In this document: one piece after another, positions 1 to 64,000 of the stretch
Layout: the number at the start of each line of letters is the position of its first letter
Numbering within the stretch: position 1 is the stretch's first letter
Assembly: GCA_041737355.1 (NCBI GenBank)
Contig: JBGSRW010000008.1
Location: 24,466-88,465 of the forward strand
Reading direction: 5' to 3'
Source: Patescibacteria group bacterium
GTDB lineage: Bacteria; Patescibacteriota; Patescibacteriia; XYB2-FULL-38-15
Length of the DNA: 64,000 bases
Translations under genes and position numbers: made by a program
Notes under the pieces: model-generated
What the model saw: only the letters and a program-made list of their open reading frames with translations
Databases searched by the model: none
Told to the model about the DNA's origin: nothing

Positions 1-234
1 AAAAAGTTTGCCGGCCTAGCATTAAAAATTTTTGTTTACCGTATTCAAAAATATATCGGAGCCTACTCGGCAGTCCTCGGCAAAACTGACGGGGTAGTTT
101 TTACCGGCGGAATAGGGGAGCGGAACCAAACGGTGAGAAATTTAATCGTTAAAAATTTAAAAATTCCTAGTAAGCCAAAAATCTTGGCAATTCCGACCAA
201 CGAGGAATTGATGATCGCGAGAAAAATAAAATAA
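1..234 (+). CDS. ackA: acetate kinase, C-terminal fragment (5' end lies outside the window)
   Basis: Frame 1 is open from nt 1 to TAA at 232-234. The translation ...VFTGGIGERNQTVRN...ILAIPTNEELMIARKIK resembles the conserved acetate/propionate kinase C-terminus. Confidence 0.7.
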   Translation, partial: KKFAGLALKIFVYRIQKYIGAYSAVLGKTDGVVFTGGIGERNQTVRNLIVKNLKIPSKPKILAIPTNEELMIARKIK

Positions 235-237
235 AAA

Positions 238-1866
238 ATGATTAAAAATTTGCTGAACGGAGAATCTAAAACAATTACCGGGGCTGCTCTTCTTTTGGGA
301 GCAGCTTCTTTGGCGTCCCGTTTTTTGGGAGTTATCCGCGACAGGGTTCTGGCCGGACAATTCGGGGCGGGCGATACTCTCGATGTTTATTACGCCGCCT
401 TCCGTATCCCTGATTTTATTTTCAATCTCCTGATTTTGGGCGCTCTCTCGGCCGGCTTCATTCCAATTTTTACCGCGGCGCTTTCTTCAGCGAAAGAGAG
501 GGGGGATAATTTTGGCAAGGCGTGGGATATCGTGAGCGGACTGATAAACATAATGGGCATTCTTTTAATTTTTCTTTGCGGTTTGTTTATCGTTTTAAGC
601 CCTTTTATTGTTCCGGTTATCACTCCTGGTTTTGGCGCGGAAAAAATGGCACTGACCGTGACAATGACCCAGATCATGATGCTTAGTCCGCTTTTTTTGG
701 GTTTGAGCAATATTTTCGGCGGAGTTCTCCAATCCTTCAAAAGATTTTTTATTTATTCCCTGGCTCCTATTTTTTATAATCTCGGTATTATTCTCGGAGC
801 TTTATTTTTTACCAAATGGTGGGGAATTTGCGGTTTGGCGGTCGGGGTAATTCTTGGGGCGATCGCCCATATGCTGATCCAGCTACCGGCTGTTGTTTCC
901 CTGGGTTACCGTTACCGGTGGATTTTCAATCTTGCCGACCAGAATGTCCGGCAAATCGGCCGGCTTATGATTCCCCGGACTCTCGGTCTGGCCGTTTCTC
1001 AAGTCAATCTGGTGGTGATGACAGTTATTGCCTCGACTCTTGTTCCGGGAAGTCTCGCCGTTTTTAATCTTGCCAACAATCTCCAATATTTTCCGATCGG
1101 AATCATCGGTATTTCTTTTGCCGTCGCCGCTTTTCCGGTTTTGGGGGAATGCGCGGCCGGCGGGCGAAAAGAGGAAATGGTTAAAAATTTTTCCCACTCC
1201 GTCCGGCAGATTTTGTTTTTTATCGTTCCAGCCGCTGTTCTGCTTTTGGTCTTGCGTGCCCAAATTGTTCGCGTTATTTTTGGATCGGGTGAATTTGATT
1301 GGGAGGATACGATTTTGACCGCCGATACTTTGGCTTTTTTTGTTACGAGTTTGTTTGCCCAAGCCCTGGTTCCGCTTCTTGCCAGATTTTTTTACGCGTT
1401 GCAAGATACTAAAACGCCCTTTTTTATTGGTTTATTTTCAGCCGTAGTTAATGTTTTTTTAGCAATATATATGGCCGAAAGATGGGGCGTGATCGGCCTG
1501 GCCGCGGCTTTTTCGGCTTCCAGTATTTTAAATTTTTGTCTTCTTTGGATTTTGCTGCGGGTAAAGTTCGGTTCGCTTGATGAGAAAAGGATTCTCGGTT
1601 CGGCATTTAAAATCAGCGTGGCCGCGGTTCTGATGGCGTTCAGTATCCAGGGCATGAAAGCCGCTCTCGCGCCATTCGTTGATATGCAGACTTTTTTGGG
1701 TATTTTTGGTCAAGGTTTGGGAGCCGGCTTGGTTGGCCTTATTGTTTTCGTTATTTCCGGATTTCTCCTCGGTTCAAGGGAAATGTTCGCGGTCCGCGAC
1801 GCGGTGAAGTACAAATTATTCAAAATAAAAAGGCCGATTATTAATGATGAGGAGGGGCAAAGGTAA
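238..1866 (+). CDS. murJ: lipid II flippase MurJ/MviN
   Basis: 542-aa polytopic membrane ORF. The N-terminus ASRFLGVIRDRVLAGQFGAGDTLDVYYAAFRIPDFIFNLL is typical of MurJ. Confidence 0.85.
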   Translation: MIKNLLNGESKTITGAALLLGAASLASRFLGVIRDRVLAGQFGAGDTLDVYYAAFRIPDFIFNLLILGALSAGFIPIFTAALSSAKERGDNFGKAWDIVSGLINIMGILLIFLCGLFIVLSPFIVPVITPGFGAEKMALTVTMTQIMMLSPLFLGLSNIFGGVLQSFKRFFIYSLAPIFYNLGIILGALFFTKWWGICGLAVGVILGAIAHMLIQLPAVVSLGYRYRWIFNLADQNVRQIGRLMIPRTLGLAVSQVNLVVMTVIASTLVPGSLAVFNLANNLQYFPIGIIGISFAVAAFPVLGECAAGGRKEEMVKNFSHSVRQILFFIVPAAVLLLVLRAQIVRVIFGSGEFDWEDTILTADTLAFFVTSLFAQALVPLLARFFYALQDTKTPFFIGLFSAVVNVFLAIYMAERWGVIGLAAAFSASSILNFCLLWILLRVKFGSLDEKRILGSAFKISVAAVLMAFSIQGMKAALAPFVDMQTFLGIFGQGLGAGLVGLIVFVISGFLLGSREMFAVRDAVKYKLFKIKRPIINDEEGQR

Positions 1867-3644
1867 TGCGGGAAAAAATTAGAAATTTTTGTATTATTGC
1901 TCATATTGATCACGGAAAGTCGACTTTAGCCGACCGTCTTTTGGAATTTACCGGAACGGTAGCTAGGCGGGATATGAAAGATCAAATGCTTGACATGATG
2001 GATCTTGAACGCGAAAGGGGAATTACCATCAAGCTTCAGCCGGTGCGCATGGATTACAAAGAACATATTTTAAATTTAATTGATACGCCAGGACACGTCG
2101 ATTTCAACTATGAAGTCTCTAGGTCACTTGCCGCCGTGGAAGGCGCGCTTCTTTTGGTTGATGCGACGCAAGGTGTCCAGGCCCAGACGCTCGGTAATTT
2201 ATATTTGGCACTGGAACAGAATCTAACAATCATTCCGGTAGTCAATAAAATTGATCTTAAAAATGCCGAAGTGGAAAAAACCGTCCAGGAAATTACCGCC
2301 CTGATCGGCTGCAAAAAGGAGGAGGTAATTTTGGCTTCGGGGAAAAGCGGGGCCGGAGTTCCGGAAATTTTGGAAGCAGTTGTTAATAAAGTTCCTTCGC
2401 CAAAAGGAGAAATAAGTAAACCGCTGAGGGCGTTGATTTTCGATTCAAAGTACGACGACTACAAGGGAGTCGTCGCTTATGTCAGAGTTGTGGACGGCGA
2501 AGTAAAAAGGGGGGATAAAATATATTTGGCGGCCACCAAAATCGAAAGCGAAGTTTTAGAGGTTGGATATTTTAAACCAAAGTTTGTTCCGGCCGGAAAA
2601 TTATCAGCCGGGGAAATCGGTTATATTGTGACCGGGCTCAAGGAAATAGAAAGATGCCGGGTCGGCGATACTATAACGGTTCACGATCCGGATCTGACAG
2701 TCCAAAGTTTACCGGGGTATAAAGAAGTTAAACCGATGGTTTTTGCCGGAATTTTTTGCAAGGAAGGGGACGATTTTCCGAAACTGCGCGAAGCAATTTT
2801 AAAATTAAAATTGAACGATGCGGCTCTGACTTTTGAAACCGAGCAGTCCAAGGCGCTCGGCTTCGGTTTTCGCTGCGGTCTTTTGGGTTTGTTGCATCTT
2901 GAAATTGTGGAAGAGCGTCTGCGGCGAGAACATAATCTTGACGTGATTGTTACCGTGCCGTCGGTAGCGTACCGTATTACCAACAATAAGGGAGAAGTGT
3001 TGATTATTAAAAGTCCGTCGGAATTGCCCGACATGAGCCATATCAAATTGATCGAAGAGCCGTGGATTAAAATTGATGTGGTTTCTCCGAGCACCTACAT
3101 CGGCGGTATCATGCAAATGGTGCAGGAAAAGAGGGGAGTATATATCGACACGGAATATTTGGATGCCGACCGGGTTATCTTGCATTATGAAATTCCTCTC
3201 TCGGCAATTCTTGTGGATTTTTACGATAAATTAAAAAGTGTGAGCTCCGGCTATGCTTCATTGAATTACGAATTTTTCGGATATAGGGAGGCCGATGTTT
3301 TGAAAATGGATATTTTGGTGGCGACCGAACCGGTTGAGGCGCTCGCGACAATCGTCTACCGCGACACGGCCCAGGATGTCGGGCGGAGAATTGTCCAGTC
3401 TTTAAAAAAAGTTTTGCCGCGCCAGATGTTTGAAGTTAAAATCCAGGCGGCGCTTGGCGGGAAAATTGTCGCCTCGGAACACTTGCCGGCGATGAAAAAG
3501 GATGTGACAGCCAAGCTTTATGGGGGAGATGTAACAAGAAAGAATAAATTGCTTGAAAAACAGAAAAAGGGCAAGAAAAAGATGAAAGCGTTGGGCAAAG
3601 TTGACATTCCACCTGAGGCATTTTTAGCGGTTCTGAAGAAATAG
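1866..3644 (+). CDS. lepA: translation elongation factor 4 (LepA)
   Basis: 592 aa with a GTPase G1 motif (AHIDHGKST) and DTPGHVDF. The C-terminal LepA-type domain is present. The ATG overlaps the murJ stop (TAATG). Confidence 0.95.
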   Translation: MREKIRNFCIIAHIDHGKSTLADRLLEFTGTVARRDMKDQMLDMMDLERERGITIKLQPVRMDYKEHILNLIDTPGHVDFNYEVSRSLAAVEGALLLVDATQGVQAQTLGNLYLALEQNLTIIPVVNKIDLKNAEVEKTVQEITALIGCKKEEVILASGKSGAGVPEILEAVVNKVPSPKGEISKPLRALIFDSKYDDYKGVVAYVRVVDGEVKRGDKIYLAATKIESEVLEVGYFKPKFVPAGKLSAGEIGYIVTGLKEIERCRVGDTITVHDPDLTVQSLPGYKEVKPMVFAGIFCKEGDDFPKLREAILKLKLNDAALTFETEQSKALGFGFRCGLLGLLHLEIVEERLRREHNLDVIVTVPSVAYRITNNKGEVLIIKSPSELPDMSHIKLIEEPWIKIDVVSPSTYIGGIMQMVQEKRGVYIDTEYLDADRVILHYEIPLSAILVDFYDKLKSVSSGYASLNYEFFGYREADVLKMDILVATEPVEALATIVYRDTAQDVGRRIVQSLKKVLPRQMFEVKIQAALGGKIVASEHLPAMKKDVTAKLYGGDVTRKNKLLEKQKKGKKKMKALGKVDIPPEAFLAVLKK

Positions 3645-3663
3645 ACTTAAAAGTTTAAAAGAG

Positions 3664-3695
3664 AAAAATCACCTGAGAATGGTGATTTTTTGTTT
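3664..3695 (+). terminator. intrinsic terminator after lepA
   Basis: Stem AAAAATCACC (3664-3673) pairs with GGTGATTTTT (3681-3690) and is followed by a T-rich tail. Confidence 0.7.
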
Positions 3696-3766
3696 ATTTA
3701 TGACAATTTATTTTGGCTAAAATAAGCCAAAAGATAGGATTATTTTAGAAATAGTGTCAAAAGCCC

Positions 3767-3795
3767 TTGACAAAATCTAAGATACGTGTTATACT
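3767..3795 (+). promoter_or_regulatory. consensus sigma70-type promoter of the GC-rich island
   Basis: TTGACA (3767-3772), a 17-nt spacer, then TATACT (3790-3795). The -35 context is CTTGACAAAATCT. Confidence 0.7.
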
Positions 3796-3859
3796 TACTT
3801 GTTAAGCTGAAATAGGCTTAAAATAAAAAAAGTGCTTGTCGTGTCAAGTTCTTTACAAA

Positions 3860-4044
3860 GTGCCAGAGAAATTTGGAGGAGGAAGTCTTCGCGGACCATT
3901 TATTGGTAACCGCGTGACTCGGTGTTCGGTTGAGTTAAAGCTCGGTTTTCCCGTTTGGGACTACTAAGATTCAACTCGCCAAAACGCCATTGCTGTTCCA
4001 ATGCTAATTGGAGCGGCGCGCTCACCTCCAAATTCCTCTGGCAC
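3860..4044 (+). promoter_or_regulatory. structured 5' leader domain closed by a 20-bp stem
   Basis: GTGCCAGAGAAATTTGGAGG (3860-3879) pairs with CCTCCAAATTCCTCTGGCAC (4025-4044) at 19 of 20 positions. The stem encloses about 145 nt with several local hairpins (for example CGCGGACCA..TGGTAACCGCG and CCAAT-GCTA-ATTGG). It lies between the promoter and the SD of the 4131 ORF. Confidence 0.55.
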
Positions 4045-4130
4045 ATCTCCGTGAAAAATCGGAGGGCCAAAGGTCAGACTGTGGATGTTCCCGGTCTGAT
4101 TTTAGTAAACGCAAATAAGGAGGTTTTCTG

Positions 4131-5384
4131 ATGGAGAACGGCAGCAAGGAGATTGTGGTTGGCAAGGAGCCGACGGCTACGGCCGAGGCGTTCCTCGAGC
4201 CGCCGAGCGAGGACGACGAGTGGTTGCTCCTGGATTTCAATCCGGCGGCGACCGAGTCCGCGCCGGCCGTGCCCGAGACGCCGAAGCCCAAGCCGCCGCG
4301 CGTCTGCGCGATCTGCCAGCACCCCTCCGGGAATTCGGTGGGCAAGATCAAGCGCGGGCGGATCGCCGAGGTCGAGCACGAAGGGATGAAGCTGCTCACG
4401 CTCGAACCAATCTGCGAACCGTGCGGCGAGAAGTTGCCGCCCGAGGAGCGGAAGAGGCTCTTCAAGGCGGGGTACCTCATCTCCCTGATCGGCGAGAAGA
4501 ACCGCGAGATGCGCGAGTTCGAGGCGGCCAAGGCCTACTGGGCTGCGGTCTTCGCCGGTACGGCAGAGCGGATGCCCGAGGCTCGCAAGACGCCCGAGGA
4601 GATGCTCTCCTGCGGGGTGCCCGGCTGCCCCCGCTGTCACGATCAGGTCGGCCACAAGGTCGGCCACTTCGTGGCGATGACGATCGGCGGCATGCCGACG
4701 CTTCTCGGGGTCTGCTCCTTCCAGGCCGCGGCCTTGGCACAGTGCGGGGTCGAAAAGAAGGGCATCGTCGTGACGACGAAGTTCTCCGTGGCCGCCCCGA
4801 TCGTCGAGGCGGAGAACGCCAGGCTCCAGGCCTTCGAGAAGGCCAAGAGTTTCTGGCTCGCCGTGGCCGAAGGCGAGGCGGCGGTCGAGGCGCGGGCCGA
4901 GAAGACCGAGCGCGGCGACATCTACCGCTGCGGCGTCCCCGGCTGCAAGTGCCGGGAGCACGGCGACCGGCCGGTCGACTACTTCGTGGTCTTGGACGGC
5001 CAGCCCGAGATGCCCATCGCGGGTGTCTGCCGATACCAGTATGCGGCGCTCCGGACCTCCGGGGTGAAGATCTTCGCCGCGAACAACAACGACGGGATGG
5101 GCCTCGCGCGGTGCGCCAAGCACCGCAACTGGCTCCTCGGCCAGGCCAAGAGGGCCATCCGCGACGTCCGGAGGCCGGACGGAATCGGCGGCGGTCTCTC
5201 CCGTTTCCGCTCGCCCGAAGAACAGGCGCGGATCCGCGAGGAGAAGCGCCGGACGTTCGAGGAGCGCGAGGCCAAGCGCCGCTCCCGGCAACTCGAGCGG
5301 GCCAAGGCCTCCTCCAGCAAGGCCGGCTGCGGCAAGAAGGCCAGCAGCAAGAAGGGCGGCAAGGGCGGCGGCAAGAAGCACTAG
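4131..5384 (+). CDS. orphan protein with three tandem Cys/His-rich modules and a Lys/Gly-rich C-terminal tail (gene A)
   Basis: SD AAGGAGG (4117-4123) sits 7 nt before the ATG. Codon third positions are GC-rich in this frame. The ORF has three repeated modules and the tail ...SSSKAGCGKKASSKKGGKGGGKKH. Confidence 0.7.
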   Translation: MENGSKEIVVGKEPTATAEAFLEPPSEDDEWLLLDFNPAATESAPAVPETPKPKPPRVCAICQHPSGNSVGKIKRGRIAEVEHEGMKLLTLEPICEPCGEKLPPEERKRLFKAGYLISLIGEKNREMREFEAAKAYWAAVFAGTAERMPEARKTPEEMLSCGVPGCPRCHDQVGHKVGHFVAMTIGGMPTLLGVCSFQAAALAQCGVEKKGIVVTTKFSVAAPIVEAENARLQAFEKAKSFWLAVAEGEAAVEARAEKTERGDIYRCGVPGCKCREHGDRPVDYFVVLDGQPEMPIAGVCRYQYAALRTSGVKIFAANNNDGMGLARCAKHRNWLLGQAKRAIRDVRRPDGIGGGLSRFRSPEEQARIREEKRRTFEEREAKRRSRQLERAKASSSKAGCGKKASSKKGGKGGGKKH

Positions 5385-5419
5385 CTGGCCGGCCGCTCTC
5401 CCACCAATTTGTTCTTTTC

Positions 5420-5542
5420 TTGGAGCAAGTAGTCTGTGCAATGCAGACACTGTTCGTCAATCACTCTAAGGTGAACGGCGACAGGATCTTGCTCCAAGTC
5501 CTTTTCCTCCAAATCAGCGTAAGTTGGTCTGGAGAAAAGGGA
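5420..5542 (+). repeat. 123-nt structured repeat, copy 1 (R1), just after the gene A stop
   Basis: Identical base for base to 6114-6236. It contains a perfect 10-bp closing helix, TTGGAGCAAG/CTTGCTCCAA, around two hairpins. A second imperfect hairpin of about 12 bp follows (5499-5542). Confidence 0.9.
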
Positions 5543-5597
5543 ATTAGCTCTTTGGCAATTTCGGCGCATAGCGCCGTAGAAAGAAAGGAGATAGTTG

Positions 5598-5930
5598 ATG
5601 GTTCAGGTTCTGATGCTGGCCCTGTTCAGCGTCGCCAAGCGCGACGAACGCGAGGCGAGCGACGAGGGCAGTGAGACCGACGCGGTCGAGCTGCCCGAGG
5701 ATTCGGTCAACTGGCGGGCGGTTCGTTGGCTGGGCGTCGCGAAGATGCCGCGCCGTCGGGGTGGTCGGGCGGCCAACCGTTGCCTTGCCGACATCCCGCC
5801 GCCACCGGTTCGTTTCTCGCGCGAAGGGTTTGACGGACTTCATTCGTGGAAGCGTCAGACTCCGGCCCGCCGTCAGTGGGCCAAGCATCTTCGGAAATCT
5901 TGGGGGCGCGGAAAGAAGGTGGAGGTATGA
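5598..5930 (+). CDS. orphan Arg-rich protein, 110 aa (gene B)
   Basis: SD AAGGAG (5585-5590) sits 7 nt before ATG 5598. Third positions are GC-rich. The stop overlaps the next start (ATGA at 5927-5930). Confidence 0.55.
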   Translation: MVQVLMLALFSVAKRDEREASDEGSETDAVELPEDSVNWRAVRWLGVAKMPRRRGGRAANRCLADIPPPPVRFSREGFDGLHSWKRQTPARRQWAKHLRKSWGRGKKVEV

Positions 5931-6106
5931 AGAAGGAGTGTCGCAAGAGCGTGCCGGAGGTCAAGACGGGAGAGGGTGTTTACATCCTCCGCGTCATGCC
6001 CCAGCCGTCCGTCTGCGCGCACGAGGCGGTCCGTCCCTCCACCCGGCCGATCATACGCTCCGCCATCAAGATCGTCGGCCAGCACGGCCGCGACTGTCTC
6101 CCATAG
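5927..6106 (+). CDS. orphan protein, 59 aa (gene C)
   Basis: ATG 5927 is preceded by GGTGGAGG and overlaps the gene B stop. Third positions are GC-rich. The ORF ends at TAG 6104-6106, directly before repeat copy 2. Confidence 0.5.
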   Translation: MKKECRKSVPEVKTGEGVYILRVMPQPSVCAHEAVRPSTRPIIRSAIKIVGQHGRDCLP

Positions 6107-6113
6107 TTTGTTC

Positions 6114-6236
6114 TTGGAGCAAGTAGTCTGTGCAATGCAGACACTGTTCGTCAATCACTCTAAGGTGAACGGCGACAGGATCTTGCTCCAAGTCCTTTTC
6201 CTCCAAATCAGCGTAAGTTGGTCTGGAGAAAAGGGA
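6114..6236 (+). repeat. 123-nt structured repeat, copy 2 (R2), just after the gene C stop
   Basis: 100% identical to 5420-5542. Weaker similarity extends upstream (CTCCCA..TTTGTTC). Confidence 0.9.
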
Positions 6237-6286
6237 TTCCAAAATTTTTTAGCCATTTTTACGGCTAGTCAGATCCCACGCAAGGG

Positions 6287-6315
6287 CACCGCCAGTTGGC
6301 GGTGTTTTTGTTTTT
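6287..6315 (+). terminator. intrinsic terminator closing the GC-rich island
   Basis: CACCGCC (6287-6293), loop AGTT, GGCGGTG (6298-6304), then TTTTTGTTTTT. Confidence 0.8.
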
Positions 6316-6321
6316 AAAATG

Positions 6322-6330
6322 TGCTATAAT
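6322..6330 (+). promoter_or_regulatory. extended -10 promoter (TGCTATAAT)
   Basis: An exact TGCTATAAT. The same 9-mer recurs at 8646, 16113, 17286, 26872 and 38529. Confidence 0.55.
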
Positions 6331-6360
6331 AGTCCAATATTTATTTTACGTAATGTTTTT

Positions 6361-6459
6361 ATGAAAAAGAAAAATTTGCAGAAAATAGTATGGATAATTG
6401 TCTCAGCTATTGTAGTTTTTTCCATGGTTGTCTGGACAATCGGGCCAATGCTGTATTAG
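6361..6459 (+). CDS. possible small hydrophobic protein (32 aa)
   Basis: ATG..TAG encodes MKKKNLQKIVWIIVSAIVVFSMVVWTIGPMLY, a single transmembrane-like segment, downstream of the 6322 promoter. There is no SD and it is too short for the ORF track. Confidence 0.3.
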   Translation: MKKKNLQKIVWIIVSAIVVFSMVVWTIGPMLY

Positions 6460-6489
6460 CCGCGGAGTTTGTAATTTGTTATTAAAAGT

Positions 6490-8220
6490 ATGAAGTGGAA
6501 AGTCGCCGAACCGATCAGCGAAGAATTCAGAAATAAATTTCCGGAGATCGATCCGGTTATTTTGCAATTACTCGCTAACCGTGGGGTAAAAACCCAGGAA
6601 CAGATTGATGAATTTCTGTATCCAGATTACGGGCCTGATATTCACGATCCGTTTTTATTTTTGGATATGGAAAAAGCGGTCGAGCGGGTTTTCCGGGCGG
6701 TGGAGAAAGGAGAAAAAATTACGGTTCATGGCGATTACGACGCCGACGGAGTTTGCTCGGCATTGATCGTAGTCAGTACGCTCGAAGCCATGGGTGCTAA
6801 AGCCGAGGTTTATCTGCCGCACCGCGAACTCGAAGGGTATGGACTGAATATGCAAACAGTTGAAGAGTTGGGGAAAAGAGGGACAAATCTTATTATTACA
6901 ACCGACTGCGGCATCAGTAATCGGGAAGAGATAAAAAGAGCGGTTGAACTTGGAATGGAAGTAATTGTCACCGACCATCATGCCGAGCCGCTTAATTTGC
7001 CCGAGGCAGCTTTGGCAATTATCAATCCCCATTTGGCGCGAGAAAAGTATCCTTTTAAGGAATTGTCCGGGGCGGGAGTAGCTTTCAAATTCGTTCAGGG
7101 GATTTTACATAAAATAAAAACAACGGCGCCAAAAATAGAATTCAGGGAAGACCCGGAGGGATTTGAAAAATGGCTTCTGGATCTTACGGCTATTGCCACG
7201 ATTGCCGACATCATGCCCCTCTTGGGCGAGAACCGGACGATCGTAAAATACGGCTTGATTGTCCTGAACAAAACCAAACGGCTGGGATTGAAAAAAATGA
7301 TTGATTCGCTGGGCTTGAACAAGGCAAAATTGCTTGACGCAAGAAACGTATCTTTTCAGATTAGTCCGCGGCTGAACGCGGCCGGCCGGATCGACCACGC
7401 CAACCAGGCCTATGAACTTTTAAAAACATCGGACGGGAACGAAGTTGATAAATTGGTCGCGGCCCTGAATAAAACCAACGAAGACAGGCAAGCGCTTTCC
7501 GAGCGCGTAACGGCCGAAGCCAAGGAGAAAATAGGAGAAGAGGTTGGCGAAAGAAAAGTTTTGTTCGCCGTGGGTAAGGGTTGGCCGATAGGTATTGTCG
7601 GATTGGTAGCCGGGAAAATAGCCGATAATTTATGGCGGCCGACTTTTATTATGGCAGAAAAAGAGGGGAACATTATGGGGTCGGGAAGGAGTATTCCGGA
7701 ATTTGATATTATGGAAGGGCTCAGGGAGGCGAAAGAATTTTTGTCACATTACGGCGGACACGCCGGAGCCTGCGGATTTACCCTGAAAAATAAAAAAGAT
7801 CTGAAGAGGTTTGAAAAGACCCTGGAGAAATTTGCTGAAAAAAAATTAGCCGGCTCGGAACTTGTCCCAAGCCTGAATATTGACTCGGAAGTTAAACTGG
7901 AAAAAATAAATTGGGAGCTTTTCGAGCTCTTGGAAAAATTTTCACCATTCGGGAAGGGGAATGAGCGGCCGAGATATTTGGGGAGGGGTTTGACGGTCGA
8001 AAGCTTTGAAGGGGTGGGAAATAATGGAAATCATTTACGCATAAATTTGAGCCACGAAAACGGCCAAAAGAAAAAATTTATAGGTTTTTGTTTTGGAAGC
8101 TGGTGCGAGAAATTAAAAGCGGGAGATAAAATTGATGTAGTTTTTGAAATTGATGTTAATGAATGGAACGGGAACAGGGAACTGCAGATGAAAATTATTG
8201 ATTTAAAACATAGCGAATAA
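6490..8220 (+). CDS. recJ: single-stranded-DNA-specific exonuclease RecJ
   Basis: 576 aa with DHH-family motifs (HGDYDADGVCS, TTDCG, VTDHH) and a DHHA1-like GGHAGACG. Confidence 0.9.
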   Translation: MKWKVAEPISEEFRNKFPEIDPVILQLLANRGVKTQEQIDEFLYPDYGPDIHDPFLFLDMEKAVERVFRAVEKGEKITVHGDYDADGVCSALIVVSTLEAMGAKAEVYLPHRELEGYGLNMQTVEELGKRGTNLIITTDCGISNREEIKRAVELGMEVIVTDHHAEPLNLPEAALAIINPHLAREKYPFKELSGAGVAFKFVQGILHKIKTTAPKIEFREDPEGFEKWLLDLTAIATIADIMPLLGENRTIVKYGLIVLNKTKRLGLKKMIDSLGLNKAKLLDARNVSFQISPRLNAAGRIDHANQAYELLKTSDGNEVDKLVAALNKTNEDRQALSERVTAEAKEKIGEEVGERKVLFAVGKGWPIGIVGLVAGKIADNLWRPTFIMAEKEGNIMGSGRSIPEFDIMEGLREAKEFLSHYGGHAGACGFTLKNKKDLKRFEKTLEKFAEKKLAGSELVPSLNIDSEVKLEKINWELFELLEKFSPFGKGNERPRYLGRGLTVESFEGVGNNGNHLRINLSHENGQKKKFIGFCFGSWCEKLKAGDKIDVVFEIDVNEWNGNRELQMKIIDLKHSE

Positions 8221-8226
8221 TTTTTT

Positions 8227-8637
8227 ATGGCACATAACAAGGTGCAAATTTATACCGACGGCGGGGCGCGGGGTAACCCCGGGCCGGCCGGAATCGGTGT
8301 CGTAATCTGGGATGGCAATAATTTGGTTGGAAGATATAAAAAATATTTGGGTGTGGCAACCAACAATCAGGCCGAATATAAGGCGGTAATTTTGGCGCTC
8401 GAGGAGGCGAAAAAAATCGGCGTTTCGGAATTGGAATTTTTTCTGGATAGTGAACTTGTCGTGAAACAGTTACGCCAGGAATACAAAGTTAAAGACAAGG
8501 AATTGGCGCCACTTTTTGTCCAGGCCTGGAATTTGGGTTTTAGTTTCAAAAAAATCACTTATACACATATCCCGCGGGAAAAAAATAAAGACGCGGATAA
8601 GTTAGTGAATGAGGCGATTGACGGCGGGACGCAATAG
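8227..8637 (+). CDS. rnhA: ribonuclease HI
   Basis: 136 aa with YTDGGARGNPGPAGIGVV...NNQAEYKAVILALEEA...DSELVV..., the RNase H fold catalytic pattern. Confidence 0.85.
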   Translation: MAHNKVQIYTDGGARGNPGPAGIGVVIWDGNNLVGRYKKYLGVATNNQAEYKAVILALEEAKKIGVSELEFFLDSELVVKQLRQEYKVKDKELAPLFVQAWNLGFSFKKITYTHIPREKNKDADKLVNEAIDGGTQ

Positions 8638-8645
8638 TTTTTTTG

Positions 8646-8654
8646 TGCTATAAT
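8646..8654 (+). promoter_or_regulatory. extended -10 promoter (TGCTATAAT), likely giving a leaderless mRNA
   Basis: The 9-mer ends 6 nt before ATG 8661, so the expected transcription start coincides with the start codon. Confidence 0.5.
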
Positions 8655-8660
8655 ATAGCC

Positions 8661-10220
8661 ATGGAAAAGGCAAGAAAAATCCTTGGCAGCAAAATTTTTA
8701 AATTGGCGCTGATTTTATTTTTTGTATTTTTAATCGGCGCTTTTTTGTTAATTAGGGAAAAAGTAAATGAAGTCAGGGCCGGAGAAGACGATAATGTCGG
8801 AGGATGGGCATGGTCGGAAAATTTCGGCTGGTTTTCGGGAAATTGTTCAAATTTGGGATTGTGTCCGGACGATCCGCCACCGCCCTACAATTACGGATTA
8901 AACGTGGACAGCAGCGGAAATGTCACCGGATACCTTTGGTCGGAACATCTGGGATGGGTTCAGTTTGGCGGACTTTCGGGTATGCCCTCTCCTGGGCAGG
9001 CGTTGTTTGACAACGGGAGCGACCGGGTTTCCGGCTGGGCCAAGATTTTAGCTTTGGGTGACGACGGTTGGCTGAAACTCCGGGGTAATATAGCTGCCGC
9101 GGGAGGCGGCCCCTTAAGGCAATGCCTTGATTGCGACGACGTTCTGGACGGGGAAGGGAACCCGATAGATGTCGCTTGCCGGATTTGTTTCAAATCGGAA
9201 AATTACGGAGGGAGCGGAAACATTTGCAATAATTGTTCCGGGTGCGTCCGCGGAGCGGAGACTCAGTGCGGAAATTGTACCGATTGCAGCGTTTACGGGG
9301 TAGCTATTGACCGGCAGACCGGGAAAATGGTCGGATGGGCTTGGAATGGAAATTCTGATCCGGCCGCGGCCGTCGGAGCGGGGTGGGTAAATTTTTCTCC
9401 GACCGCCGGAGGGCTGGGTTTGGCCGCGCCATGGCTTGAAACGATATACGGAGAAATTTACGGTAAGCCATTCGTCCGGTCGCCCTCTGCGTTCGTGGAA
9501 GTACTCGGAAAATACAACGCGACTTACTGCGTCCTCACTACCAGACAGATAACCCATTTCACTAGTAAAGAAGGATGTCTTATCACGCCTTTTGAAAGTT
9601 TTGATTTTCCAAAAACAAGCAATCTTTACACCAATGTTTTCGGAAAAATTGATTTAGCCGGGATTTTAGCCGAAAAATATGGGACGGTGCAGAATATAAA
9701 CGACGAGTCGGGCATCCAGGATGTTTTAGCCGGAAAAGTTTATTTTCGCGACGGGGACTTAACAATTACCGGAAAAACTTTCAACAACGGAACTGGCGGC
9801 CAAAACGGCGCGGGTTTGATTGTGGTTAAGGGAAATTTGAATATTAACGGAGCTATCGCTTACCAAAATGCCGGAGTAACAAATTTGAAAAATTTGGCCT
9901 CGGTGGGATGGCTTGTCGTAAAACGCGATGACGGAACCGGTGGAAATATTATTATAAATCAGAACGTGGAAAATATGATCGGGGCATTTTACGCGGAAAA
10001 TGAGGTGACGACCGGAACCTCTGGCGACTGGCGGACCGATAAAGCATTAACGGTTCGTGGTTTGATTTTGGCCCATAAATTCAATTTTCAGCGTCTTTGG
10101 CAATCGGCAGCCCGCGGTTCGGAACAGATTGTATACGACGGACGGGTCTTGGCCAATACGCCTCCAGGGATGACGGATCTGATAAGAGCCTTACCGACTT
10201 GGCGGGAAGCGGCGCCATAA
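8661..10220 (+). CDS. secreted or surface protein with GW-type repeats and a Cys-rich segment
   Basis: It has an N-terminal TM/signal anchor (IFKLALILFFVFLIGAFLLI). The motif G[WY]xWS..xGW..F recurs several times. A cluster of more than 10 Cys follows (CLDCDD...CRIC...CNNCSGC...CGNCTDC). I chose ATG 8661 rather than the TTG at 8643. Confidence 0.7.
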   Translation: MEKARKILGSKIFKLALILFFVFLIGAFLLIREKVNEVRAGEDDNVGGWAWSENFGWFSGNCSNLGLCPDDPPPPYNYGLNVDSSGNVTGYLWSEHLGWVQFGGLSGMPSPGQALFDNGSDRVSGWAKILALGDDGWLKLRGNIAAAGGGPLRQCLDCDDVLDGEGNPIDVACRICFKSENYGGSGNICNNCSGCVRGAETQCGNCTDCSVYGVAIDRQTGKMVGWAWNGNSDPAAAVGAGWVNFSPTAGGLGLAAPWLETIYGEIYGKPFVRSPSAFVEVLGKYNATYCVLTTRQITHFTSKEGCLITPFESFDFPKTSNLYTNVFGKIDLAGILAEKYGTVQNINDESGIQDVLAGKVYFRDGDLTITGKTFNNGTGGQNGAGLIVVKGNLNINGAIAYQNAGVTNLKNLASVGWLVVKRDDGTGGNIIINQNVENMIGAFYAENEVTTGTSGDWRTDKALTVRGLILAHKFNFQRLWQSAARGSEQIVYDGRVLANTPPGMTDLIRALPTWREAAP

Positions 10221-10272
10221 AAAGTTCTGGGGATATTAATGCTTGCCAGAGTTGGTGGGCGGTCGGTTTTTG

Positions 10273-10281
10273 TGGTATAAT
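10273..10281 (+). promoter_or_regulatory. extended -10 promoter (TGGTATAAT) of the pilus operon
   Basis: TGGTATAAT lies 34 nt upstream of the pilM ATG. Confidence 0.5.
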
Positions 10282-10314
10282 ATTAAAAGTAAATTATCAA
10301 TAGTTAATCGATAT

Positions 10315-11400
10315 ATGCAAAAAAGTTATTTAGGCGTTGACCTCGGGGCAACCAGTATCAAAATCGTCGAATTGAAGGAAGAGGCCGGTCGGCCCAGGCT
10401 TCTTACTTACGGTTATACCGAACAGGCCGCCGGTTATCCGGAAAAAGAATTTACCGATACCCCAGAGAGATCAATCGATCTTATCAAACAGGTTTGCGTC
10501 AAAGCCAGAACCGTCTCGAAGCAAGCGGTTGCCGCACTTCCCTCCGCGTCCGTTTTCAGTTCGGTCATAAATATTCCGGCCGCGCCAGGCAAGGATTTGG
10601 CCGCCGCCGTGCAATGGGAGGCCAAAAAAATTATCCCACTGCCTCTTGAGGAAATGATTTTGGATTGGAAAATTTTAACTCCGGAAGGGGAGACGGCCGG
10701 GACCGCAGCGCCCGCTCCGGTAATACCTACGGTTCAGGCGTCCGCTCCGAAAACAACGCAAGTTTTGCTGACCGCCGCTGCAAAAACAATGGTCAAAAAG
10801 TATTTGGATATTTTTAAAGGTGCCGGGTTGAGCCTTGTCAGTCTTGAAACGGAAACGTTCGCCCTGATCAGATCTCTCGTCGGGATCGACAAGTCCACCG
10901 CGATTCTCGTGGATATGGGGGCGGCGAGTACGACTATTTCAATCGTTGAGAGCGGAATTCCATTTTTGAACCGTTCTTTGAATATCGGCGGACTGACAAT
11001 AACAAAAGAAATAGCGGCAAGTTTGGGTATCGATTTGAATCAGGCTGAACAGATGAAGTACGACGTCGGGATGGCGGGAGCGGGAACGGGCGGAGGAGGC
11101 GTACCAAAAATTATCGAGCGCGCCCTTTCGATGCTTTTGAACGAAATAAAATACTGTACCAATATTTATCAAAGCCAGGACAATACCAGGGGGCGCCGGA
11201 TAGAAAAAATCGTTTTGACCGGAGGAGCCGCCCTTTTGCCCGGTTTTCCGGACTATCTAGCCGGGGCGTTGAATACAAGAGTTTTTATAGGCAATCCCTG
11301 GGCAAGGGTTATTTACCCCGAGGAACTGAGACCAATTTTGGACCAGATCGGTCCTAAATTTTCCGTCGCAATCGGTTTGGCGATGAGGGAAATAGAGTAG
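10315..11400 (+). CDS. pilM: type IV pilus assembly ATPase-fold protein PilM
   Basis: Actin-like fold signature (YLGVDLGATSIKIVEL ... VLTGGAALLPG). It is the first gene of the pilMNO-BC order. The start is taken at MQKSYLG. Confidence 0.8.
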   Translation: MQKSYLGVDLGATSIKIVELKEEAGRPRLLTYGYTEQAAGYPEKEFTDTPERSIDLIKQVCVKARTVSKQAVAALPSASVFSSVINIPAAPGKDLAAAVQWEAKKIIPLPLEEMILDWKILTPEGETAGTAAPAPVIPTVQASAPKTTQVLLTAAAKTMVKKYLDIFKGAGLSLVSLETETFALIRSLVGIDKSTAILVDMGAASTTISIVESGIPFLNRSLNIGGLTITKEIAASLGIDLNQAEQMKYDVGMAGAGTGGGGVPKIIERALSMLLNEIKYCTNIYQSQDNTRGRRIEKIVLTGGAALLPGFPDYLAGALNTRVFIGNPWARVIYPEELRPILDQIGPKFSVAIGLAMREIE

Positions 11401-11435
11401 CCGATAATTCGAGGAAAATTAAAATTTTCGTTTTT

Positions 11436-12416
11436 ATGCCGAACGGCAATAAAAATAACGGAAAGAAGGAGATTGAATTGCTCCCGGCAGAATTCAGGAG
11501 GCCAGAAGAAAAAAAGAGACGGGAGGAAAGGCCGGAAGTGAAATTATTTATTCCTCCGGCGGAAGCTAAATCTCAAAGGGAAACCTTTACGGGGAGGTTT
11601 TTTGGTACAAGAGAAACGCCGAAGCCGGTTGAAAATAAAAATGTTCGTGAAGAAACGGATATGTCGGTCTTCAAAATGCAAAAAGAGCCGAGAAAACCCC
11701 TCCAGCCCCCACCGCCTCCGCCGCCGCCACGTTCGGTTCCGCCTCCGGTCGCTTTGCGCCAAGCTCCTCAGATAAAAAAAGAACCTCTCCCGCCGCCAAA
11801 ATTACCGCCGCAATCAGCCGGAAAAGGTATTGTTTCGTCTAAAAACAGAATGGGAGGGATTACCCTGATTCCCGAAGAAAAAACATCTCCCAAGGAAGCG
11901 GCGAGACCCAAGCAAAAAGTTATTCTTGCGGTAATGGTGATTATTTTGGTCGCCATTTTAGGCGGAGTTTTTGGAATATTGGCGTGGTATTCGGGAGCGG
12001 CAAAAAATGAGTTAGCAAAGATAGAAAAAGATGTCGCCGCGGTAGAACAACAAATCAAAAATTTGGATGAAGCCAAAAATCGCGCCCAGACATTACAAAA
12101 GCAATTTCAAATTGCCGAGAAACTTTTGAATAGCCATGTTTACTGGACCGGGGTTTATTCTTTTCTTGAAAAAAATACCATCCCGGAAGTCTATTTTAAA
12201 AATTTTGTCGGCGGAAGCGACGGGCAGATCAGTATGTCTGGGGTAGCGAAAAGTTACAAGGCGGTTGCCGGCCAGATAGTTTCTTTGCGCGAAGCGGAAA
12301 AAGTGGAAAAAGTTTCCATTACTAGCGCGTCGGCAAGTGTTTCTCCGACAGGGGAGACAGCCGAAGTAAATTTTGACGTCAAATTAAAATTAAATCCGGA
12401 GATATTTTTAAAATAA
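11436..12416 (+). CDS. pilN: PilN-like bitopic pilus assembly protein with a Pro/Lys-rich cytoplasmic region
   Basis: One TM segment (VILAVMVIILVAILGGVFGILAWY) is followed by a coiled-coil. The call rests mainly on its position between pilM and pilO. Confidence 0.55.
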   Translation: MPNGNKNNGKKEIELLPAEFRRPEEKKRREERPEVKLFIPPAEAKSQRETFTGRFFGTRETPKPVENKNVREETDMSVFKMQKEPRKPLQPPPPPPPPRSVPPPVALRQAPQIKKEPLPPPKLPPQSAGKGIVSSKNRMGGITLIPEEKTSPKEAARPKQKVILAVMVIILVAILGGVFGILAWYSGAAKNELAKIEKDVAAVEQQIKNLDEAKNRAQTLQKQFQIAEKLLNSHVYWTGVYSFLEKNTIPEVYFKNFVGGSDGQISMSGVAKSYKAVAGQIVSLREAEKVEKVSITSASASVSPTGETAEVNFDVKLKLNPEIFLK

Positions 12417-12419
12417 AAT

Positions 12420-13004
12420 ATGGCCGAAAAATCGGAAGTAAAAAAAGAAGAAAAATCCAAGGAAAAAACCTCCATCGTTCTTTTTATTTTTTTGGCAGTG
12501 GCGGTTTTCGCAGCTCTTTCATATTTTTTGGTTTGGCCTCAATACGAAAAATTTTCCCAGACTAAAAATAAAATTACGGCGGAAAAGGCTCGGCTTGATG
12601 ACCAAAAAGCAACGCTGGCAAATATAAATAAAATGATTGCCAATTACGAGGCGATCGGTCAGGCGAACCGGGAGAAACTGGCCTCGATGCTGCCGGAAAC
12701 GACAGACGAGCCGGGATTGTTTGTTCTTTTCGAAGCACTGGCAATAAAAAATAAAATGGCGCTTTTGGCCTTGGATATAAGCGAGAAGGACGTTTCGGCT
12801 GATTTAAAAAACTTAGGGGTGAAAGAGGTTAACATCGCCGCCAATCTGACGGGGGGAGGTTACGCCGACTTTAAAAATTTGCTTGCGGATTTGGAAACAA
12901 ATTTAAGGCTTATGGATATTACGGCAATAAATTATACCCCAGACCCTTCTTCGCTGACGCTCAACGTAAAAACTTACCGTCTGAATAATTCTCCGGCTAA
13001 ATAG
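12420..13004 (+). CDS. pilO: type IV pilus assembly protein PilO
   Basis: 194 aa with an N-terminal TM, a coiled-coil, then an alpha/beta domain. Position in the operon supports the call. Confidence 0.6.
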   Translation: MAEKSEVKKEEKSKEKTSIVLFIFLAVAVFAALSYFLVWPQYEKFSQTKNKITAEKARLDDQKATLANINKMIANYEAIGQANREKLASMLPETTDEPGLFVLFEALAIKNKMALLALDISEKDVSADLKNLGVKEVNIAANLTGGGYADFKNLLADLETNLRLMDITAINYTPDPSSLTLNVKTYRLNNSPAK

Positions 13005-13019
13005 ATTTAAGAGGCACAT

Positions 13020-13262
13020 ATGAATAAAAAAATTATTTATTTAGCGGGCTTAGCGTTAATTTTAGGAATTGGCGGCTATTTTTTATATAGCTTGCTTCTT
13101 CCGGGCGGAGATATTCCGGCGACCGGAACGGCTAAAAATTTTGAATTCAAGTTTAAAACAAAGATTTTTTCTGATCAGAAATTTTCTGATCTAAAAAATA
13201 ATATAAATTTACCGGTAAAAGCCGGCGAAAAAGGGAAGACTAACCCGTTCATGAAATTTTAG
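13020..13262 (+). CDS. small membrane-anchored protein of the pilus operon
   Basis: 80 aa with an N-terminal hydrophobic anchor, located between pilO and pilB. Confidence 0.5.
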   Translation: MNKKIIYLAGLALILGIGGYFLYSLLLPGGDIPATGTAKNFEFKFKTKIFSDQKFSDLKNNINLPVKAGEKGKTNPFMKF

Positions 13263-13265
13263 TGT

Positions 13266-14999
13266 ATGGCAAGTCCGTTGCTCAATCTTCTGGTGGAAGA
13301 AAAATTTATAGAGAAGGACACGGCGCAGGCAATTGTTGAAGAGAGCCAGAAAACCGGAAAAAGCGTAGAATCAATCATCGAAGAATCCGGCGCCGTTGAA
13401 GAGGAAAAATTGGCCGAAACAAGGGGCCGGATTTTTAATTTGCCATACGCAAATCTTGTCGGCCGGGAAATAAAATTCGAAGACCTGAATATAATCCCGA
13501 AGGACGTAGCGGAAAATAACCAAGTAATATCTTTTGAACAAATCGACGGGGAAGTCAGTGTCGGCATAGTTGATCCTAAAAATATCTCCGCCATGGAGGC
13601 CTTGCAGTTTTTGGCCAAGGAAAAAAATTTTTCTATAAAATATTTCGCGATATCCCACACAAGTTTCAAGGATGCCGCCAAAAAATATGAAATTTTGAAA
13701 AAAGAGGTTGAAAAAGTTTTGGAAATTGCTAAAGAAAGATTTACGTCGGAGGAAAAGGCTATCGAAGAGGTTCCTTTGGGGCAGATTGAGGAAGTGATCA
13801 AAAAGGCGCCCGTTTCCAAGATGGTCGCGATGATAATGAAGTATGCTGTTGACAATAAGGCGTCGGATATTCACATAGAGCCGGGTTTTAAGGAATCCAG
13901 GGTTCGCTACAGGGTTGATGGTGTTTTGAAAGGGAGATTGGCTCTTCCGGCTTACATTCATGCCGCGGTTGTTGCGAGAATTAAAGTTTTGGCAAATTTG
14001 AAACTGGACGAAACAAGAATTCCCCAAGACGGGAGAATTCGTCAGGCAATCGGAGGGAGGAATGTCGATTTTCGTATTTCAACTCTTCCGTTGATGGATC
14101 AGGAAAAAGTCGTAATGAGGGTGCTCGAAACGGCAAGCCGGGCCGCTTCGCTCGAGAATCTCGGTTTCCGCGGTCGGGCGGTCGAAGTTATTTCGAGAGA
14201 GATAAAAAAACCGCACGGTCTATTGCTTGTGACCGGTCCGACCGGGTCGGGGAAGTCGACAACTCTTTATACGGCCTTAAGCATGGTTAACCGTGAGGGA
14301 ATAAATATAGTAACACTTGAAGATCCTATTGAATATTATATCGAGGGGGTCAACCAATCTCAGATAAGGCCGGAAATCGGTTTTACTTTCGCGGCCGGAC
14401 TCAGGGCGCTTTTGCGCCAGGATCCGAATATTATCATGGTCGGAGAAATCCGCGACAGTGAAACGGCTGAACTCGCGATTCACGCGGCATTAACAGGACA
14501 TTTAATTTTTTCGACTTTGCACACCAACGACGCGGCCGGAGCAATTCCCCGCCTGATTGATATGAAAGTAGAACCATTTTTGCTTTCCTCGACGCTCAAT
14601 GCCATTGTAGCCCAGCGTTTGGTAAGAAAAATTTGCCCTTACTGCAAAGAACAAATCGATGCGCCGGAGGAAGTCGTAGCTGATTTCAGGAAAGAATTGG
14701 TTACTGTGCCAAAAAGATTCGTGCCCAAGGATATAGACATAAGCAAAAAGATTTCTTTATGGCATGGAGTCGGCTGCGCCCGTTGCGGAAACGAGGGATA
14801 CAGCGGACGGGTTGTTATTTCCGAAGTTATTGAAGCAACCGAAAATTTGAGGCAAATCATCGCCACGGGTTTTAATATAAAAAGTCTTAATGAGGAAATG
14901 GAGCGGCAGGGAGTTATTTCCATGAAGCAGGACGGATATCTGAAAGTTCTCGAGGGTTTGACGACAATTGAAGAAGTGATGAGGGCAACCCAGGAATAG
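13266..14999 (+). CDS. pilB: type IV pilus assembly ATPase PilB (GspE family)
   Basis: 577 aa with Walker A (GPTGSGKST), Walker B plus Asp box (IIMVGEIRD), a His box (TGHLIFSTLHTN) and a tetracysteine motif (CPYC...CARC). Confidence 0.9.
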   Translation: MASPLLNLLVEEKFIEKDTAQAIVEESQKTGKSVESIIEESGAVEEEKLAETRGRIFNLPYANLVGREIKFEDLNIIPKDVAENNQVISFEQIDGEVSVGIVDPKNISAMEALQFLAKEKNFSIKYFAISHTSFKDAAKKYEILKKEVEKVLEIAKERFTSEEKAIEEVPLGQIEEVIKKAPVSKMVAMIMKYAVDNKASDIHIEPGFKESRVRYRVDGVLKGRLALPAYIHAAVVARIKVLANLKLDETRIPQDGRIRQAIGGRNVDFRISTLPLMDQEKVVMRVLETASRAASLENLGFRGRAVEVISREIKKPHGLLLVTGPTGSGKSTTLYTALSMVNREGINIVTLEDPIEYYIEGVNQSQIRPEIGFTFAAGLRALLRQDPNIIMVGEIRDSETAELAIHAALTGHLIFSTLHTNDAAGAIPRLIDMKVEPFLLSSTLNAIVAQRLVRKICPYCKEQIDAPEEVVADFRKELVTVPKRFVPKDIDISKKISLWHGVGCARCGNEGYSGRVVISEVIEATENLRQIIATGFNIKSLNEEMERQGVISMKQDGYLKVLEGLTTIEEVMRATQE

Positions 15000-15023
15000 T
15001 TTCCGGAAATTGGCGAAATTTTT

Positions 15024-16109
15024 ATGGCGATAGACATAAATTTGGACAAATATTTGGCGAAAATCCCTTTTTTTAACAGGATTCCGCCGAAAGATTTGGT
15101 TATTTTTTCTCGGCAGTTATCTGTTATGATTTCTGCCGATGTTCCGATTGTTCAGGCCCTCAAGGTTCTTGTCCGCCAAACGGCAAATAATAATTTGAAA
15201 ACGGTAGTGGCTAATCTTGCTGCGGACGTCGAGGGGGGCACAAAATTTTCCGCGGCACTTTCGCGTTATCCCGATACTTTCAGCGATTTTTTCATAAACA
15301 TCGTCCGTTCCGGGGAAACGACGGGAAAACTTGATGAAGTTTTGGACTATTTGGCTACCCAACAGGAAAGAGATTACGATTTATCAAGCAAAATAAAAGG
15401 CGCCATGATTTATCCGGCGTTTATTTTATTTGGGCTTATTGCCGTCGGGACGGTGATGATGATTTTTGTTATCCCTAAATTAACCGATATTTTAAAGGAA
15501 ACGGGAGCGACATTGCCTCTCTCGACGAGAATTTTGATTGGAACTTCCGATATTATGAAAAATTACTGGTGGGCGCTTCTGATCGGTTTGGTAGCTTTTG
15601 TCGGCGGATTAAGATATCTAATTGCCCTGCCCTTGGGCAGGAAATATTGGGACACCATGAAATTAAAGCTTCCGATTTTCGGCCAGCTTTTTAAGAGAAT
15701 TTACATGGTCCGTTTTACGCGCGGACTTTCAACCCTCTTGACCGGAGGGGTGGAAATTGTCGGCAGTTTGAAAATAGCCGGAGCAATTGTTGGCAATGCT
15801 GTTTACCAAGATTTGATTTTACAGACTGTCCGCGAGGTGGAAGACGGCAATCCGATAACTACAGTTTTTGCAAAAAGCAAAGAAATTCCCGTGATGGTAA
15901 CCCAAATGCTCGGCATCGGCGAGCAGACAGGCAAAATCGACGCTATTTTGGCCCGCCTGACGGATTTTTACACCCGCGAAATAGAAAACATGGTCAGAAA
16001 TTTAACGACGATCATGGAACCGCTGATCATGCTTTTCATGGGCGTGGCGGTCGGCATCATGGTTGCGGCGATTATTTTGCCGATGTACAATCTGGCATCG
16101 CAATTTTAG
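15024..16109 (+). CDS. pilC: type IV pilus platform protein PilC (GspF family)
   Basis: 361 aa with a duplicated T2SS-F domain pattern and three TM segments. Confidence 0.85.
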   Translation: MAIDINLDKYLAKIPFFNRIPPKDLVIFSRQLSVMISADVPIVQALKVLVRQTANNNLKTVVANLAADVEGGTKFSAALSRYPDTFSDFFINIVRSGETTGKLDEVLDYLATQQERDYDLSSKIKGAMIYPAFILFGLIAVGTVMMIFVIPKLTDILKETGATLPLSTRILIGTSDIMKNYWWALLIGLVAFVGGLRYLIALPLGRKYWDTMKLKLPIFGQLFKRIYMVRFTRGLSTLLTGGVEIVGSLKIAGAIVGNAVYQDLILQTVREVEDGNPITTVFAKSKEIPVMVTQMLGIGEQTGKIDAILARLTDFYTREIENMVRNLTTIMEPLIMLFMGVAVGIMVAAIILPMYNLASQF

Positions 16110-16112
16110 ACG

Positions 16113-16121
16113 TGCTATAAT
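16113..16121 (+). promoter_or_regulatory. extended -10 promoter (TGCTATAAT) upstream of the major pilin
   Basis: An exact 9-mer 84 nt upstream of ATG 16205. Confidence 0.5.
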
Positions 16122-16204
16122 TTATAAATGTGGATAATTGAATATTTAAATCCTATGCTCGTGACTTAGAAGCTTAAAGCCGCGAGCCGAAAGGAGGTGA
16201 AAGA

Positions 16205-16648
16205 ATGTTTAAAAATAAAAAAGGTTTCACTTTGATCGAATTGTTGGTGGTTATCGCCATCATCGGTCTTCTCTCGACTTTGGCGGTCGTTGCCTTGAGC
16301 AGCGCCAGAACCAAAGCCAGAGACGCGAAAAGAACTGCCGACATGAAGCAGGTTCAGACAGCCATGGAGCTCTATTATAATACTAATAGCGCTTATCCTT
16401 CATGCGCCGCCGGTACATTGGTTTCGGCTTGCGCCGCCTTAGCACCTGATTACTTGCCGGGCGTTTTGACCCTGAAAGATCCGGGTGGAGTTGCCGGTGC
16501 TTGCGCCGATCCGGCAGCAGCGAAATGTAACTACGCCTTTGGTACTGCCGCAGCGAACGAAGGCTATAGAATTACTTTCTGGCTTGAAGGAGCGACCGGA
16601 GATTTGGCTGCCGGAGCCCACAGAGTTACGGCTATGGGAATCCAGTAA
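16205..16648 (+). CDS. pilA: type IV pilin, paralog 1
   Basis: Class III signal peptide KKG|FTLIELLVVIAIIGLL with Glu at +5. SD is AAGGAGGTG. Confidence 0.9.
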   Translation: MFKNKKGFTLIELLVVIAIIGLLSTLAVVALSSARTKARDAKRTADMKQVQTAMELYYNTNSAYPSCAAGTLVSACAALAPDYLPGVLTLKDPGGVAGACADPAAAKCNYAFGTAAANEGYRITFWLEGATGDLAAGAHRVTAMGIQ

Positions 16649-16671
16649 ATTTTGTCTCGAAATTTCGAGAA

Positions 16672-16700
16672 AAACTCCCCGCGAGGGGAGTTTTTGTTTT
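16672..16700 (+). terminator. intrinsic terminator after pilin 1
   Basis: AAACTCCCC, loop GCGA, GGGGAGTTT, then TTGTTTT. Confidence 0.8.
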
Positions 16701-16755
16701 GGGACATTTTGTAGTATAATTAATTTAATATACCAAAAAGAAAGGAGGTGAAAGA

Positions 16756-17217
16756 ATGTTTAAAAATAAAAAAGGTTTCACTTTGATCGAATTGTTGGTG
16801 GTTATCGCCATCATCGGTCTTCTCTCGACTTTGGCGGTCGTTGCCTTGAGCAGCGCGAGAACCAAAGCCAGAGATTCAAAACGCGTGGCCGACATGAAGC
16901 AGGTTCAGACAGCCATGGAAATGGTTTTCAGCGAAGCCAACAGCTACGCCTTGGCTGGATGCACAACGGCCGGTAATAAGGTCAGCCTCTGCACCACGCC
17001 GCTCTCAACTTATTTGCCGAACGTCGCCAATCTTAAGGATCCGAAGGGGTTAAGCGCTTGCGCCGTAGCTTGTGATGGAACAATCACCGCGGCCTGCGAT
17101 TACTCGGTTAAAACCGTGCCGACTGCAAGTACTTACGAGTTTTGTTTCTATTTGGAAACAGCTACGGGCGATTTAGCGGCCGGAGCCCATAAAGTTACGC
17201 CAGCTGGGATTCAATAG
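16756..17217 (+). CDS. pilA: type IV pilin, paralog 2
   Basis: It has the same prepilin N-terminus. The first 101 nt of the CDS plus 16 nt of the RBS are identical to paralog 1. The C-terminal domain diverges. Confidence 0.9.
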   Translation: MFKNKKGFTLIELLVVIAIIGLLSTLAVVALSSARTKARDSKRVADMKQVQTAMEMVFSEANSYALAGCTTAGNKVSLCTTPLSTYLPNVANLKDPKGLSACAVACDGTITAACDYSVKTVPTASTYEFCFYLETATGDLAAGAHKVTPAGIQ

Positions 17218-17285
17218 CCGAATTTTTGATGCATCAAAACAAAAGCCCTTTTATCAGGGTTTTTGTTTTTTTTATAAGGTTTTTG

Positions 17286-17294
17286 TGCTATAAT
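17286..17294 (+). promoter_or_regulatory. extended -10 promoter (TGCTATAAT) upstream of pilD
   Basis: An exact 9-mer. Confidence 0.5.
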
Positions 17295-17305
17295 TTAATA
17301 ATATG

Positions 17306-17437
17306 CCCCGTTAGAAGTCTTTGACGGAAAAATTTTTTAATAAAATTTTTCCTTGTGGCAGAACGGGGATTATACACGAATTTTTTCTTTTTTAAAAGAC
17401 GCAAATAAACATTTAAAATTATAAACTTCTAACGGGG
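17306..17437 (+). promoter_or_regulatory. pilD leader with a 13-bp long-range inverted repeat and an alternative pairing partner
   Basis: CCCCGTTAGAAGT (17306-17318) is the exact reverse complement of ACTTCTAACGGGG (17425-17437), which ends 1 nt before the ATG. A decoy AACGGGG lies at 17362-17368. There is an inner 9-bp hairpin, GGAAAAATT/AATTTTTCC (17326-17352). Confidence 0.5.
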
Positions 17438-17438
17438 T

Positions 17439-18224
17439 ATGGCGCTAATTATCGTCTTTATTTTTGGCTTAGTCATCGGAAGTTTTTTGAATGTCGTAAT
17501 CTGGAGACTGCATACGGGGGAATCGGCTCTAAAAGGCCGCTCTTATTGTCCGAAATGCAAGCACCGCTTGGATTTTTTTGATTTATTTCCGGTCATGAGT
17601 TTTGTAATCCAGGGAGGAAAGTGCCGTTATTGCCGCGAGTCAATTTCCTGGCAATATCCGTTTGTTGAATTGGCTACGGCCGCGCTTTTTGTCATGGCTT
17701 ATGTAATTTCCGATTTTTCCGCCGAAGGAGGATTGGTCTTGGGTAGGCAACTTTTAATTCTGCTGAAGTATTGGTTTGTTGTCTCCGCGATGATTATAGT
17801 TTTTGTTTATGACGCTAAACATTATTTGATTTTGGACAAAGTAATCTATCCCGCGGCAGCCGTCGCGTTTTTTGCCAGTCCGCTTCTTTCGGGAGACGTT
17901 TGGTGGCGGGGAATTCCGGACGGTCTTTTAGCGGCGGCGATCGGCGGCGGATTTTTTCTTTTTCAATATGCCGTGTCAAAAGGAAAATGGATTGGCGGAG
18001 GGGACGTAAAATTGGGATTTTTGATGGGTTTATTTTTAGGTGTTAAGGGTTTGCTTGTGGCTTTCTTTTTTTCTTATTGCCTCGGGGCCGTCGTCGGGCT
18101 TGGTCTTGTCGCGGCCGGCAGAAAAAACATGAAAGGCCAGCTTCCTTTCGGGACTTTTTTGGCCGCCGGAACCCTTATCGCTTTATTTTGGGCCGAACCG
18201 ATCTTGAAATGGTATTTAAATTAA
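17439..18224 (+). CDS. pilD: prepilin peptidase / N-methyltransferase PilD
   Basis: 261-aa polytopic protein with a CPKC...CRYC zinc motif and the peptidase A24 motif GGGDVKL. Confidence 0.9.
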   Translation: MALIIVFIFGLVIGSFLNVVIWRLHTGESALKGRSYCPKCKHRLDFFDLFPVMSFVIQGGKCRYCRESISWQYPFVELATAALFVMAYVISDFSAEGGLVLGRQLLILLKYWFVVSAMIIVFVYDAKHYLILDKVIYPAAAVAFFASPLLSGDVWWRGIPDGLLAAAIGGGFFLFQYAVSKGKWIGGGDVKLGFLMGLFLGVKGLLVAFFFSYCLGAVVGLGLVAAGRKNMKGQLPFGTFLAAGTLIALFWAEPILKWYLN

Positions 18225-18225
18225 A

Positions 18226-18741
18226 ATGAAAAAAGGTTTTACAATAATAGAGCTCCTGGTTGCCCTGGGTGTTTTTGTTGTCGTGACGGCCATGGTCGTT
18301 GCAAATTTCCGGGCCGGCGGCCGGAGCGACGAACTCCGAATCGCCGCCGAGACACTTATTTCCAACCTGAGAAAAGCCCAGAATATGTCCTTAGCCGGCC
18401 AGCTCACGAACGGCGTCAGCCCGCCAGGCGGTTACGGAGTTTATTTCAAATTGTCCGATGCCGATCGATATATTATTTTTTCGGACCTTGACGGAGATTT
18501 GGGATATACCGCGGGCGAAGCTCTTTTAGACGGAACAATAATTTTGCCAAAAGATATCAGAATTTCAAATATCCAGCCGGCAGCCGTCTCAAGTGCAATT
18601 TTTAAACCGCCAAAACCGGTTATTTATATCAATGGGGGAATTTCCGAGGCGACTCTTTCAGTGACCTTACAGCATAATTTGAGTGGCAAGACGCGGACTG
18701 TCACGGTTAAGAGAATTTCGGGACAAATCGGAACCGAATAA
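18226..18741 (+). CDS. minor pilin (GspH/FimT-like)
   Basis: Prepilin-type N-terminus MKKGFTIIELLVALGVF. Confidence 0.75.
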   Translation: MKKGFTIIELLVALGVFVVVTAMVVANFRAGGRSDELRIAAETLISNLRKAQNMSLAGQLTNGVSPPGGYGVYFKLSDADRYIIFSDLDGDLGYTAGEALLDGTIILPKDIRISNIQPAAVSSAIFKPPKPVIYINGGISEATLSVTLQHNLSGKTRTVTVKRISGQIGTE

Positions 18742-18747
18742 TTTTTT

Positions 18748-19350
18748 ATGGATTTTAATTATAAAAATTTAAAGTCTGAGACGGGTCAAAGCTTGGTGGA
18801 AATGATTATTGCCATCGCGATTATTTTAACCGGCTTGATCGGCGCGATTGCCTTGACTATCTCAAATTTAAGCGGATCGGCGGAAGCCGGAACCATGGTT
18901 GTCGCGACAAATTTGGCAAAAGAGGGGATCGAGGTGGCAAGAAATATCAGGGACGCGAATTGGTTAAAAAATTTGGCATGGGACAACGGTTTGTCTTCGG
19001 GCGCGGATTACACGGCAATAGCGGTTTTCAATCCGGCGACAAAACAATGGGGCCTCGATTTTTTACCAAACAGTATTTCCGACGCGGCGGCGAAACTTTA
19101 TCTTTCGGCGGATAATTTATATCTTCAAAACTCAACTCCGCCGGTAGGAAATCAGACGATTTATTCCAGAATTTTGACGTTCGGCCAAATTTGTTTTAAT
19201 ACATCAACTAAAACTGAAACTGTAAGCGACAGTCCTTGTGGAGGGGGAGAAAATAAAATCGGTATAAGAATAAAGGCCGATGTGGCTTGGATTTTGAGCG
19301 GGAAGTCGAGGAGTCTGACGGTTGAAGATAAAATTTACAACTGGCGGTAA
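18748..19350 (+). CDS. minor pilin (PilV-like)
   Basis: Prepilin-like N-terminus ...TGQSLVEMIIAIAIILTGLIG. Confidence 0.65.
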   Translation: MDFNYKNLKSETGQSLVEMIIAIAIILTGLIGAIALTISNLSGSAEAGTMVVATNLAKEGIEVARNIRDANWLKNLAWDNGLSSGADYTAIAVFNPATKQWGLDFLPNSISDAAAKLYLSADNLYLQNSTPPVGNQTIYSRILTFGQICFNTSTKTETVSDSPCGGGENKIGIRIKADVAWILSGKSRSLTVEDKIYNWR

Positions 19351-19351
19351 T

Positions 19352-19924
19352 ATGAATAAAAAGGGATTTACCTTGGTAGAAATGATGGTAGTTCTGGCAA
19401 TTTTTTCGGTTGCCACGGTTGTGGTTGTCGATATTTTTATGATGGCGTCGCGCGCCGAACGCCGGACTTTGGCTATTCAAAAAATCCAGTCCGACGCGCG
19501 TTATTCGCTAGAAGCCATGGCGCGGGAAATCAGGATGGACATGATTGATTACGATTATTACAACGGAACAATAAATGAAGTGCCAAGCGGAACTTTGGCT
19601 TTGCGCGACCAGGACGACAACCAGATAATTTTCAAAAAAAGCAATGGGAATTGTCCGATCGGTACGACGAATTGCCTGGTTGTTTCTTTGGATGGTACAA
19701 ACTGGGAAAGCATCACTGCCCCGGGAATTGATGTGCTTGATCTAAAATTTTATATTGATCCGACGGTTGATCCATTTAAACCTAACGCCGGTTTTACTTA
19801 CGATTCGGATAATCATCCCAGAGTAACGATTGTTCTTGTGTCAAAAGGCGTCGGCGGGCGTCCGGACGAGCAGCAGACAGTATATTTGCAGACGACCGTT
19901 TCAAATAGAATTTATAGAAGATAA
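19352..19924 (+). CDS. minor pilin (PilW-like)
   Basis: MNKKGFTLVEMMVVLAIFSVA prepilin N-terminus. ATG 19352 is used rather than the upstream 19322 start, which overlaps the previous gene. Confidence 0.7.
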   Translation: MNKKGFTLVEMMVVLAIFSVATVVVVDIFMMASRAERRTLAIQKIQSDARYSLEAMAREIRMDMIDYDYYNGTINEVPSGTLALRDQDDNQIIFKKSNGNCPIGTTNCLVVSLDGTNWESITAPGIDVLDLKFYIDPTVDPFKPNAGFTYDSDNHPRVTIVLVSKGVGGRPDEQQTVYLQTTVSNRIYRR

Positions 19925-19930
19925 AAAGCA

Positions 19931-20791
19931 ATGAGAAAAAAAAGATTTAAAAAACAAACGGGCAACGTACTTCTTTTGTCTTTACTCGTCATGGCGGGGA
20001 TTATGACGGCCGGGCTTGGCATTGGTGCGATTATTATAAATGAAATAAGGCAGGCGCGGAATATTGATTTTTCGGCTCTGGCCTATTACGCCGCCGAGTC
20101 GGGAGTCGAACAGGCGCTATACAAACTTCGGAAAGAGGAAGCGCTCCTAAATTGTCCGGCCGGAGTTTGCGGTGGGAACGGTTTTTGCACTACGGGAAAC
20201 CAGGAGCCGTGCTTGAAGAATAGCGAAAATTTGAGTAATCAATCCTCTTGGACAAGAGCCGTAACCGATAAGGAATGGCAAATTTATGGTAAAATCAAAA
20301 AAGACGAAACGCTCCAGGTAGATCTTTACGATCCGGAAGGAACCTCGGCGGCCGGAGTTGAATCGGTCAAGATCCAGTGGACACCGCAATGCGTCCCGCC
20401 GGCCGTTTCAACGATCGAGATTTCCTACATTGCCTGGAATCCGGCAACCGGTTGGTCGCAAGATACGGAAAAGAAATTCAAATATTCCGCCTTGGCAAGC
20501 CCGGTGATTAATAACGGTTTCAGCAACGTTAAATCTTACCGGATGAGAATTAAATCGCTTTACTGCGATATCAGTAATTTGATAGTCACTGCCTGGGGAA
20601 ACGACAATGCCAACGTACCACAGGTACAGATTCCGGCGAGGATTGTTTTGAATTCAACCGGACAGTACAGCAATCTCCGCCAGGCGATTAAAATGACTAT
20701 GCCGCGGAAATCGCCGATGTCGGGATTGTACGACTATGTTTTATTCAGTGAGTGTTCTTTGGTTAAAGGCGAGGCGGCAACTTGTCCGTAA
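19931..20791 (+). CDS. PilX-like pilus-associated protein
   Basis: N-terminal hydrophobic segment GNVLLLSLLVMAGIMTAGLG followed by ALAYYAAESGVEQALYKL, a PilX N-terminal-like pattern. Confidence 0.55.
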   Translation: MRKKRFKKQTGNVLLLSLLVMAGIMTAGLGIGAIIINEIRQARNIDFSALAYYAAESGVEQALYKLRKEEALLNCPAGVCGGNGFCTTGNQEPCLKNSENLSNQSSWTRAVTDKEWQIYGKIKKDETLQVDLYDPEGTSAAGVESVKIQWTPQCVPPAVSTIEISYIAWNPATGWSQDTEKKFKYSALASPVINNGFSNVKSYRMRIKSLYCDISNLIVTAWGNDNANVPQVQIPARIVLNSTGQYSNLRQAIKMTMPRKSPMSGLYDYVLFSECSLVKGEAATCP

Positions 20792-20796
20792 AAATT

Positions 20797-22872
20797 ATGA
20801 ACAAAGAAGAAGCTAAAAAAAGAATAGAAAAATTAAAAGCGGAAATAGATCACCACCGCTATCTTTATCATGTCCTGGACCGTCAGGAGATTTCCGACGC
20901 GGCGTTGGATTCCTTAAAGCACGAATTGTATAAACTGGAGCAGGAATTTCCCGAATTTATAACTTCCGATTCGCCGACCCAAAGAGTCGGAGGCGAACCA
21001 TTGCCGGAATTTAAAAAATGGCAGCATGGAACGCCGATGCTTTCGATCGAGGATGTTTTTAGCGAAGAAGAATTGCTCGACTGGAAAAATCGGATTCAAA
21101 AATTAACACCGAACGAAGAATTCAATTATTACGCGGAAATAAAAATGGACGGCCTGGCCATGTCTTTGGTTTATGAAAAAGGTTACTTGAAAGTCGGTGC
21201 GACGCGGGGAGACGGGAAGACGGGGGAGGATGTGACTAATAATTTGAAAACAATTGAGGCGATTCCCTTGCAGCTTAGAATTCCTGAAGAAAAGGAAATC
21301 GACGAATTTATAAGAAAATTTGGCAAAGACGGTCTGGACGAGAAAAAATTACGCCAGTCTCTTAAAAAATTGCCGGAAAGAGTCGAAGCGCGCGGCGAGG
21401 CTTTCATGACTAAAAAAGTTTTTGACGGATTGAACAAGGCGCAGGAGGCATCCGGTCTTCCGGTTTTTGCCAATCCCCGTAACGCGGCGGCTGGCAGCAT
21501 AAGGCAGCTCGATTCAAAAATTACCGCCAGCCGGAAACTCGATTTTTACGGCTATGCGCTTTTGACTGATTTTGGTCAGACGACTCATGAGCAAATCCAC
21601 GAAATTTTGAAGTTAATTGGCATTAAAGTTAATCCCCTTAACCGATCTTGCAAAAACCTTGATGAAGTCCTGGCTTATCATGAAGAAATCGGCAAAAAGC
21701 GGCCGCATCTCCCGTATTGGACCGACGGGGTGGTTGTGAATATCAATAAAATTAAAACTTTGGAAAAACTGGGCGTAGTCGGCAAAACGCCGCGCGGCAT
21801 GATCGCTTTTAAGTTTCCCCCGGAGCAGGCGACAACAATTGTCCGCGAAGTGGTTTGGCAGGTCGGGCGGACCGGAGCCGTGACGCCGGTTGCGGTTATG
21901 GATCCGGTTTTTATTGCCGGAACGACCGTAACACATTCGACGCTACATAACATGGATGAAATTGAACGGCTCGGCTTGAAAGTAGGGGACACGGTGATTA
22001 TTGAAAAGGCCGGCGATGTGATTCCAAAAGTGGTAAAAGTTCTGCCCAATCTCAGGACCGGAAAGGAAAAGAAAATCAGCCCGCCTGCGGCTTGTCCGCG
22101 TTGCGAAACAAAACTGGTCCATGAAGACGGCGAGGTGGCGATTTATTGTCCTAACAAAAAATGTTTTGCCCGTTCAATGCGGCAGATCAGATATTTCGTT
22201 TCCAAAAAAGCTTTTAACATAGATGGACTGGGTAATAAAATTGTTGAGCGGTTTTTGGACGAAGGATTGATCCGCGACGCGGCCGACATTTTTGAACTGG
22301 AAGCTGGCGATATTTTGCCGCTGGAGAGGTTCGCGGAAAAGTCGGCGGCTAATTTAATCGAAGCGATTGAAAAAAGCAAAAAAATTCCCCTGAGCCGTTT
22401 TATTTTTTCTTTGGGGATACGCCATGTCGGCGAAGAAACCGCGGTTGATCTGGCCAATTATTTCGGCAGTTTGGAAAAGCTCGAAAACGCAAATCTTGAA
22501 ACGCTCCAGGCCGTGCCAAATATCGGCGGAGTAATGGCCGAAAGTATTTTGGAATGGTTCTGCGACAAAGGTAATGAAGATTTTTTAGAGAGATTGCTAA
22601 AACATGTTTCTATTATCAAGCCCGTCGCTACCAAAAAAATTTGGCAGGGCTTGAAATTTGTTCTGACCGGAAGTCTGGAGAGCCTGACCCGCGACCAGGC
22701 CAAAGAAAAAATAAAGATGATGGGCGGCGATGTGGTAAGCTCGGTATCGCGCGAAACCGATTATGTCGTAGCCGGCAGCGATCCGGGGTCAAAATACGAT
22801 TACGCGCAGCGGCTCGGAGTGAAAATAATTGATGAAAAAGAATTTCTAAAAATGCTGGAAAAGGCTGGTTAA
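20797..22872 (+). CDS. ligA: NAD-dependent DNA ligase LigA
   Basis: It has the adenylation motif KMDGLA, a Zn finger (CPRCETKLVHEDGEVAIYCPNKKC), HhH repeats and a C-terminal BRCT domain. ATG 20797 is used. Confidence 0.95.
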   Translation: MNKEEAKKRIEKLKAEIDHHRYLYHVLDRQEISDAALDSLKHELYKLEQEFPEFITSDSPTQRVGGEPLPEFKKWQHGTPMLSIEDVFSEEELLDWKNRIQKLTPNEEFNYYAEIKMDGLAMSLVYEKGYLKVGATRGDGKTGEDVTNNLKTIEAIPLQLRIPEEKEIDEFIRKFGKDGLDEKKLRQSLKKLPERVEARGEAFMTKKVFDGLNKAQEASGLPVFANPRNAAAGSIRQLDSKITASRKLDFYGYALLTDFGQTTHEQIHEILKLIGIKVNPLNRSCKNLDEVLAYHEEIGKKRPHLPYWTDGVVVNINKIKTLEKLGVVGKTPRGMIAFKFPPEQATTIVREVVWQVGRTGAVTPVAVMDPVFIAGTTVTHSTLHNMDEIERLGLKVGDTVIIEKAGDVIPKVVKVLPNLRTGKEKKISPPAACPRCETKLVHEDGEVAIYCPNKKCFARSMRQIRYFVSKKAFNIDGLGNKIVERFLDEGLIRDAADIFELEAGDILPLERFAEKSAANLIEAIEKSKKIPLSRFIFSLGIRHVGEETAVDLANYFGSLEKLENANLETLQAVPNIGGVMAESILEWFCDKGNEDFLERLLKHVSIIKPVATKKIWQGLKFVLTGSLESLTRDQAKEKIKMMGGDVVSSVSRETDYVVAGSDPGSKYDYAQRLGVKIIDEKEFLKMLEKAG

Positions 22873-22902
22873 TTAACAATGACGGTAGTATAATAAGCCA
22901 AT

Positions 22903-23196
22903 ATGAAGTTAGCCAAACAAGAAGTCGAACATATTGCAAAATTGGCGAGGCTGGAGTTGACGGAAAAGGAAAAGGAGAAATTTGCTATTCAGCTTTCTTC
23001 CATTTTAGGTTATGTCCAAAATTTGCAAAAAGTAGATTTGAGCAAGGCGGAGCCCACAGCGCAGGTAACCGGACTCCAAAGTGTCAGCCGGCCGGATGAG
23101 GTTAAAAAATGCGATGAGGAAACAATGAAAAAATTGGTTGAAGCCGCGCCCGAGCGAATTGATAATTTGGTCAAAGTAAAAGCGGTTTTTGAATAA
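22903..23196 (+). CDS. gatC: Asp/Glu-tRNA amidotransferase subunit C
   Basis: 97 aa with VEHIAKLARLELTEKEKEKF... and the GatC length and pattern. It is followed directly by gatA. Confidence 0.85.
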   Translation: MKLAKQEVEHIAKLARLELTEKEKEKFAIQLSSILGYVQNLQKVDLSKAEPTAQVTGLQSVSRPDEVKKCDEETMKKLVEAAPERIDNLVKVKAVFE

Positions 23197-23197
23197 T

Positions 23198-24595
23198 ATG
23201 AAATTGAATGAACTTACAATTAAAGAAGCGCACGAAGGATTGTTGAAGAAAAAATTTACTTCGGTTGAATTGACTGAGGCCTGTTTAGTCGAGATAAAAA
23301 AGCTGAATAAAAAGCTCAACGTTTTTGTTACTGTTACCGAATATGAGGCGATTGAAGCGGCCAAAGCGGTTGATAAAAAAATCGCAAAAGGCGGAAAGAT
23401 AGGAATTCTGGAAGGCATTCCCGCGGCGATCAAAGACAATATTTTGGTCAGAGATATCCGTTGTACGGCGGCCTCAAGGATTTTAGAAAACTATGTCGCT
23501 CCATACGATGCCACGGTTATAGAAAAATTAAAATCGGCCGGGGCAATAATTTTGGGGAAAACCAATCTGGACGAATTTGCCATGGGCGGCTCGACGGAAA
23601 ATTCGTATTTCGGTCCGACAAAAAATCCGCATGATCCGGCGTGCGTTTCCGGCGGATCCTCCGGCGGTTCGGCCGCGGCAGTGGCAGCCAATATGTGCAT
23701 TTGGGCGCTTGGCTCGGACACCGGCGGTTCGGTCCGAGAGCCGGCGTCTTTTTGCGGAGTGACCGGCATGAAGCCGACTTACGGCGCTGTTTCCCGCTAC
23801 GGCCTGATGGCCATGGCTTCGAGTTTGGACCAAATCGGGCCGATTACGAAAAACGCGGAGGACGCGGAGATTATTTTTGAGGCAATCCGGGGCAAGGACA
23901 AGATGGATTCCACAACGGTTGAAAGGGAAATAAAGAAAAATAACAAGATATTAAAAATCGGCTTGCCGAAAGAATATTTTGCCGAAGGGCTGGACAGCAA
24001 AGTGGAAAAGAAAATCAGGGAAGCGGTGGCAAAACTTGAAGGAGTCGGAATAAAAATTCAGGAAGTAAGCTTACCGCACACCGAATATTCGCTGGCGGTT
24101 TATTACTTGATTATGCCGGCCGAGGTTTCCTCAAATCTCGCGCGCTACGACGGGGTAAGATACGGCTACAGCACCAAAAAATCAAAAACACTTCTGGAAA
24201 ATTATTTGAAAAGCCGGGCCGAAGGTTTTGGCGACGAAGCGAAGCGCAGAATCATGCTTGGGACTTACGCCCTTTCGGCCGGATATTATGACGCATATTA
24301 TTTGCAGGCACAAAAGATGCGGACCTTGATTCGGCAGGATTTCGAAAAAGTTTTCAAGGAAGTTGATTGCCTTATCACTCCGACCGCGCCGACAACCGCT
24401 TTCAAAATCGGAGAAAAAATCAATGATCCGCTGACAATGTATCTTGCCGATATTTATACTGTTTCCGCCAATGTTGCCGGAGTCCCGGCCATTTCCGTTC
24501 CCTGCGGCTTAGCCAATAAAATGCCGGTCGGTTTGCAGATTATGGCGTCGTGGTTTAACGAAGAAAAATTATTCCAAGCAGCTAAATTAATTTAA
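23198..24595 (+). CDS. gatA: Asp/Glu-tRNA amidotransferase subunit A
   Basis: It carries the amidase signature (GGSSGGSAAAVAA, DTGGSVR). No gatB follows. Confidence 0.9.
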   Translation: MKLNELTIKEAHEGLLKKKFTSVELTEACLVEIKKLNKKLNVFVTVTEYEAIEAAKAVDKKIAKGGKIGILEGIPAAIKDNILVRDIRCTAASRILENYVAPYDATVIEKLKSAGAIILGKTNLDEFAMGGSTENSYFGPTKNPHDPACVSGGSSGGSAAAVAANMCIWALGSDTGGSVREPASFCGVTGMKPTYGAVSRYGLMAMASSLDQIGPITKNAEDAEIIFEAIRGKDKMDSTTVEREIKKNNKILKIGLPKEYFAEGLDSKVEKKIREAVAKLEGVGIKIQEVSLPHTEYSLAVYYLIMPAEVSSNLARYDGVRYGYSTKKSKTLLENYLKSRAEGFGDEAKRRIMLGTYALSAGYYDAYYLQAQKMRTLIRQDFEKVFKEVDCLITPTAPTTAFKIGEKINDPLTMYLADIYTVSANVAGVPAISVPCGLANKMPVGLQIMASWFNEEKLFQAAKLI

Positions 24596-24599
24596 AAAT

Positions 24600-25187
24600 A
24601 TGCTTAAACCAGCAAGTTTTAAAAAAGGAAAAACAACCAGCCAATATACGCCAAAAAAATCAAAGGCAGACAAGATAACGGCCGGACATACGCCGCGCGT
24701 TGCCCCGAGCTGGTATGAGGCAGAAGTGAAAAAGAAAAAAACGATCCGGCAATGTTCGCGCTGCGGGGCGGTTTATCTTGATAATCATTGGCACACCATT
24801 CCCGATTTTGCGAAAATTTACGCAATGTCTTTGCTCAAAAAAGAAATCATTAAGGAACTATGTGCCGAGTGCAAGTGGGTTGTCGGAGGCAAGAACAAAA
24901 CCGGCTGGGAAGGGGAGTTGATTTTGGAAAATTTGGTTTCCGAAGAAAAAAGTGAAATTTTAAATCTGGCCAGAAATGTTGGGATCCGCGCTACTTTGCG
25001 CGATCCGGAAGACCAAATTATAAAAATTGAAGATACGGGTGATAAAGTCAGGATTACCACCACGGAGAATCAACTGGCAGTCTCGATCGGCAAGCAAATT
25101 GCGAGCGCTTTCAAGGGTGGGAAGTTGGAAATTATTTGGTCCGACGAAGACGCGCCGGCAAGAGTCAGATGGATGAGAAAAAAATAA
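24600..25187 (+). CDS. hypothetical protein with CxxC...CxxC zinc-ribbon-like cysteines
   Basis: 195 aa with CSRCGAVY...CAECKW and native AT-rich composition. Confidence 0.6.
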   Translation: MLKPASFKKGKTTSQYTPKKSKADKITAGHTPRVAPSWYEAEVKKKKTIRQCSRCGAVYLDNHWHTIPDFAKIYAMSLLKKEIIKELCAECKWVVGGKNKTGWEGELILENLVSEEKSEILNLARNVGIRATLRDPEDQIIKIEDTGDKVRITTTENQLAVSIGKQIASAFKGGKLEIIWSDEDAPARVRWMRKK

Positions 25188-25188
25188 A

Positions 25189-25650
25189 ATGGACATAACG
25201 CTTCAATTTAATATTATTACGCTTCTGAAGACGATCGCCGTCGTTGTTGTCGCCGGTATTTTTATTTTTTTTATTTATCGCGGATACAAAGCGATTACAA
25301 TTTTTTTTAAAAGCAAGGAGTATAATCTCGATAAAAAGGGGATTGGGAAAAGGTGGCAGGAGATAGAGGCAATGCTCGGGCAGCCCGGCGAGATGAATTA
25401 TAAATTGGCGGTGATGGAAGCGGACAAACTCCTGGATTTTGTTTTGAAATCAATGTCCATGTCGGGGGGCGATATGGGGCAGAGAATCAGGTTTGCCAGT
25501 TTTAAATATAGACGGCTTAGAAAAGTTTGGTGGGCGCATCTTTTACGGAACCAACTTGTTCATGAAGCGACTTTTTCTCTGAATCACGGTACGGCAAAAA
25601 AAGCGATAAAAACTTTTGAGACGGCTCTTCGGGAGCTGGGTGCGCTATAA
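25189..25650 (+). CDS. hypothetical membrane-anchored protein
   Basis: 153 aa with one N-terminal TM segment (LLKTIAVVVVAGIFIFFIY). Confidence 0.6.
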   Translation: MDITLQFNIITLLKTIAVVVVAGIFIFFIYRGYKAITIFFKSKEYNLDKKGIGKRWQEIEAMLGQPGEMNYKLAVMEADKLLDFVLKSMSMSGGDMGQRIRFASFKYRRLRKVWWAHLLRNQLVHEATFSLNHGTAKKAIKTFETALRELGAL

Positions 25651-25692
25651 AATTATATTATTAGATTTTGAGCAATCTCTGTGAAGTTGAGG

Positions 25693-25723
25693 TTGCATTT
25701 TTTTGGGTTCGTTGCAATATAAA
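25693..25723 (+). promoter_or_regulatory. candidate promoter of the GC-rich kinase-like island
   Basis: TTGCAT (25693-25698) plus an AT-rich -10 region (TGCAATATAAAAT, 25713-25725), followed by the SD GGAGGAAGGAG. Confidence 0.4.
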
Positions 25724-25740
25724 ATGATGGAGGAAGGAGA

Positions 25741-26808
25741 ATGCGAATGCCAAAGGGTAGAAGGCCGCACACTGTGCTTTGCGCTAACCGGCGAGCCGGC
25801 TGGCGCTTTGAACAATGGTCGGAGTTGGACCAGTGGAGCCTCGAGGCCGGCATCAGAACATATGCCCTATCAGAGATCGAAGAGCTCGATCCCGTCATCG
25901 CGAATTTCGATGACGAGACGCTGCTTCTCCTGATTTACGGCGGGGACGGAACCCTGCTTCAGATTATGAACAGCTTGCTCCGGCGCAAACGGCGCAAGGG
26001 CAAGCCAAAGCCGAAAATGCCGATCATTGTGCCCGTCGGAGGAGGCACGATGAAACGCCTGCCGCGCTGGGCGCTTTGGAACGGCACGCCGGCTGAAAAT
26101 GCCATGACAGCCCTTGAACTTTTCGAGGGCAAGCGTCTGCCGTACCTGCCTCTTCCCTTGCTAAAAGTGGAGTGGGGTGGGCAATGCTACTTCGCGGTCA
26201 CTCTCATGGCTGGAGCCTTGGTTCGTATCATGCAGGAGTACTCGCGTTTCAAGACAACGCCGGCAATTGCCGGACTTTTTTCCGCCGGAGCCTTGGCCGC
26301 CGCGGCCTTTGACAGGCCAAAGTTTTTCACCAGACTCTACGGGCAAATCCGGGCCAAGGTGACCTCCGACGGAGAGGTTCTCGGGACCGAACGGTTCATT
26401 GTCGTGATTCGTGACGTTCTCGAGGAATTGATTTTCTCGATCAAACCGTACAAGGGAATCTGCGCGCCGGGCCAGTCCTTCTCTCTGGCCTACGCCATCG
26501 ACTACCACGAGGTGGCGCGAAAGTTTCCTTGGATTGTTGCGGGAGCGGTTCCCGGCAACGACCCCCGGTATTTCAATCGGCCGGCAAGTTTAACCGTAAT
26601 CGAGCCGCACGAGGAGATTCCCTTTACGCTCGACGGCGAATACTTTACGGCCAAGCCGGGCGAGACCATCAAGGTTTCCCAGGGGCCGGAAGTAAGAGTT
26701 GCCGTTAACCCGTTCGTTCATCTGACTCTTCTGAAACGGTTTTTGAATCGCGGCAGAAGCTTGAAGGAGGTCGTGAGTTACATTTTTCCTACGCCGAGAA
26801 AGAACTAG
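25741..26808 (+). CDS. DAGK_cat/NAD-kinase-superfamily protein (GGDGT motif), GC-rich
   Basis: LLLLIYGGDGTLLQIMNSLL...MPIIVPVGGGT matches the diacylglycerol/lipid kinase catalytic-domain pattern. It has a strong SD, and its composition differs clearly from its neighbours. Confidence 0.65.
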   Translation: MRMPKGRRPHTVLCANRRAGWRFEQWSELDQWSLEAGIRTYALSEIEELDPVIANFDDETLLLLIYGGDGTLLQIMNSLLRRKRRKGKPKPKMPIIVPVGGGTMKRLPRWALWNGTPAENAMTALELFEGKRLPYLPLPLLKVEWGGQCYFAVTLMAGALVRIMQEYSRFKTTPAIAGLFSAGALAAAAFDRPKFFTRLYGQIRAKVTSDGEVLGTERFIVVIRDVLEELIFSIKPYKGICAPGQSFSLAYAIDYHEVARKFPWIVAGAVPGNDPRYFNRPASLTVIEPHEEIPFTLDGEYFTAKPGETIKVSQGPEVRVAVNPFVHLTLLKRFLNRGRSLKEVVSYIFPTPRKN

Positions 26809-26822
26809 GCGTGAGGCCGTAT

Positions 26823-26850
26823 AAGCGGATTTGAGGAATCCGCTTTTTTT
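26823..26850 (+). terminator. intrinsic terminator
   Basis: AAGCGGATT, loop TGAGG, AATCCGCTT, then TTTTT. Confidence 0.85.
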
Positions 26851-26871
26851 ATTCCTTGCTGTTGTTTTTTG

Positions 26872-26880
26872 TGCTATAAT
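26872..26880 (+). promoter_or_regulatory. extended -10 promoter (TGCTATAAT)
   Basis: An exact 9-mer 39 nt upstream of ATG 26919. Confidence 0.5.
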
Positions 26881-26918
26881 ATAAATGGATATCTTTATGG
26901 TGATATTATCCGATTTTT

Positions 26919-28322
26919 ATGATCACTATTGATTTTAGTTATTTTGAAACGCTTGGAGCCATGTCGCCCCTCGCGATAATGTGGAGGCTTTTTGCTGACG
27001 GAGGATGGGTAATTGTTTTGTGGGTTTTTGTAGGGGGGTTTTGGGCTATTTTTGTAAACTGGCGGCAGTCTCTTTACGGGGCTAAACGCCGTTTTGTTTA
27101 TTTAGCGGTTGATATTCCCAAAACGTCGGAGGACGAGCCCAGTCAATCTCCTCGTGCTGTAGAAAATATTTTTTCTCATCTAGACGGGGCACATGGCACG
27201 GATACTCTCTGGGAGAAGTACTGGGAGGGAAAGACTCAGGATATTTTTAGTTTGGAAATAGTCAGCATTGAAGGCTACATCCAATTTGTTATCCGCACCC
27301 GCGATAAATATCGCGATTTGGTTGAAGCGGCAATCTATGCGCAATATCCAAACGCGGAAATTACCGAGGTCGTTGACTACACCCAATTCGCGCCTAAAAA
27401 ATTTCCCGATCCGGAATGGGAACTTTTCGGTACCGAGTGGATCAACGTAAAACCCGAGGCTTATCCGCTCCGCACTTACCATGACTTTGAAGATCCGGCG
27501 ACCAAGGAATTCAAAGATCCTCTTGCCGCCATGCTTGAAACCATGTCAAAGATGGGCAAGGGTGAACAAATTTGGTTTCAGATAATTATTACGCCGATCA
27601 GTCAGAAAGAATGGAGTCAAAAGGGAGAAAAATTAGTAAAAAAATTAATCGGCTCCAAAGTCGAATCCAAAAAAACCTGGATGAACACGATTGTTGATTT
27701 GCCGGTTAAAGTTGCCGACACGGCCTTGAACCAGATTTTAAGCAGCGAGGAGGGGGTCAAGAAAAAAGAAGATAAAAAGGAAGCATCTTTGATGCAATAT
27801 CTTTCACCGGGTGATAAAATTATGGTGGAGGAAATTGAAAATAAGATTTCCAAGATTGGTTTTAAGACCAAGATAAGAATGATCTATCTTGCGAAGAAGG
27901 AAATTTTTAAAAAAACACGCGCCGCCCATCCGATGATTGGCGCAATGAAACAGCTCAACACTCTCGACGGCCAAAGCTTGAAACCGGAGTATAAGAAAGT
28001 CGGGACATCTGCTCATTATATCTTGGTTAATAAACGGGTTCAGTGGAAGCAAAACAAAATTTTAAGGGCTTATAAGGGGCGGAGCAACTGGCAGGGTCTG
28101 GGTAAGGGGTTTGTTTTGAATATCGAAGAGCTGGCGACCTTGTGGCACTTCCCGGCGGCCTGGATCAAGGCGCCGTCGGTTAAAACGGTTGAGAGTAAAC
28201 GCGGCGTGCCGCCGGTCAATCTTCCGCTTGAACAACCTAGTTTTATGAAACCGATGACTGAGGTAGAACAGGAGCCCAAGGGAAAACCGGAAGAAGTACC
28301 GCCAGAGCTGCCGGTTGTTTAA
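26919..28322 (+). CDS. membrane protein, partner of the downstream coupling-type ATPase
   Basis: 467 aa with two N-terminal TM segments and then a large soluble domain. It ends 9 nt before the ATPase gene. Confidence 0.65.
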   Translation: MITIDFSYFETLGAMSPLAIMWRLFADGGWVIVLWVFVGGFWAIFVNWRQSLYGAKRRFVYLAVDIPKTSEDEPSQSPRAVENIFSHLDGAHGTDTLWEKYWEGKTQDIFSLEIVSIEGYIQFVIRTRDKYRDLVEAAIYAQYPNAEITEVVDYTQFAPKKFPDPEWELFGTEWINVKPEAYPLRTYHDFEDPATKEFKDPLAAMLETMSKMGKGEQIWFQIIITPISQKEWSQKGEKLVKKLIGSKVESKKTWMNTIVDLPVKVADTALNQILSSEEGVKKKEDKKEASLMQYLSPGDKIMVEEIENKISKIGFKTKIRMIYLAKKEIFKKTRAAHPMIGAMKQLNTLDGQSLKPEYKKVGTSAHYILVNKRVQWKQNKILRAYKGRSNWQGLGKGFVLNIEELATLWHFPAAWIKAPSVKTVESKRGVPPVNLPLEQPSFMKPMTEVEQEPKGKPEEVPPELPVV

Positions 28323-28331
28323 AAATACAAT

Positions 28332-30329
28332 ATGAGTCATGAGGAAATAGCACTTTTTGCCGAAACAAATTTCCGCGGTGAGCGGAAGCGTTTCGGTATA
28401 AAGACCGACGACCGCCGCCGGCACGTTTATATTATTGGTAAAACCGGTATGGGAAAATCAACCATGCTGGAGAATTTTATTATTTCCGATATCAGAGCGG
28501 GGCACGGCGTCGGCGTGGTTGATCCGCACGGCGATTTGGCTGAGAAAATTTTGGATTTTATTCCTCCGAACAGGGTGAACGACGTGGTTTATTTTAATCC
28601 GGCAGATCTCGATTGGCCGATTGCTTTTAATATTTTGGAGTCAATCGACCCGAGATATAAGCATCTTGTCGCCTCCGGCATGATGGGAGTCTTCAAAAAA
28701 ATCTGGCCCGATGTCTGGTCGGCCAGAATGGAATATATTTTGAATAATACGATTCTCGCGCTTTTGGATTGTCCGGGGTCAACAATGCTCGGGATTAACA
28801 GAATGTTGGCTGACAAAGATTACCGGAAGAAAGTCATTCTTAAATTAAAAGATCCGGTGGTCAAAGCTTTTTGGGTTGATGAGTTTGCCAAATACAACGA
28901 GCGGTTTGCTACCGAAGCCATCGCTCCAATCCAAAATAAGGTTGGCCAATTCCTCTCGGCATCCATTGTCAGAAATATTGTCGGTCAGGTGAAGTCAACG
29001 ATTGACATGCGCGAGATCATGGATAACCAGAAAATTTTTATAATGAATCTTGCGAAAGGAAGAATTGGTGAAGATGCGAGCGCTCTGTTGGGTAATATGC
29101 TTGTTACAAGACTGCAGCTTGCGGCCATGGCACGGGTCGATGTTCCGGAACCGAAGAGAAAAGATTTCTATCTCTACGTTGATGAATTTCAAAATTTTGC
29201 CACTATAAGTTTTGCCAATATTTTATCTGAGGCGAGAAAATACCGCCTGAATCTTATTTTAGCCCATCAATATATTGAACAGCTGGCTGAAGAAGTCGCC
29301 GCTGCCGTTTTCGGAAACGTCGGCACGATTGCTTCTTTTAGGGTCGGGGCGGCCGACGCTGAAGTTTTGGAAAAAGAATTCTCCCCGACTTTCACGGCCG
29401 AAGACCTGGTAAACCTCACAAAATATGATATGTATTTAAAATTGATGATTGACGGCGTGTCTTCATCGCCGTTCTCTGCTATAGGCTTGCCTCCGGTAAT
29501 CGGTTCGACCGGCAACAGGGATAAAGTGATCAGGGTTTCCCGGGAGAGATACGCCAAACCCAAAGAAATTGTTGAAGAAAAAATTATCCGCTGGAGCGGG
29601 GTGCAGATTGCCGGGGAAGAAGAAAAATCAGACGAAGAGATTGAAGCGGAAATTAAAAAATCCATTGGAGAACAAAAAAAGACGGCAGGGGAATTAATGG
29701 AAAAAAGAACAGAAAAAGGAAGTCATGAAGTGTCCGGAGCCGAACTGGAGGCGCGGGCGATTACCGCCCGTGAGGCGATTCTTGAACGGAATAAAGTCCA
29801 AGCTGTTGATTTTCTAAGCCATTTGGAAGAAAAAAAAGAACCGGCCCCTCCGCAAATAATAGTTGAGCCTGCCCCCGTATTTATCCGTCCAACCAATAAA
29901 GTTGATATTAAGCTCGAGCTTAAAAATGAGGTGACTCCGCCAAAAGAGGAACCAAAAAGAGAACCGGCGCCAATCGTGGAAAAAGAAGTGAAGTCATCGC
30001 CGGTCCAAGTGCTTCCGAAAAAAATAGAAGAACCAAAAACTGCCGTCGTCGCACCGGCGGTTATTCCACAATCAAAAACAACGCAAGCGCCGGCCGCCGG
30101 GCAAAATAAGAAAACCCGCGAAGAACTTTTTCCTTACGAAATTAAATGTTCCGCCTGCGGCAAGCCGGACAGGGTTTCCTTCAACCCCGATCCCAACAGA
30201 CCGGTCTACTGTAAGGATTGTCTGAAAATAGAAAGAGAAAAAGAGAGGCTGGCCAAGAAGAATAAAAACGGACCGGGCGGACCGCCAAAAAAGACGGAAG
30301 AAAAATCAGTGGATAATATAAAAGTATAA
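28332..30329 (+). CDS. VirD4/TraG/TraD-like P-loop ATPase with a C-terminal CxxC-CxxC zinc ribbon
   Basis: Walker A (IIGKTGMGKST), Walker B (FYLYVDEFQNFAT), a long low-complexity linker and the terminal motif CSACGKPDRVSFNPDPNRPVYCKDC. Confidence 0.7.
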   Translation: MSHEEIALFAETNFRGERKRFGIKTDDRRRHVYIIGKTGMGKSTMLENFIISDIRAGHGVGVVDPHGDLAEKILDFIPPNRVNDVVYFNPADLDWPIAFNILESIDPRYKHLVASGMMGVFKKIWPDVWSARMEYILNNTILALLDCPGSTMLGINRMLADKDYRKKVILKLKDPVVKAFWVDEFAKYNERFATEAIAPIQNKVGQFLSASIVRNIVGQVKSTIDMREIMDNQKIFIMNLAKGRIGEDASALLGNMLVTRLQLAAMARVDVPEPKRKDFYLYVDEFQNFATISFANILSEARKYRLNLILAHQYIEQLAEEVAAAVFGNVGTIASFRVGAADAEVLEKEFSPTFTAEDLVNLTKYDMYLKLMIDGVSSSPFSAIGLPPVIGSTGNRDKVIRVSRERYAKPKEIVEEKIIRWSGVQIAGEEEKSDEEIEAEIKKSIGEQKKTAGELMEKRTEKGSHEVSGAELEARAITAREAILERNKVQAVDFLSHLEEKKEPAPPQIIVEPAPVFIRPTNKVDIKLELKNEVTPPKEEPKREPAPIVEKEVKSSPVQVLPKKIEEPKTAVVAPAVIPQSKTTQAPAAGQNKKTREELFPYEIKCSACGKPDRVSFNPDPNRPVYCKDCLKIEREKERLAKKNKNGPGGPPKKTEEKSVDNIKV

Positions 30330-30330
30330 A

Positions 30331-30356
30331 AACAAGCCCTTGAAGGGCTTGTTTTT
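30331..30356 (+). terminator. intrinsic terminator
   Basis: AACAAGCCC / GGGCTTGTT stem followed by a T-run. Confidence 0.85.
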
Positions 30357-30359
30357 ATG

Positions 30360-30368
30360 TGGTAGGAT
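30360..30368 (+). promoter_or_regulatory. extended -10 promoter (TGGTAGGAT), near-leaderless queH
   Basis: The TGnTAGGAT ends 8 nt before ATG 30377, and there is no SD. Confidence 0.4.
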
Positions 30369-30376
30369 AGGCTGAT

Positions 30377-30928
30377 ATGAATATCGGAAAACCAAAATTA
30401 TTGCTTCATGTTTGCTGCGGAGTTTGCGGATCGTGGGTTATAAAAAAACTTTCCCGCGATTTCGAAACCTGCCTTTATTTTTTTAATCCGAATATCCATC
30501 CCGAAGAAGAGTATAGGCGGAGGCTTGACGCGGTAAAAAGGGTAGCCGACGAAATTGGCGCGGAATTGGTTTTGGGGAAATACCAGCCCGACGGATGGCT
30601 TACCTTGGTGCGCGGCCGGGAAGCCGACCCGGAAGGCGGTGAGCGCTGCGAAATGTGTTTTGGCCTTCGCCTCGGCGAGGCGGCAAAATATGCCAAAGAA
30701 CACGGTTTTGAATATTTTGCCTCAACATTGACGGTCGGGAGAAATAAAAAGGCATCAGTGATAAATCCGCTGGGTGAAAAATGGGCAAAACAGTTCGGTC
30801 TCACGTTCTTGGCGGAAGATTTCAAAAAACGCGGCGGGCAGGAAAAGACGCACGAAGAATCGCACCGCCTTAATTTATACCGTCAAAATTATTGCGGCTG
30901 TCTCTACTCAATGAGAAAAGGTGCTTGA
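30377..30928 (+). CDS. queH: epoxyqueuosine reductase QueH (DUF208)
   Basis: LLLHVCCGVCGSW..., CEMCFGLRL and YCGCLYS are the conserved Cys pattern of DUF208/QueH. Confidence 0.8.
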   Translation: MNIGKPKLLLHVCCGVCGSWVIKKLSRDFETCLYFFNPNIHPEEEYRRRLDAVKRVADEIGAELVLGKYQPDGWLTLVRGREADPEGGERCEMCFGLRLGEAAKYAKEHGFEYFASTLTVGRNKKASVINPLGEKWAKQFGLTFLAEDFKKRGGQEKTHEESHRLNLYRQNYCGCLYSMRKGA

Positions 30929-30953
30929 CAAAATAAATTTTTTAATATAAAAC
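30925..30953 (+). promoter_or_regulatory. promoter of a small GC-enriched orphan gene
   Basis: TTGACA (30925-30930, overlapping the queH stop) in the context CTTGACAAAAT. The -10 is TATAAA or TAAAAC, 15-17 nt downstream. The SD GGAGGAGGGAG follows. Confidence 0.5.
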
Positions 30954-30971
30954 TCTTCGGAGGAGGGAGAA

Positions 30972-31271
30972 ATGTGGGACGAGGATATTACCGACGAAAA
31001 GTCGGTACGTTGGAAGGATTCCAAAAACGCCGAAATTTTCGGCAGCGATCAGGAACCGTTTCCAGTCGCAAGGGTGCGGGAAGATGAATGCGTTCCCGTC
31101 TGTACTTGCGCCGGCAGGGGCGGCAGTTTATTCAACGGCGGACATAGTCCGCGTTGTGAAATCCGGACGAAAAAAGTCGTGGGGACTTTCGTAACGGTTT
31201 TGATGAACGGCCGGCACCGGTCGTTTCCCGAGGAATTGTTTGAAGTCGCGCCCAGACCGTGGGGGAAATAG
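30972..31271 (+). CDS. orphan protein, 99 aa
   Basis: It has a strong SD, its own promoter and its own terminator. I recognised no family. Confidence 0.55.
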   Translation: MWDEDITDEKSVRWKDSKNAEIFGSDQEPFPVARVREDECVPVCTCAGRGGSLFNGGHSPRCEIRTKKVVGTFVTVLMNGRHRSFPEELFEVAPRPWGK

Positions 31272-31276
31272 TTTTC

Positions 31277-31305
31277 GCGATGGCTTAAGCGCCGTCGCTT
31301 TTTTT
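31277..31305 (+). terminator. intrinsic terminator
   Basis: GCGATGGC / GCCGTCGC stem (one G-U pair) followed by TTTTTTT. Confidence 0.75.
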
Positions 31306-31344
31306 ATTTACAAACAAAAGAATTTATTGTAAGATTAGATAAAT

Positions 31345-32406
31345 ATGAAAGAAAAAAAAGGAAAAGTAATAGTTGCTATGTCGGGCGGAGTTGATTCCTC
31401 GGTCGCGGCCGCACTTTTGAAAAAACAAGGGTTTGACGTTGTCGGAATTTTTATGCGGTTTTGGGCGGCGCCGGACGAGGAAGCTTCCGAAGCCACAAAC
31501 AAATGTTGTTCTCTGGAGGCATATAATGATGCGCGGCGGGTGGCGAATAAACTCGGCATTCCGCTTTATACGTTGAACATGAAAGTCCCGTTCAAGAAAT
31601 TGGTTGTCGATTATTTTTTAAAAGAATACCAGGCAGGCCGAACGCCGAATCCTTGTGTGGAATGCAATAGGTTTATAAAATTAGGCGAACTATTGCGCAA
31701 GGCAAAGGCGCTAGGCGCGGATTATGTTGCTACCGGACATTACGCAAAAGTCCGCGGCAAAAAATTGTTGAAAGGAAGAGACCGGGAAAAAGATCAGTCA
31801 TATTTTTTGTATACTTTGACGCAAGATAAACTGAAACATATTCTTTTTCCGGTAGGGGATTATGTGAAACCAAAAGTAAGGCAAATAGCAAAAAATTTCG
31901 GTTTGCCGGTCCACGCCAAAAAAGATAGCCAGGAAGTTTGCTTTGTCGGAGCGAGTTTAAAAAATTTCTTGAAAAAATATTTGAAGGTTAAGAGTGGAAA
32001 AATTTTGGAGACGGCAACTGGTAAAGTTCTTGGTGATCATGATGGACTTCCGTTTTACACAATCGGCCAGAGAAAAGGATTGAAGCTTGGCGGCGGGCCG
32101 TGGTATGTGGTTAGTATGGATAGGAAGCGGAACGCGCTTTTTGTTGGCCGTGACGAAAGGAAGCTGTTGGTAAAAGAACTAACAACTGGAAAAGTGAATT
32201 GGATCGCGGGCGGGGAGCCCAAGCTGCCGCTTCGCGTGAAAGTGAAAATTAGGTACAAACATAAAGAAGCGCCGTGCGTAATCAAAAAAATAAAAAATAA
32301 TTATAAAATAATTTTTAGCAAACCGCAGAGAGCCGTCACGCCCGGCCAGTCGGCTGTATTTTATCGCGGCGACGAGGTACTCGGCGGGGGAATTATAAAG
32401 GGTTAA
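31345..32406 (+). CDS. mnmA: tRNA 2-thiouridine(34) synthase MnmA
   Basis: It has the PP-loop VAMSGGVDSSVAA, CC...NPC.ECN motifs and a typical length of 353 aa. Confidence 0.9.
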   Translation: MKEKKGKVIVAMSGGVDSSVAAALLKKQGFDVVGIFMRFWAAPDEEASEATNKCCSLEAYNDARRVANKLGIPLYTLNMKVPFKKLVVDYFLKEYQAGRTPNPCVECNRFIKLGELLRKAKALGADYVATGHYAKVRGKKLLKGRDREKDQSYFLYTLTQDKLKHILFPVGDYVKPKVRQIAKNFGLPVHAKKDSQEVCFVGASLKNFLKKYLKVKSGKILETATGKVLGDHDGLPFYTIGQRKGLKLGGGPWYVVSMDRKRNALFVGRDERKLLVKELTTGKVNWIAGGEPKLPLRVKVKIRYKHKEAPCVIKKIKNNYKIIFSKPQRAVTPGQSAVFYRGDEVLGGGIIKG

Positions 32407-32486
32407 AACCCTGTGTTATCTGCGCTCGTTCGGAAATGGAATTAATATTTCATTTCCCTCGCTCGCTTGATAATAAAATAAAATCT

Positions 32487-34232
32487 ATGACAGCTTCAGA
32501 ACTTAGAAAAAAATATCTGGATTTTTTTAAAGAAAAGAAGCACTCCGTGCTGCCTTCGGCACCTTTGATTCCGGAAAACGATCCGACTGTTTTATTTACT
32601 ACCGCCGGTATGCATCCCTTGGTCCCGTTTTTACTCGGCGAAAAACATCCGGCAGGCAAACGTTTGGCGAGCGTGCAGAAATGCATTCGCACCGGCGATA
32701 TTGATGAGGTTGGAGACAATTGGCATTTAACCTTTTTTGAAATGCTTGGTAACTGGTCGCTTGGCGATTATTTTAAAGAAGAGGCAATTAAATGGAGTTG
32801 GGAGTTTTTAACCGATAAAAAATGGCTTGGGCTTGATCAGAAAAATTTGGCAGTTTCGGTTTTTGCCGGAGACGAAGACGCTCCTTTCGATAATGAAGCG
32901 TACGACCTTTGGCGCGATTTGGGTATTTCCGAAGGGAGAATCGCCAAATTGGGGAAGGAAGATAATTGGTGGGGACCGGCCGGAAAAACCGGGCCGTGCG
33001 GGCCGGATACGGAAATGTTTTATTGGGCAGGCGTTGGCGAAGCTCCGAAGAATTTTGATCCGCAAAATAAAAATTGGGTGGAGATATGGAACGATGTTTT
33101 TATGCAATACAACAAAACCGCCGAAGGAAAATACGAACCGCTGGCTCAGAAGAATATTGATACCGGGATGGGGCTTGAGCGGACAATCGCGGTTTTAGGA
33201 GGTAAAAAAAATATTTACGAAACTGAAATTTTAGCGCCGCTTGTGGCCGAAATTAGAAGAATGGCCGGAGGGGGCGGGGAAGAAAAATCAATCAGAATTC
33301 TTGCCGATCATGTCCGGGCGGCAACTTTTGTGCTTGGCGATCCGATCGGAGTCGTTCCATCAAATATCGGTCAGGGGTACATTTTGCGCCGGTTTATCCG
33401 CCGGGCAATCCGCCATGCCAAAAAACTCGGAATCGACACTAAAGAAAATGTAGCCGTGCCTTTAGCCGAGATAGTGATTGATCTTTACAAGGATGATTAT
33501 CCAGAATTGGCGGAGAAAAAAGATAAAATTTTAAATGAACTGCAGAAAGAAGAGGATAAATTTGATAAAACTCTGGAAAAAGGGCTTAAAGAATTCGAGA
33601 GGTTAGAAAAAATTACCGGCAAAGATGCCTTTAATCTTTTTACCACTTATGGTTTCCCCCTGGAGTTAACAACGGAATTAGCAAAAGATAAGGGCGTGCA
33701 AGTTGATGTTAAAGAGTTTGAAGAAGAATTTAAGAAGCATCAGGAACTTTCGCGTACCGCTTCGGCCGGACAATTCAAGGGAGGTCTGGCTGATTCGTCG
33801 GATGAAGTGAAACGGCTGCATACGGCAGCGCACTTAATGCTCGCGGCCTTGCGTAAAGTTTTAGGCGATCATGTGGAGCAGAGAGGCAGTAACATTACGG
33901 CCGAACGGCTGCGCTTTGATTTTTCCCATCCGCAAAAAATGACGCCGGAAGAAATTAAAAAAGTTGAAGATTTGGTCAATGAGCAAATAAAAAATAATGT
34001 CCCGATTGTTTGTGAAGTCACGACTGTCGATGAGGCCAAGAAAAAAGGCGCGATGGGAATTTTTGGAAATAAGTATGGCGAAAAAGTGAAGGTTTATTCG
34101 GCTGGAGATTTCAGCAAAGAAATCTGCGGCGGGCCGCATGCCAATAGTACCGGGGAGTTGGGGCAATTCAAAGTTATCAAGGAAGAGGCCTCAAGCGCCG
34201 GAATAAGGAGAATTAAAGCCATTTTGTCATAA
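32487..34232 (+). CDS. alaS: alanyl-tRNA synthetase, short form without the C-Ala domain
   Basis: MTASELRKKYLDFFKEKKHSVLPSAPLIPENDPTVLFTTAGMHP..., with the editing-domain motif HTAAHLMLAALR. It is 581 aa from ATG 32487. Confidence 0.9.
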   Translation: MTASELRKKYLDFFKEKKHSVLPSAPLIPENDPTVLFTTAGMHPLVPFLLGEKHPAGKRLASVQKCIRTGDIDEVGDNWHLTFFEMLGNWSLGDYFKEEAIKWSWEFLTDKKWLGLDQKNLAVSVFAGDEDAPFDNEAYDLWRDLGISEGRIAKLGKEDNWWGPAGKTGPCGPDTEMFYWAGVGEAPKNFDPQNKNWVEIWNDVFMQYNKTAEGKYEPLAQKNIDTGMGLERTIAVLGGKKNIYETEILAPLVAEIRRMAGGGGEEKSIRILADHVRAATFVLGDPIGVVPSNIGQGYILRRFIRRAIRHAKKLGIDTKENVAVPLAEIVIDLYKDDYPELAEKKDKILNELQKEEDKFDKTLEKGLKEFERLEKITGKDAFNLFTTYGFPLELTTELAKDKGVQVDVKEFEEEFKKHQELSRTASAGQFKGGLADSSDEVKRLHTAAHLMLAALRKVLGDHVEQRGSNITAERLRFDFSHPQKMTPEEIKKVEDLVNEQIKNNVPIVCEVTTVDEAKKKGAMGIFGNKYGEKVKVYSAGDFSKEICGGPHANSTGELGQFKVIKEEASSAGIRRIKAILS

Positions 34233-34281
34233 GGCGTTGGGGGAGTATTTGACATTAAATTGGATATCCACTAAAATAAGC

Positions 34282-34310
34282 TTGACACCTTTTAAGGGAG
34301 ATAATATAAT
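34282..34310 (+). promoter_or_regulatory. consensus promoter of the infA/ribosomal-protein block
   Basis: TTGACA (34282-34287), a 17-nt spacer, TATAAT (34305-34310). Confidence 0.75.
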
Positions 34311-34496
34311 AGTTTCAGCGGTAAAACAACTGAATTTTTTGGAACTGGGGACTCGAAAAGAGGATTCCGGGTTCTGCGGTTTTTGTTTTAGTTATCAAAG
34401 ATAAAGAGTATCAAACTCTGTGTTGACGGCGCTCGCCGTCCGCCTCAGGCGGATCTCGCTCGCTTGTCAATAAAATTAAAAAAAGCAAACCGCCTT

Positions 34497-34721
34497 ATGG
34501 TTCAAGACAAAAGTAAGGAGTTTATCGAAGTTACCGGCCAGGTTGAGGAACTTTTGCCGGCTGCCACTTTTAAAATTAAATTGGACGACGGCCACGTGAT
34601 TTTGGGGCATCTTTCGGGAAAGATGAGATTGCACAAAATCAGGCTTCTTCCCGGAGATAAAGTGAAAGTGGAGATGACCCCGTACGACTTAACCAAGGGA
34701 AGGGTTGTTTACAGATTTTAA
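34497..34721 (+). CDS. infA: translation initiation factor IF-1
   Basis: 74 aa from ATG 34497 with an S1-like OB fold sequence ([34 protein letters not shown]...). Confidence 0.9.
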
Positions 34722-34728
34722 TAAAATT

Positions 34729-34842
34729 ATGAAAGTCAGAGCTTCAGTCAAAAAAATTTGCCCAGCTTGTAAGATTGTTAAACGCGGAAAGCGCATTTTT
34801 GTAATTTGTAAAACCCCTAAACATAAGCAACGACAAGGTTAA
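34729..34842 (+). CDS. rpmJ: 50S ribosomal protein L36
   Basis: Hand-translated: [37 protein letters not shown] (37 aa). It is below the ORF-track cutoff. Confidence 0.9.
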
Positions 34843-34853
34843 TTATCATACTT

Positions 34854-35246
34854 ATGGTTGTAAGAATAGCGGGATTAATTATCCCTCCGAACAAAAGAAT
34901 AGAAATTGCCCTGGCCTACCTTTACGGGATTGGTCCGTCTCAGGCAAAGAAAATTTTAGCTTCAGCCAAAATAAACCCTGATACGAGAACACAGGCCCTG
35001 ACCGAAGATGAGGTCGGGAAACTGAGAGAAATTATAGAAAAAAATTATAAGGTAGAGGGAGATTTAAAAAGAGATGTTTTTAGCAATATAAAACGGTTGA
35101 AAGAAATCGGATCATATCGGGGCATGAGACACGCCCGCAGCCTTCCGGTCCGCGGCCAGCGTACGAAAACTAATTCACGGACAGTCCGTGGCAACGTCAG
35201 AAGAACAATGGGCAGCGGCAGAAAACCGGCCGGACAAAAAACATAA
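34854..35246 (+). CDS. rpsM: 30S ribosomal protein S13
   Basis: [33 protein letters not shown]... in the conserved operon position. Confidence 0.95.
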
Positions 35247-35256
35247 TTTATAATTT

Positions 35257-35730
35257 ATGACAGACGAACAAGTAAAAAATAATGAAGCGGTGAACACCGA
35301 GGAAAAAAAAGCCTCAGGCAAGGCCGAAACCGCCGAAACAAAAGTCAAGACCGCCAAACCAAGAAAGAAAAAAGTCGTCAGACATGTTCCGATCGGCAGG
35401 GCTTATATTCAGGCAACATACAATAACACTATAGTTACTTTAACCGATCAAAACGGCAATGTGCTCAGCTGGTCGAGTTCCGGAATGTGCGGGTTTAAGG
35501 GACCGAAAAAATCCACCCCATATGCTTCTGGCATTGTGGTTAAAGACGCGGCCGATAAGGTTATTGATTACGGGCTTAAGGAACTAATTGTTTTCGTTAA
35601 AGGCGTCGGCCAGGGCCGGGAAGCGGCTGTAAGAGCTTTGAACGCCAACGGGTTCAATATTTTATCCATTAAAGATATGACTCCGATACCGCATAACGGT
35701 TGTCGGTCTCCTAAACCTAGGAGAGTATAA
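35257..35730 (+). CDS. rpsK: 30S ribosomal protein S11 with a Lys/Glu-rich N-terminal extension
   Basis: The core is [28 protein letters not shown]..., preceded by about 35 extra residues. Confidence 0.95.
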
Positions 35731-35737
35731 CAGAAAT

Positions 35738-36367
35738 ATGGCAAGAAATTTAAAAGCAAGATGCGCAAGATGCCGTAGGGAGGGAGAAAAGCTCTTTTTG
35801 AAGGGTGAGCGTTGCTATATGACAAAATGCGGCGCTGTCCGCCGGCCATTTCCTCCGGGAATGCATGGACCTAAGGGAAAAATCAGGTTAACCGGTTACG
35901 GAATACAGCTCCGGGAAAAACAAAAGGCGAAACAAATTTACGGAATTCTGGAAAGACAATTCAGAAATTATTTTGATAAATCAAGTAAAAAGACCGGCGA
36001 TACGAGCGAATTTTTGCTTCAGCTTTTGGAGATGAGGCTTGATAACACTGTTTATCGCTTGGGTTTTGGAAAATCGCGCCAGCAGGCCAGACAGCTTGTC
36101 AACCACGGCCTTTTCTTTGTAAACGGAAAAAAGGTTTCAATTCCTGCTTATCAGGTTAAGGTTGGCGATATAATCTCAATAAAGCCGAGCGCGGCCAACA
36201 AGAAAGTTTTTCAGAATTTGCCGCAAACTCTTCAAAAATACGAAGCTCCCATCTGGCTTTCCTTGGATACCACCAAGCTTGAGGGCAAGGTTGTCCGCAA
36301 GCCGACCAAGGAAGACGTTAAAACTCAATTTGATATCAAAGTGATCATTGAATTTTATTCTCGCTAA
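35738..36367 (+). CDS. rpsD: 30S ribosomal protein S4
   Basis: The N-terminal Zn-ribbon form (CARCRREGEKLFLKGERC) and an S4 RNA-binding domain. Confidence 0.95.
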   Translation: MARNLKARCARCRREGEKLFLKGERCYMTKCGAVRRPFPPGMHGPKGKIRLTGYGIQLREKQKAKQIYGILERQFRNYFDKSSKKTGDTSEFLLQLLEMRLDNTVYRLGFGKSRQQARQLVNHGLFFVNGKKVSIPAYQVKVGDIISIKPSAANKKVFQNLPQTLQKYEAPIWLSLDTTKLEGKVVRKPTKEDVKTQFDIKVIIEFYSR

Positions 36368-36397
36368 TAAATTAAAAGAGTTTTTAAAAATTTTATT

Positions 36398-37216
36398 ATG
36401 GAGCCAATCATTTTACCCTCCAAAATAGAAATCAAAAAGGGAAAACTTCCGAACGAAGCGGTTGTTACTGTTGAACCGTGTTATTACGGTTACGGAACAA
36501 CTTTGGGCAACGCTCTCAGGCGCGTTATTATTTCCAGTTTGCCTGGAGCGGCAGCAACAGCGGTTAAAATCAAAGGGGTCCAGCATGAGTTTTCCACTAT
36601 TCCGCACGTCAAAGAAGACGTGATAGAAGTTCTTCTCAACTTGAAACAATTGAGAATGAAAGTCTATTCGACGGAGCCAGTAAGATTGGTTCTTAAAGCC
36701 AAGGGGGAAAAAGAAGTTACGGCCAAGGATATAGAAGATTCGGCCGACGTGGAGATAATCAATAAAGATCTGCACATCGCCGAAATGACAAGCAAAAACG
36801 CCGATCTGGAAATGGAAATTTTTGTAAGCCAGGGCCGCGGATATGTTCCGGTAGAGGCCAGAGAAAAGGAAAAATTGGAGCTTGGGGCGATTGCTATCGA
36901 TTCCATTTTTACTCCGATCAAAAATATCGGCTATAAGGTTGAGAATGTCCGCGTTGGCGATATAACAAACTACGACAAATTAACTTTGAATATTGAAACG
37001 GACGGAACTATTGCGCCGGAGGAAGCCTTGGAACAGGGGGTCAAGCTCTTAACCGATCATTTCAATCTTTTTCTTGGCAAGCCCGCGGCGGAAGAGGAAT
37101 CGGTTAAAGAGGAAACCGCCGAGGAGACTGAGCCGGCTGAAGAAAAAGAAGAGAAAGCGGATGACGCCGGAGAAAAGGCTAAGAAAAAAAGAGGAAGGCC
37201 AAAAAAGGCAAAATAG
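36398..37216 (+). CDS. rpoA: RNA polymerase alpha subunit: NTD only, with an acidic linker and a terminal AT-hook-like motif
   Basis: An alpha-NTD sequence up to about aa 227 (GTTLGNALRRVIISSLPGAA...). The 45-aa tail ends KKKRGRPKKAK. No HhH-type alpha-CTD is visible. Confidence 0.9.
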   Translation: MEPIILPSKIEIKKGKLPNEAVVTVEPCYYGYGTTLGNALRRVIISSLPGAAATAVKIKGVQHEFSTIPHVKEDVIEVLLNLKQLRMKVYSTEPVRLVLKAKGEKEVTAKDIEDSADVEIINKDLHIAEMTSKNADLEMEIFVSQGRGYVPVEAREKEKLELGAIAIDSIFTPIKNIGYKVENVRVGDITNYDKLTLNIETDGTIAPEEALEQGVKLLTDHFNLFLGKPAAEEESVKEETAEETEPAEEKEEKADDAGEKAKKKRGRPKKAK

Positions 37217-37239
37217 TCCCCGGTACGTAACTAAACCTT

Positions 37240-37590
37240 ATGAGACACAGAAAAAAAGGAAAAACTTTAGACAGGAAAGTCGGACCGCGCAAGGCATTGC
37301 TCAGGAACCTGGCGGTCAGCTTGATTTTGTATGAAAAAATACAAACAACTAAGGCAAAAGCTAAAACGATAAAACCGATCGTAGAAAGATTAATCACCAA
37401 GGGAAAGGTTAATACGCTTGTGGCGAGACGTAATCTTTTGAAATATTTGTACAAGGAGGCTGCCGTGAAAAAGATTCTTGAAGATATCGGACCCAGGTAT
37501 AAAGATAGAAAAGGCGGTTATACGAGAATTTTAAATCTTGGCCGGCGAGCGGGGGACGCGGCGGAAATTGTCCAAATTGAATTAGTGTAA
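37240..37590 (+). CDS. rplQ: 50S ribosomal protein L17
   Basis: MRHRKKGKTLDRKVGPRKALLRNLAVSLILYEKIQTT... in the conserved position after rpoA. Confidence 0.95.
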   Translation: MRHRKKGKTLDRKVGPRKALLRNLAVSLILYEKIQTTKAKAKTIKPIVERLITKGKVNTLVARRNLLKYLYKEAAVKKILEDIGPRYKDRKGGYTRILNLGRRAGDAAEIVQIELV

Positions 37591-37594
37591 ATTT

Positions 37595-37960
37595 ATGCCG
37601 AAAGCAACAATAAAAAGACAAACCCATACGATAGACGCGTCCGAGTTTACTCTCGGCAGATTGGCGGCAAAAGTCGCCCTACTTTTGCGTGGTAAGGGAA
37701 GGGCTTCTTTCCGTTTTGATCTTGATCAGGGAGACTTTGTCAATGTTATTAACGCCGCAAAAGTAAAATTTACGGGAAAAAAGTTTGTCCAGAAAAAATA
37801 TTTTTGGCATACATTTTATCCGGGCGGAGTAAAACAGCCTACCTTGAAAGAACTTTTTGAAAAAAGTCCGAAAAGAGTTATCTGGAAAGCGGTTTGGGGC
37901 ATGATTCCGAAGAACAGAACGCGAGAGAAAATAATCAAGAGGTTAAAAATCACTGAATAG
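37595..37960 (+). CDS. rplM: 50S ribosomal protein L13
   Basis: IDASEFTLGRLAAKVALLLRGK...FVNVINAAKVKFTGKK..., paired with S9. Confidence 0.9.
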   Translation: MPKATIKRQTHTIDASEFTLGRLAAKVALLLRGKGRASFRFDLDQGDFVNVINAAKVKFTGKKFVQKKYFWHTFYPGGVKQPTLKELFEKSPKRVIWKAVWGMIPKNRTREKIIKRLKITE

Positions 37961-37967
37961 ATAAAAT

Positions 37968-38519
37968 ATGACAGCGGAAACTAAAAAACCAAAAAAGACA
38001 ATAAAGGCGGTAAAAGCGGTAAAACCGGCGAAGAAAGCCGTGAAGAAAAAAATAATTCCGGCTAAAGCGGAAGTGGTTGAAGAAAAAGAAATAATACTTG
38101 AAGAAGAAAAAATGACCGAAGAAAAAAAATCTGGATATCTTTACGCGGTCGGCAGGAGAAAACAGGCGATTGCCACCGTTAAACTTCATAAAAATGGTAA
38201 GGGCAAAATAACCGTTAACGGAAAATTTTATACAGAATATTTCCCGACAGACGATTTAGAGCAGATTGTTTCCGCGCCTCTGAAATCGGTAGGCCAGGCA
38301 GATAAAGTCGATATTGAAGCAAAAGTTTTATCCGGCGGTAAGCACGGCCAAGCCGAAGCGGTCCGTTTGGGAATTTCCAGAGCTTTGGTGCTTCTAAACA
38401 TTAATTTTAAAAAAAATTTGAGAAAAGCCGGATTTTTGACCCGCGATCCGAGATCCAAAGAAAGAAAGAAACCGGGTTTAAAGAAGGCAAGGCGGGCGCC
38501 ACAATGGCAGAAACGTTAA
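37968..38519 (+). CDS. rpsI: 30S ribosomal protein S9 with a 55-aa Lys-rich N-terminal extension
   Basis: The core starts at YLYAVGRRKQAIATVKL and has the C-terminal ...KKARRAPQWQKR. Confidence 0.95.
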   Translation: MTAETKKPKKTIKAVKAVKPAKKAVKKKIIPAKAEVVEEKEIILEEEKMTEEKKSGYLYAVGRRKQAIATVKLHKNGKGKITVNGKFYTEYFPTDDLEQIVSAPLKSVGQADKVDIEAKVLSGGKHGQAEAVRLGISRALVLLNINFKKNLRKAGFLTRDPRSKERKKPGLKKARRAPQWQKR

Positions 38520-38528
38520 AGAAAAAAA

Positions 38529-38537
38529 TGCTATAAT
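38529..38537 (+). promoter_or_regulatory. extended -10 promoter (TGCTATAAT) for queA, embedded next to the upstream terminator
   Basis: An exact 9-mer. The predicted transcription start (about 38544) falls inside the 5' arm of the 38541-38560 hairpin. Confidence 0.45.
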
Positions 38538-38540
38538 AAA

Positions 38541-38565
38541 AGGGACGTTAATCCGTCCCTTTTTC
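38541..38565 (+). terminator. intrinsic terminator of the ribosomal-protein block
   Basis: AGGGACG (38541-38547) / CGTCCCT (38554-38560) followed by TTTTT. It ends 3 nt before the queA ATG. Confidence 0.7.
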
Positions 38566-38567
38566 GT

Positions 38568-39584
38568 ATGAAGCTATCCGAATTTGATTTTAATCTCCCG
38601 AAAAATTTGATTGCCCAAAAACCGGCCTCGCCGCGCGATGCCTGCCGGCTCATGGTGCTTGACCGTGAAAGGGAAACTATCCGGCACGATCGGTTTTATA
38701 ATCTCGGGAAATATTTGCAGCAAGGCGATGTTCTAGTTTTAAATAATTCCAAGGTTCTGCCGGCAAGATTATTGGGTAAAAAAGCGACGGGCGGCAAGGT
38801 GGAAATATTACTCCTGAAACAAGTTTCGTCGGCCACGTGGCAGTGTTTGGTCGGTTTTGTGCCGATAACTAAACAGGTTGGTTTGAAAATAAAGTTTAGC
38901 GGAAAATTAAGCGGTGAAATTATCAAAAGAGCAGGGGATACGGCCGTTATTAAATTTAATTTGAGCGGTACGAAATTAATGGAGAAAATTTTTGAAATCG
39001 GCCAGCCGCCGACCCCGCCGTATATAAAACGATTGGCTAAAAGTGCGGAATATCAAACTGTTTACGCGGAAAAGTTAGGATCGGTTGCCGCGCCAACCGC
39101 TGGAATGCATTTTACGAAACCCTTGATGAATCAATTAAAAAAGATGGGTGTGCAGATCGAATATATAACACTCCATGTCGGACTTGGCACTTTTCAACCG
39201 GTGAAAGAGGAAGATATTACGAAACACAAAATTCATAGCGAATATTTTGAACTAGATAAAAAAACCGCCGAGCGGCTGAACGAGGCCAAGCGCGCCGGCC
39301 GACGGATTATTGCCTGCGGAACAACTACAGTGCGGGTTTTGGAATCGAGCGTTCGCAGCGGAAAATTACGCGCCAAAAGCGGTGAAACAAGTATCTTCAT
39401 TTACCCCGGCTACAAATTAAAAGTCATCGACGCTTTAATTACAAATTTTCACGTGCCAAAATCAACGCTCATCATGCTCGTCGCCGCTTTCGCCGGAAAG
39501 AAATTCGTTGATTGTGCTTACCAAACCGCCATTAAGAAAAAATATAGATTCTATTCCTTCGGCGATTCAATGCTAATTTTATAA
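38568..39584 (+). CDS. queA: S-adenosylmethionine:tRNA ribosyltransferase-isomerase QueA
   Basis: MKLSEFDFNLPKNLIAQKPASPRDACRLMVL..., AAPTAGMHFT and TNFHVPKSTL. Confidence 0.9.
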   Translation: MKLSEFDFNLPKNLIAQKPASPRDACRLMVLDRERETIRHDRFYNLGKYLQQGDVLVLNNSKVLPARLLGKKATGGKVEILLLKQVSSATWQCLVGFVPITKQVGLKIKFSGKLSGEIIKRAGDTAVIKFNLSGTKLMEKIFEIGQPPTPPYIKRLAKSAEYQTVYAEKLGSVAAPTAGMHFTKPLMNQLKKMGVQIEYITLHVGLGTFQPVKEEDITKHKIHSEYFELDKKTAERLNEAKRAGRRIIACGTTTVRVLESSVRSGKLRAKSGETSIFIYPGYKLKVIDALITNFHVPKSTLIMLVAAFAGKKFVDCAYQTAIKKKYRFYSFGDSMLIL

Positions 39585-39585
39585 A

Positions 39586-39615
39586 TTGACTAATACGCAG
39601 AAATAGTTCTAAATA
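39586..39615 (+). promoter_or_regulatory. candidate promoter of the GC-rich island d
   Basis: TTGACT (39586-39591), an 18-nt spacer, TAAATA (39610-39615). The SD AGGAGGG follows. Confidence 0.4.
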
Positions 39616-39635
39616 AAACTAGAAGGAGGGTAGCT

Positions 39636-39821
39636 ATGGCAGAAGAAAATAGCGGGAAACCGCGGGATGATCGAAGTGATCGCGACCGTGATGTTCCAGG
39701 AATGCCCAAGGGATGGCGGCCCGGAGACCTGATCGTGATTCCGCTTGGACCTGAAGACGAATTTCCTGAGAGCAGGATGGATTTCTCTCTCCCGTTCTGG
39801 GTGGGAACGCCCGTGGAGTAG
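39636..39821 (+). CDS. orphan acidic/charged small protein, 61 aa
   Basis: SD GAAGGAGGG sits 6 nt before the ATG, and the gene has its own terminator. The GC-rich region is open in several frames, so the frame choice rests on the SD and start codon. Confidence 0.45.
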   Translation: MAEENSGKPRDDRSDRDRDVPGMPKGWRPGDLIVIPLGPEDEFPESRMDFSLPFWVGTPVE

Positions 39822-39856
39822 CTCGGCCCAATCTCCACTACTGCTTGTGCCATCAT

Positions 39857-39887
39857 CGGCGCCGAGCTCCGCTCGCGCCGTTTTTTT
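39857..39887 (+). terminator. intrinsic terminator
   Basis: CGGCGCCGAGC, loop TCC, GCTCGCGCCG (one bulge), followed by TTTTTTT. Confidence 0.8.
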
Positions 39888-39892
39888 ATCCA

Positions 39893-39920
39893 TTGATTTT
39901 TTATATTAGTATGGTAAGGT
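39893..39920 (+). promoter_or_regulatory. candidate promoter of the 39948 gene
   Basis: TTGATT (39893-39898), a 16-nt spacer, TAAGGT (39915-39920), with TG at 39912-39913 (extended -10). Confidence 0.45.
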
Positions 39921-39947
39921 AAATCGATTTCCTAAAGGAGGGAGGGA

Positions 39948-40814
39948 ATGCAAAAAAAGGAGATGTCTCCTGAAAGTGTGAGCGAGTGCGCTCGTCTGAC
40001 TGAAGCGGAACTGGCCAACTTGGGCGTTGTCCTTTCCGCCTACCGTTCTTTCCGAGGCGACCGGCGTCGACATATCGCCTACGTCACGATGCCGATCACG
40101 ACCGGCCGGCGGTTGCGCGACATCCTGACAACGCGCCACGCGAAGAGCGCCGCAGAACTTGCGGCCAAAATCGGCAGAGAGGCCTTTTTTGACCTCGTGA
40201 TCAGACCAAACATCGCGGAGGGAATTGCTTTTGCCGACAGAGTCGCAGCAAGGGATTCACTGCTTTGCGTTGCGCCTTCGGTGTTCAGTGCCAGGTGCTG
40301 GCAATGGTCGCAGGATGCCTACATGTCCCTTTGGTACCGCGTTCTGGGAGAAATGGCCGGAGCGCATTATCTCATGGACGGCTGGGAATACTCCGTCGGC
40401 GGCGTGAAAGAAGCGATGTTTTCCATGGCCATGCAGTGGCGCATCTTCCGGCGCTACAACATCCACAAGATGGCGCAGGCCTGGGGTCTAGAGAATTTTC
40501 ATCCCGGCATGAGCCCGCAAGCGGAAATAGCCGAGCTTGAGCGCATGTGGAGCATCCGCCTTTACGACGAACAGGGCAAGGAACTTCGCATCGATCAAAT
40601 CCTGGCGATGGTTGTTCGCGCAATCAAGGAGCTGGCAAAAAACGGCTTGCCGTACGAGGATCTGCTCGGCCCCGCCCGGAACCTGAAGGGGATGCCCATA
40701 CTGTCACCGCTTATCGGCGGCGGCAACCGGTATGACGAGCCGTTTGTTCCGGAAGTGACGGATGCGTACGTGATGGCGGCAGATGAGCTCGTGGCATTCG
40801 AGGCCGCCCATTAA
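39948..40814 (+). CDS. nucleoside 2-deoxyribosyltransferase-like (DUF4406-like) domain protein with an unknown C-terminal domain, GC-rich
   Basis: IAYVTMPITTG ... W.QDAYMSLWYRVLGEMAGAHYLMDGWEYSVGGVKEAMFSMAM fits my recollection of the DUF4406 pattern (hYhAGPhoG ... GWE.S.G...E...A). SD is AAAGGAGGGAGGG. Confidence 0.55.
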   Translation: MQKKEMSPESVSECARLTEAELANLGVVLSAYRSFRGDRRRHIAYVTMPITTGRRLRDILTTRHAKSAAELAAKIGREAFFDLVIRPNIAEGIAFADRVAARDSLLCVAPSVFSARCWQWSQDAYMSLWYRVLGEMAGAHYLMDGWEYSVGGVKEAMFSMAMQWRIFRRYNIHKMAQAWGLENFHPGMSPQAEIAELERMWSIRLYDEQGKELRIDQILAMVVRAIKELAKNGLPYEDLLGPARNLKGMPILSPLIGGGNRYDEPFVPEVTDAYVMAADELVAFEAAH

Positions 40815-40842
40815 CGCGGCAGGAGTCGCTCATAGTCGAGAT

Positions 40843-40876
40843 AACGACGCGGACAGCAGTTTGCGTCGTTCTTTTT
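40843..40876 (+). terminator. intrinsic terminator
   Basis: AACGACGC (40843-40850) / GCGTCGTT (40863-40870) followed by CTTTTT. Confidence 0.75.
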
Positions 40877-40877
40877 A

Positions 40878-40906
40878 TTGATTTTTTCTATAAATCGCGG
40901 TAAAAT
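40878..40906 (+). promoter_or_regulatory. promoter of the flippase/glycosyltransferase pair
   Basis: TTGATT (40878-40883), a 17-nt spacer, TAAAAT (40901-40906). The ATG lies 14 nt downstream with no SD, so the mRNA is near-leaderless. Confidence 0.5.
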
Positions 40907-40919
40907 TGGATAATTACTT

Positions 40920-42401
40920 ATGGCGTATGAACCCGGAAAAATAGCGAAAAATACGATATACCTGACGATTGCCACAGTCGGACAGAAAGTCCTGGCTTTT
41001 TTGTATTTTATAATGATTGCTCGCCTCGCCGGAGTTGAAGGCACGGGCAAGTATTTTTTCGTTGTTTCCTTTACGACGATTTTTTCTATTTTTGTAGATC
41101 TCGGACTATCCTCGGTTCTCATTCGTGAAACAGCCAAAAACAGGGAAGTGGCCGGAAAATATTTGGGAAATATCTTAGGGGCTAAATTGATTCTTGGCGT
41201 TTTTACTTATCTGGCGGTTGTTTTGACAATCAATATAATGGACTATCCGTCAGCGACTAAATTGATGGTTTATCTTTCCGGTATCGTTATGTTATTAGAT
41301 TCGTTTAATGTAACTTTTTACGCCATTTTCCGCGGCCGGCAGAATTTGCGTTACGAATCGGTCGGAGTTGTCGCGAGTGAAGCTTTAATTATAATTTTCG
41401 GCGCCGCGAGTTTATTTCTTCACGCGCCTTTATATTTTTTGCTTCTTGCCCTGATGTCGGGAAGCATTTTTAATTTCTGTTTTTCTCTGATTTTACTTTT
41501 TAAAAAAACCGACGTCCGGCCACATTTTTCTTGGGATAAAAGTATTTTGATGACGTTGTTTAAAATCGCTTATCCCTTCGCCTTGGCCGGTCTCTTCGTG
41601 AAAATTTATTCTTATCTCGATTCGGTGCTGCTTTCAAAAATGGTTGGCGACACGGCGGTCGGTTTTTGGAGCGTGGCTTATAAACTCACTTATTCTTTTC
41701 AATTTATCCCTATGGCTTTTGCCGCGGCGATGTTCCCGGCTATGAGCGCCTATTTTTGCTACGACAAAAGCCGGCTGAAACAGACTTTCGAGCGGGCGAC
41801 TTTTTATCTGGCTCTTTTGGCTGTTCCTATCGCTTTTGGGATTTTTTCCCTGGCAAGACCGATCGTTCTGACTCTTTACGGATCAGATTACCTATCTTCG
41901 GTTTTACCGCTCCGGGTTGCCGTTTTTACCGTAATTTTTATCTTTTTGAATTATCCGGTGGGCTCGCTCCTTAACGCCTGCGACAGGCAAATGACGAACA
42001 CTCTGATCATGGGGGCGAGCATGGTCTTGAATATTATTTTGAATCTTGTTCTGATTCCGCGTTTAAGTTTTGTCGGGGCGGCAGTTTCCACTCTTGTTTC
42101 CCATTCGTTTCTCTATATTTTGGGGATGATTTTTGCCAATAAGATTGTGGTTTACGGGAAAAGTTTTATTTTTGGATCGTTGGCTAAAATAATTTTTTCA
42201 GCCAGTTTGATGAGCGCATTAATTATATTTTTGAATAAATTTATTTCTTTCTGGTTTTTGGTTCCAATTGGCGGGGCGGTTTACTTCGGATTTCTTTATA
42301 TTTTGCGGGGTATTAGTAAAGAAGATTTCTCGGGAATTTTAAAGTCTTTGAAGAAAAAGCCGGCCGCGGAAATGATCGAAGGAGAAAAGGAAAAAGTATG
42401 A
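40920..42401 (+). CDS. MOP-superfamily polysaccharide/oligosaccharide flippase (Wzx-like)
   Basis: 493 aa with about 12-14 TM segments and the N-terminal pattern typical of polysaccharide biosynthesis protein families. Confidence 0.75.
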   Translation: MAYEPGKIAKNTIYLTIATVGQKVLAFLYFIMIARLAGVEGTGKYFFVVSFTTIFSIFVDLGLSSVLIRETAKNREVAGKYLGNILGAKLILGVFTYLAVVLTINIMDYPSATKLMVYLSGIVMLLDSFNVTFYAIFRGRQNLRYESVGVVASEALIIIFGAASLFLHAPLYFLLLALMSGSIFNFCFSLILLFKKTDVRPHFSWDKSILMTLFKIAYPFALAGLFVKIYSYLDSVLLSKMVGDTAVGFWSVAYKLTYSFQFIPMAFAAAMFPAMSAYFCYDKSRLKQTFERATFYLALLAVPIAFGIFSLARPIVLTLYGSDYLSSVLPLRVAVFTVIFIFLNYPVGSLLNACDRQMTNTLIMGASMVLNIILNLVLIPRLSFVGAAVSTLVSHSFLYILGMIFANKIVVYGKSFIFGSLAKIIFSASLMSALIIFLNKFISFWFLVPIGGAVYFGFLYILRGISKEDFSGILKSLKKKPAAEMIEGEKEKV

Positions 42402-43528
42402 AAAAATTATTAATTGCGACAATAGAATTCCCGCCGCAAAGAGGGGGTGTGGCAAATTACTTGGCTGGATTAGCTGGGGCGCTGCCGTGCGATAAAGTGG
42501 CGGTTTTAGCGCCCAAAGCGGTTGGTGTTGAACAATCCGACAATGCCAGGCCTTATAAAATTTATAGAAAAAATTTGATAAGCCGTTTGCCATTTATTTG
42601 GCCAAGATGGTTGCCGTTATTTTTTCATCTTTGGCGGACAGCGCGCCGTGAAAAAGTTGAAGCGATTTTTGCCGGACAGGTTTTGCCTGTCGGCACGGCA
42701 GCGTATTTGCTCAATAAGATTTTTGTTTTGCGATATTTTATTTCCTGTCACGGTATGGATATTTTAACCGCCGCCGGGTCGCCACGCAAGAAAAAGTTGA
42801 TGAATAAAATTTTTGAACAAGCATCGGGTATCATAGCGAACAGTGAATTTACAAAAAAAGAACTTATAAAAATAGGTATTCCGGAAAATAAAATCACGAT
42901 TATCTATCCCTGTCCCGGCGAAGAAGAGGGGATTGGCCAAGAAAAAGTTGAGGAAATTAGAAAAAAACTTGGTTTAGCCGATAAAAAAATAATCCTTACC
43001 GTCGGCCGGCTTGTGGCGAGAAAGGGGCACGACAGACTAATCGAGGCGATACCGCAAATTTTGGCGCGCGTACCAAACGTGATTTACGTTATAATCGGCG
43101 ATGGTCCGGAACGGGAAAGGTTGCAAGCCATAAGTTCCAAATTACAAATTGAAAATAATATTTTATTTACCGGAGAAATTTCAGAAGCTAAAAAGACGGC
43201 GTTTTATCAGCTCTGTGACGTTTTTGCCATGATTCCTCGCCAGATCGGACAGGACGTGGAAGGTTTTGGTACGGTCTATCTAGAAGCAAACCATTTTGGC
43301 AAACCGGTTATTGCCGGCCGAAGCGGCGGCGTAGCCGAAGCGGTACTTAATGGAGTTACGGGATTAGTTGTTGATCCGGAAAATACAGATCAGGTTGTCG
43401 AAGCAGTTATTAAATTATTGATAGATAAAGAATTGGCTAATAAATTTGGAGAACAGGGAAAAACAAGGATTGAAAAAGAATTTAATTGGAAAACACAGAC
43501 AGCAAAATTGGAAAAGCTGATTGGTTAA
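42398..43528 (+). CDS. GT4-family glycosyltransferase
   Basis: 376 aa with the C-terminal GT-B pattern (...EGFGTVYLEANHFGKPVIAGRSGGVAEAV..G.TGLVV). It overlaps the flippase gene by 4 nt. Confidence 0.85.
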   Translation: MKKLLIATIEFPPQRGGVANYLAGLAGALPCDKVAVLAPKAVGVEQSDNARPYKIYRKNLISRLPFIWPRWLPLFFHLWRTARREKVEAIFAGQVLPVGTAAYLLNKIFVLRYFISCHGMDILTAAGSPRKKKLMNKIFEQASGIIANSEFTKKELIKIGIPENKITIIYPCPGEEEGIGQEKVEEIRKKLGLADKKIILTVGRLVARKGHDRLIEAIPQILARVPNVIYVIIGDGPERERLQAISSKLQIENNILFTGEISEAKKTAFYQLCDVFAMIPRQIGQDVEGFGTVYLEANHFGKPVIAGRSGGVAEAVLNGVTGLVVDPENTDQVVEAVIKLLIDKELANKFGEQGKTRIEKEFNWKTQTAKLEKLIG

Positions 43529-43544
43529 TTAGTAATTAAATAAA

Positions 43545-43578
43545 ATAAAAAACCTCCCTGCGTTTGGGAGATTTTTTA
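43545..43578. terminator. bidirectional terminator between convergent genes
   Basis: CTCCC/GGGAG stem flanked by an A-run upstream and a T-run downstream. Confidence 0.5.
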
Positions 43579-43587
43579 TTTATAAAG

Positions 43588-44540
43588 TTAGCCTTTGATA
43601 ATCAGGAAGGCAACGTAAGCAATATAGATAAAAATAAAGAGCACGCCCTGCCATCGTTCAAGCAGCTTTTTTTTGCCAATAAACATAAAAGCAAAGAGAG
43701 CTAAACTTGCAGCGATGGTCATGAGAATATCGATATTGTTGCTTATACTGAAAGGAAGAGGCCGGATAATCGAGCTTACTCCAAGAATCAGAAAAATATT
43801 AAAAATATTTGAACCGACAATATTTCCGACCGCGATGTCGGCATTCTTTTTGTAAGCGGCGACTGCCGAGGTGGCCAGTTCCGGAAGCGAGGTCCCAGCC
43901 GCGACAATTGTCAGGCCGATTAACGATTCGCTGACGCCTAATGAGATTGCAAGCTGTACTGCGCCATCAACAATCCATTTTCCTCCTAAGACTAGACATG
44001 TTACACCAAGCCCAATAAGCAATAACGATTTTTGAATCGATATTTCTTTTATTGGCACCTCTTCTTCGTCGCCGCCCTTGGATATGCCGTAAATATACCA
44101 CATGAAAATAGCGAAGAATGCCAAAAGCATCAGGCCGTCGATTCTCGTTATGGCTGATGAATTAGCGTGATCTATCAGGGCGTCGTTGGCCATAAGGCCG
44201 ATAGTAATTGCCGCCAGGAGGGAAAGGGGAATTTCTTTCCAAACGGTATTTTTTTGACGGCGAGGGGAAAGATAATAGCCGAAATGCCGAGAATTAGGAA
44301 GATATTAAAAATGTTGCTGCCCAGGATGTTACCGATGGCGATGTCCGTCCGTCCCTGGGCGCTCGCGAAAATATTAACGACCATTTCCGGAGCTGAAGTC
44401 CCGAAAGCGACAATTGTTAGGCCGATCACAATAACTGGAATTTTTAATTTTTTAGCTAGAGACGAGGCTCCGTCAACCAGCCAATCCGCGCCCCTGATCA
44501 GGATTCCGAAACCGACAATAAAAAGCAGATAAGTGAGCAT
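43588..44540 (-). pseudogene. Ca2+/cation antiporter (CaCA/YrbG family) interrupted by a frameshift in an A7 tract
   Basis: Two overlapping ORFs (44175-44540 and 43588-44193) each carry an alpha-repeat (GTSAPEMVV, GTSLPELATS). The frames rejoin if one A is added to the A7 run at 44249-44255 (FPLAVKK|NTVWKEIPLSLLAAITIG). Confidence 0.75.
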
Positions 44541-44555
44541 AGTTAAGATTATTTA

Positions 44556-45503
44556 TTATTTCTTTTTAGCAAAATAAATATCCGCTTCAATCATTTTATC
44601 ATCCTTGAAAAAATGATGTGTGAAATAAACATTTCCTTCGTTGTCGGTTGAAGCTTCTCCCGCCAGGGGGGAGAACATCAATTCAGGCTTTTGCCATTCT
44701 CCGTTATTTTTTTTCGATCTCCATATTCCGTAGTCTCTTGTAATCCAAAGTTCGCTGTTGTCGGGGCTTAGGGCCGGATAACCGTCATCTCTTTCGGTAT
44801 TAACAGCCGAGACATTGGCGGGCTCTTGCCATTCTCCGTTTACTTTTTTTGACATCCAAATATCCCTGCCCCCCTTTCCACCGGCCTTGTTATCCGCGTG
44901 AAAATATAATTCCTGGCCGTCGCTTGATATATGTAACTCTCCCGTTTTGTATTCTTCGGTTTTTAGTTCTTCGTCGGCAATCCTCCAGTTTTGCCATTTC
45001 CCGTTAATATAATCAGCTTTGAACCAATGAATTCCCTCGTACCCCTCTCTAACGGTGCAAAAATACATTAGGTCATTTTGGACAAATTCACAGCCGTCCC
45101 CGTTTGCCTTATTGGCTTTTTGCAAAAGCACTCTTTCTGGTTTTTGCCACTCTCCATTGATTTTTTTTGCAAAATAGATTCCGGTTACGTTATCCGAAAC
45201 TTGTTTTTCGACAGGAACTCTTACGTCCGGAGTGAAAAAGAAATAAAGCGTTTGGCCGTCCGGCATAATAAAAGCTGAATCCTCGGCACCAGCCGTATTG
45301 ACCGGTGAGGGAAGGGGAGCGGGATCTTCGTAATCCGCAGAGAGCGACTTTACCGGAGCGGCGTCGGTTTTGGGAGTCATTTTGACCGCTTCGACGGGAA
45401 TTTTACTTTCTCGGGTTGGCAATTCGGTTGGCGTTTGTTCACATCCGGCGCCAAGAGCGGCGACGCTGATTATCGCGGCGCAAAGCGATAAGAGTTTATT
45501 CAT
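44556..45503 (-). CDS. secreted or lipoprotein-like beta-propeller (PD40/TolB-like repeat) protein
   Basis: The signal peptide MNKLLSLCAAIISVAALGAGC precedes a repeated NGEWQKPE-type motif. ATG 45503 is preferred; it overlaps the upstream gene stop. Confidence 0.65.
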   Translation of the reverse strand: MNKLLSLCAAIISVAALGAGCEQTPTELPTRESKIPVEAVKMTPKTDAAPVKSLSADYEDPAPLPSPVNTAGAEDSAFIMPDGQTLYFFFTPDVRVPVEKQVSDNVTGIYFAKKINGEWQKPERVLLQKANKANGDGCEFVQNDLMYFCTVREGYEGIHWFKADYINGKWQNWRIADEELKTEEYKTGELHISSDGQELYFHADNKAGGKGGRDIWMSKKVNGEWQEPANVSAVNTERDDGYPALSPDNSELWITRDYGIWRSKKNNGEWQKPELMFSPLAGEASTDNEGNVYFTHHFFKDDKMIEADIYFAKKK

Positions 45504-45963
45504 TTTTTGATTTTTCGTATTTATATTTAAATTTATTGAATTCTTCTTCATATGCATCGTCGCTGATTTTTTTAAAACCGGCTCGCTCGTGGGAAACAAT
45601 TGACGGGCGGTTTTTTCTATCGATGGTAGCTATTAATGTGTTTAACCCCTCTTTGCTCATCAGCGCTTCGTAGAATTTTGGCACCAGCTCCTTACCGCGG
45701 TGTTTCGGGTCAATGACAATATGGGTAACATTTTGTTCATCTTCGGTATCGTAAACGCCAACAATGCCAAGTTTTTCTCCATCCTCGCCGATAACCGTGT
45801 GGTACTTCTGGTTTTTGCAGTTTTCCTGGCCAAGAGCAATCCAGCCATCTTCTCCTTCGAGAGTTTTAAAATAGTCCGCATCGAAATCAGCCAGTTCTTC
45901 AACTTTTATTTCTTTTTTTTCTTGCATTTCTATCGTCGGTCCGTTTGCTTCAGGATTTGTCAT
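45496..45963 (-). CDS. GNAT-family N-acetyltransferase
   Basis: 155 aa with a motif-A-like IVIDPKHRGKELVPKFYEAL and a C-terminal ...HERAGFKK. Confidence 0.65.
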   Translation of the reverse strand: MTNPEANGPTIEMQEKKEIKVEELADFDADYFKTLEGEDGWIALGQENCKNQKYHTVIGEDGEKLGIVGVYDTEDEQNVTHIVIDPKHRGKELVPKFYEALMSKEGLNTLIATIDRKNRPSIVSHERAGFKKISDDAYEEEFNKFKYKYEKSKNE

Positions 45964-45964
45964 A

Positions 45965-46345
45965 TTATTTGATTTTTAGAAATGACTTAACTTTGGCGAA
46001 TAGAAGGGGATAGGTTTTCTTAATTCGCGGAGCGGACAAGACCTTCTTGATTGATACAGCGGTTCCTTTTGGAATGATGACGTTTTTTGGGAATTGGTCG
46101 CTGGTAAAATCAATTTCTTTACCGTTTGGCAGGCGATTCCAGAAGTGGGACATAAACGGCCGTTTTCTGATGACGGCGTAAAGGATTTTTCCGCCAAGTA
46201 ATTTTTGGACAACCGCAGAGGTTACCCGGCATTGGTCGGCGGCAGGATTTTTAGGATTAAACCTTCCGGTCCAGGAAGTTTCTTTGCCCCAAGAGGCCCG
46301 AAGCGCCAGACCAAGTTTTTTTTGATTTATTTTTCCAGAAGCCAT
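45965..46345 (-). CDS. hypothetical protein (YunG-like by recollection)
   Basis: 126 aa with WGKETSW..., QCRVTSAVVQKLLGGKILY and HFWNRLPNGKEIDFTSDQF. Confidence 0.5.
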   Translation of the reverse strand: MASGKINQKKLGLALRASWGKETSWTGRFNPKNPAADQCRVTSAVVQKLLGGKILYAVIRKRPFMSHFWNRLPNGKEIDFTSDQFPKNVIIPKGTAVSIKKVLSAPRIKKTYPLLFAKVKSFLKIK

Positions 46346-46361
46346 TTAAAAATATAATTAA

Positions 46362-46390
46362 TTGACCTTTAAATTTAAATTTGCTATAGT
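46362..46390 (+). promoter_or_regulatory. promoter of the GC-rich RNA gene
   Basis: TTGACC (46362-46367), a 17-nt spacer, TATAGT (46385-46390). Confidence 0.65.
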
Positions 46391-46396
46391 TTAATC

Positions 46397-46651
46397 AACT
46401 TGGAGCAGTCAGACTGGCAAGGGCTGCTCGCGCGCCGCGAAGCATGTTTCGGGCGCCAAGTTCTGCTAACCACCAGTTGCGGGGCTAAGTAGCGACGAGC
46501 GAAAAGCCTGCAATACCGCCCGCAGCGACCCGCTGAACCTCGCGGATCGCGAGCCGAGCATCCCTGCGCACCATGGGTAAAGTCCGACGTCACGTCGACG
46601 CGGTACCGTGGCTGAGCGCGAACTAATGCTCACTGGTGGTTTATTTTTTTT
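46397..46651 (+). ncRNA. unassigned GC-rich structured RNA, about 255 nt
   Basis: It has its own promoter. There is no SD-led ORF longer than 17 aa. A 5' domain is closed by AACTTGG/CCAAGTT (46398-46404 / 46456-46462). A second domain is closed by a 10-bp helix, AACCACCAGT/ACTGGTGGTT (46468-46477 / 46632-46641), followed by T8. Many GC hairpins lie inside (CTCGCG-GAT-CGCGAG, CAGCG-ACC-CGCTG, CGACG-TCA-CGTCG). Confidence 0.6.
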
Positions 46652-46670
46652 GGCTTAATTAAAATTTTTA

Positions 46671-46679
46671 TGTTATGAT
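46671..46679 (+). promoter_or_regulatory. extended -10 promoter (TGTTATGAT) of the helicase gene
   Basis: A TGnTATGAT 43 nt upstream of ATG 46722. Confidence 0.4.
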
Positions 46680-46721
46680 TTCTTAAAGAATTTTAGCAAA
46701 AATCAGGCTAAAAAGCAATTT

Positions 46722-49640
46722 ATGGCCGAGGATTTGTTGAAGGATTTAAACCAGGCGCAAAAGGAGGCGGTATCCCATGAAGAGGGGCCGCTTTTGATTG
46801 TGGCCGGCGCGGGGACAGGGAAAACAACCGTCATCACGCGGCGGCTGGCTTTTTTGATTTTGGAAAAGAAAATAAAGCCGGACGAAGTATTGGCACTCAC
46901 TTTTACGGAAAAGGCGGCCGGAGAAATGGAAGAGCGGGCCGACCAGCTTTTGCCTTACGGTTATGTTGATCTCTGGATTTCAACTTTTCATTCTTTTTGC
47001 GAGCGGATTTTAAAAGACCACGCGATCGAGATCGGTTTGCCGGGTGATTTTAAATTATTAAACCAGACCGGGCAATGGTTGCTCGTGCGCCAGAATCTGG
47101 AAAGGTTCAATCTTGATTATTACCGGCCGCTCGGCAATCCGACAAAATTTATCCATACCCTACTGAAACATTTTAGTCGGGCCAAGGATGAAGAGATCTG
47201 GCCGGAAAATTATCTTGATTACGCGGAAAATTTAAAACTTAATAAAGACAGCGCAATTGCCGAAGACAAAGACCGCCTCCTTGAAGTTGCGAGCGCCTAT
47301 CACGCTTACCAGCAATTGCTTTTGGAAAATAATGCCTTGGATTTTGGCGACCTGATAAATTATACCTTAAAACTTTTTCGTACCCGGCCGGCTATTTTGG
47401 AAAAATACCGGCAAAAGTTTAAGTATATTTTGGTCGACGAATTTCAGGATACCAATTGGGCGCAGTACGAGCTGATTAAAATGCTTGCCGCGCCCAAGAA
47501 CAATTTAACCGTGGTGGGCGACGACGATCAGTCGATTTATAAATTCCGTGGCGCCTCTATTTCCAATATTTTGCAATTTAAAAACGATTATCCGGATTGC
47601 CGAGAAATTATTATCACCGACAATTATCGCAACAAACAGAATATTCTCGATCTGGCTTATAAATTTATCAAACAAAATAACCCCAACCGGCTTGAGGCAA
47701 AATTGGGAATTGTAAAAAAGCTTGAGGCGAAGAGAGGGGGGGAGGGAATTGTTGAACATCTTCACGCCAAGACGGCCGACCAGGAGGCACGTACCGTTGC
47801 CGAAAAGATTTTGGAACTTAAAAAATCCGATAATTCTATAGGCTGGCAGGATTTTGCTATTTTGGTCCGGGCGAATAATCAGGCCGAAGCTTTCATGCAA
47901 GTTCTTGATCAATACGGAATTCCGTATCACTTTCTGGCTTCAGCCGGGCTTTATTCCAAGCCGGTGATTCTGGACATCATCGCTTATTTGAAAATGCTGG
48001 ATAATTATCACGAATCGACCGCGCTTTACAGAATTTTAAATATGCCGCTCGTCGATCTGCCTTATGACGATATTGTCGCCCTGAATTATTCTGTACGAAA
48101 AAAGAATTGGTCGCTGTATGAGGCGATGAAAAACGCCGCGGTGGTCGGAGTTTCCGGGGAAAGTTTGCGGAAAATCAATAAACTTCTCGGATTTGTTGAA
48201 CGGCATACGGGAATTGTCCGCGAACACGGCGTGAGTAAAGTGGTTTTCAAGTTTTTGGAGGATTTTAATTATTTGGCCAGTTTGACTAAAAAAGCGGAAA
48301 AAGACGATTTACGGGCGGTGGAAAAAATAAGTTATATCAATCAATTTTTAAAAAAGATAGATGACTTCGAACGGGTAAATACAGATAAATCCGTTAAAAA
48401 TTTTATTCTTGAACTTGAGATGGCGCTTGAATCCGGAGAGGAGGGATCACTGGCTTCGGAATTCGACGAGGGACCTGAAACCGTAAAAATCCTGACGGTT
48501 CACGGGGCAAAGGGTCTGGAATTCAAATATGTTTTTATTGTTAATCTAGTGGACCTTCGTTTTCCGTCTACCGACCGGAAAGAGCCGATAGAATTGCCGA
48601 ACGCCCTGGTAAAAGAAGTCTTGCCCGAGGGTGATATTCATCTTGAGGAAGAGCGTAGATTATTTTATGTCGCCGTGACTCGTGCTAAGGATGGAATATT
48701 TTTTACTTCGGCGGCCGATTACGGCGGCCAGCGGAAAAAGAAATTGTCCCGCTTCCTGGTCGAGCTTGGATTTGTCGCGCCGGAAATAAAAAATCCGACC
48801 GGCAATGTTTATTTCGACGAGGATACTGCCGTAAAGACAGAGGGCGTGGTCAAAAAAAGAATCTGGATTCCAAGCAAGTTCAGCTTTACCCAGCTTAAGG
48901 CGTTTGAAACCTGTCCGCTGCAATACAAATTCGCCCACGTGTTGGTCGTGCCGACGCGCGGTAAGTTTACTTTCAGTTTTGGGAAAACCATGCACGGGAC
49001 CTTGCAGAAATTTTTCGACCAGATAATTAAAAAAACAAATCATCAGCAGACAAGCTTGTTCGGAGAAGTTCCGGCGGAAGAAACAAACGGGTTATCGGTT
49101 GAAAGTCTTATTAAGCTTTACGATGAAAGCTGGATCGGCGATTGGTATGAAAGCAAAAGCCACGAAGAGGAATATAGGAAACTTGGCCGGGACAAACTCA
49201 AGGAATTTTATAAAATTCACGAAGGCAAATGGCCAAAAACAAAATTCCTAGAAAAGGGATTTAATCTTAAGATAGGGGATTACACGGTGCGTGGCGTGAT
49301 TGACCGGATTGACGAGATTCCCGGCGGCGTAGAAATTGTTGATTATAAAACTGGCAGCGTGCCCAAGGACGAAAAATTTTTGGATAAAGACCAGCTTTTG
49401 ATTTATCAGGCCGCAGCGAGCGAAGTATTGGGCGAAAAGCCGGCTCTTTTGAGTTATTATTATCTTGGAGCAAATCAAAAAATGTCTTTTATCGGCACGG
49501 ATGAGGAAGTCGGGGAAATAAAAGAAAAAATAATTGAAACTATCGAGGAAATTAAAAAAAGCGATTTTTCTCCCAAGCCGAGCTTGTTCAGCTGCAAGAA
49601 TTGCGATTTTAAGGATATTTGCGAACATCGAATCCTCTAA
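46722..49640 (+). CDS. UvrD/PcrA-type helicase fused to a C-terminal PD-(D/E)XK (Cas4/AddB-like) nuclease domain
   Basis: It has Walker A (AGAGTGKTT), DEFQDT and other SF1 motifs. The C-terminal region has ...CPLQYKF..., IDRID...VEIVDYKTG and CKNCDFKDIC (a 1+3 Cys pattern). Confidence 0.85.
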   Translation: MAEDLLKDLNQAQKEAVSHEEGPLLIVAGAGTGKTTVITRRLAFLILEKKIKPDEVLALTFTEKAAGEMEERADQLLPYGYVDLWISTFHSFCERILKDHAIEIGLPGDFKLLNQTGQWLLVRQNLERFNLDYYRPLGNPTKFIHTLLKHFSRAKDEEIWPENYLDYAENLKLNKDSAIAEDKDRLLEVASAYHAYQQLLLENNALDFGDLINYTLKLFRTRPAILEKYRQKFKYILVDEFQDTNWAQYELIKMLAAPKNNLTVVGDDDQSIYKFRGASISNILQFKNDYPDCREIIITDNYRNKQNILDLAYKFIKQNNPNRLEAKLGIVKKLEAKRGGEGIVEHLHAKTADQEARTVAEKILELKKSDNSIGWQDFAILVRANNQAEAFMQVLDQYGIPYHFLASAGLYSKPVILDIIAYLKMLDNYHESTALYRILNMPLVDLPYDDIVALNYSVRKKNWSLYEAMKNAAVVGVSGESLRKINKLLGFVERHTGIVREHGVSKVVFKFLEDFNYLASLTKKAEKDDLRAVEKISYINQFLKKIDDFERVNTDKSVKNFILELEMALESGEEGSLASEFDEGPETVKILTVHGAKGLEFKYVFIVNLVDLRFPSTDRKEPIELPNALVKEVLPEGDIHLEEERRLFYVAVTRAKDGIFFTSAADYGGQRKKKLSRFLVELGFVAPEIKNPTGNVYFDEDTAVKTEGVVKKRIWIPSKFSFTQLKAFETCPLQYKFAHVLVVPTRGKFTFSFGKTMHGTLQKFFDQIIKKTNHQQTSLFGEVPAEETNGLSVESLIKLYDESWIGDWYESKSHEEEYRKLGRDKLKEFYKIHEGKWPKTKFLEKGFNLKIGDYTVRGVIDRIDEIPGGVEIVDYKTGSVPKDEKFLDKDQLLIYQAAASEVLGEKPALLSYYYLGANQKMSFIGTDEEVGEIKEKIIETIEEIKKSDFSPKPSLFSCKNCDFKDICEHRIL

Positions 49641-49646
49641 AACAAT

Positions 49647-49943
49647 ATGTCATTCACTCCGCTCAGAAGTATTTTAGCCCAGAACGTCCGCGAGGCGGGA
49701 ATCGGCCACCAGGTTTTAGCCGCCCGGATAATTGAAACATTCAATCAAATTATTGAAGAAACTTTCGGATTGGGATTTTCAAAAAAAGCCAAGGCCATGT
49801 CTTTGCGCAGCAAGACTTTGGCTGTTAGTTGTCTTTCCTCGGTTATTGCTCAGGAAATCTATCTGAAACGCAATAAAATTATCAGGGAGTTGAACCGGCG
49901 GGTCGGCGGGGAAGCAGTAGAGGCGCTAAAATTTAAGATGTAG
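49647..49943 (+). CDS. DUF721/DciA-like small protein
   Basis: 98 aa. The pattern ...AKAMSLRSKTLAVSCLSSVIAQEIYLKRNKIIRELNRRVG resembles DUF721. Assignment is from memory. Confidence 0.5.
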   Translation: MSFTPLRSILAQNVREAGIGHQVLAARIIETFNQIIEETFGLGFSKKAKAMSLRSKTLAVSCLSSVIAQEIYLKRNKIIRELNRRVGGEAVEALKFKM

Positions 49944-49949
49944 AAAGGG

Positions 49950-49978
49950 TTGACAAAGAGTCAAAAATATGTTAGATT
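49950..49978 (+). promoter_or_regulatory. promoter with an extended -10
   Basis: TTGACA (49950-49955), a 17-nt spacer, TAGATT (49973-49978), with TG at 49970-49971. Confidence 0.55.
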
Positions 49979-50096
49979 TATATAAGGCATAATTAAGTGC
50001 CAAAAAGTCTTTTTTAACTTAAAATAACACTAATTGTCACGCCGGCTCGATCTTCGCTATAAGCGATTTTCAGGCCAAAATGTGACTTATAAAATT

Positions 50097-50432
50097 ATGA
50101 GAGAAGGAATGGGAACGTCTGAACGAGTAAGGGAGCAGATGGGCTTGCCTAAAGACGCCGAAGAAACGGTTAAAATGTTAAGGGAGGCGTTTGAGGGCCC
50201 AGAGTCGAAACGAGAGCAAAGAGTCCAAATTTTGAAAGAACAAATTGACAATTTACTGGAATCGGCTTTTGATACGAATTCCGGTTTGAATGATGGACAG
50301 AGAAATAGTCTCAAAACGACAGCGAAAGAGTTGCAAGATCAGCTGGATGGCGAAGAGCAAAAATGGAATGATCTCAAAAATCAACTTACGGAAATAGGGT
50401 GGTTTGGAGAAGAAGGGCACACTCTTCACTAA
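50097..50432 (+). CDS. hypothetical coiled-coil protein, 111 aa
   Basis: The first in-frame ATG of the 50034-50432 ORF. No family recognised. Confidence 0.45.
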   Translation: MREGMGTSERVREQMGLPKDAEETVKMLREAFEGPESKREQRVQILKEQIDNLLESAFDTNSGLNDGQRNSLKTTAKELQDQLDGEEQKWNDLKNQLTEIGWFGEEGHTLH

Positions 50433-50440
50433 AAGAATTT

Positions 50441-50484
50441 AAAAAAAGAGAGGCGTTTGTCTTACGGGACAGGCGCCTCTTTTG
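50441..50484. terminator. bidirectional intrinsic terminator
   Basis: A7 run, then AGAGGCG (50449-50455) / CGCCTCT (50474-50480), then TTTT. It lies between convergent genes. Confidence 0.7.
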
Positions 50485-50502
50485 TTGCGCTATTTCTACC
50501 TC

Positions 50503-50931
50503 CTAATGTACTTCTTGCCGCAGGAAAATTCGAAGTTTTTCGTCGCACAGGACGAAATGAAGACGTTCTCTTTCACCTTCGGCTGCGATATCGATGCAGT
50601 TGACGGCCTCTTCCCTGAGGTCAGTCCAGAGTTTTTCTTCGTGTCCGGGACTCGGCGTCAGGCCGAGGAAAAACCATTTCCGTTTGATCTCCTTCACTTT
50701 GTCGACGTTGCAGACGATTGTCGTGCCGTCGGCCAGCCAGAGGGTCACGAGAAAACCCTCGAACCAATCGAGCGGAAAGATTTCACCGTCTCGTTCGAGG
50801 CGGACGATGAGTTCTTTGATTGCGCCGCCGGTGCGAACAGAAAACATCAATCTATCGATGAGTTTCCCGCCGATCCATTCGGCTCTCTTTTGAGGGAGGG
50901 TTTTCTGCCCTTTGAAGATATTTCGGCTCAT
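50503..50931 (-). CDS. orphan GC-rich protein, 142 aa
   Basis: On the minus strand, SD AAGGAGGTG precedes the ATG and there are a promoter and a terminator. Third positions are GC-rich in this frame. The antisense ORF 50482-51078 has no such signals. Confidence 0.6.
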   Translation of the reverse strand: MSRNIFKGQKTLPQKRAEWIGGKLIDRLMFSVRTGGAIKELIVRLERDGEIFPLDWFEGFLVTLWLADGTTIVCNVDKVKEIKRKWFFLGLTPSPGHEEKLWTDLREEAVNCIDIAAEGERERLHFVLCDEKLRIFLRQEVH

Positions 50932-51022
50932 CGCACACCTCCTTGCGGTGGGCGCGATGCGTATTTCCTGGCTGAAGATTCCCCCTTGACTTCAGTCAAA
51001 GCCACACGCTTCGCAGCCGTTT

Positions 51023-51051
51023 ACCTTATATTATATCAAAGATTTTGTCAA
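51023..51051 (-). promoter_or_regulatory. promoter of the 50931 gene (minus strand)
   Basis: On the minus strand: TTGACA, a 17-nt spacer, TAAGGT. The -35 context CTTGACAAAATCT is identical to the 3766 promoter. Confidence 0.5.
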
Positions 51052-51086
51052 GAGATGAGGTGCGATTTGCGGAAATAGCTTTATTT

Positions 51087-51095
51087 TGCTATACT
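51087..51095 (+). promoter_or_regulatory. extended -10 promoter (TGCTATACT)
   Basis: A TGnTATACT 33 nt upstream of ATG 51129. Confidence 0.4.
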
Positions 51096-51128
51096 TTTTA
51101 TGAAATATAACTGTAAACTTAAGGCTTT

Positions 51129-51509
51129 ATGACCCTAAGGCAATATTTGATTTTAATGACAATCAGCGCCATTTTTTGCTGGGCTATCTGGATTTTCGTT
51201 CTTTTCACCATCGATCCGACAACAGCCGGGGTTTTGGGCTTTAGCTTCTTCTATCTTAGTTTATTTTTATCGCTCGCCGGGACGATGTCCGTTTTGGGGC
51301 TGATTTTCCGGATGAAATTCGGAAAAGATGAAGCTGTTTTCCGGACGGTGACAACCTCTTTCCGCCAAGCAACAATGCTCAGTCTTTTGCTAATCGGCGG
51401 ATTGTTTTTGAAGAGTAAAAATCTTCTGGCCTGGTGGAATATAATTCTTTTGGTTTTAGCCCTGACTATCCTGGAGATGTTTTTTGTCTCATACCAAAAA
51501 AGGAAATAA
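51129..51509 (+). CDS. small integral membrane protein (4 TM)
   Basis: 126-aa hydrophobic ORF. Confidence 0.6.
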   Translation: MTLRQYLILMTISAIFCWAIWIFVLFTIDPTTAGVLGFSFFYLSLFLSLAGTMSVLGLIFRMKFGKDEAVFRTVTTSFRQATMLSLLLIGGLFLKSKNLLAWWNIILLVLALTILEMFFVSYQKRK

Positions 51510-51529
51510 TTTATTTTAAATAAGTTAAA

Positions 51530-52786
51530 ATGCTACAATCAAAACTTTTTTATAAAACGTCGAAAGAAATTTCTGGGGAAGAAAAAAGCGCGAACGCCCA
51601 GCTTCTGGTTCGGGCCGGGTTTGTTGATAAATTGATGGCCGGAGCCTATACATATCTGCCGCTCGGGCTTAGGGTTTTGGATAAAATAAAAAAAATTATC
51701 CGCGAGGAAATGAACGCTATCGGCGGTCAAGAGATTTTAATGCCGGCGCTTACTCCTAAGGAAAATTGGATGAAGACGGGACGCTGGGAGGGGATCGATG
51801 TTCTCTTCAGATTCAAAGGGGCGGGAGACAAGGAGTATGCCCTGGGTTCAACTCATGAAGAAATAGTTACGCCTCTTGTTAAAAAAATGATAAATTCCTA
51901 CAAAGATTTGCCGGTGGCTGTTTATCAGATTCAGGATAAATTTAGGGACGAGCCGAGAGCTAAATCCGGTTTACTTCGCGGGCGGGAATTCTCCATGAAA
52001 GATCTTTACAGTTTCCATTCCGACGAGGCCGATCTCGATGTTTATTACGAAAAAGTAAAAGAATCATATCTCAGAATTTTTAAACGCTGCAATCTTGACG
52101 CCATCGTTACCGAGGCTTCGGGAGGAACTTTTTCAAAATATTCTCACGAGTTCCAGATTTTGACGGAAAGCGGTGAAGATATTATTTTTTATTGTAAAAA
52201 ATGCTTCTACGCCCAAAACAGGGAAGTCGCCGAGTACAAAAAAGGAGACAATTGTCCGAAATGTGGCGGTGAAATGGATGAGGGCAAGGCTATAGAAATA
52301 GGAAATATTTTTAAATTGAAAACAAAATTTTCCGAAGCCTTTGATTTGAATTTTTTGGATAAAGAAGGTAAAAAAAGGTTGGCAATCATGGGTTGTTATG
52401 GCATAGGGCCGAGCCGGGTGATGGGCAGTATTGTGGAGGTTTCACATGACGACAGGGGAATTATTTGGCCGGAAGAGATAGCCCCTTTTGACGTTCACCT
52501 CATTGCCCTTTATGGCAAAAATGAGAAAAGCAACGGGGAGATAAGAAAGCAGGCAGAAAGACTTTTTGAGTCTTTACAAAAAGAGGGTTTTGACGTATTA
52601 TATGATGATCGCGAAGAAGTAAGCGCCGGGGTAAAATTCGGCGAAGCCGACCTTTTCGGCATTCCGTTGAGGCTTGTAATAAGCGAAAAAACCTTGTCCG
52701 CGGAAAGCGTTGAACTGAAGAAAAGATCCGGTCTTGAGCCGGAAATAGTAAAGCTAAGTCAGATTATAAAGAAAATAAAAAAATAA
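51530..52786 (+). CDS. proS: prolyl-tRNA synthetase, short form lacking the INS editing domain
   Basis: It has class II motifs (REFSMKDLYSF, GCYGIGPSRV) and an anticodon-binding domain. A CxxC...CxxC mini-insert sits where INS would be. Confidence 0.85.
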   Translation: MLQSKLFYKTSKEISGEEKSANAQLLVRAGFVDKLMAGAYTYLPLGLRVLDKIKKIIREEMNAIGGQEILMPALTPKENWMKTGRWEGIDVLFRFKGAGDKEYALGSTHEEIVTPLVKKMINSYKDLPVAVYQIQDKFRDEPRAKSGLLRGREFSMKDLYSFHSDEADLDVYYEKVKESYLRIFKRCNLDAIVTEASGGTFSKYSHEFQILTESGEDIIFYCKKCFYAQNREVAEYKKGDNCPKCGGEMDEGKAIEIGNIFKLKTKFSEAFDLNFLDKEGKKRLAIMGCYGIGPSRVMGSIVEVSHDDRGIIWPEEIAPFDVHLIALYGKNEKSNGEIRKQAERLFESLQKEGFDVLYDDREEVSAGVKFGEADLFGIPLRLVISEKTLSAESVELKKRSGLEPEIVKLSQIIKKIKK

Positions 52787-52787
52787 C

Positions 52788-53843
52788 ATGTTTAACAAGC
52801 TGCTGGGCCGGTTTTCCCGCGATTTAGGGATAGATCTCGGTACGGCCAATACAAAGGTATATGTTAAAGACAAGGGTATCGTCATCAACGAACCCTCGGT
52901 TGTCGCGGTGAATACCCGGACCGGACAGATTTTGGCGATAGGCGAAGACGCAAAGAAAATGTTGGGAAAAACTCCTCCCCATATTGTCGCTTCGCGTCCG
53001 ATTGTTGATGGTATTATTTCCGATTTTGAAGTAACGGAAAAAATGCTCAAATATTTTATAGACAAAGTTCATCAGGATGGATTTACAATTTTGCCGCGTC
53101 CTCGGGTGGCGATCGGCATACCGCTTGACATTACCGAAGTTGAGAGAAAAGCGGTTGAAGATGCGGCTCTTTCCGCCGGCGCCCGTGAAGTTTTTCTGAT
53201 TGAAAAATCAATGGCCTCGGCAATCGGCGCAAGGTTACCAATAGCCGATGCCATAGGCAATATTATTATTGATATTGGGGAGGGAACTACGGAAATAGCG
53301 ATTATAGCTCTTTCGGGAGTTGTTACCTGGAAAACCTTGAGAATCGCCGGCGAGGAAATGAACAAAAATATTATTCAATATGGCCGGGACGTTTTTAGCC
53401 TGCTTCTGGGGGAGAAGATGGCCGAAGAAATTAAAATTAAAATTGGTTCAGCTTCGGAGCTCAAGGAACCAATGGCGACGGAAATGCGCGGAAGAGATCT
53501 GATAACCGGTTTACCGAAATCAGTAACCGTGAACGATCATCAAATTAGGGATGCTCTCGGTCGGTCGACCAAGCAAATTATTGATGGAATCAAAGCGACC
53601 CTGGAAGTAACTCCGCCTGAACTTTTAGCCGATATTTTTGAAAGAGGTATGGTTCTGACCGGCGGAGGAGCTTTGCTTCGCGGAATTGACCAGGCCATCA
53701 CCCGGGCAACCGGTATCCCGGTCAGGATTGCCGACGATCCGGTAACTTGTACCGTGCGGGGGACCGGTCTACTTTTAGAAAATTTGCCCCTGTTGCAAGA
53801 GATCGCCATCCCTTCAACCCAAGAAGAGGGAAAGAGAAGGTAG
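52788..53843 (+). CDS. mreB: rod-shape protein MreB
   Basis: DLGIDLGTANTKVYVKDKGIVINEPSVVA..., DIGEGTTEIA and VLTGGGALLRGID. Confidence 0.95.
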   Translation: MFNKLLGRFSRDLGIDLGTANTKVYVKDKGIVINEPSVVAVNTRTGQILAIGEDAKKMLGKTPPHIVASRPIVDGIISDFEVTEKMLKYFIDKVHQDGFTILPRPRVAIGIPLDITEVERKAVEDAALSAGAREVFLIEKSMASAIGARLPIADAIGNIIIDIGEGTTEIAIIALSGVVTWKTLRIAGEEMNKNIIQYGRDVFSLLLGEKMAEEIKIKIGSASELKEPMATEMRGRDLITGLPKSVTVNDHQIRDALGRSTKQIIDGIKATLEVTPPELLADIFERGMVLTGGGALLRGIDQAITRATGIPVRIADDPVTCTVRGTGLLLENLPLLQEIAIPSTQEEGKRR

Positions 53844-53912
53844 TTTTACATATTTAATTTTTTTACGCAGTTGTCTAATATCTTTGATTATTAGGTTTTT
53901 TTATTTATAAGT

Positions 53913-54707
53913 ATGCGGTGGAAAATTCCAAAATCTGGTTTAATCGTCTTGCTTTTTTTAGTGAGTATTTTAATTCTGTATTACAGCGGAATACTTGTTC
54001 CCGCAGAGAATTTGGCGATAAAAATATTGAGCCCCGTGGGTGGTATTTTTTACCGTTTTGGACAAAAAGTGGAGTCTTTATGGACGCCTCGTATTTCGGA
54101 AGAAGATTACGCCAAGCTTGAATCGGAGAGAAACAAACTTACGGCAAAAAATGTAGAACTGCAATTTCTAAGCCAAGAGAACGAAGAATTGAGAAAAGCT
54201 CTGGCTTTTTCCAAGGAAAACCAAAATAAATTCCTTATAGCCGATATAATCGGGAGGGATCCTCTCTCTGCGGGTTATTTTGTTCTGAATATAGGTCGGG
54301 ACAACGGAGTGCTGGAAAATTATCCAGTTGTTTCGCCGGAGGGAATATTGGTCGGTAAGATTGTCAAGGCCGAAGCGTCCGTTTCCGTTTTTTTGGTTCC
54401 TACGGATATGAATTTTCAAACCGCCGCCACGATTCTCGGCAAATCAAAAAGGGGAACCTCTGGGCTGGTTAAGGGGGAAAAGGGGTTGGGTATAAGCATG
54501 GAGTTTATTCCTCAGGATGAATCAGTAGAAAAGGGAGACATTGTCGCTACCTCAGGCATAGAGCTTAACATGCCGAAAGGGCTTGTTATTGGGCAAGTCG
54601 CCGACGTCCAGAAAGAGGCCAGAGATATTTTTGGCAGAGCAACGATTAGCCCGATGCTTACTTACAATAATCTGAGCATTGTGATGGTTATAGTTCCGCA
54701 GCAATAA
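53913..54707 (+). CDS. mreC: rod-shape protein MreC
   Basis: An N-terminal TM, a coiled-coil and a beta-barrel domain pattern. It sits after mreB. Confidence 0.8.
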   Translation: MRWKIPKSGLIVLLFLVSILILYYSGILVPAENLAIKILSPVGGIFYRFGQKVESLWTPRISEEDYAKLESERNKLTAKNVELQFLSQENEELRKALAFSKENQNKFLIADIIGRDPLSAGYFVLNIGRDNGVLENYPVVSPEGILVGKIVKAEASVSVFLVPTDMNFQTAATILGKSKRGTSGLVKGEKGLGISMEFIPQDESVEKGDIVATSGIELNMPKGLVIGQVADVQKEARDIFGRATISPMLTYNNLSIVMVIVPQQ

Positions 54708-54716
54708 TATTTTTTT

Positions 54717-55265
54717 ATGCCAAGAATGGAAAGATTAGAACATTTTTTAAGAATTTTGTGGAACGCCCTTGGCGTTATTTTTTTTGGGATAATGCAGGCG
54801 GGGTTTTTGCAAGCCTTGCCTTGGCCGTTCGACTATTTGAATATAGTTTTTCTAGCGGGTGTTTTTATAACTTTTGCCATAGGATATAGCCAAGGTTTAT
54901 GGTTCGCCTTTTTTTGCGGTCTAGCTATGGATTTTTTTTCCTATCTGCCTTTCGGTACAATGACGCTGTTACAGGTACTCTCGGTTATCGCCATCAATTT
55001 TATGTTCATTAATTTTTTTACGAACCGTTCGTTGTACTCTTTGATTTTTCTTGGTTTTTTGGGAAATATAATCTATATAATCGGTTTGCTGACGTTTAAC
55101 TTTATTTTTTTCGTTTTGAATTTGAATAACAATTTGGATAAATTTTTACTATGGCCAAATTTGGCGGGACTGATGTGGCAAATTTTATTCAGCGTTATTG
55201 TTTTGGGAATATCCTTTTTCGTTTTTAGTTTTTTTGGTAAAAAAATAAAAAAAATCTTCTACTAA
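54717..55265 (+). CDS. mreD: rod-shape protein MreD
   Basis: Polytopic 182-aa protein following mreC. Confidence 0.7.
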   Translation: MPRMERLEHFLRILWNALGVIFFGIMQAGFLQALPWPFDYLNIVFLAGVFITFAIGYSQGLWFAFFCGLAMDFFSYLPFGTMTLLQVLSVIAINFMFINFFTNRSLYSLIFLGFLGNIIYIIGLLTFNFIFFVLNLNNNLDKFLLWPNLAGLMWQILFSVIVLGISFFVFSFFGKKIKKIFY

Positions 55266-55281
55266 AATATCACTGGGGAAT

Positions 55282-57261
55282 ATGGATATATTTAAGAAAA
55301 AAAATATAAAAAATTACGGAGACCCGTTCGTGATACAGGATGTTTCCGGAAACGGTTTGCGTCTCGGGGACGACAGAAATTTGGATTGGGTTGAGGACAA
55401 TATGGAATTTGGCAGCGCCGAAAAGGAAACGGGGGGAGGAATCGAGGGGCGCCAAACCAAGGAGTTTTTAGGTTTAGCCCTGAGTGCTAAACGACTGATG
55501 TTTTTTCTACTTTTTATAATTGGAGTGCTCGCAATTTTATTGGGCAAGGCGGCCTACCTGCAGATTGTCAGAGGGGGATATTATAAGGATATTGCCGAAG
55601 GAAACAGGATCAGAACAATACCAATCGGCGCTGAACGAGGTATTATTTATGATAAAAATATGAAGCCGCTCGTTTATAACGTTCCGACTTTTTCGTTATA
55701 TCTGATTCCCAGTGATTTTCCTAAAAAGGAAACCGATCGTCTATCGGCGGTTGGCCGTTTGGCTGAAGTAATAAAAATCGATCCAGTGGAAATTGAAAAA
55801 GTTTTGTCGGAAGCTTCCCCGTACTCGTACGCCCCGGTTTTACTCAGAGAAAATATCGATTACGAAGAAGCAATCAGACTTAAAATTGAAAGTTCGCTCT
55901 TGTCCGGCGTCGATCTGAAACTCGAAAGCAGGCGTGAATATCTGAAGGGTGACAACGACAGTGTCAAAAGTTTATCCCATATTCTTGGCTATGTCGGAAA
56001 AATTAGTGACAAGGAACTCGAAGAACGGAAAGATTATAGTTCGACTGATTCCGTAGGCAAAACCGGCCTGGAACTATTTTATGAAGATTTATTGAGAGGA
56101 AAAATTGGTAAAAAACAGATAGAAGTCGACGCCCTCGGAAAGGAAAAGAGTGTTATTGCCAAAGAAGATCCAGTTGCCGGAAAAAATATAATTTTGACAA
56201 TCGACGCTGATTTGCAGAAAAAGACCGAAGAAATTTTGGTCCGCCATCTCGTGAGCTGGAAGAAAACGCGCGGAGCCATGATTGTTATGAATCCGCAGAA
56301 CGGAAAAATTCTATCCATGGTCAGTTTGCCGGCGTTTGATAATAATCTTTTCGCCAGAGGCATTTCTTTGAAAGATTATGAGTCCCTGATAAACAATCCG
56401 GACAATCCTTTGTTCAACAGAGCGGTAATGGGTGAATATCCATCCGGCTCAACCATAAAACCGGTAATCGCTTCCGCCGCCCTAGAAGAGGGAATTATAA
56501 AAAAAAGCACCTCATTTTTGAGCACTGGCGGCCTTCGGGTTTCTAGCTGGTTTTTCCCGGACTGGAAGGCCGGGGGGCACAGTTGGACAAATGTTACCCG
56601 GGCTATTGCCGAATCAGTTAATACTTTTTTCTACATCATTGGTGGCGGTTATGAGGATTTTCAGGGTCTTGGCGTGGAAAAAATCGTTGAATACGCCAGA
56701 CTGTTCGGTTTCGGCGGAAAGTTGGGAATAGACTTACCAAGCGAAGCGGAAGGTTTTTTGCCGAGCAAGGAATGGAAAGAAAAAACAAAGGGTGAGCAAT
56801 GGTATATCGGCGATACTTACCATTTAGCCATCGGCCAGGGAGATCTTACTGTTACCCCTCTTCAAATTTGTGCTGCCACGGCGGTTTTTGCAAACGAAGG
56901 AACTCTCCATGAGCCTCATTTTTTTGACGCGGTTGAATTGGCGGATGTTCCGGAAAAAGATTATTCGATCAGAAAAGATTTTATCAAAAAAGATAATATC
57001 GATATCGTGCGGGCGGGGATGCGTCAGACGGTTGTTTCGGGAAGCGCCCAGAAATTGCTTGATTTGCCGGTTACTTCCGCCGCAAAAACCGGTACGGCCC
57101 AGTGGCAGACGGATAAGCCGCCTCATGCCTGGTTTACCGCTTTTGCCCCCTTTGAAAACCCCGAAGTTGTAGTTACGGTCCTGGTTGAGGAGGGGGAAGA
57201 GGGGAGCCGCGTGTCGCTTGATGTGGCCCATGAATTTTTACAATGGTATTTCAGCCGGTGA
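55282..57261 (+). CDS. mrdA: penicillin-binding protein 2 (class B transpeptidase)
   Basis: SxxK (STIKP), SxN (SVN) and KTG (AKTGTA) motifs are present, and it sits after mreBCD. Confidence 0.9.
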   Translation: MDIFKKKNIKNYGDPFVIQDVSGNGLRLGDDRNLDWVEDNMEFGSAEKETGGGIEGRQTKEFLGLALSAKRLMFFLLFIIGVLAILLGKAAYLQIVRGGYYKDIAEGNRIRTIPIGAERGIIYDKNMKPLVYNVPTFSLYLIPSDFPKKETDRLSAVGRLAEVIKIDPVEIEKVLSEASPYSYAPVLLRENIDYEEAIRLKIESSLLSGVDLKLESRREYLKGDNDSVKSLSHILGYVGKISDKELEERKDYSSTDSVGKTGLELFYEDLLRGKIGKKQIEVDALGKEKSVIAKEDPVAGKNIILTIDADLQKKTEEILVRHLVSWKKTRGAMIVMNPQNGKILSMVSLPAFDNNLFARGISLKDYESLINNPDNPLFNRAVMGEYPSGSTIKPVIASAALEEGIIKKSTSFLSTGGLRVSSWFFPDWKAGGHSWTNVTRAIAESVNTFFYIIGGGYEDFQGLGVEKIVEYARLFGFGGKLGIDLPSEAEGFLPSKEWKEKTKGEQWYIGDTYHLAIGQGDLTVTPLQICAATAVFANEGTLHEPHFFDAVELADVPEKDYSIRKDFIKKDNIDIVRAGMRQTVVSGSAQKLLDLPVTSAAKTGTAQWQTDKPPHAWFTAFAPFENPEVVVTVLVEEGEEGSRVSLDVAHEFLQWYFSR

Positions 57262-57346
57262 AACGCTTGCCTAGATTTTTTAAATAGTTTATACTTACCA
57301 ATATTAAAACCTAAGGGGGTCCCTTTTTCGGGATTAAAAGCAAACT

Positions 57347-57811
57347 ATGCAAGATCAAAAAATGTACGTTTCTAAGGAAGGTTTGGAAAAGTTTAAACAG
57401 GAACTGAGCGAATTAATAAATGTTAAGCGCGGAGAAATTATTGAACGTATTGAGAGAGCCAAAGAATTAGGAGATCTTTCGGAAAACGCCGAATATTCGG
57501 CGGCCAAAGACGAGCAGGCTTTCACAGAGGGAAGAATCATCGAGTTGCAGGAAATGGTTTCCAAAGCGGAAATTATCAACGGTGGTGGCAGGATAGACAA
57601 TGTCCACGTCGGTTCAAAAGTAAAAGTGAAAAGCGACGGAACCGAAGCGGAGTATGAAATTGTCGGCGTTGCTGAAGCGGACCCACTGACCGGAAAAATT
57701 TCCAACGAATCTCCCCTCGGCCGGGCATTCCTTGGCCGTAAGGTAGGGGACAAAGTGCAGATTCAGATTCCCAAGGGAATGGTTGTTTATACGATTTTAG
57801 AAATAAAATAA
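57347..57811 (+). CDS. greA: transcription elongation factor GreA
   Basis: ELGDLSENAEYSAAKDEQAFTEGRIIELQ...; 154 aa. Confidence 0.9.
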   Translation: MQDQKMYVSKEGLEKFKQELSELINVKRGEIIERIERAKELGDLSENAEYSAAKDEQAFTEGRIIELQEMVSKAEIINGGGRIDNVHVGSKVKVKSDGTEAEYEIVGVAEADPLTGKISNESPLGRAFLGRKVGDKVQIQIPKGMVVYTILEIK

Positions 57812-57827
57812 GAGTAACGAATAATTT

Positions 57828-57852
57828 GCCAGGCCGTAAGGCCTGGCTTTTG
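57828..57852 (+). terminator. intrinsic terminator after greA
   Basis: GCCAGGCC, loop GTAA, GGCCTGGC, then TTTT. Confidence 0.85.
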
Positions 57853-57858
57853 TTATAC

Positions 57859-57887
57859 TTGACAAAAAGGCGTAAATGTTTTAAGTT
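57859..57887 (+). promoter_or_regulatory. promoter of a GC-rich orphan gene
   Basis: TTGACA (57859-57864, in the context CTTGACAAAA), a 17-nt spacer, TAAGTT. Confidence 0.45.
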
Positions 57888-57930
57888 ATAAAATCCTCAA
57901 TTTCGAGGAAAAGAAGTAGGAAGGGAAAAG

Positions 57931-58257
57931 ATGGGACCGGAAATTGCGATCCAGTTGGCCTTGCGCCAGAAGCTGGCAGCTTTCGGCATCAGGAACCACG
58001 TCGAGCCGGAGGTGATTCCGAACGCTTTGAATGCGGTTCGACTTCTGGGTCACAGCCAGATTCTTGTCTTGGGTAGCTGTAGCGCGTCTTCTCCATGGTC
58101 AAAGACCACGGATGAGCCGATCGTGGCTCTGACTTGCAGGATGATCACGGACATGCAGCTCAAGGGAGAGAGGATCGAAATCACAACCACGCCCGACACG
58201 TCCGAGGAACGCGAGAAGACTGGCTTCCGCCGGATCGACCTGCGCCTCAAGAAGTAG
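57931..58257 (+). CDS. orphan GC-rich protein, 108 aa
   Basis: An SD-like AGGAAGGG precedes the ATG. Third positions are GC-rich. It lies between greA and lysS and has its own promoter. Confidence 0.55.
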   Translation: MGPEIAIQLALRQKLAAFGIRNHVEPEVIPNALNAVRLLGHSQILVLGSCSASSPWSKTTDEPIVALTCRMITDMQLKGERIEITTTPDTSEEREKTGFRRIDLRLKK

Positions 58258-58319
58258 ACGGCCCGCGCGCCGCTTTCCCGGAAACCCGACACAGACCACA
58301 AATCGGTGTCTTTTTTATT

Positions 58320-58348
58320 TTGACATTAATTTATTTTTAAGTTAAAAT
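58320..58348 (+). promoter_or_regulatory. lysS promoter
   Basis: TTGACA (58320-58325), a 17-nt spacer, TAAAAT (58343-58348). Confidence 0.6.
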
Positions 58349-58382
58349 TAAGGCAACAAATTACTTTAAAACCAAATAAAAT

Positions 58383-59855
58383 ATGGAAAAATCAACCGAC
58401 GAACGGCAAGCCAGATTGGAAAAATTAAAAGAAATTAAGGGCCAGAAAGTCAATCCTTATCCTTCGGCCGGCAAGAGAACCCATACGGTTGCCGAAGCTT
58501 TGGGCGATTTCGATAAACTGGTCGAAAAAAAGAAGACTGTTTCCCTTGTTGGACGCCTGAAAAGCGTCCGGCTTCATGGCGGATTGGCTTTTGCCAATCT
58601 GGAAGACGAAAGTGGGACAATCCAGGTAATGTTGAAAAAAGACGCGGTCGGCGATAAGGTTTATAATTTTTTTGAGAATCTCGTCGACATGGGCGATTTT
58701 ATTCTGGTCAAAGGCACGCTTTTTATTACTAAAACCGGGGAAAAAACGGTTGTTGTTGAATCGCTGAAGCTACTAACCAAAACTCTGGCGCCGCTGCCCG
58801 AGAAATGGCACGGCCTTTCCGACGTCGAGGTCCGTTACCGCCAGCGATATTTGGATTTGATAGCCAACCCCAGCGTCCGAGAGATTTTCAAAAAACGCAG
58901 CCTTATTGTCAAAACCATCCGGGAATTTTTTGAGAAAGAAGGGTTTATGGAGGTGGAAACTCCGATACTCCAGCCGATTCCCGGCGGAGCCACGGCCAGG
59001 CCATTTATAACACATCATAACGCCCTTGATTCGGATTTCTATCTCCGCATTGCCCCAGAACTTTATTTGAAGCGTCTGGTTGCCGGCGGATTCGAAGGAG
59101 TTTACGAAATTGCCAGATGTTTCAGAAATGAAGGAATTGATTGGTCGCATAACCCGGAATTTACCCAGATCGAACTTTATAAAGCTTATGCCGATTACAA
59201 CGACTTGATGAAAATGATGGAAAAATTTTTCGTTCACCTCATGAAAAAAATAAGCGACGGAGAAATGAAGGTGGCATACGAAAAAATGTCGATTGATTTT
59301 ACTCCGCCGTACGAGAGGATTTCTTTCCGGGATATTTTAATGAAGCTCGGCAATTGCGATATTGAAAAATATCCTGACCGCGAGAGTATTGCGAAAAAGG
59401 CGCGGGAGCTTGGTCTTGATATTTTGCCGTCCGACGACCGAGGAAAAATTATTGACGAAATTTTTAAAAAGATTGTCCGGCCAAAAATTATCAATCCTAT
59501 TTTTGTAATCAACCATCCGATTGAACTTTCGCCCTTGGCCAAAAAAATTCCGGAAGATCCGCGCTATACGGAAAGGTTTCAAATTCTTGTGGCCGGCACG
59601 GAATTGGCTAATGCTTTTTCCGAGCTTAACGATCCTTTAGACCAGCGCGAGAGATTCGTTGCCCAACAGCAAATGCGCGAGGCCGGAGACGCTGAAGCCA
59701 TGCGAATCGACGAGGATTTTATCACGGCGCTTGAACACGGGATGCCTCCAACCGCCGGACTCGGTATGGGAATAGACAGATTGACCGCGCTTTTGACCAA
59801 TTCGCATAATATTAAAGAAGTTATTTTATTTCCAACTCTTAAGCCGGAAAAATAA
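58383..59855 (+). CDS. lysS: lysyl-tRNA synthetase (class II)
   Basis: An OB anticodon-binding domain plus class II motifs (FMEVETPILQ, CFRNEG, GLGMGIDRL). Confidence 0.95.
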   Translation: MEKSTDERQARLEKLKEIKGQKVNPYPSAGKRTHTVAEALGDFDKLVEKKKTVSLVGRLKSVRLHGGLAFANLEDESGTIQVMLKKDAVGDKVYNFFENLVDMGDFILVKGTLFITKTGEKTVVVESLKLLTKTLAPLPEKWHGLSDVEVRYRQRYLDLIANPSVREIFKKRSLIVKTIREFFEKEGFMEVETPILQPIPGGATARPFITHHNALDSDFYLRIAPELYLKRLVAGGFEGVYEIARCFRNEGIDWSHNPEFTQIELYKAYADYNDLMKMMEKFFVHLMKKISDGEMKVAYEKMSIDFTPPYERISFRDILMKLGNCDIEKYPDRESIAKKARELGLDILPSDDRGKIIDEIFKKIVRPKIINPIFVINHPIELSPLAKKIPEDPRYTERFQILVAGTELANAFSELNDPLDQRERFVAQQQMREAGDAEAMRIDEDFITALEHGMPPTAGLGMGIDRLTALLTNSHNIKEVILFPTLKPEK

Positions 59856-59857
59856 TT

Positions 59858-60733
59858 ATGATAGACAGAGAAACATCGTTTGCCGAGTCTGAGGCGAGAG
59901 AACAATTTATAGCCGATCGCTTTCTGCGCGCCGGCCTGGATATTCGTTCTTATCCCGATTTATTTGACAGGTTCAATCGTTTACACGGTCCGGAGTCGCG
60001 TCATTTTGAAGATGCGGCGCAAATGGCGGAAATTATCGACGCGATTTGGCCCGAGCTCGAGGCCGAACTTCCTTTCAAATTAGACAAAGAAAAACTTTTG
60101 CAGGCGACTCTTTTGCATGATGTTGGCAAATCAGGACCGAACGAAGCTTCACCCGAAGAACAAGAACTGGTTATCTCGCTTTTTAATCCAAATCATTACT
60201 CGAAAATCAAGGAGTCCGGAAGACGGATAGAACAAATGACGGTAATTGATGTTCTAAAGGAATCGGACCTCGATTTGTCTTTGCAGGTTAGGATTGCCAA
60301 TTATTTGAAACAATTGGATATTAATTTCGAAACGGAAAAAATGATCGATCTTTGGCGGCGCCATGCCGATTGGACATTTGATGTATTGTCGCAAGTTAAT
60401 GATGAGAGAATAACAAAAGAACTTATTGCCGCTGCCGCATCGCACCACATTCTAGATGGTAAAAATCCCGCTCAGCTTAACCCGGAGAATATTCCCGGAG
60501 AAGCAAAGACACTCGAGATTGCCGAGTCCTATGAGATTCTAACAGTTGTTGATAAATTTCAGGCATTTGTAGCGAGGAGTGGTTTATCCCACGTTGAATC
60601 CGTAGTTGTTTTGCGTAAGATAGTTGATCAGCAAAAGCTGCCAGATAAAGTAAAAAGTGATTACAGGGCCATTATAGGTGTTATCGAACGATCAGGGGAT
60701 AAACTACGGAATATTTTAAGAGGACAGCCATGA
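59858..60733 (+). CDS. HD-domain phosphohydrolase-like protein
   Basis: LLHDVGK... and AASHHILDG fit an HD-superfamily metal-binding pattern. Confidence 0.6.
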   Translation: MIDRETSFAESEAREQFIADRFLRAGLDIRSYPDLFDRFNRLHGPESRHFEDAAQMAEIIDAIWPELEAELPFKLDKEKLLQATLLHDVGKSGPNEASPEEQELVISLFNPNHYSKIKESGRRIEQMTVIDVLKESDLDLSLQVRIANYLKQLDINFETEKMIDLWRRHADWTFDVLSQVNDERITKELIAAAASHHILDGKNPAQLNPENIPGEAKTLEIAESYEILTVVDKFQAFVARSGLSHVESVVVLRKIVDQQKLPDKVKSDYRAIIGVIERSGDKLRNILRGQP

Positions 60734-61128
60734 AAAAAGTAATGGTTTTTGGCACGTTTGCGATTTTGCACCCAGGCCATCTTTATTTTTTTAATCAGGC
60801 GAAAAAACACGGAGACTATTTAATCGCGGTGATAGGGAGAGACTCAACCGTAGAAAAGATAAAAGGCGCTAAACCAAAGATGGACGAGAATGCCCGCCGT
60901 CAAATGGTTGAGGCTTTAAAAATTATTAATAAGGCAGTTCTCGGGGATAAAAAAGATTGGTATAAATTAATTGTAAAATATAAACCAGATATAATTTGTC
61001 TAGGGTATGATCAGACTGAGCCGGAAAATTTTCGAGAAGAGCTAGGGAAGAGGGGAGTGGCGGCAAAGGTTATAAGGCTGAAAGATTATCAGCCAAAAAA
61101 ATATAAATCATCGAAAATTTTAAAATAA
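60730..61128 (+). CDS. cytidylyltransferase-family nucleotidyltransferase (RibL/FAD-synthase-like)
   Basis: VFGTFAILHPGHLYFF (HxGH motif) ...IAVIGRDSTV.... It overlaps the upstream gene by 4 nt. Confidence 0.65.
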   Translation: MKKVMVFGTFAILHPGHLYFFNQAKKHGDYLIAVIGRDSTVEKIKGAKPKMDENARRQMVEALKIINKAVLGDKKDWYKLIVKYKPDIICLGYDQTEPENFREELGKRGVAAKVIRLKDYQPKKYKSSKILK

Positions 61129-61136
61129 AATAATTT

Positions 61137-62426
61137 ATGATGGACATAAAATTTATCCGGGAAAACGCAGAATTAATTAAGGAGGTTGCAAAAAATAAAA
61201 ATAGCAAGGTCGATATTGGCAAATTGCTGGCGGTTGACGATAAGCGCCGTAGTCTGATTTCCGAAGTAGAAAATCTTAAAGCGGATTTGAATAAAAGATC
61301 GAAAACCAAACCTGGTCCGGAGGAAATTTCCGCACTGAAAGAGTTAAGTACCAAAATAAAAGAGCTGGACGCCGAGCTTGTCGGGGTGGAAAAAGAATAC
61401 CGAGATTTGATGTTTTTGGTGCCGAATATTTATTCAAAGGATACTCCGGTCGGCGCCGACGAAACCGCCAATAAAGAAATTTCCCGCTGGGGCAAGCCGC
61501 CAAAGTTTGATTTTGCGCCGAAAGACCACATTGCTCTCGGTAAAGAGTTGGATATTTTTGATCTTGAGGCAGGGGCTAAAACTTCCGGCTACCGCGGCTA
61601 TTATCTGAAAAACGAGGCCGTGCTGCTTCATTTTGCCGTTTTATGGCACGCAATCAATAAAATGAAGGAAAAGGGCTTTACTTTGATGTTAACCCCGACT
61701 TTACTTCGCGAATTTGCGCTGGAAGGAAGCGGACATTTTCCGGAGGGCAAGGATGAGATATACCAGATTGGAAATCCTGGACGGCTGGCCGATGGAAGCG
61801 CCAAGGAACAAATGTTTTTAGGCGGAACATCGGAGCCGTCATTACTCGCTTATTTTGCCGACAAAACTCTAAAAGAAGAGGATCTCCCGGCAAAAGTTTG
61901 TGGATTTTCACAATGTTACCGTTCGGAAATCGGCAGTTACGGCAAAGATACGAAAGGACTTTACCGCATCCACGAATTTATGAAAGTTGAACAGGTAGTT
62001 TTGTGTAAAAACGATCTCATTGAATCGAATAAATGGCTCGAAACTTTCAGGGAAATCGCCGAAGAGGTTTTGCAGGATTTGGAACTTCCTTATCGGGTAA
62101 TTCAGCTTTGTACCGGCGATATGGGTACGGGAAAATATAAAATGTACGATCTGGAAACGTACATGCCATCAATGGCGTCAAAGAATTTTTACGGTGAGAC
62201 ACATTCGGATTCTAATTTAACCGACTGGCAGGCGCGTCGGATGAACATTAAATACAAAACTAAAGAAGGGAAAACAGAGTTTGTTTACACCCTGAACAAT
62301 ACGGTTATTGCTTCGCCAAGAATTTTAATTGCCATTTTGGAAAATTATCAGCAAAAAGACGGCAGCGTAAAAATTCCAAAAGTTTTGCAAAAATATTGCG
62401 GAGTGAAGGTTATCAAGAAAAAATAA
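61137..62426 (+). CDS. serS: seryl-tRNA synthetase
   Basis: An N-terminal coiled-coil arm plus a class II core (FSQCYRSEIGSYGKDTKGLYRIHEF, GETHS). Confidence 0.95.
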   Translation: MMDIKFIRENAELIKEVAKNKNSKVDIGKLLAVDDKRRSLISEVENLKADLNKRSKTKPGPEEISALKELSTKIKELDAELVGVEKEYRDLMFLVPNIYSKDTPVGADETANKEISRWGKPPKFDFAPKDHIALGKELDIFDLEAGAKTSGYRGYYLKNEAVLLHFAVLWHAINKMKEKGFTLMLTPTLLREFALEGSGHFPEGKDEIYQIGNPGRLADGSAKEQMFLGGTSEPSLLAYFADKTLKEEDLPAKVCGFSQCYRSEIGSYGKDTKGLYRIHEFMKVEQVVLCKNDLIESNKWLETFREIAEEVLQDLELPYRVIQLCTGDMGTGKYKMYDLETYMPSMASKNFYGETHSDSNLTDWQARRMNIKYKTKEGKTEFVYTLNNTVIASPRILIAILENYQQKDGSVKIPKVLQKYCGVKVIKKK

Positions 62427-62434
62427 AATAAATT

Positions 62435-63562
62435 ATGAAAACGTGGGTTGAAGTCAGCCGGGAGGCTTTGAATTATAATTTGGACCAGTTTAGAAAATTG
62501 GTTGGTGTAAAACCTAAAATCATGGGCGTGGTCAAGGCTAACGCCTATGGGCACGGCCTCACCGAAGTGGCTGGCGTTATTTCGGACCAAATTGATTGGT
62601 TTGGGGTTGACTCTTTGCCGGAAGCCTTAAAATTGCGCGAAATTGGCATTAAAAAGCCAATTTTAATTTTGGGTTATTCCGAACTTGCTGATTTACGGGA
62701 AGCAGTAAAAAATAACATCAGTTTGACGGTTTATAACAAAGAAACAATCGAACGGCTGGGGAGGATCCAAATACAAAATCCCAATTTAAATCCCAAGATT
62801 CATATCAAGGTGGAAACCGGCACATCAAGGCAGGGTGTTCCGGAGTCAGAAATTTTAGATTTTATAAAATACGTAAAGGGTTATCCGTCAATAGAAATTC
62901 AAGGACTCTCCACTCACTACGCAAACATTGAGGATACGACCGATTCGAGTTTTGCCATGATGCAGCTTGAAACTTTTTCCCGCGTGATGGAAATTTTTAA
63001 AAAAGAAGGCGTGGAGCTGCTCCGGCACACGGCCTGTTCAGCGGCAACAATTTTATTTCCCGAAACTCATTTTGATATGGTCCGGCTCGGGATCAGTATG
63101 TATGGGCTCTGGTCTTCCAAAGAAGCGCAAGCCGTGGCGAAAAATAAAGGAATTGATTTTGATCTTAAGCCGGTTTTGACTTGGAAAACGATTGTAGCCC
63201 AAATAAAAAACGTAAAAGCGGGCACTCCAATAGGCTACGGCCTGACCGAGCGTACGAGCAGGGATTCGAAAATAGGCATTTTGCCAATAGGTTATTACGA
63301 CGGATATGACAGAAAACTTTCGGGCGTCGGAAATATTCTGATCCGCGGCAGGCGTTGCAAAATTTTGGGTAGAGTCTGCATGAATATGGTTATAGTTGAC
63401 CTGACCGACTTGGAAAAAGTTGAATTGGAAGACGAAGCCGTTTTACTCGGTCGGCAGGGGAGGGAAGGAATAAGCGCTGAAGAGTTAGCCCAAAAAATTG
63501 GGACAATTAATTACGAGATTGCTACAAGAATTAACCCATTAACTCCGAGAATTGCCGAATAG
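62435..63562 (+). CDS. alr: alanine racemase
   Basis: The PLP lysine motif VVKANAYGHG, plus C-terminal ...GYYDGY... and RVCMNM. Confidence 0.9.
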   Translation: MKTWVEVSREALNYNLDQFRKLVGVKPKIMGVVKANAYGHGLTEVAGVISDQIDWFGVDSLPEALKLREIGIKKPILILGYSELADLREAVKNNISLTVYNKETIERLGRIQIQNPNLNPKIHIKVETGTSRQGVPESEILDFIKYVKGYPSIEIQGLSTHYANIEDTTDSSFAMMQLETFSRVMEIFKKEGVELLRHTACSAATILFPETHFDMVRLGISMYGLWSSKEAQAVAKNKGIDFDLKPVLTWKTIVAQIKNVKAGTPIGYGLTERTSRDSKIGILPIGYYDGYDRKLSGVGNILIRGRRCKILGRVCMNMVIVDLTDLEKVELEDEAVLLGRQGREGISAEELAQKIGTINYEIATRINPLTPRIAE

Positions 63563-63606
63563 CCAGAGATGGGTGCCTCTATATTTTACGACGTATAATC
63601 TATCTT

Positions 63607-64000
63607 ATGAGGAGGATCAAGGACTACCATCGGAAAAAATACAATAATCCTTTTTTTCAAAGACGCTCCGGTCGTGGATATAATTTTCGTTTAGCTAAAA
63701 GGTCAATATCGTGGCGGGGAAAATTTATTTTTATTTTTTTGCTGGCTGTTTTGGGCGGTGGAATATATTTTATCTTTTACTCTCCATACTTTTCTATAAA
63801 TAAAATTGAAGTATTGGGAACAGAAAGGATAAAATCAGAAGATGTGAGAAGCACCGTTGAGGAACATCTATCCAAACAGAGGTTCTTGTTTTTTTTGCAA
63901 AGGAATATCTTTATTTTTGACGAAAATTCAGCTGGAGAAAATATCAACGATAAATATGTTCTCAAATCATGGAAGATAGACAAGAGACTGCCCGGGACAC
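63607..64000 (+). CDS. ftsQ: FtsQ/DivIB-like cell-division protein, N-terminal part (runs off the window)
   Basis: Hand-translated from ATG 63607: a basic N-terminus, a TM segment (FIFIFLLAVLGGGIYFIF), then a POTRA-like INKIEVLGTERIKSEDV. No stop occurs before nt 64000, so it is absent from the ORF track. Confidence 0.6.
   Translation, partial: MRRIKDYHRKKYNNPFFQRRSGRGYNFRLAKRSISWRGKFIFIFLLAVLGGGIYFIFYSPYFSINKIEVLGTERIKSEDVRSTVEEHLSKQRFLFFLQRNIFIFDENSAGENINDKYVLKSWKIDKRLPGT

Follow-up and report, generated by a model that had tools for sequence, protein, structure and literature searches.

A 19-nucleotide motif that recurs in the leader and in two downstream repeats of an unusually GC-rich orphan operon of a small-genome (Patescibacteria/CPR) bacterium is not a free-standing element; it is the junction stretch of two helices in each of two different structured RNAs, and only its first 8–12 nt carry signal. 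Our best overall explanation, which we hold at a probability of about one half, is that this helix junction belongs to two RNAs of the operon, a leader acting as a Shine-Dalgarno (SD) switch and a 3′ or intercistronic element (R), and that an RNA at 46.4 kb (the far RNA) lies outside the system. All coordinates are on the + strand of the window, the whole 64,000-nt stretch of DNA that was analysed.

An operon of orphan genes between lepA and recJ

The operon runs from a promoter at 3767 through the leader, gene A, R1, genes B and C, and R2 to a terminator ending at 6315. It sits between lepA and recJ, and the lepA–A–recJ synteny is kept in relatives from the Patescibacteria clade (eleven related loci compared), with lepA and recJ as flanks at every locus and with gene content and order unchanged even between deeply diverged genomes. 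The promoter-like site (TTGACA-17-TGnTATACT, 3767–3795) has 11 of 12 consensus matches and a predicted transcript start near 3802, and the same promoter text recurs in loci L094 and L177. At the other end, a predicted intrinsic terminator read from the sequence (CACCGCC-AGTT-GGCGGTG, then a U run; 6287–6315) closes the operon, with equivalent hairpins and U runs in L094, L176 and L177. Promoter, terminators and operon structure are consensus-level predictions.

Gene A (4131–5384) encodes a 417-aa protein with three Cys4 zinc-ribbon-like repeats, long helices between them and a Lys/Gly-rich tail. Gene B (5598–5930) encodes a basic protein of 110 aa, and gene C (5927–6106) one of 59 aa that is Cys-rich in orthologues. 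Their G+C content at third codon positions (GC3) is 0.93, 0.73 and 0.87, respectively, against 0.48 for the host, in a genome of 44–46% GC. We rejected the possibility that gene A is a spurious open reading frame in GC-rich DNA, given its GC by codon position (0.64/0.49/0.93) and the Cys pattern kept by its homologues; a 458-aa open reading frame antisense to it is an artefact. Protein A is rare (only 18 cluster representatives among 1.84 billion proteins) and fast evolving, with 25–58% identity between loci. Searches of Pfam, PHROG, PADLOC, NCBIfam and PDB returned no relative of gene A and no known RNA-binding fold or family, and sequence searches of these collections gave no credible family for A, B or C. 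Locus L065 has similar GC3-rich genes with structured repeats between them, and in L012 the operon units are rearranged and duplicated.

The leader and R are real and under selection. Over aligned regions including flanks, the leader is 76–87% and R 61–95% identical to the window, in genomes in which lepA fourfold sites are near saturation. Rfam 15 gave no match at the gathering threshold anywhere in the window, and at E up to 10 it gave only noise in 3650–6350 and 46300–46720, which hold the leader, R and the far RNA. ARAGORN found no tRNA or tmRNA in the window, and full-text literature searches found no description of the leader or R RNAs. Patterns for R, the leader and the far RNA had no match in viral contigs, so a phage origin is without support.

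Architecture of the leader and of R

The leader (about 250 nt) comprises a four-way junction, which a 20-bp helix closes, and a terminator-like hairpin downstream of it. Its junction domain (3860–4044; fold z-score −8.8) carries P2, P3 and P4 and is closed by P1 (3860–3879 with 4025–4044; inverted repeat I1), whose 20-nt arms are 95% complementary. Among eight full-length orthologues with distinct gene A homologues, 26 of the 82 predicted pairs show compensatory changes. P1 itself is near-invariant in the eight leaders, with one G-C to A-U swap and changes in the two outermost pairs; its 3′ strand, TCACCTCCAAATTCCTCTGGCAC (4022–4044), which contains an anti-SD-like CCUCC at 4025–4029, is invariant except at three positions. 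The hairpin (4069–4103), a putative expression platform, is conserved and covarying, and its U run is only 4–5 nt long and was missed by a simple terminator scan. As is characteristic of cis-regulatory RNAs, a conserved, covarying structured domain stands upstream of the same gene family at these loci. If the reading holds, the leader is riboswitch-like.

R (about 125 nt) follows gene A and occurs again after gene C. In R1 (5417–5548), P1 (5419–5429 with 5488–5498) closes a three-way junction with hairpins P2 and P3, and a P4 hairpin follows; the 11-bp P1 could stack on P2 or P3. R2 (6111–6242) is 100% identical to R1 over 126 nt, and in relatives it is a diverged paralogue, 61–69% identical to the window's R1. 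Across 17 copies of R, 98.7% of cells are paired and 18 of 33 pairs show a compensatory change (P2, 5/6 pairs; P3, 7/8; P4, 5/9), while nine of ten P1 pairs never vary and the P2 loop GCAAU is invariant. None of 500 shuffles reached the observed value on four of five measures, and slid controls collapsed. On the coding strand, R contains many G-U pairs.

We built a covariance model of R from 13 copies (P1 CUUGGAGCA/UGCUCCAA, P2 with loop GCAAU, then P3 and P4). R1 and R2 each scored 145 bits and the leader 7.4 bits (E = 6.5), which is noise level; with filters off and E up to 10, the model had no + strand match at the far RNA. These are therefore distinct RNAs, and the leader and R share only a helix. 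Neither the rest of the window nor the helicase-anchored loci scanned gave another match to the model, confining R to one operon. Because R lies 12–45 nt past the stop codon of A with or without a following gene, we infer that it is a 3′ or intercistronic element.

The layout also resembles integron attC sites and CALIN arrays, in which R would be a DNA recombination site and the GC-rich genes captured cassettes of an integrase-less cluster. An imperfect palindrome of about 125 nt, its inverted ends conserved (TTGGAGCA ... TGCTCCAA) and its centre variable, follows each GC-rich unit, the base composition is unlike that of the host, and both the rearranged, duplicated units of L012 and the similar layout of L065 would fit. 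An attC site, however, is a single bulged hairpin whose top strand begins with RYYYAAC and ends with GTTRRRY, whereas R folds into a branched three-way junction with a second hairpin and its ends (CTTGGAGCA ... TGCTCCAAG) come in the reverse order. No integrase is present, lepA and recJ are the flanks at every locus, inheritance is vertical with gene order constant in deeply diverged genomes, the coding-strand G-U pairs point to RNA, and the leader would be left unexplained. We regard a recombination site as extremely improbable. Type III toxin–antitoxin repeats, which are short tandem units immediately 5′ of a toxin gene with a terminator in between, were also considered and rejected: 694 nt separate the two R copies, R is placed 3′ of genes and occurs singly in several loci, and PADLOC returned nothing.

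The shared helix and a candidate SD switch

The three 19-mers of the first-pass annotation, at 3873–3891 (leader), 5420–5438 (R1) and 6114–6132 (R2), are correct in sequence and position, and the leader and R copies do agree at 14 of 19 positions without gaps. Since R1 and R2 are identical, they amount to two independent instances only. The pattern TTGGAGNANGNAGTCTNNG matched only these three 19-mers in the window, even with two mismatches, and with at most one mismatch allowed it had no match in 0.9 Mb of DNA from related Patescibacteria; an 'expected 0' from such a search is circular, as the pattern was derived from the same copies. A fair test shuffles leader and R by dinucleotide and takes the best ungapped 19-mer match between them; at least 14/19 was reached in 12% of trials, the same fraction as for the far RNA against R. 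Gapped local alignment of leader and R chose another segment (P = 0.28). The 14/19 match is by itself insignificant. The part that stood up to the chance estimate is the shared helix UUGGAG:CUCCAA: for a random 20-mer and 11-mer in this genome, the chance of a shared 6-mer in the same orientation is 3.3%, and of a 7-mer 0.9%.

The motif had been described as the 5′ strand of a domain-closing helix in every case, which is accurate only for its first 7–11 nt; AGTCT already belongs to the following hairpin, P2, as its 5′ strand. In the leader, UUGGAGG (3873–3879) is the inner 5′ strand of P1, 3880–3884 is junction and the P2 strand AGUCUUCG begins at 3885; in R1, the P1 strand (5420–5429), junction (5430–5431) and P2 strand (5432–5437) follow in the same order. 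The motif withstands the refutation test proposed earlier, being conserved in orthologous elements, but it is truly conserved only in its first half. The first half, YUUGGAG(G/C)A, paired with CUCCAA in P1, is invariant in the eight full leaders, where TTGGAGGAGGA does not change, and in the 17 R copies. The second half, AGUCUnnG (AGTCTnnG in DNA), covaries and varies in both RNAs, and the P2 strand reads AGTCT, AGTCC, A--TT, GGTTT, AATCC or ATTCT among leaders. Because this half evolves by compensatory changes, the identity of the P2 strands of leader and R in this genome is accidental. Two other leader–R connections were rejected: the 9-mer CCTCCAAAT, common to leader P1 and R P4, is unconserved in R orthologues, and in a candidate long-range pairing (I4/I5, 79% complementary) the R strand changes in step with its local partner in P4, and the leader strand is invariant.

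Could the likeness of leader and R be a coincidence, each helix being constrained separately? The frequency of 14/19 matches between two RNAs of 130–190 nt (12% of shuffled pairs), the gapped alignment and the unconserved second half are all consistent with this. Helices of the GGAG:CUCC type also appear in leader P4, in the linker hairpin of the leader, in R P4 and in the repeats of L065, and a shared hexamer is for that reason perhaps likelier by chance than 3%. Yet what the two RNAs share is exactly what is invariant in each, it runs in the same direction and serves as the closing helix in both, and chance identity of this kind is estimated at 0.9–3.3%; we judge coincidence unlikely. A common determinant within the island, as the first-pass annotation had proposed, is plausible, as the first half lies in a helix under more sequence constraint than pairing alone would impose; the extension of that claim to the 46.4-kb RNA was not borne out.

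For the leader, the folds point to a specific constraint. The SD of gene A, AAGGAGG (4117–4123), was read from the sequence; the 16S 3′ end of the organism lies outside the window. It contains GGAGG in eight of nine orthologues and GGAGA in L177. When the 5′ strand of P1 was omitted, CCUCC was predicted to pair with the ribosome-binding region of gene A in all four sequences folded (W, L001, L094 and L177), its partner being the SD GGAGG in the W centroid, L001 and L094, and GGAG in L177. In this alternative fold the 3′ strand of P1a pairs with a segment just 5′ of the terminator-like hairpin, where L094 has compensating changes. The resemblance of leader UUGGAGG to the gene A SD, both of which could pair with CACCUCC, suggests a ribosome-binding-site switch. 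UUGGAGG would compete with the SD GGAGG for the anti-SD-like CACCUCC, leaving the ribosome-binding site of gene A free when P1 is closed and sequestered when P1 is open, and such a three-way pairing would freeze the sequence of leader P1. GGAGG and CCUCC never vary, which puts their pairing beyond the reach of covariation, and the proposed switch rests on thermodynamic prediction.

The invariance of P1 in R is unexplained by the SD switch, as terminal R copies have no downstream gene and a segment other than R P1 sequesters the SD of gene B. An SD switch by which R would control gene B was rejected on similar grounds: that SD lies in a separate hairpin, paired with the linker AGCUCUUU and not with R P1, and terminal R copies lack a gene to control. 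R bears the same 6–7-bp helix as the leader, and through this helix a single partner, either a strand or a reader protein, would have access to both ends of the mRNA; possible roles of R are stabilisation, processing or feedback on the leader.

One form of this idea makes UUGGAG:CUCCAA an operator or processing site for a single trans-acting factor at three places in the transcript, either protein A, in autoregulation or RNP assembly, or a host enzyme specific for double strands, such as RNase III. A frozen helix beside covarying helices is a pattern typical of sequence-specific recognition, protein A has its three Cys4 repeats and Lys/Gly-rich tail, leader P1 is a 20-bp duplex, and R always lies 3′ of A. 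Protein A, however, has no detectable RNA-binding family or fold and evolves fast (25–58% identity) against an invariant helix, and R P1, at 11 bp, is short for RNase III, whose sites need some 20 bp, or about two turns, of double-stranded RNA with little interruption. We consider a shared trans-acting factor rather unlikely. A bolder version, and a quite unlikely one, is a self-recognising mRNA, in which the invariant helix at the 5′ end and after the coding blocks would be read by the operon's own fast-evolving zinc-ribbon protein or would swap strands between the 5′ and 3′ ends. If true, this would tie together the translation, processing or packaging of an mRNA with GC3 of 0.73–0.93, and the layout of L065 hints that the phenomenon may be wider in Patescibacteria.

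The 46.4-kb RNA and comparison with known systems

The far RNA, a unit running from promoter to U run (46397–46650) that we do not count in the system, begins with AACTTGGAGCAGTCAGACTGGCAAGGG at 46397, as described in the first-pass annotation, and a TTGACC-17-TATAGT promoter-like site lies immediately 5′ of it. The gapped alignment to R reported there needs three 1-nt gaps and not two, and the proposed closing helix is here no more than a prediction, the fold z-scores (−1.3 and −1.5) being no better than shuffles. A functional link to the island would mean either that the far RNA carries the same determinant or that its 5′ end, ACUUGGAGCA, acts as a seed pairing with the CUCCAAGU strand of R or the leader. 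Its exact 9-mer CTTGGAGCA, 2 nt from the predicted 5′ end, is identical to the stretch of R P1 that never varies, its gapped alignment with R has P of about 0.004–0.006 for a single pre-chosen target, and its 5′ domain is likewise predicted to fold as a three-way junction that has GCAA in a loop. Other places in the window do equally well, however: about six sites match both motif copies as well as the far RNA does, three loci equal or beat its gapped score to R (background, about 3 per 64 kb), and the 9-mer has a chance copy within the helicase gene at 49464 (0.28 expected per window). The far RNA gives no + strand match to the R model, and nhmmer detected no homologue in 160 helicase-anchored loci of related Patescibacteria (genome and metagenome contigs), whereas the island RNAs are conserved across the clade; the closest relatives found carry other sequence at its position. 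The far RNA is outside the island system and is not an R-family member. With similarity at background, we hold a functional link to be very unlikely, and a long-distance connection is not worth pursuing without new evidence.

The leader, read as an SD switch, resembles SD-sequestering riboswitches and RNA thermometers (SAM-II, preQ1, ROSE/fourU) in its structured domain, in a closing-helix strand complementary to the SD, in a competing SD look-alike, and in the hairpin and U run that follow the domain. It differs in having no Rfam family and a large four-way junction as sensor, in the repetition of the same helix in 3′ or intercistronic elements, and in its orphan genes with GC3 up to 0.93. 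R is comparable to the RNase III sites of phage T7 early mRNA and to REP/BIME stabilisers, in being a repeated structured element that follows stop codons and recurs before the terminator; unlike these, it combines a three-way junction and hairpin with an invariant 11-bp helix and an invariant GCAAU loop instead of forming one long hairpin, and it is found at one operon only (in the window and the helicase-anchored loci). The idea of a short determinant shared by a leader and a separate RNA has counterparts in ribosomal-protein leaders and in the operators of MS2 coat protein and T4 RegA, but here the supposed target, the 46.4-kb RNA, has a chance-level match and no detectable homologue.

The structured-RNA biology of Patescibacteria is little explored, and the operon described here is deeply conserved in position while its proteins evolve fast and its third codon positions are 73–93% G+C. 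If our reading holds, the motif marks two new structured-RNA families in Patescibacteria (riboswitch-like leaders and 3′ or intercistronic elements), and the invariant helix shared by both ends of the mRNA offers a concrete and cheap experimental handle on them.

An old locus with two structured RNAs

The GC content of the window, which comes from a Patescibacteria (CPR) genome, is ~44-46%, rising to 62-70% over 4100-6160, in a stretch flanked 5' by lepA (1866-3644) and 3' by recJ (6490-8220). Here lies a predicted operon comprising a promoter-like site (3767-3795), a structured leader RNA (~330 nt, between that site and gene A), gene A (4131-5384), a structured element, R1 (5417-5548), genes B and C, a second copy of the element, R2 (6111-6242), and a closing hairpin with a U run (6287-6315). 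A small membrane-peptide gene (MKKKNLQKIVWII...GPMLY) with its own TATAAT-like box follows at 6319-6459, and such a gene also stands between the terminator and recJ in the related loci L001, L094, L176 and L177. We rejected a 458-aa open reading frame on the minus strand (4074-5450), antisense across the whole of gene A, as a by-product of GC-rich coding sequence, along with further long alternative-frame ORFs. No tRNA genes were found within the 64-kb window.

For gene A only 8 close homologues are found, and a set of 1.84 billion proteins holds no more than 18 cluster representatives. The order lepA - A - (B, C) - recJ is the same on the contigs of its homologues, which occur in sediment and groundwater samples. 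Identity to the window is 89-93% for LepA, 80-89% for RecJ (clade loci) and 25-58% for protein A; for the RNAs, over aligned regions including flanks, it is 76-87% (leader) and 61-95% (R). Set against four-fold sites of lepA that are near saturation in the genomes compared, these RNA identities show both leader and R to be under strong purifying selection, and the locus to be old and vertically inherited.

G + C at third codon positions (GC3) is 0.93 in A, 0.73 in B and 0.87 in C, compared with 0.48 in flanking host genes, and reaches 0.90-0.96 in the A genes of five other loci checked (L001, L004, L007, L013 and L094). The A genes keep this composition despite turnover of synonymous sites and 25-58% protein identity. 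Some force holds third positions at G or C in this one operon. Two more genes, at 25741-26808 and 39948-40814, combine a GC3 above the host level (0.68-0.69) with a strong GGAGG ribosome-binding site and were possibly acquired; one has a weak DAGK_cat match and the other none in Pfam.

Both RNAs are predicted to fold far more stably than shuffled sequences (leader, z = -8.8; R, z = -6.6), and neither matches an Rfam family. The leader forms a four-way junction closed by a 20-bp helix, P1 (3860-3879 with 4025-4044), followed 3' by a small hairpin and then by a second one, which covaries and has a short U run. In an alignment of eight leaders, including the distant L094 and L177, 26 of the 82 predicted pairs show compensatory changes. 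Variation in two leader segments, GCCA[G/A]AGAAA[T/C]TTGGAGGAGGA and TC[A/G]CCTCCAAATT[C/T]CT[C/T]TGGC, is confined to the bracketed positions. R folds as a three-way junction (P1/P2/P3) with an invariant GCAAU loop on P2, then a P4 hairpin. Across 17 aligned copies, 98.7% of cells were paired and 18/33 pairs had compensatory changes; the observed value was reached by none of 500 shuffles on four of five measures, and slid controls collapsed. Compensatory changes occur in 5/6 pairs of P2, 7/8 of P3 and 5/9 of P4, and nine of the ten P1 pairs never vary. Because the R covariance model scored the leader at noise level, we regard the two as different RNAs with a common helix. The comparisons show one conserved locus carrying two selected RNA structures, with P1 constrained in sequence.

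R1 and R2 are 100% identical over 126 nt in the window (5417-5542 and 6111-6236). The R2 elements of L001, L007 and L008 are 61-69% identical to the window's R1, the fold being kept through compensatory changes. Seen in the window's genome only, the R1/R2 identity points to recent gene conversion in that lineage. L012 (1752-3370) has a rearranged operon in which A, truncated behind its second Cys repeat, continues in frame into B; after this fusion come C, an R1-type element and another B copy. Another Patescibacteria genome (L065) carries ~90-nt two-hairpin repeats on the minus strand (640-760, 1150-1272 and 1528-1662), each just 3' of a small GC3-rich gene (GC3 0.73-0.80). Their second hairpin (..UGGAGAAAG) is like P4 of R, their matches to the R covariance model are weak (E 0.04-0.18), and they may be related in architecture to the operon.

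The 19-nt motif and the common helix

The first-pass annotation had described a 19-nt motif in the leader (3873-3891) and at the starts of R1 (5420-5438) and R2 (6114-6132). The three positions and the 14/19 match between leader and R are correct, and these 19-mers are the sole window matches to TTGGAGNANGNAGTCTNNG, even at two mismatches. An expected count of 0 for this pattern is circular, because the pattern was built from these very copies, and only two of the three instances are independent, R1 and R2 being identical. When the leader domain and R were dinucleotide-shuffled, 12% of trials gave a best ungapped 19-mer match of at least 14; a gapped local alignment of leader with R was not significant (P = 0.28), and 0.9 Mb of related DNA held no match to the pattern at 0 or 1 mismatch.

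The motif had been read as the 5' strand of a domain-closing helix throughout. That holds for the first half, a frozen P1 strand, but the second forms the 5' side of P2. Conservation in orthologues divides at the same place, since the second half changes both in R (AGTCT, AGTCC, AGTTT, GGTTC, AGCTC, AGTCA) and in the leader (AGTCT, AGTCC, A--TT, GGTTT, AATCC, ATTCT), and the leader-R match there is chance. What leader and R have in common is a 6-7-bp helix, (C/U)UUGGAG:CUCCAA(G/A), alike in orientation and role. Chance identity of this helix is 3.3% for the 6-mer and 0.9% for the 7-mer, a resemblance above chance that is suggestive, not conclusive. The motif was a real observation that had been over-read: its first half marks a conserved, constrained helix that two new RNAs of a single operon have in common.

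The RNA at 46.4 kb

The motif had also been likened to the start of a predicted RNA gene at 46397, with the proposal that a common determinant links it to the operon. This RNA has a good promoter-like site, carries CUUGGAGCA at its 5' end and has a long-range stem with U8 after it; it is predicted to fold no more stably than shuffles (z = -1.3 and -1.5), and no Rfam family matches it. Its start does have CTTGGAGCA in common with R, and the gapped alignment to R takes three gaps, not two. The P value of that alignment (~0.004-0.006) is valid for a single pre-chosen target; three other window loci align to R as well or better, with a background of ~3 per 64 kb. Both motif copies are matched equally well at ~6 other sites, the 9-mer common to this RNA and R recurs within the helicase gene (49464), and the R covariance model gives no match on its + strand.

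The spot itself (46346-46720) is variable, with a minus-strand YunG-family gene (45965-46345) on one side and a conserved helicase promoter on the other. The nearest homologues of the helicase are in Patescibacteria and Falkowbacteria MAGs, and nhmmer found no homologue of the RNA among 160 helicase-anchored loci. The closest relatives found (helicase identity 82-92%) have other genes 5' of the helicase promoter, including one, L096, that keeps the YunG neighbour. At this spot L096 has a minus-strand ORF of ~100 aa, and L015-L017 a different gene. The resemblance between this RNA and the operon is a chance match.

Possible roles of leader and R

With the 5' strand of leader P1 withheld, its CCUCC strand (4025-4029) would pair with the ribosome-binding region of gene A. 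Such an alternative fold is predicted for the window, L001, L094 and L177. In L177 the partner is GGAG; in L001, L094 and the window's centroid structure it is the Shine-Dalgarno (SD) sequence GGAGG. The 3' strand of P1a is predicted to pair with a segment just before the terminator-like hairpin, where L094 has compensating changes. Given the predicted CCUCC pairing, UUGGAGG would behave as an SD look-alike, an 'anti-anti-SD', and a constraint from three-way pairing would account for its lack of variation. UCACCUCC is identical to the usual bacterial 16S 3' end; the organism's own 16S lies outside the window. A crude count gives an SD-like sequence 5' of only ~10 of the 48 long window ORFs, with strong ones at the operon's genes; before most starts the sequence is A/T-rich. 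Among known mechanisms, the leader comes closest to the SD-sequestering platforms of riboswitches or thermometers. Target mimicry in the style of ribosomal proteins fails because the supposed target, the 46.4-kb RNA, is not conserved in the helicase-anchored loci.

In all loci R lies 12-45 nt past A's stop codon, including those with nothing but a terminator after it, and the SD of B is hidden by a segment other than R. R is therefore a probable 3' or intercistronic element and not an SD switch; the closest known mechanisms are RNase III sites of the T7 type or REP-like stabilisers. An attC-like cassette was rejected, as the integrase is missing, gene order is fixed, the fold is branched and G-U pairs lie on the coding strand; nor does the layout fit type III antitoxin repeats. 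The frozen P1 of R suggests a sequence-specific reader or strand exchange with the leader. The locus is more interesting than the motif, whose own interest is modest.

Follow-up and report, generated by a model that had tools for sequence, protein, structure and literature searches.

The window analysed here, a 64,000-nucleotide stretch of DNA from a Patescibacteria group bacterium, contains a 2-kb island of 68–70% GC in which an open reading frame encoding a Cys/His-rich protein (gene A) lies beside RNA-like elements. The locus raises the question of what this protein is, and of how it relates to the RNAs around it and to the unusual composition of its own gene.

The ORF at 4131–5384 of the + strand is the coding frame, and gene A is a real gene. 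A preliminary description, whose coordinates and motifs for gene A are all correct (C59/C62/C95/C98 and both CGVPGC positions), preferred this frame to an antisense ORF (4074–5450) and a +2 ORF (4220–5674), a choice borne out by codon-position GC, a Cys and Trp pattern kept in ~30 homologues, the internal repeat and the AF2 model. GC at codon positions 1, 2 and 3 is 0.64/0.49/0.93, and the order GC3>GC1>GC2 is found in the + frame alone. The idea that the real product is one of the other two ORFs, or else a large non-coding RNA, draws on long ORFs in five frames and on an in-register antisense frame that is open in the window and in loci L001, L004, L007 and L012. However, this antisense ORF (0.89/0.50/0.62 by codon position) is the expected shadow of the + frame, open because gene A lacks TTA, CTA and TCA codons. 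It is interrupted by one stop in L029, L031 and L032 and by stops in several distant family members, and is rejected as a selected gene, its openness being a by-product of codon bias. The TTA/CTA/TCA deficit is weak, at ~6 observed against ~11 expected, the expectation being hand-scaled to the host's low CTA/TTA use. The +2 ORF, in which codon positions 1, 2 and 3 are gene A positions 3, 1 and 2 (GC 0.93/0.64/0.49, as derived from the frame offset and the gene A values), loses its full length in L004 and L012 and is likewise rejected. With the conserved Cys4 motifs, the significant repeat and the confident AF2 model all arising from the + frame, a wrong-frame or non-coding reading is barely conceivable.

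Table 1. Features of the gene A transcription unit (window positions) and of the gene A protein (residue numbers).
Feature	Position	Strand	Size	Description
Sigma-70-type promoter	3767–3795	+		TTGACA, 17-nt spacer, TATACT, upstream TG
Predicted transcript start	3803–3850	+		Short hairpin UAAGCU...AGGCUUA, then A-rich spacer
Structured leader core	3860–4044	+		20-bp P1 (3860–3879 with 4025–4044) around three arms
Terminator-like hairpin and U-run	4070–4103	+		Candidate attenuator, between leader core and Shine-Dalgarno
Gene A	4131–5384	+	417 aa	Codon-position GC, homologues, internal repeat, AF2 model
Acidic disordered N-terminus	residues 1–55			
C4 zinc ribbon (module 1)	residues 59–98			
Module 2	residues 126–211			Cys 161/166/169/195
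Module 3	residues 231–315			Cys 267/272/274/300
Helix with C328/H331	after module 3			
Arg/Lys helix	residues 362–393			
Lys/Gly tail	C-terminal			
R1, structured 3' RNA	5414–5549	+		P1 (CUUGGAGCAAG with CUUGCUCCAAG) around two hairpins, then long hairpin P4
Gene B	5598–5930	+	110 aa	GC3 0.74, no family match
Gene C	5927–6106	+	59 aa	GC3 0.86, start overlaps B stop (ATGA)
R2	6108–6243	+		100% identical to R1 across 6111–6236
Intrinsic terminator	6287–6315	+		CACCGCC-AGTT-GGCGGTG, then T5GT5; end of transcription unit

The protein joins an acidic N-terminus to a series of cysteine-containing modules and a basic tail. In module 1 the motif CAIC...CEPC supplies C59/C62 and C95/C98, of which C59, C62 and C95 are conserved at a level of at least 90% among 24 family members, and in the AF2 model strands 75–83 and 86–94 are predicted to lie between the knuckles C59-x2-C62 and C95-x2-C98. 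Two CxxC motifs, an intervening hairpin and conserved cysteines place it among the C4 zinc ribbons at fold-class level, and profile and fold searches matched no specific zinc-ribbon family. The motif CGVPGC occurs twice, starting at C161 (nt 4611–4628) and at C267 (nt 4929–4946), within segments (residues ~126–211 and ~231–315) that share 38% identity (E=7e-15); judged by sequence, this internal repeat, far beyond chance, is a true duplication of ~85-aa modules. A module HMM finds one to three copies in all family members and two in gene A, and C161/C166/C169/C195 and C267/C272/C274/C300 are invariant within its close subfamily. The AF2 model (mean pLDDT 73.7, mostly 75–93 in blocks between residues ~60 and 340, from an input of only 8 sequences) predicts β-hairpin/Cys units alternating with long helices (H113–142, H218–246, H324–347). 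The earlier picture, in which a helix followed each module, has to be redrawn: the helix instead opens the duplicated unit, which is best drawn in the order W-helix, Cys knuckle, hairpin, short helix. Nor is the third helix (CAKHRNWLL) a degenerate version of the other two, as had been proposed; it contains no detectable copy of them and has an invariant C328 and H331 of its own. The cysteine pattern, in a protein with 15 Cys and 8 His, fits three putative metal sites.

Net charge over the C-terminal 60 residues is +14; the sequence finishes with KKGGKGGGKKH, and its last 20 residues hold 7 Lys, 7 Gly and 2 Ala, with no Arg and no Pro. The preliminary description had called this tail H1-like and Lys/Gly-rich; it is indeed basic and Lys/Gly-rich, but the H1-like label is inexact as to composition, H1 tails being Lys/Ala/Pro-rich. 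A comparable ending, with at least six Lys/Arg and at least three Gly in the last 20 residues, is found in 27 of 33 tabulated family proteins. The tail charge, the acidic N-terminus and the zinc ribbon and knuckle motifs are all indirect pointers to nucleic-acid binding. The protein has neither a signal peptide nor a transmembrane segment, and the only parts well conserved between genomes are the N-terminal ribbon loop (residues 46–75) and module 3.

Neither sequence nor fold assigns gene A to a known family (Pfam, NCBIfam, PHROGs, PADLOC, PDB and fold searches), as had been anticipated. Specifically, Pfam, NCBIfam, PHROGs and PADLOC queried with A, B, C and other family members returned nothing above threshold, and at E≤0.1 PADLOC-DB and PHROGs gave no matches for A, B, C and three further members each (P0015, P0018 and P0022 for PADLOC; P0018, P0022 and P0023 for PHROGs), apart from one chance-level match of P0023. 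A PDB sequence search with the protein and a 37-sequence module profile retrieved chance alphavirus E3 matches only (E ~0.15), and fold searches recovered no known nucleic-acid-binding fold. Homologues number 9 in a search of 5.8 billion proteins and form 18 clusters among 1.84 billion representatives; so far the family is confined to Patescibacteria genomes and low-GC metagenome contigs of similar composition. No relatives were found in phages and plasmids by tblastn, and scanning IMG/VR for the protein patterns and for a pattern of the 3' element R gave none or one chance match. The protein patterns, too narrow for the purpose, found 0 matches in GTDB genomes, where the R DNA pattern led to three Patescibacteria MAGs. 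The gene A protein, lineage-restricted and predicted to bind several zinc ions, represents a family not described before.

The surroundings of the gene are constant in some respects and variable in others. When GTDB genomes and JGI metagenomes were scanned with the R pattern, 13 true-R loci emerged, representing at least nine distinct sites, and at these a family gene lies directly upstream of R or the contig ends there with a high-GC edge (L008, L009). In one Patescibacteria clade the site lies between lepA and recJ in every contig long enough to reach them, and synteny is kept between genomes whose LepA proteins are 89–93% identical; gene A occupies every recovered lepA–recJ site, these sites having been found through the gene or R itself. 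The cargo varies by genome (A alone, A+B+C, or A with a DUF559 gene), a homologue of gene B stands at the same position in L001/L032, and P0008 is an A–B fusion protein with the gene B homologue as its C-terminal half. The idea that genes B and C arose by decay of gene A duplicates was rejected on a negative tblastn.

The flanking elements had been described as repeated and RNA-like. Covariation confirms that they are structured RNAs on the gene A strand, but they are not of one kind: the 5' leader has its core at 3860–4044, and 5417–5542 belongs to the 3' element, of which 6111–6236 is an exact second copy. The promoter matches the consensus at 11 of 12 positions and is kept in L001, with partial conservation in L004; the segment at the predicted transcript start is almost invariant in 9 loci, variable hairpins being inserted just downstream in L001, L004, L019 and L022. 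The leader is ~330 nt long and covarying, with a terminator hairpin at its end. Its core has a fold z-score of -7.5, 22 of 77 consensus pairs are compensatory, none of 500 shuffles matches the observed covariation score, and 97.7% of cells are paired vs 31–49% with the partner slid. Leader P1, an inverted repeat (I2) with 95% complementarity, has 16 of 20 pairs that never vary. The terminator-like hairpin (helix 7, stem AAGGUCAGAC...GGUCUGAUUUU) is kept in 9 loci with 100% pairing and a variable loop, and with its U-run ends 14 nt upstream of the Shine-Dalgarno sequence AAGGAGG at 4117–4123. Since a promoter precedes the leader and a terminator hairpin closes it, the 5' element is cis-regulatory, a covarying domain upstream on the same strand being followed by an expression platform. 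A by-eye search found no convincing antiterminator pairing in the leader, and a 19-nt complementarity between leader and R has no compensatory support across loci. By blastn over the window and fetched loci there is a single leader copy, always ahead of the gene A family.

The 3' element R measures ~130 nt, of which 126 nt are exactly repeated. R1 has a fold z-score of -7.1, 19 of 44 pairs are compensatory, paired cells amount to 95.4% vs 36–46% when slid, 8 of 11 P1 pairs never vary, and the GNRA-type loops lie on the + strand. A covariance model scores R1 at 137 bits and R2 at 139.5 bits and finds no further copies within the 64-kb window; an R-like element also lies downstream of the distant family member P0010. 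Rfam searches of 3400–6700 at E≤1 gave no matches for leader or R, and at E≤10 only chance hairpins (11–19 bits vs thresholds of 37–100); group I or II introns, tmRNA/tRNA, RNase P and 6S RNA were rejected as identities of either element, with no Rfam or ARAGORN match. L001 and L004 also keep the intrinsic terminator behind their last R. The transcription unit of ~3800–6315 thus runs from promoter through leader, gene A, R, B, C and second R to terminator, and the leader and R, as predicted from covarying sequence, are two new conserved structured RNAs around gene A.

Composition sets the gene apart from its surroundings. GC rises abruptly from ~45% to ~70%, beginning and ending within ~30 nt of the ORF ends, and the leader, R body and spacers stay at 33–53%. 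Synonymous sites of gene A are ~90% G/C in a host genome of ~45% GC (42–48% among carrier genomes), and GC3 across the family is 0.76–0.96 vs 0.35–0.54 in neighbour genes in at least four genomic contexts; distant member P0010, at 0.58, has no neighbour genes for comparison. Synonymous differences are mostly C<->G (27/49 and 32/49), and because of this pattern of turnover the high GC of gene A is seen to be maintained rather than decaying. Synonymous divergence (pS) is 0.24–0.38 in gene A vs 0.5–0.73 in lepA, recJ and murJ, and dN/dS is 0.41–0.83 vs 0.03–0.12 in the same three genes (0.04 in lepA), the protein changing ~6–8x faster than its neighbours at non-synonymous sites. General translational codon adaptation was rejected as the cause of the high GC3: a pilin-like gene shows no such bias (GC3 0.57; AAG 4/11), and since that gene is presumed to be highly expressed, G/C-ending codons are not obviously the host's optimal set.

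A sharp jump in GC, a repeat after each gene block and a varying cargo could also be read as recent foreign DNA from a high-GC donor, an integron-like cassette with R as an attC-like site. This origin is very unlikely. The slot is occupied clade-wide even though the flanking genes have reached dS 1–2; in 15 billion proteins no family member has a high-GC context, and distant members in other low-GC contexts are likewise GC3-rich. The rise in GC is bounded by the ORF ends, C<->G exchanges make up most of the synonymous turnover, R shows RNA covariation within a promoter-to-terminator unit, and no recombinase was found among the neighbours called or scanned (lepA, murJ, recJ, RNase H and pilus genes, a partial annotation). 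The extreme choice of G/C at synonymous sites throughout the family belongs to the ORF itself, as a property under selection or strong bias, and does not record a recent transfer.

Zinc binding and nucleic-acid binding by the gene A protein are plausible; that leader and R are its ligands is purely conjectural. Our tentative preference, somewhat short of an even chance, is that gene A encodes a zinc-dependent RNA-binding protein with feedback on its own leader and R. A cytoplasmic protein of this kind would bind nucleic acid, probably RNA, its zinc modules making shape-specific contacts and its basic tail lending non-specific affinity, and would contact the sequence-invariant helices of leader P1 and/or R P1. 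Binding would shift termination at the leader hairpin or the stability of the mRNA, by which the protein would set its own level; ribosomal-protein leaders exert the same self-limiting mode of control. Invariant closing helices within covarying RNAs (R P1 and leader P1) suggest sequence-specific recognition. A link between protein and RNAs is also suggested by the pairing of R sites with family genes and by the terminator hairpin just ahead of the Shine-Dalgarno sequence. However, conservation is much higher in the RNAs than in the protein (73–87% nucleotide identity between genomes for the leader and 72–95% for R, or 80–95% as a summary figure for the RNAs, against only 33–57% amino-acid identity), a mild argument against a tight RNA–protein pair, and a specific pair would be unusual given this gap unless only ribbon loop 46–75 makes contact. 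The type of R is also decoupled from the protein subtype, since in L004 a protein of three modules is accompanied by the R variant that belongs to the one-module clade. Autoregulation, moreover, leaves the GC lock of gene A unaccounted for.

A dN/dS of 0.4–0.8 combined with module gain and loss suits a conflict gene better than it does a housekeeping regulator. Gene A may be an arms-race protein acting in phage defence, in counter-defence or on the bacterial host of the epibiont, with its surfaces and module number diversifying under positive or balancing selection; the leader would then serve only for tight control, and the conserved flanks would be anchors for allele swaps by homologous recombination. 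Consistent with this are the contrast in dN/dS with lepA, recJ and murJ, the A–B fusion in P0008, and the presence of one to three modules and unrelated N-termini among genomes with LepA ~90% identical. The comparison of L001 with L032 points the same way, leader and R2 being 100% and 98% identical and gene A ~72–92% per 100-nt window (mean ~80%), although this contrast could partly reflect collapse of conserved segments in metagenome assembly. Such a role is nevertheless rather unlikely: PADLOC and PHROGs give no matches, viral contigs, phages and plasmids hold no relatives, the operon has no enzymatic or effector partner and the protein no signal peptide or transmembrane segment, and the locus is fixed, outside any variable defence island. 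Alternatively, an abundant structural protein of the nucleoid, or one associated with ribosomes or RNA, could use its ribbons and basic tail as zinc-ribbon ribosomal or histone-like proteins do, with GC-rich codons serving expression or mRNA stability. The basic tail and helix conserved family-wide, the strong consensus promoter, stable 5' and 3' RNA structures suited to a long-lived mRNA, and the presence of the gene at every recovered lepA–recJ site (subject to the way these were found) would all agree with this. It is unlikely given a non-synonymous rate ~6–8x that of the neighbours, the unbiased codons of the pilin-like gene, and a leader terminator, which points to expression that is conditional and not constitutive.

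The leader might just as well be a riboswitch that senses a metabolite or ion and does without the protein, and in the form in which it is a stand-alone sensor (e.g., of Zn2+), gene A its cargo (e.g., a zinc buffer or chaperone) and R a 3' stabiliser, the proposal is distinctly improbable. A covarying multi-arm domain with invariant junction nucleotides, followed by terminator and Shine-Dalgarno sequence, is the classic arrangement of aptamer and expression platform, and the protein is rich in Cys and His (15 and 8). Yet riboswitches usually govern several gene types, and this leader exists as a single copy always before the gene A family; no alternative antiterminator pairing was identified, an invariant 20-bp P1 is long for a switching helix, and no ligand is inferable. 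About as improbable is a self-contained new ribonucleoprotein system, a multi-zinc RNA binder with two RNA modules bracketing its own compositionally locked mRNA. There, G/C would be held because the mRNA is functional or protected, for instance through resistance to an A/U-directed ribonuclease, storage or packaging, and in the extreme version the protein would package its own transcript, in a Gag-like manner, for storage or for transfer between epibiont and host.

The repeat module of this family, which comes from a phylum of largely unknown biology, has no relative detectable in either solved structures or curated families, and the covariation of leader and R is strong enough for both to be proposed as Rfam families, with a candidate protein partner at hand. 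Synonymous sites at ~90% G/C persist across deep divergence and several contexts while the protein evolves 6–8x faster than its neighbours, an anomaly that post-transfer amelioration does not fit. If selection on the mRNA (for stability, evasion of nucleases or packaging) or biased conversion limited to the ORF is responsible, the locus would be a compact, recodable test case for synonymous composition in bacteria.

Several known systems resemble parts of this one. With respect to an integron array, a promoter and a terminator belong to the gene A unit itself, synteny holds throughout the clade, and the GNRA loops of R lie on the mRNA strand. Retroviral and Gag-like nucleocapsid proteins bind structured signals on their own RNA through knuckles and basic regions; gene A may be compared with them in its Cys-rich knuckles, basic segments and conserved structured RNA ends that outlast the coding sequence, but it lacks CCHC knuckles, a capsid-like fold, reverse transcriptase, protease and viral relatives, and the comparison is a speculative functional analogy. 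The strongly basic, low-complexity C-terminal tails of H1, Hc1 and mycobacterial Hlp provide a loose analogy of charge only: the tail of gene A is Lys/Gly-rich (GKGGGKK), no winged-helix globular domain accompanies it, and by Pfam (no Linker_histone match) and tail composition the protein lies outside the linker histone H1/H5 family. With DUF6788 (PF20586), a Pfam family of unknown function, it shares a short CG-x-P-x-C-x-C zinc knuckle, residues 265–281 aligning with profile positions 31–50, but the best score of 15.7 bits (E=0.017) falls below the gathering cut-off of 27.2 and covers ~17 residues of a 103-position profile; similarly weak matches occur in 5 of 24 family members, and the link is one of motif resemblance in sequence rather than membership. 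Module 1 has the CxxC...CxxC spacing of classical C4 zinc ribbons, with a predicted β-hairpin between its knuckles. In the C-terminal domain of bacterial topoisomerase I several Cys4 units precede a Lys-rich tail, as in gene A, and that tail binds single-stranded nucleic acid. Finally, the leaders of L10, L20, S15 and pnp are protein-responsive attenuators. The gene A leader differs from them in having no Rfam match, a non-ribosomal protein, an additional, related-looking 3' element and a protein response that is so far a proposal, but it shares with them a long structured 5' UTR, a terminator or a hairpin near the Shine-Dalgarno sequence, and a basic protein with predicted nucleic-acid binding.

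Gene A is a real, lineage-specific gene, and its preliminary description stood with small corrections: all motifs described for the forward-strand ORF 4131–5384 (417 aa) are present at the residues assigned to them, CAIC...CEPC as C59/C62/C95/C98 and CGVPGC twice, from C161 (nt 4611) and C267 (nt 4929). Because the locus is 68–70% GC (window 45%), five reading frames contain long ORFs, and length by itself is no proof. The forward frame is identified by its GC1/GC2/GC3 of 0.64/0.49/0.93, a canonical high-GC coding signature seen in this frame only, by the Cys, Trp and Gly positions kept among homologues, and by a confident AF2 model built from only eight sequences (mean pLDDT 73.7, blocks within residues ~60–340 mostly at 75–93). 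That the wrong frame has been read is a lesser alternative. The antisense ORF 4074–5450, open because gene A is without TTA, CTA and TCA codons, is an in-register shadow frame interrupted by a stop in comparison loci L029, L031 and L032, and the deficit in these codons is weak (~6 observed vs ~11 expected, hand-scaled for how rarely the host uses CTA and TTA); the +2 frame is not preserved in L004 and L012.

The gene lies in its own transcription unit between lepA and recJ, with a predicted dedicated promoter, a leader, a candidate attenuator, to judge from the layout of leader and hairpin/U-run, and a 3' RNA architecture.

Features of the gene A transcription unit and its flanks
Feature	Position	Description
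lepA	1866–3644	own terminator 3663–3691
Promoter	3767–3795	near-consensus
Leader		~330 nt, downstream of promoter
Leader core	3860–4044	20-bp helix closes three arms
Hairpin + U-run	4070–4103	conserved; directly before Shine-Dalgarno sequence
R1	5414–5549	after gene A stop; invariant 11-bp P1 encloses two hairpins, then long hairpin
Gene B	5598–5930	small, GC-rich, 110 aa
Gene C	5927–6106	small, GC-rich, 59 aa; ATGA overlap with B
R2	6111–6236	exact second R copy
Terminator	6287–6315	after R2
recJ	6490–8220	

Leader and R, the structured RNAs at the 5' and 3' sides of the gene, are two new covarying RNAs in one conserved unit with it; neither matched Rfam 15. Over nine distinct loci, compensatory change affects 22 of 77 leader pairs, 97.7% of leader cells are paired as against 31–49% with partners slid, and none of 500 shuffles reached the observed covariation score. 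R, whose loops are GNRA-type on the mRNA strand, shows compensatory change at 19/44 pairs (14 sequences). The window holds no R copies beyond R1 and R2, which are 100% identical (5417–5542, 6111–6236), whereas those of L001 (7290–7381, 8118–8208) and L032 share only ~74% identity and fall into two distinct R types, a difference that implies recent gene conversion or recent R duplication in the window lineage. The 5' strand of the leader closing helix P1 (3871–3889) matches that of the R long hairpin (5496–5514/6190–6208) with 79% complementarity across 19 nt, with no compensatory support across loci; CCUCCAAAU is common to both RNAs, 4026–4034 being compared with 5506–5514. These sequences could make a long-range 5'–3' contact possible or serve as a shared protein site. 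The leader 3' arm reads UCACCUCC, resembling the 3' end of 16S rRNA, and short ACGAAT-type tandem repeats interrupt loops of the two RNAs that tolerate insertions structurally, each in a different genome (the loop of P4, the long hairpin of R, at L001 7390–7425; the leader at L022 ~3925–4000). Genes B and C, without homologue or match in any library, are confined to the window, L001 and L032, are both fast-evolving and lie between R copies, and one family protein (P0008) fuses gene A modules 1–2 to a B-like C-terminus. The slot of B, C and R2, between R and recJ, carries in one genome a low-GC DUF559/Vsr-like endonuclease gene (L004 7790–8125, also L005 3999–4334).

The protein combines repeated Cys4-type modules with a conserved basic tail. 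Residues 126–211 align with 231–315 at 38% identity (E=7e-15) as a true duplication, and every family member contains one to three matches to an HMM of this ~85-aa unit. Each unit opens with a long helix bearing an invariant-like Trp (FEAAKxYW) and runs on through a Pro/Arg linker and a Cys knuckle (CGVPxCxC; a distant subfamily has C-x7-CC instead) to a beta-hairpin (HFVV...G) and a fourth Cys, at which a short helix begins (GxCxxQxAAL). C161/C166/C169/C195 and C267/C272/C274/C300 are invariant across the close subfamily; C328 and H331, which lie in the helix after module 3, are likewise invariant there. The best conservation is found in the N-terminal ribbon with its loop (PKPKPPRVCxxCGHPSGNSVGKIRxGR), along with module 3. 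Predicted zinc modules are plausible. Residues 1 to ~55 are acidic, disordered and variable, while the C-terminal 60 carry a net charge of +14 and end in KKGGKGGGKKH; Lys/Gly-rich ends like GKRHKGGQKGGNGGGKKR recur family-wide, with at least six Lys/Arg and at least three Gly within the last 20 residues in 27 of 33 tabulated proteins, making the basic tail a family hallmark.

GC3 of family genes in the clade is 0.89–0.96, compared with 0.35–0.54 in lepA and recJ, and distant members in other settings (adjoining RNase J, between TruD and DeoC, and L014) reach 0.76–0.87 beside neighbours of Pfam-annotated function at 0.36–0.50; the exception is P0010 (0.58), on a 1.3-kb contig without neighbouring genes. 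Gene A uses AAG for 35/35 Lys, TTC for 14/14 Phe and ATC for 15/16 Ile, where the host prefers AAA (73%), TTT (74%) and ATT (55%). The rise in GC starts and stops within ~30 nt of the ORF boundaries, with leader, R body and spacers at 33–53%, and homologues differ at synonymous sites chiefly by C<->G (27/49 and 32/49), so that these sites turn over yet stay G/C. Together, family-wide GC3, the ORF-limited rise and this turnover rule out an un-ameliorated recent transfer, and suggest that the ORF is under selection or subject to a strongly biased process. Ordinary codon adaptation is no obvious cause, since a pilin-like gene, presumed highly expressed, lacks the bias; the candidate causes are that the codon choice stabilises the mRNA or shields it from A/U-directed nucleases, that decoding is regulated, or that a recombination hotspot drives biased gene conversion. 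Elsewhere in the window, ORF 25741–26808 (355 aa, 57% GC, GC3 0.68) is a second, milder outlier, possibly acquired DNA, whose GGDGT motif recalls lipid or NAD kinases and which has no Pfam match at 1e-5; GC3 is also raised in ORFs 39948–40814 (0.69) and 57931–58257 (0.74), the genome being at 0.44–0.52.

R strictly co-occurs with the gene A family. All R-pattern matches in GTDB are entries named 'Patescibacteria group bacterium', and the metagenome scan gave true R in 10 of 21 loci, where, wherever the contig extends that far, a family gene lies immediately upstream of R, with lepA on the upstream and recJ on the downstream side; loci fetched via family proteins share this arrangement. A weak but significant covariance-model match just downstream of the distant P0010 (L010 1158–1318, 33.8 bits, E ~4e-6) indicates that the association may extend past the lepA–recJ clade. 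The hosts are closely related (LepA 89–93%, RecJ 80–89% identical), and family proteins of different subtypes are only 33–57% identical, with unrelated N-termini and one, two or three Cys units. Gene A has a dN/dS of 0.41–0.83 and a synonymous difference pS of 0.24–0.38, against 0.03–0.12 and 0.50–0.73 (dS 0.8–2.7) for lepA/recJ/murJ; a synonymous G/C lock across the family coexists with rapid protein evolution. Leader (73–87% nucleotide identity between loci) and R (72–95%) change far less than neutral sites do, and hence are under strong purifying selection. Between L001 and L032 the leaders are identical and R2 98% identical, yet gene A is ~72–92% identical per 100-nt window (mean ~80%), a possible sign that alleles are exchanged with the conserved RNAs as anchors, metagenome-assembly effects being a possible alternative. 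Type IV pilus/competence clusters are typical of Patescibacteria, and the one at 10243–18224 (PilM-like, T2SS-F, prepilin with N-methylation motif, prepilin peptidase) bears on DNA uptake, if alleles are exchanged.

The preliminary interpretation is supported in part; that the protein binds nucleic acid and has the two neighbouring RNAs for ligands is an inference. It would bind Zn at three sites and, through nucleic-acid binding, recognize the invariant closing helices of leader and R; covariation in other helices, never in P1, suggests that P1 may be read sequence-specifically. Binding could then feed back on termination or stability. Generic nucleic-acid binding is narrowly probable; the autoregulatory RNA-binding model as a whole ranks below it and is tentative, and the assignment of these specific ligands ranks lower again and is doubtful. 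The main rival, unlikely in our estimate, takes gene A for a diversifying conflict protein, as which its high dN/dS might be read, and the RNAs for mere regulatory elements and recombination anchors. Less weight falls on a structural protein associated with nucleoid or ribosome, on a zinc-handling cargo under the control of a ligand riboswitch, and on a foreign cassette, which the family-wide GC3 speaks against.

The family lies outside anything known, and the earlier difficulty in placing gene A persists: its sole Pfam match is a sub-threshold DUF6788 knuckle (15.7 bits vs a 27.2 cut-off), NCBIfam, PHROGs and PADLOC gave no matches, PDB sequence searches with the whole protein and the module profile gave no meaningful one, relatives were not found in phage, plasmid and IMG/VR collections, and among 1.84 billion representative proteins a profile search recovered only 18 clusters. 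Of the 'histone-H1-like' tail proposed earlier, the basic, Lys/Gly-rich character holds and the likeness to H1 does not: H1 tails are Lys/Ala/Pro-rich, whereas those of the gene A family are Lys/Gly-rich.

Follow-up and report, generated by a model that had tools for sequence, protein, structure and literature searches.

The 64-kb window, by which we mean the whole stretch of Patescibacteria DNA that was analysed, has a single strong GC island (~66–72% GC over 4.1–6.1 kb vs ~44% elsewhere). This island carries a long direct repeat and is located between lepA (1866–3644) and recJ (6490–8220). Between these genes a unit on the + strand runs in the order promoter, leader, terminator-like hairpin, gene A, element copy 1, linker, genes B-C, element copy 2, small hairpin and terminator. 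The promoter (3767–3795) is of the sigma-70 type and TG-extended (TTGACA-17-TATACT), matches the consensus at 11 of 12 positions and is near-invariant in 9 orthologous loci. Downstream of it lies a large structured leader RNA (3860–4044) with a multi-branch domain and an invariant ~20-bp closing helix. The leader folds with z = −8.8, is without an Rfam match and shows compensatory double changes at 21 of 75 pairs (RNAalifold, 9 sequences). A terminator-like hairpin (AAGGTCAGAC...GGTCTGATTTT, 4070–4103), whose stem and U-run are kept in all loci, follows the leader, ahead of the ribosome-binding site of gene A, and is a possible attenuator.

Further parts of the unit flank the repeat copies. 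The linker between copy 1 and gene B (5543–5597; 55 nt, AU-rich) contains a small hairpin, CGGCGC-ATA-GCGCCG (5562–5576), and the gene B Shine-Dalgarno sequence. It is conserved in the two-copy clade described below, highly so in loci L001, L007, L017 and L021, and we infer that it is a candidate processing site followed by the 5' hairpin of a B-C module. On the 3' side of copy 2, another small hairpin (TAGCC-ATTTTTAC-GGCTA, 6250–6267) is conserved, with the compensatory variant TAGTC...GACTA in L004 and L027. The intrinsic terminator of the operon (CACCGCC-AGTT-GGCGGTG followed by TTTTTGTTTTT, 6287–6315) was read from the sequence and is conserved in the orthologous loci; it is absent from the listing of the consensus scan. 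Further downstream, an RVT_3 match at 8227–8637 corresponds to an RNase H-type housekeeping protein. A retron msr-msd was considered and rejected, as no reverse transcriptase is present in any locus.

Gene A (4131–5384) encodes a 417-aa orphan with three Cys-rich repeats and a Lys/Gly-rich basic tail. It is a real protein: eight close homologs were found, with the Cys-rich repeats conserved, and a profile search among 1.84 billion representative proteins recovered 17 relatives only. Gene B (5598–5930) encodes a 110-aa Arg/Lys-rich orphan whose orthologs share 46–71% identity with dN/dS of 0.4–0.5. The start of gene C (5927–6106; 59 aa, also an orphan) overlaps the gene B stop (ATGA). None of the three genes has a match in Pfam, PHROGs, PADLOC, NCBIfam or PDB sequences, and the AlphaFold (AF2) model of protein A (pLDDT 74) matched no fold in the PDB at E ≤ 0.001. 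The Cys-rich basic orphans of the operon evolve 5–8 times faster than their neighbours.

The codon usage of these genes sets them apart from their hosts. GC3 is 0.93 in the orphan genes, gene A included, vs ~0.48 in the genome of the window, and 0.78–0.96 across the family vs 0.39–0.53 in the host genomes. Positive selection on A and C, as dN/dS values of 0.7–0.9 might indicate, was rejected, because at GC3 ~0.93 synonymous sites are effectively two-state and dS is therefore underestimated. RNA structure within the coding regions as a cause of the high GC3 gave mean z-scores of −0.8 to −2.2 vs ~0 for lepA, inconsistent between orthologs.

A first-pass annotation of this DNA had described a perfect 123-nt direct repeat after the stop codons of genes A and C. 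Our comparison confirmed the repeat and lengthened it by three bases: positions 5417–5542 (copy 1) and 6111–6236 (copy 2) are identical over 126 nt (100% identity) at a spacing of 694. The weaker similarity reported upstream (TCTCCCA...TTTGTTC) is present as well, beginning 13 nt past the gene A stop and overlapping the final two codons of gene C. Copy 1 starts 34 nt past the gene A stop (5384) and copy 2 starts 6 nt past the gene C stop (6106). A 78-nt core, searched with up to 3 mismatches, occurs exactly twice in the window vs 0 in 100 shuffles.

We compared this repeat, hereafter the element, with known RNA families and with other genomes. Rfam 15 gave 0 matches on the whole window at gathering thresholds, and a scan of 3600–6500 at E ≤ 10 returned noise alone (≤ 22 bits, E ≥ 2). 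Literature searches returned no description of the element's locus, and judged by Rfam 15 and these searches the element represents a structured RNA family not described before. A covariance model trained on the copies found nothing beyond them in the window or in the loci of relatives. Since the window has two matches and each contig has one or two, contigs of 150 kb and 567 kb included, with nothing further from the covariance model, the element is locus-specific, and a REP-like dispersed repeat was rejected. The first-pass annotation had allowed for a known Rfam family, a repeat scattered through the genome or an assembly artefact. What we found instead is an element outside Rfam, confined to this locus, in an A-element-B-C-element architecture that recurs in independent assemblies. 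A phage, plasmid or viral origin was rejected too, as neither pattern nor protein searches of IMG/VR, INPHARED and PLSDB returned a match.

In the minimum-free-energy fold, an 11-bp closing helix, P1 (CTTGGAGCAAG/CTTGCTCCAAG; 5419–5429/5488–5498 in copy 1, 6113–6123/6182–6192 in copy 2), encloses the two arms P2 and P3. P2 (5432–5448, 6126–6142) is the hairpin GTCTGT-GCAAT-GCAGAC, with 6 bp and the loop GCAAU, and P3 (5450–5484, 6144–6178) runs CTGT.CGTC...GGCGACAG. P4 (5499–5542, 6193–6236) is a long hairpin that directly abuts P1 outside the three-way junction. Copy 1 scores 138.6 bits against the covariance model; with short flanks, its + strand reaches −62 kcal/mol (z = −6.2), a value equalled by none of 200 shuffles, and the − strand fold has z = −3.6.

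The fold was then examined across 19 distinct copies, taken from syntenic loci in Patescibacteria and aligned with the help of the model. Standard pairs are formed in 96.6% of cells vs 41–46% when the partners are slid by 1–3 columns. Double compensatory changes affect 24 of 45 pairs vs 9.1 ± 1.9 after shuffling, and none of 500 shuffles has as many; an independent RNAalifold run on a plain MAFFT alignment found 16 of 41 pairs compensatory. Every helix that the first-pass annotation had drawn on paper is found in the computed fold and is now backed by this covariation. About 60 cells are G-U pairs that would mismatch on the opposite strand, so the fold belongs to the sense strand. These results show that strong purifying selection maintains the fold and that the sense strand carries it, and the element is almost certainly a structured RNA.

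Covariation is mostly in P2, P3 and P4. In P1, 9 of 11 pairs are invariant, and the P2 loop GCAAU is invariant among the 19 copies, which points to sequence-specific recognition on top of pairing. Seventeen of the 19 copies have a GNRA tetraloop at the apex of P3, the exceptions being both window copies (CUAA) and L011 (GAAG). The P4 apex carries insertions of 34 nt in L001 and ~100 nt in L009/L011, and the J3/1 connector differs between two types of copy (GAU vs UCCG). The element is always 3' of A-family or C genes. In each of the 17 cases examined, P1 begins 3–93 nt past the stop codon that closes a GC-rich ORF, and as this spacing is not fixed, translation coupling through a fixed stop-to-P1 distance was rejected. 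A long-range pairing of the leader 5' strand (3871–3889) with the P4 5' strand was rejected because P4 covaries with its own partner; in relatives P4 loses complementarity to the invariant leader strand. The boxes UUGGAG/CUCCAA and GAGAAA, common to P1/P4 and the closing helix of the leader in the window, were taken as coincidence, since the second box is unconserved and the element model has no match in the leader.

For the comparison with relatives, 27 loci (~15 distinct) were gathered from contigs encoding A homologs and by scanning genome and metagenome collections with a P1-P2 core pattern. Every pattern match is in a Patescibacteria assembly or metagenome contig and always in the slot murJ-lepA-[leader-A-element]-recJ-rnhA; the same pattern had no match in a viral collection. 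Between these genomes, the LepA and RecJ proteins are 80–93% identical and the synonymous sites of their genes differ at 57–73%, which is near saturation. In the same genomes protein A is 36–58% identical, the element 77–95% and the leader 75–90%. Conservation despite near-saturated synonymous sites in lepA and recJ indicates that element and leader are both under strong purifying selection.

The number of copies follows the gene content: one element copy is found where A stands alone and two where B-C is present. The B-C carriers are the window, L001, L017 and L007, with two copies each. On a lepA neighbour-joining tree, one clade unites all of them and the other all loci with a single copy, so that one gain or one loss of the linker-B-C-element segment suffices. 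Recurrent excision of B-C was rejected, because its seemingly patchy distribution resolves to one clade on this tree. In L021 (protein P0008), A is fused in frame to B and followed by C, a first-copy-type element and a second B. The first-pass annotation had proposed that the repeats make B-C excisable or amplifiable. The rearranged or duplicated B module of L021 lends this weak support; however, the rearrangement junction is within ORFs, away from the element, and a single gain or loss is enough elsewhere. Remote A-family genes in other genomic contexts (L025, L026) are without the element, and A thus does not strictly require it. Their 5' and 3' flanks are strongly folded (z = −4.5 and −4.9), and a layout of structured RNA, GC-rich coding sequence and structured RNA seems to be a family trait.

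These relatives also bear on the identity of the two window copies, for which very recent duplication, gene conversion and strong selection had been offered at first pass. The second copy in L001, L017 and L007 is a distinct old paralog (GCAGTCCGCGC...GCGGA, a different P3 and the UCCG connector). These second copies are 62–69% identical to any first copy and cluster apart, with every helix kept via compensatory changes. Window copy 2 has a body of the first-copy type, which groups with window copy 1 and L017 copy 1, and a downstream flank (TTTTTTAGCC...GGCACCGCC...GGCGGTGTTTTTG) that agrees with the flank of the second copy in L017. The spacer TTTGTTC just upstream of window copy 2 is also of the first-copy type, in place of the ancestral ...CTTTCTTTCCAACATC; synonymous changes in the final two codons of gene C bring them closer to the sequence upstream of copy 1; and both window copies have the derived CUAA loop.

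From this pattern it is very probable that copy 1 recently overwrote an ancestral diverged copy 2 by non-reciprocal recombination, that is, gene conversion, and such a recent replacement would account for the zero divergence of the window copies. Of the three causes considered earlier, the comparison with relatives thus picks gene conversion. The tract covers at least 6104–6236 and probably reaches upstream to ~6094–6104. Against gene conversion, the process is mechanistically inefficient between copies that are only ~70% identical. The replacement also involved indels in the upstream spacer, and because of these it may have been a more complex event. That the overwriting of copy 2 was tolerated suggests that the two diverged paralogs are functionally interchangeable.

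We next considered what the element may do. We tentatively propose that it is a 3'-end stabiliser or a protein-binding module. In this proposal, the element would be transcribed in sense orientation within a promoter-leader-A-[element]-B-C-[element]-terminator operon and would act in cis on the RNA, as a 3' module for each cistron block (A; B-C). Endonucleolytic cleavage in the conserved AU-rich linker 3' of copy 1 would separate the blocks into two messages, one for A that runs from leader to element and one for B-C that runs from the 5' hairpin to the element, each ending in the same compact fold. This fold would block 3'-to-5' exonucleases, and a specific RNA-binding protein may recognise its invariant P1/P2 surface. 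The best candidate binders would be the operon's own basic, Cys-rich proteins A and B, and the natural A::B fusion P0008 suggests that A and B may act together. Co-transcription, processing and the 3' ends of the operon are all inferred. A 3' module is favoured by the predicted sense transcription, the 3' position on each block, the interchangeable copies, and the conserved linker and 5' hairpin.

Some points weigh on this proposal. A simple hairpin would do to block exonucleases and a true terminator already follows copy 2, so that a role in stabilisation, on its own, leaves the three-way junction and the invariance of P1 unaccounted for. Searches of Pfam, PHROGs, PADLOC, NCBIfam and PDB sequences revealed no recognisable RNA-binding domain in proteins A, B and C, nor did a search of PDB folds with A. 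Taken as a whole, the statement that the element is a locus-specific structured RNA, homogenised by gene conversion and acting in cis as a 3' module on mRNA has, in our estimate, about even odds (~0.5).

Five alternatives were weighed, and each fails on one or more counts in our results. Among them, a trans-acting small RNA survives best, and we consider it unlikely. The element would here be processed from the 3' UTR or self-transcribed, and would base pair with other genes or sequester a protein through P1/P2 as its functional surface. 3'-UTR-derived small RNAs are common in bacteria, and the invariant sequence of P1 and the P2 loop exceeds what the structure needs. However, the consensus scan found no promoter upstream of either copy and no terminator after copy 1, the invariant nucleotides are mostly paired in P1 and not free as a seed, and position and copy number follow the cistron modules.

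The resemblance of the junction to a tRNA, noted at first pass, would make the element a punctuation mark cut by RNase P and/or RNase Z, which would divide the A message from the B-C message, much like mitochondrial tRNA punctuation or the MALAT1 mascRNA. The element does stand directly after cistrons, its 11-bp closing helix with short connectors (2 nt and 1 nt) resembles an acceptor stem, and a conserved linker follows copy 1. The resemblance did not hold up in other respects. ARAGORN found 0 tRNA or tmRNA genes in the window and Rfam gave no tRNA-clan match at E ≤ 10; the junction has three arms only, without a T-arm or T-loop; the J3/1 connector varies by copy type; and the nucleotides 3' of P1 are paired in P4, which leaves no free NCCA-like tail. 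We regard this reading as decidedly unlikely.

A DNA-level recombination site, in the manner of an attC-like cassette boundary at which the B-C-element segment is inserted or excised, is improbable. It would fit an element that ends each module, the presence of B-C and a second element in one clade and not in the other, the invariant inverted repeats formed by the P1 arms and the rearranged B module of L021. Single-copy loci, moreover, join a first-copy-type body to a second-copy-type downstream flank. On the other side, the G-U pairs and fold energies favour the sense strand, no recombinase adjoins the locus in ~15 syntenic loci, and no attC-type core sites (RYYYAAC/GTTRRRY) are found at the element boundaries. 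One gain or loss explains the distribution, and the L021 junction lies off the element.

Somewhat less credible again is a transcriptional attenuator or terminator, or a ligand-sensing switch, setting the ratio of A to B-C expression. Copy 1 does sit between A and B, and the operon leader already carries a terminator-like hairpin. P4, however, has no U-tract after it (AUUAGC... in copy 1, UUCCAAAA... in copy 2) and is unlisted by the consensus scan as an intrinsic terminator, and it tolerates the apical insertions of 34 to ~100 nt. The element is also found at the operon end before the real terminator and in single-gene loci, where attenuation would be purposeless.

A broader idea would take the element, the leader and the hyper-GC3 coding regions as one 'armoured' self-recognising mRNA system. 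A and B would bind the invariant helices of the leader and the 3' elements and stabilise or package their own message. The foreign-looking GC3 of ~0.9, seen in all family members irrespective of genomic context, would reflect tuning of the RNA or its product to a high-GC partner of these episymbiotic bacteria. We hold this to be far-fetched; if true, it would give the three odd features of the locus a common explanation. That the repeat is an assembly artefact, or arose by chance or as a REP-like repeat without specific function, has a negligible probability: the window does come from a metagenome-assembled genome, but the A-element-B-C-element layout recurs in independent assemblies (L001, L007, L017), an assembler would not make a ~70% identical copy perfect, and the covariation of this locus-specific element shows selection.

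The perfect identity of the copies thus has an ordinary explanation, and the surprising features are the covarying leader, the family-wide high GC3 and the fast protein evolution. With 24 covarying pairs and both a helix and a loop that are invariant, the element is a well-supported addition to the structured RNA families of the Patescibacteria, whose non-coding RNA repertoire is barely charted. The locus is also a clean natural case of intra-locus gene conversion homogenising a functional RNA. The operon stands out by its conserved promoter, large covarying leader RNA, orphan Cys-rich basic proteins and family-wide GC3 of ~0.9 in ~0.45 genomes. If the element is a binding site of protein A or B, this would be a new RNA-protein system restricted to these bacteria.

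Compared with known systems, the element shares with integron attC sites a structured imperfect palindrome right after the stop codon of a module, structure partly kept over sequence, and modules that are variably present. Unlike attC, it has no R''/R' core sites, its fold is that of the sense strand with G-U pairs, and its locus is fixed in the chromosome with evidence for one gain or loss only. There is likewise no integrase or attI: every syntenic locus has murJ, lepA, recJ and rnhA next to it, with no recombinase domain among the called genes. The tRNA-like 3' elements (mitochondrial tRNA punctuation, MALAT1 mascRNA and plant-virus TLS) also have a multi-arm junction and a long closing helix 3' of coding units, and both they and the element possibly define RNA ends. 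In contrast to them, the element lacks a T-arm, a match to tRNA detectors or covariance models and a free 3' tail, and its connectors are unconserved.

Autoregulatory mRNA structures such as ribosomal-protein operon leaders are, like the element, operon-specific and strongly conserved, with invariant nucleotides and small basic proteins encoded in the operon. Those leaders are 5', mimic rRNA sites and act on translation or termination, whereas the element is 3' of genes and its binders are candidates only. The mRNA stabiliser stem-loops (REP/BIME, as in E. coli malEFG, and the Rhodobacter puf hairpins) are simple hairpins, whereas the element combines a three-way junction with a hairpin and has sequence features that are invariant; REPs have hundreds of dispersed copies, whereas the element has one locus with one or two. 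Like the element, these stem-loops lie directly after stops, between cistrons and at the operon end, and are strand-specific stable RNA structures, and they are thought to block 3' exonucleases and to set how stable operon segments are relative to each other. The element is best filed within the broad class of cis-acting mRNA structures.

Gene A, one of the three GC-rich orphan genes between lepA and recJ, has a third-codon-position GC content (GC3) of 0.93 in the window. Across every relative, even the remote ones where the gene sits in a different genomic setting, the values for gene A range from 0.78 to 0.96, above those of the neighbouring housekeeping genes (0.39–0.53). This anomaly spans genes A, B and C (window 4131–6106) and extends to the comparison loci L001, L004, L007, L020, L022 and L024–L027. 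Because the intergenic RNA elements of the locus show normal GC, the enrichment is restricted to coding sequence. Selection on codons or mRNA, biased conversion or a foreign expression context may account for the high GC3. Non-synonymous divergence was 5–8 times that of lepA. A second, milder GC bump (~56% GC, window 39948–40814) coincides with a 288-aa ORF of unassigned function and bears no resemblance to the A-B-C island.

The comparison locus L021 (1752–3370) encodes a natural in-frame fusion protein, P0008, consisting of the first two A repeats and a B-like C-terminus, which suggests joint action of the A and B proteins. Next after P0008 come C, a first-copy-type RNA element and a second B gene; the module here is rearranged or has been duplicated in part. 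In L021 (2945–3023) and L024 (2122–2146), the stop codon and helix P1 of the element are separated by additional inserted hairpins of the type GTCATTGCG...CGCAATGAC. They contain GCAATG, a hexamer that also occurs in the P2 loop region, and look like small palindromic mobile repeats. Large lineage-specific insertions were also observed at the P4 apex of the element: in L001 (7386–7436) the insertion comprises 34 nt of repeats resembling (A)TGCGAAT, and in L009/L011 (e.g., L011 3255–3360) it is a GC-rich stretch of ~100 nt. A variable spot of the leader RNA 5' of gene A carries insertions as well, in L001, L004, L011 and L013; the regions concerned by the P4-apex and leader insertions include columns 93–165 of alignment A6.

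Between the operon terminator and recJ lies a conserved hydrophobic mini-ORF of 32 aa (MKKKNLQKIVWIIVSAIVVFSMVVWTIGPMLY; window 6361–6459), which has its own extended -10 box (TGCTATAAT; window ~6323–6331) and is also found in L001, L024 and L027. In one lineage only (L004), the stretch from the element's terminator to recJ carries an inserted DUF559/MTES_1575 gene with a Vsr-like endonuclease fold (L004 7790–8125).

A conserved promoter, the leader RNA and a terminator-like hairpin are arranged in that order at window 3767–4103. The leader RNA (~185 nt, window 3860–4044) is multi-branched and has an invariant closing helix of ~20 bp, and the conserved hairpin (window 4070–4103) lies directly 5' of the gene A ribosome-binding site. 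The leader fold has a z of -8.8, with compensatory pairs at 21 of 75, and no match was found in Rfam. With its hairpin, the leader resembles either a riboswitch or an attenuator under protein control, and it counts as a novel RNA by itself, apart from the element.
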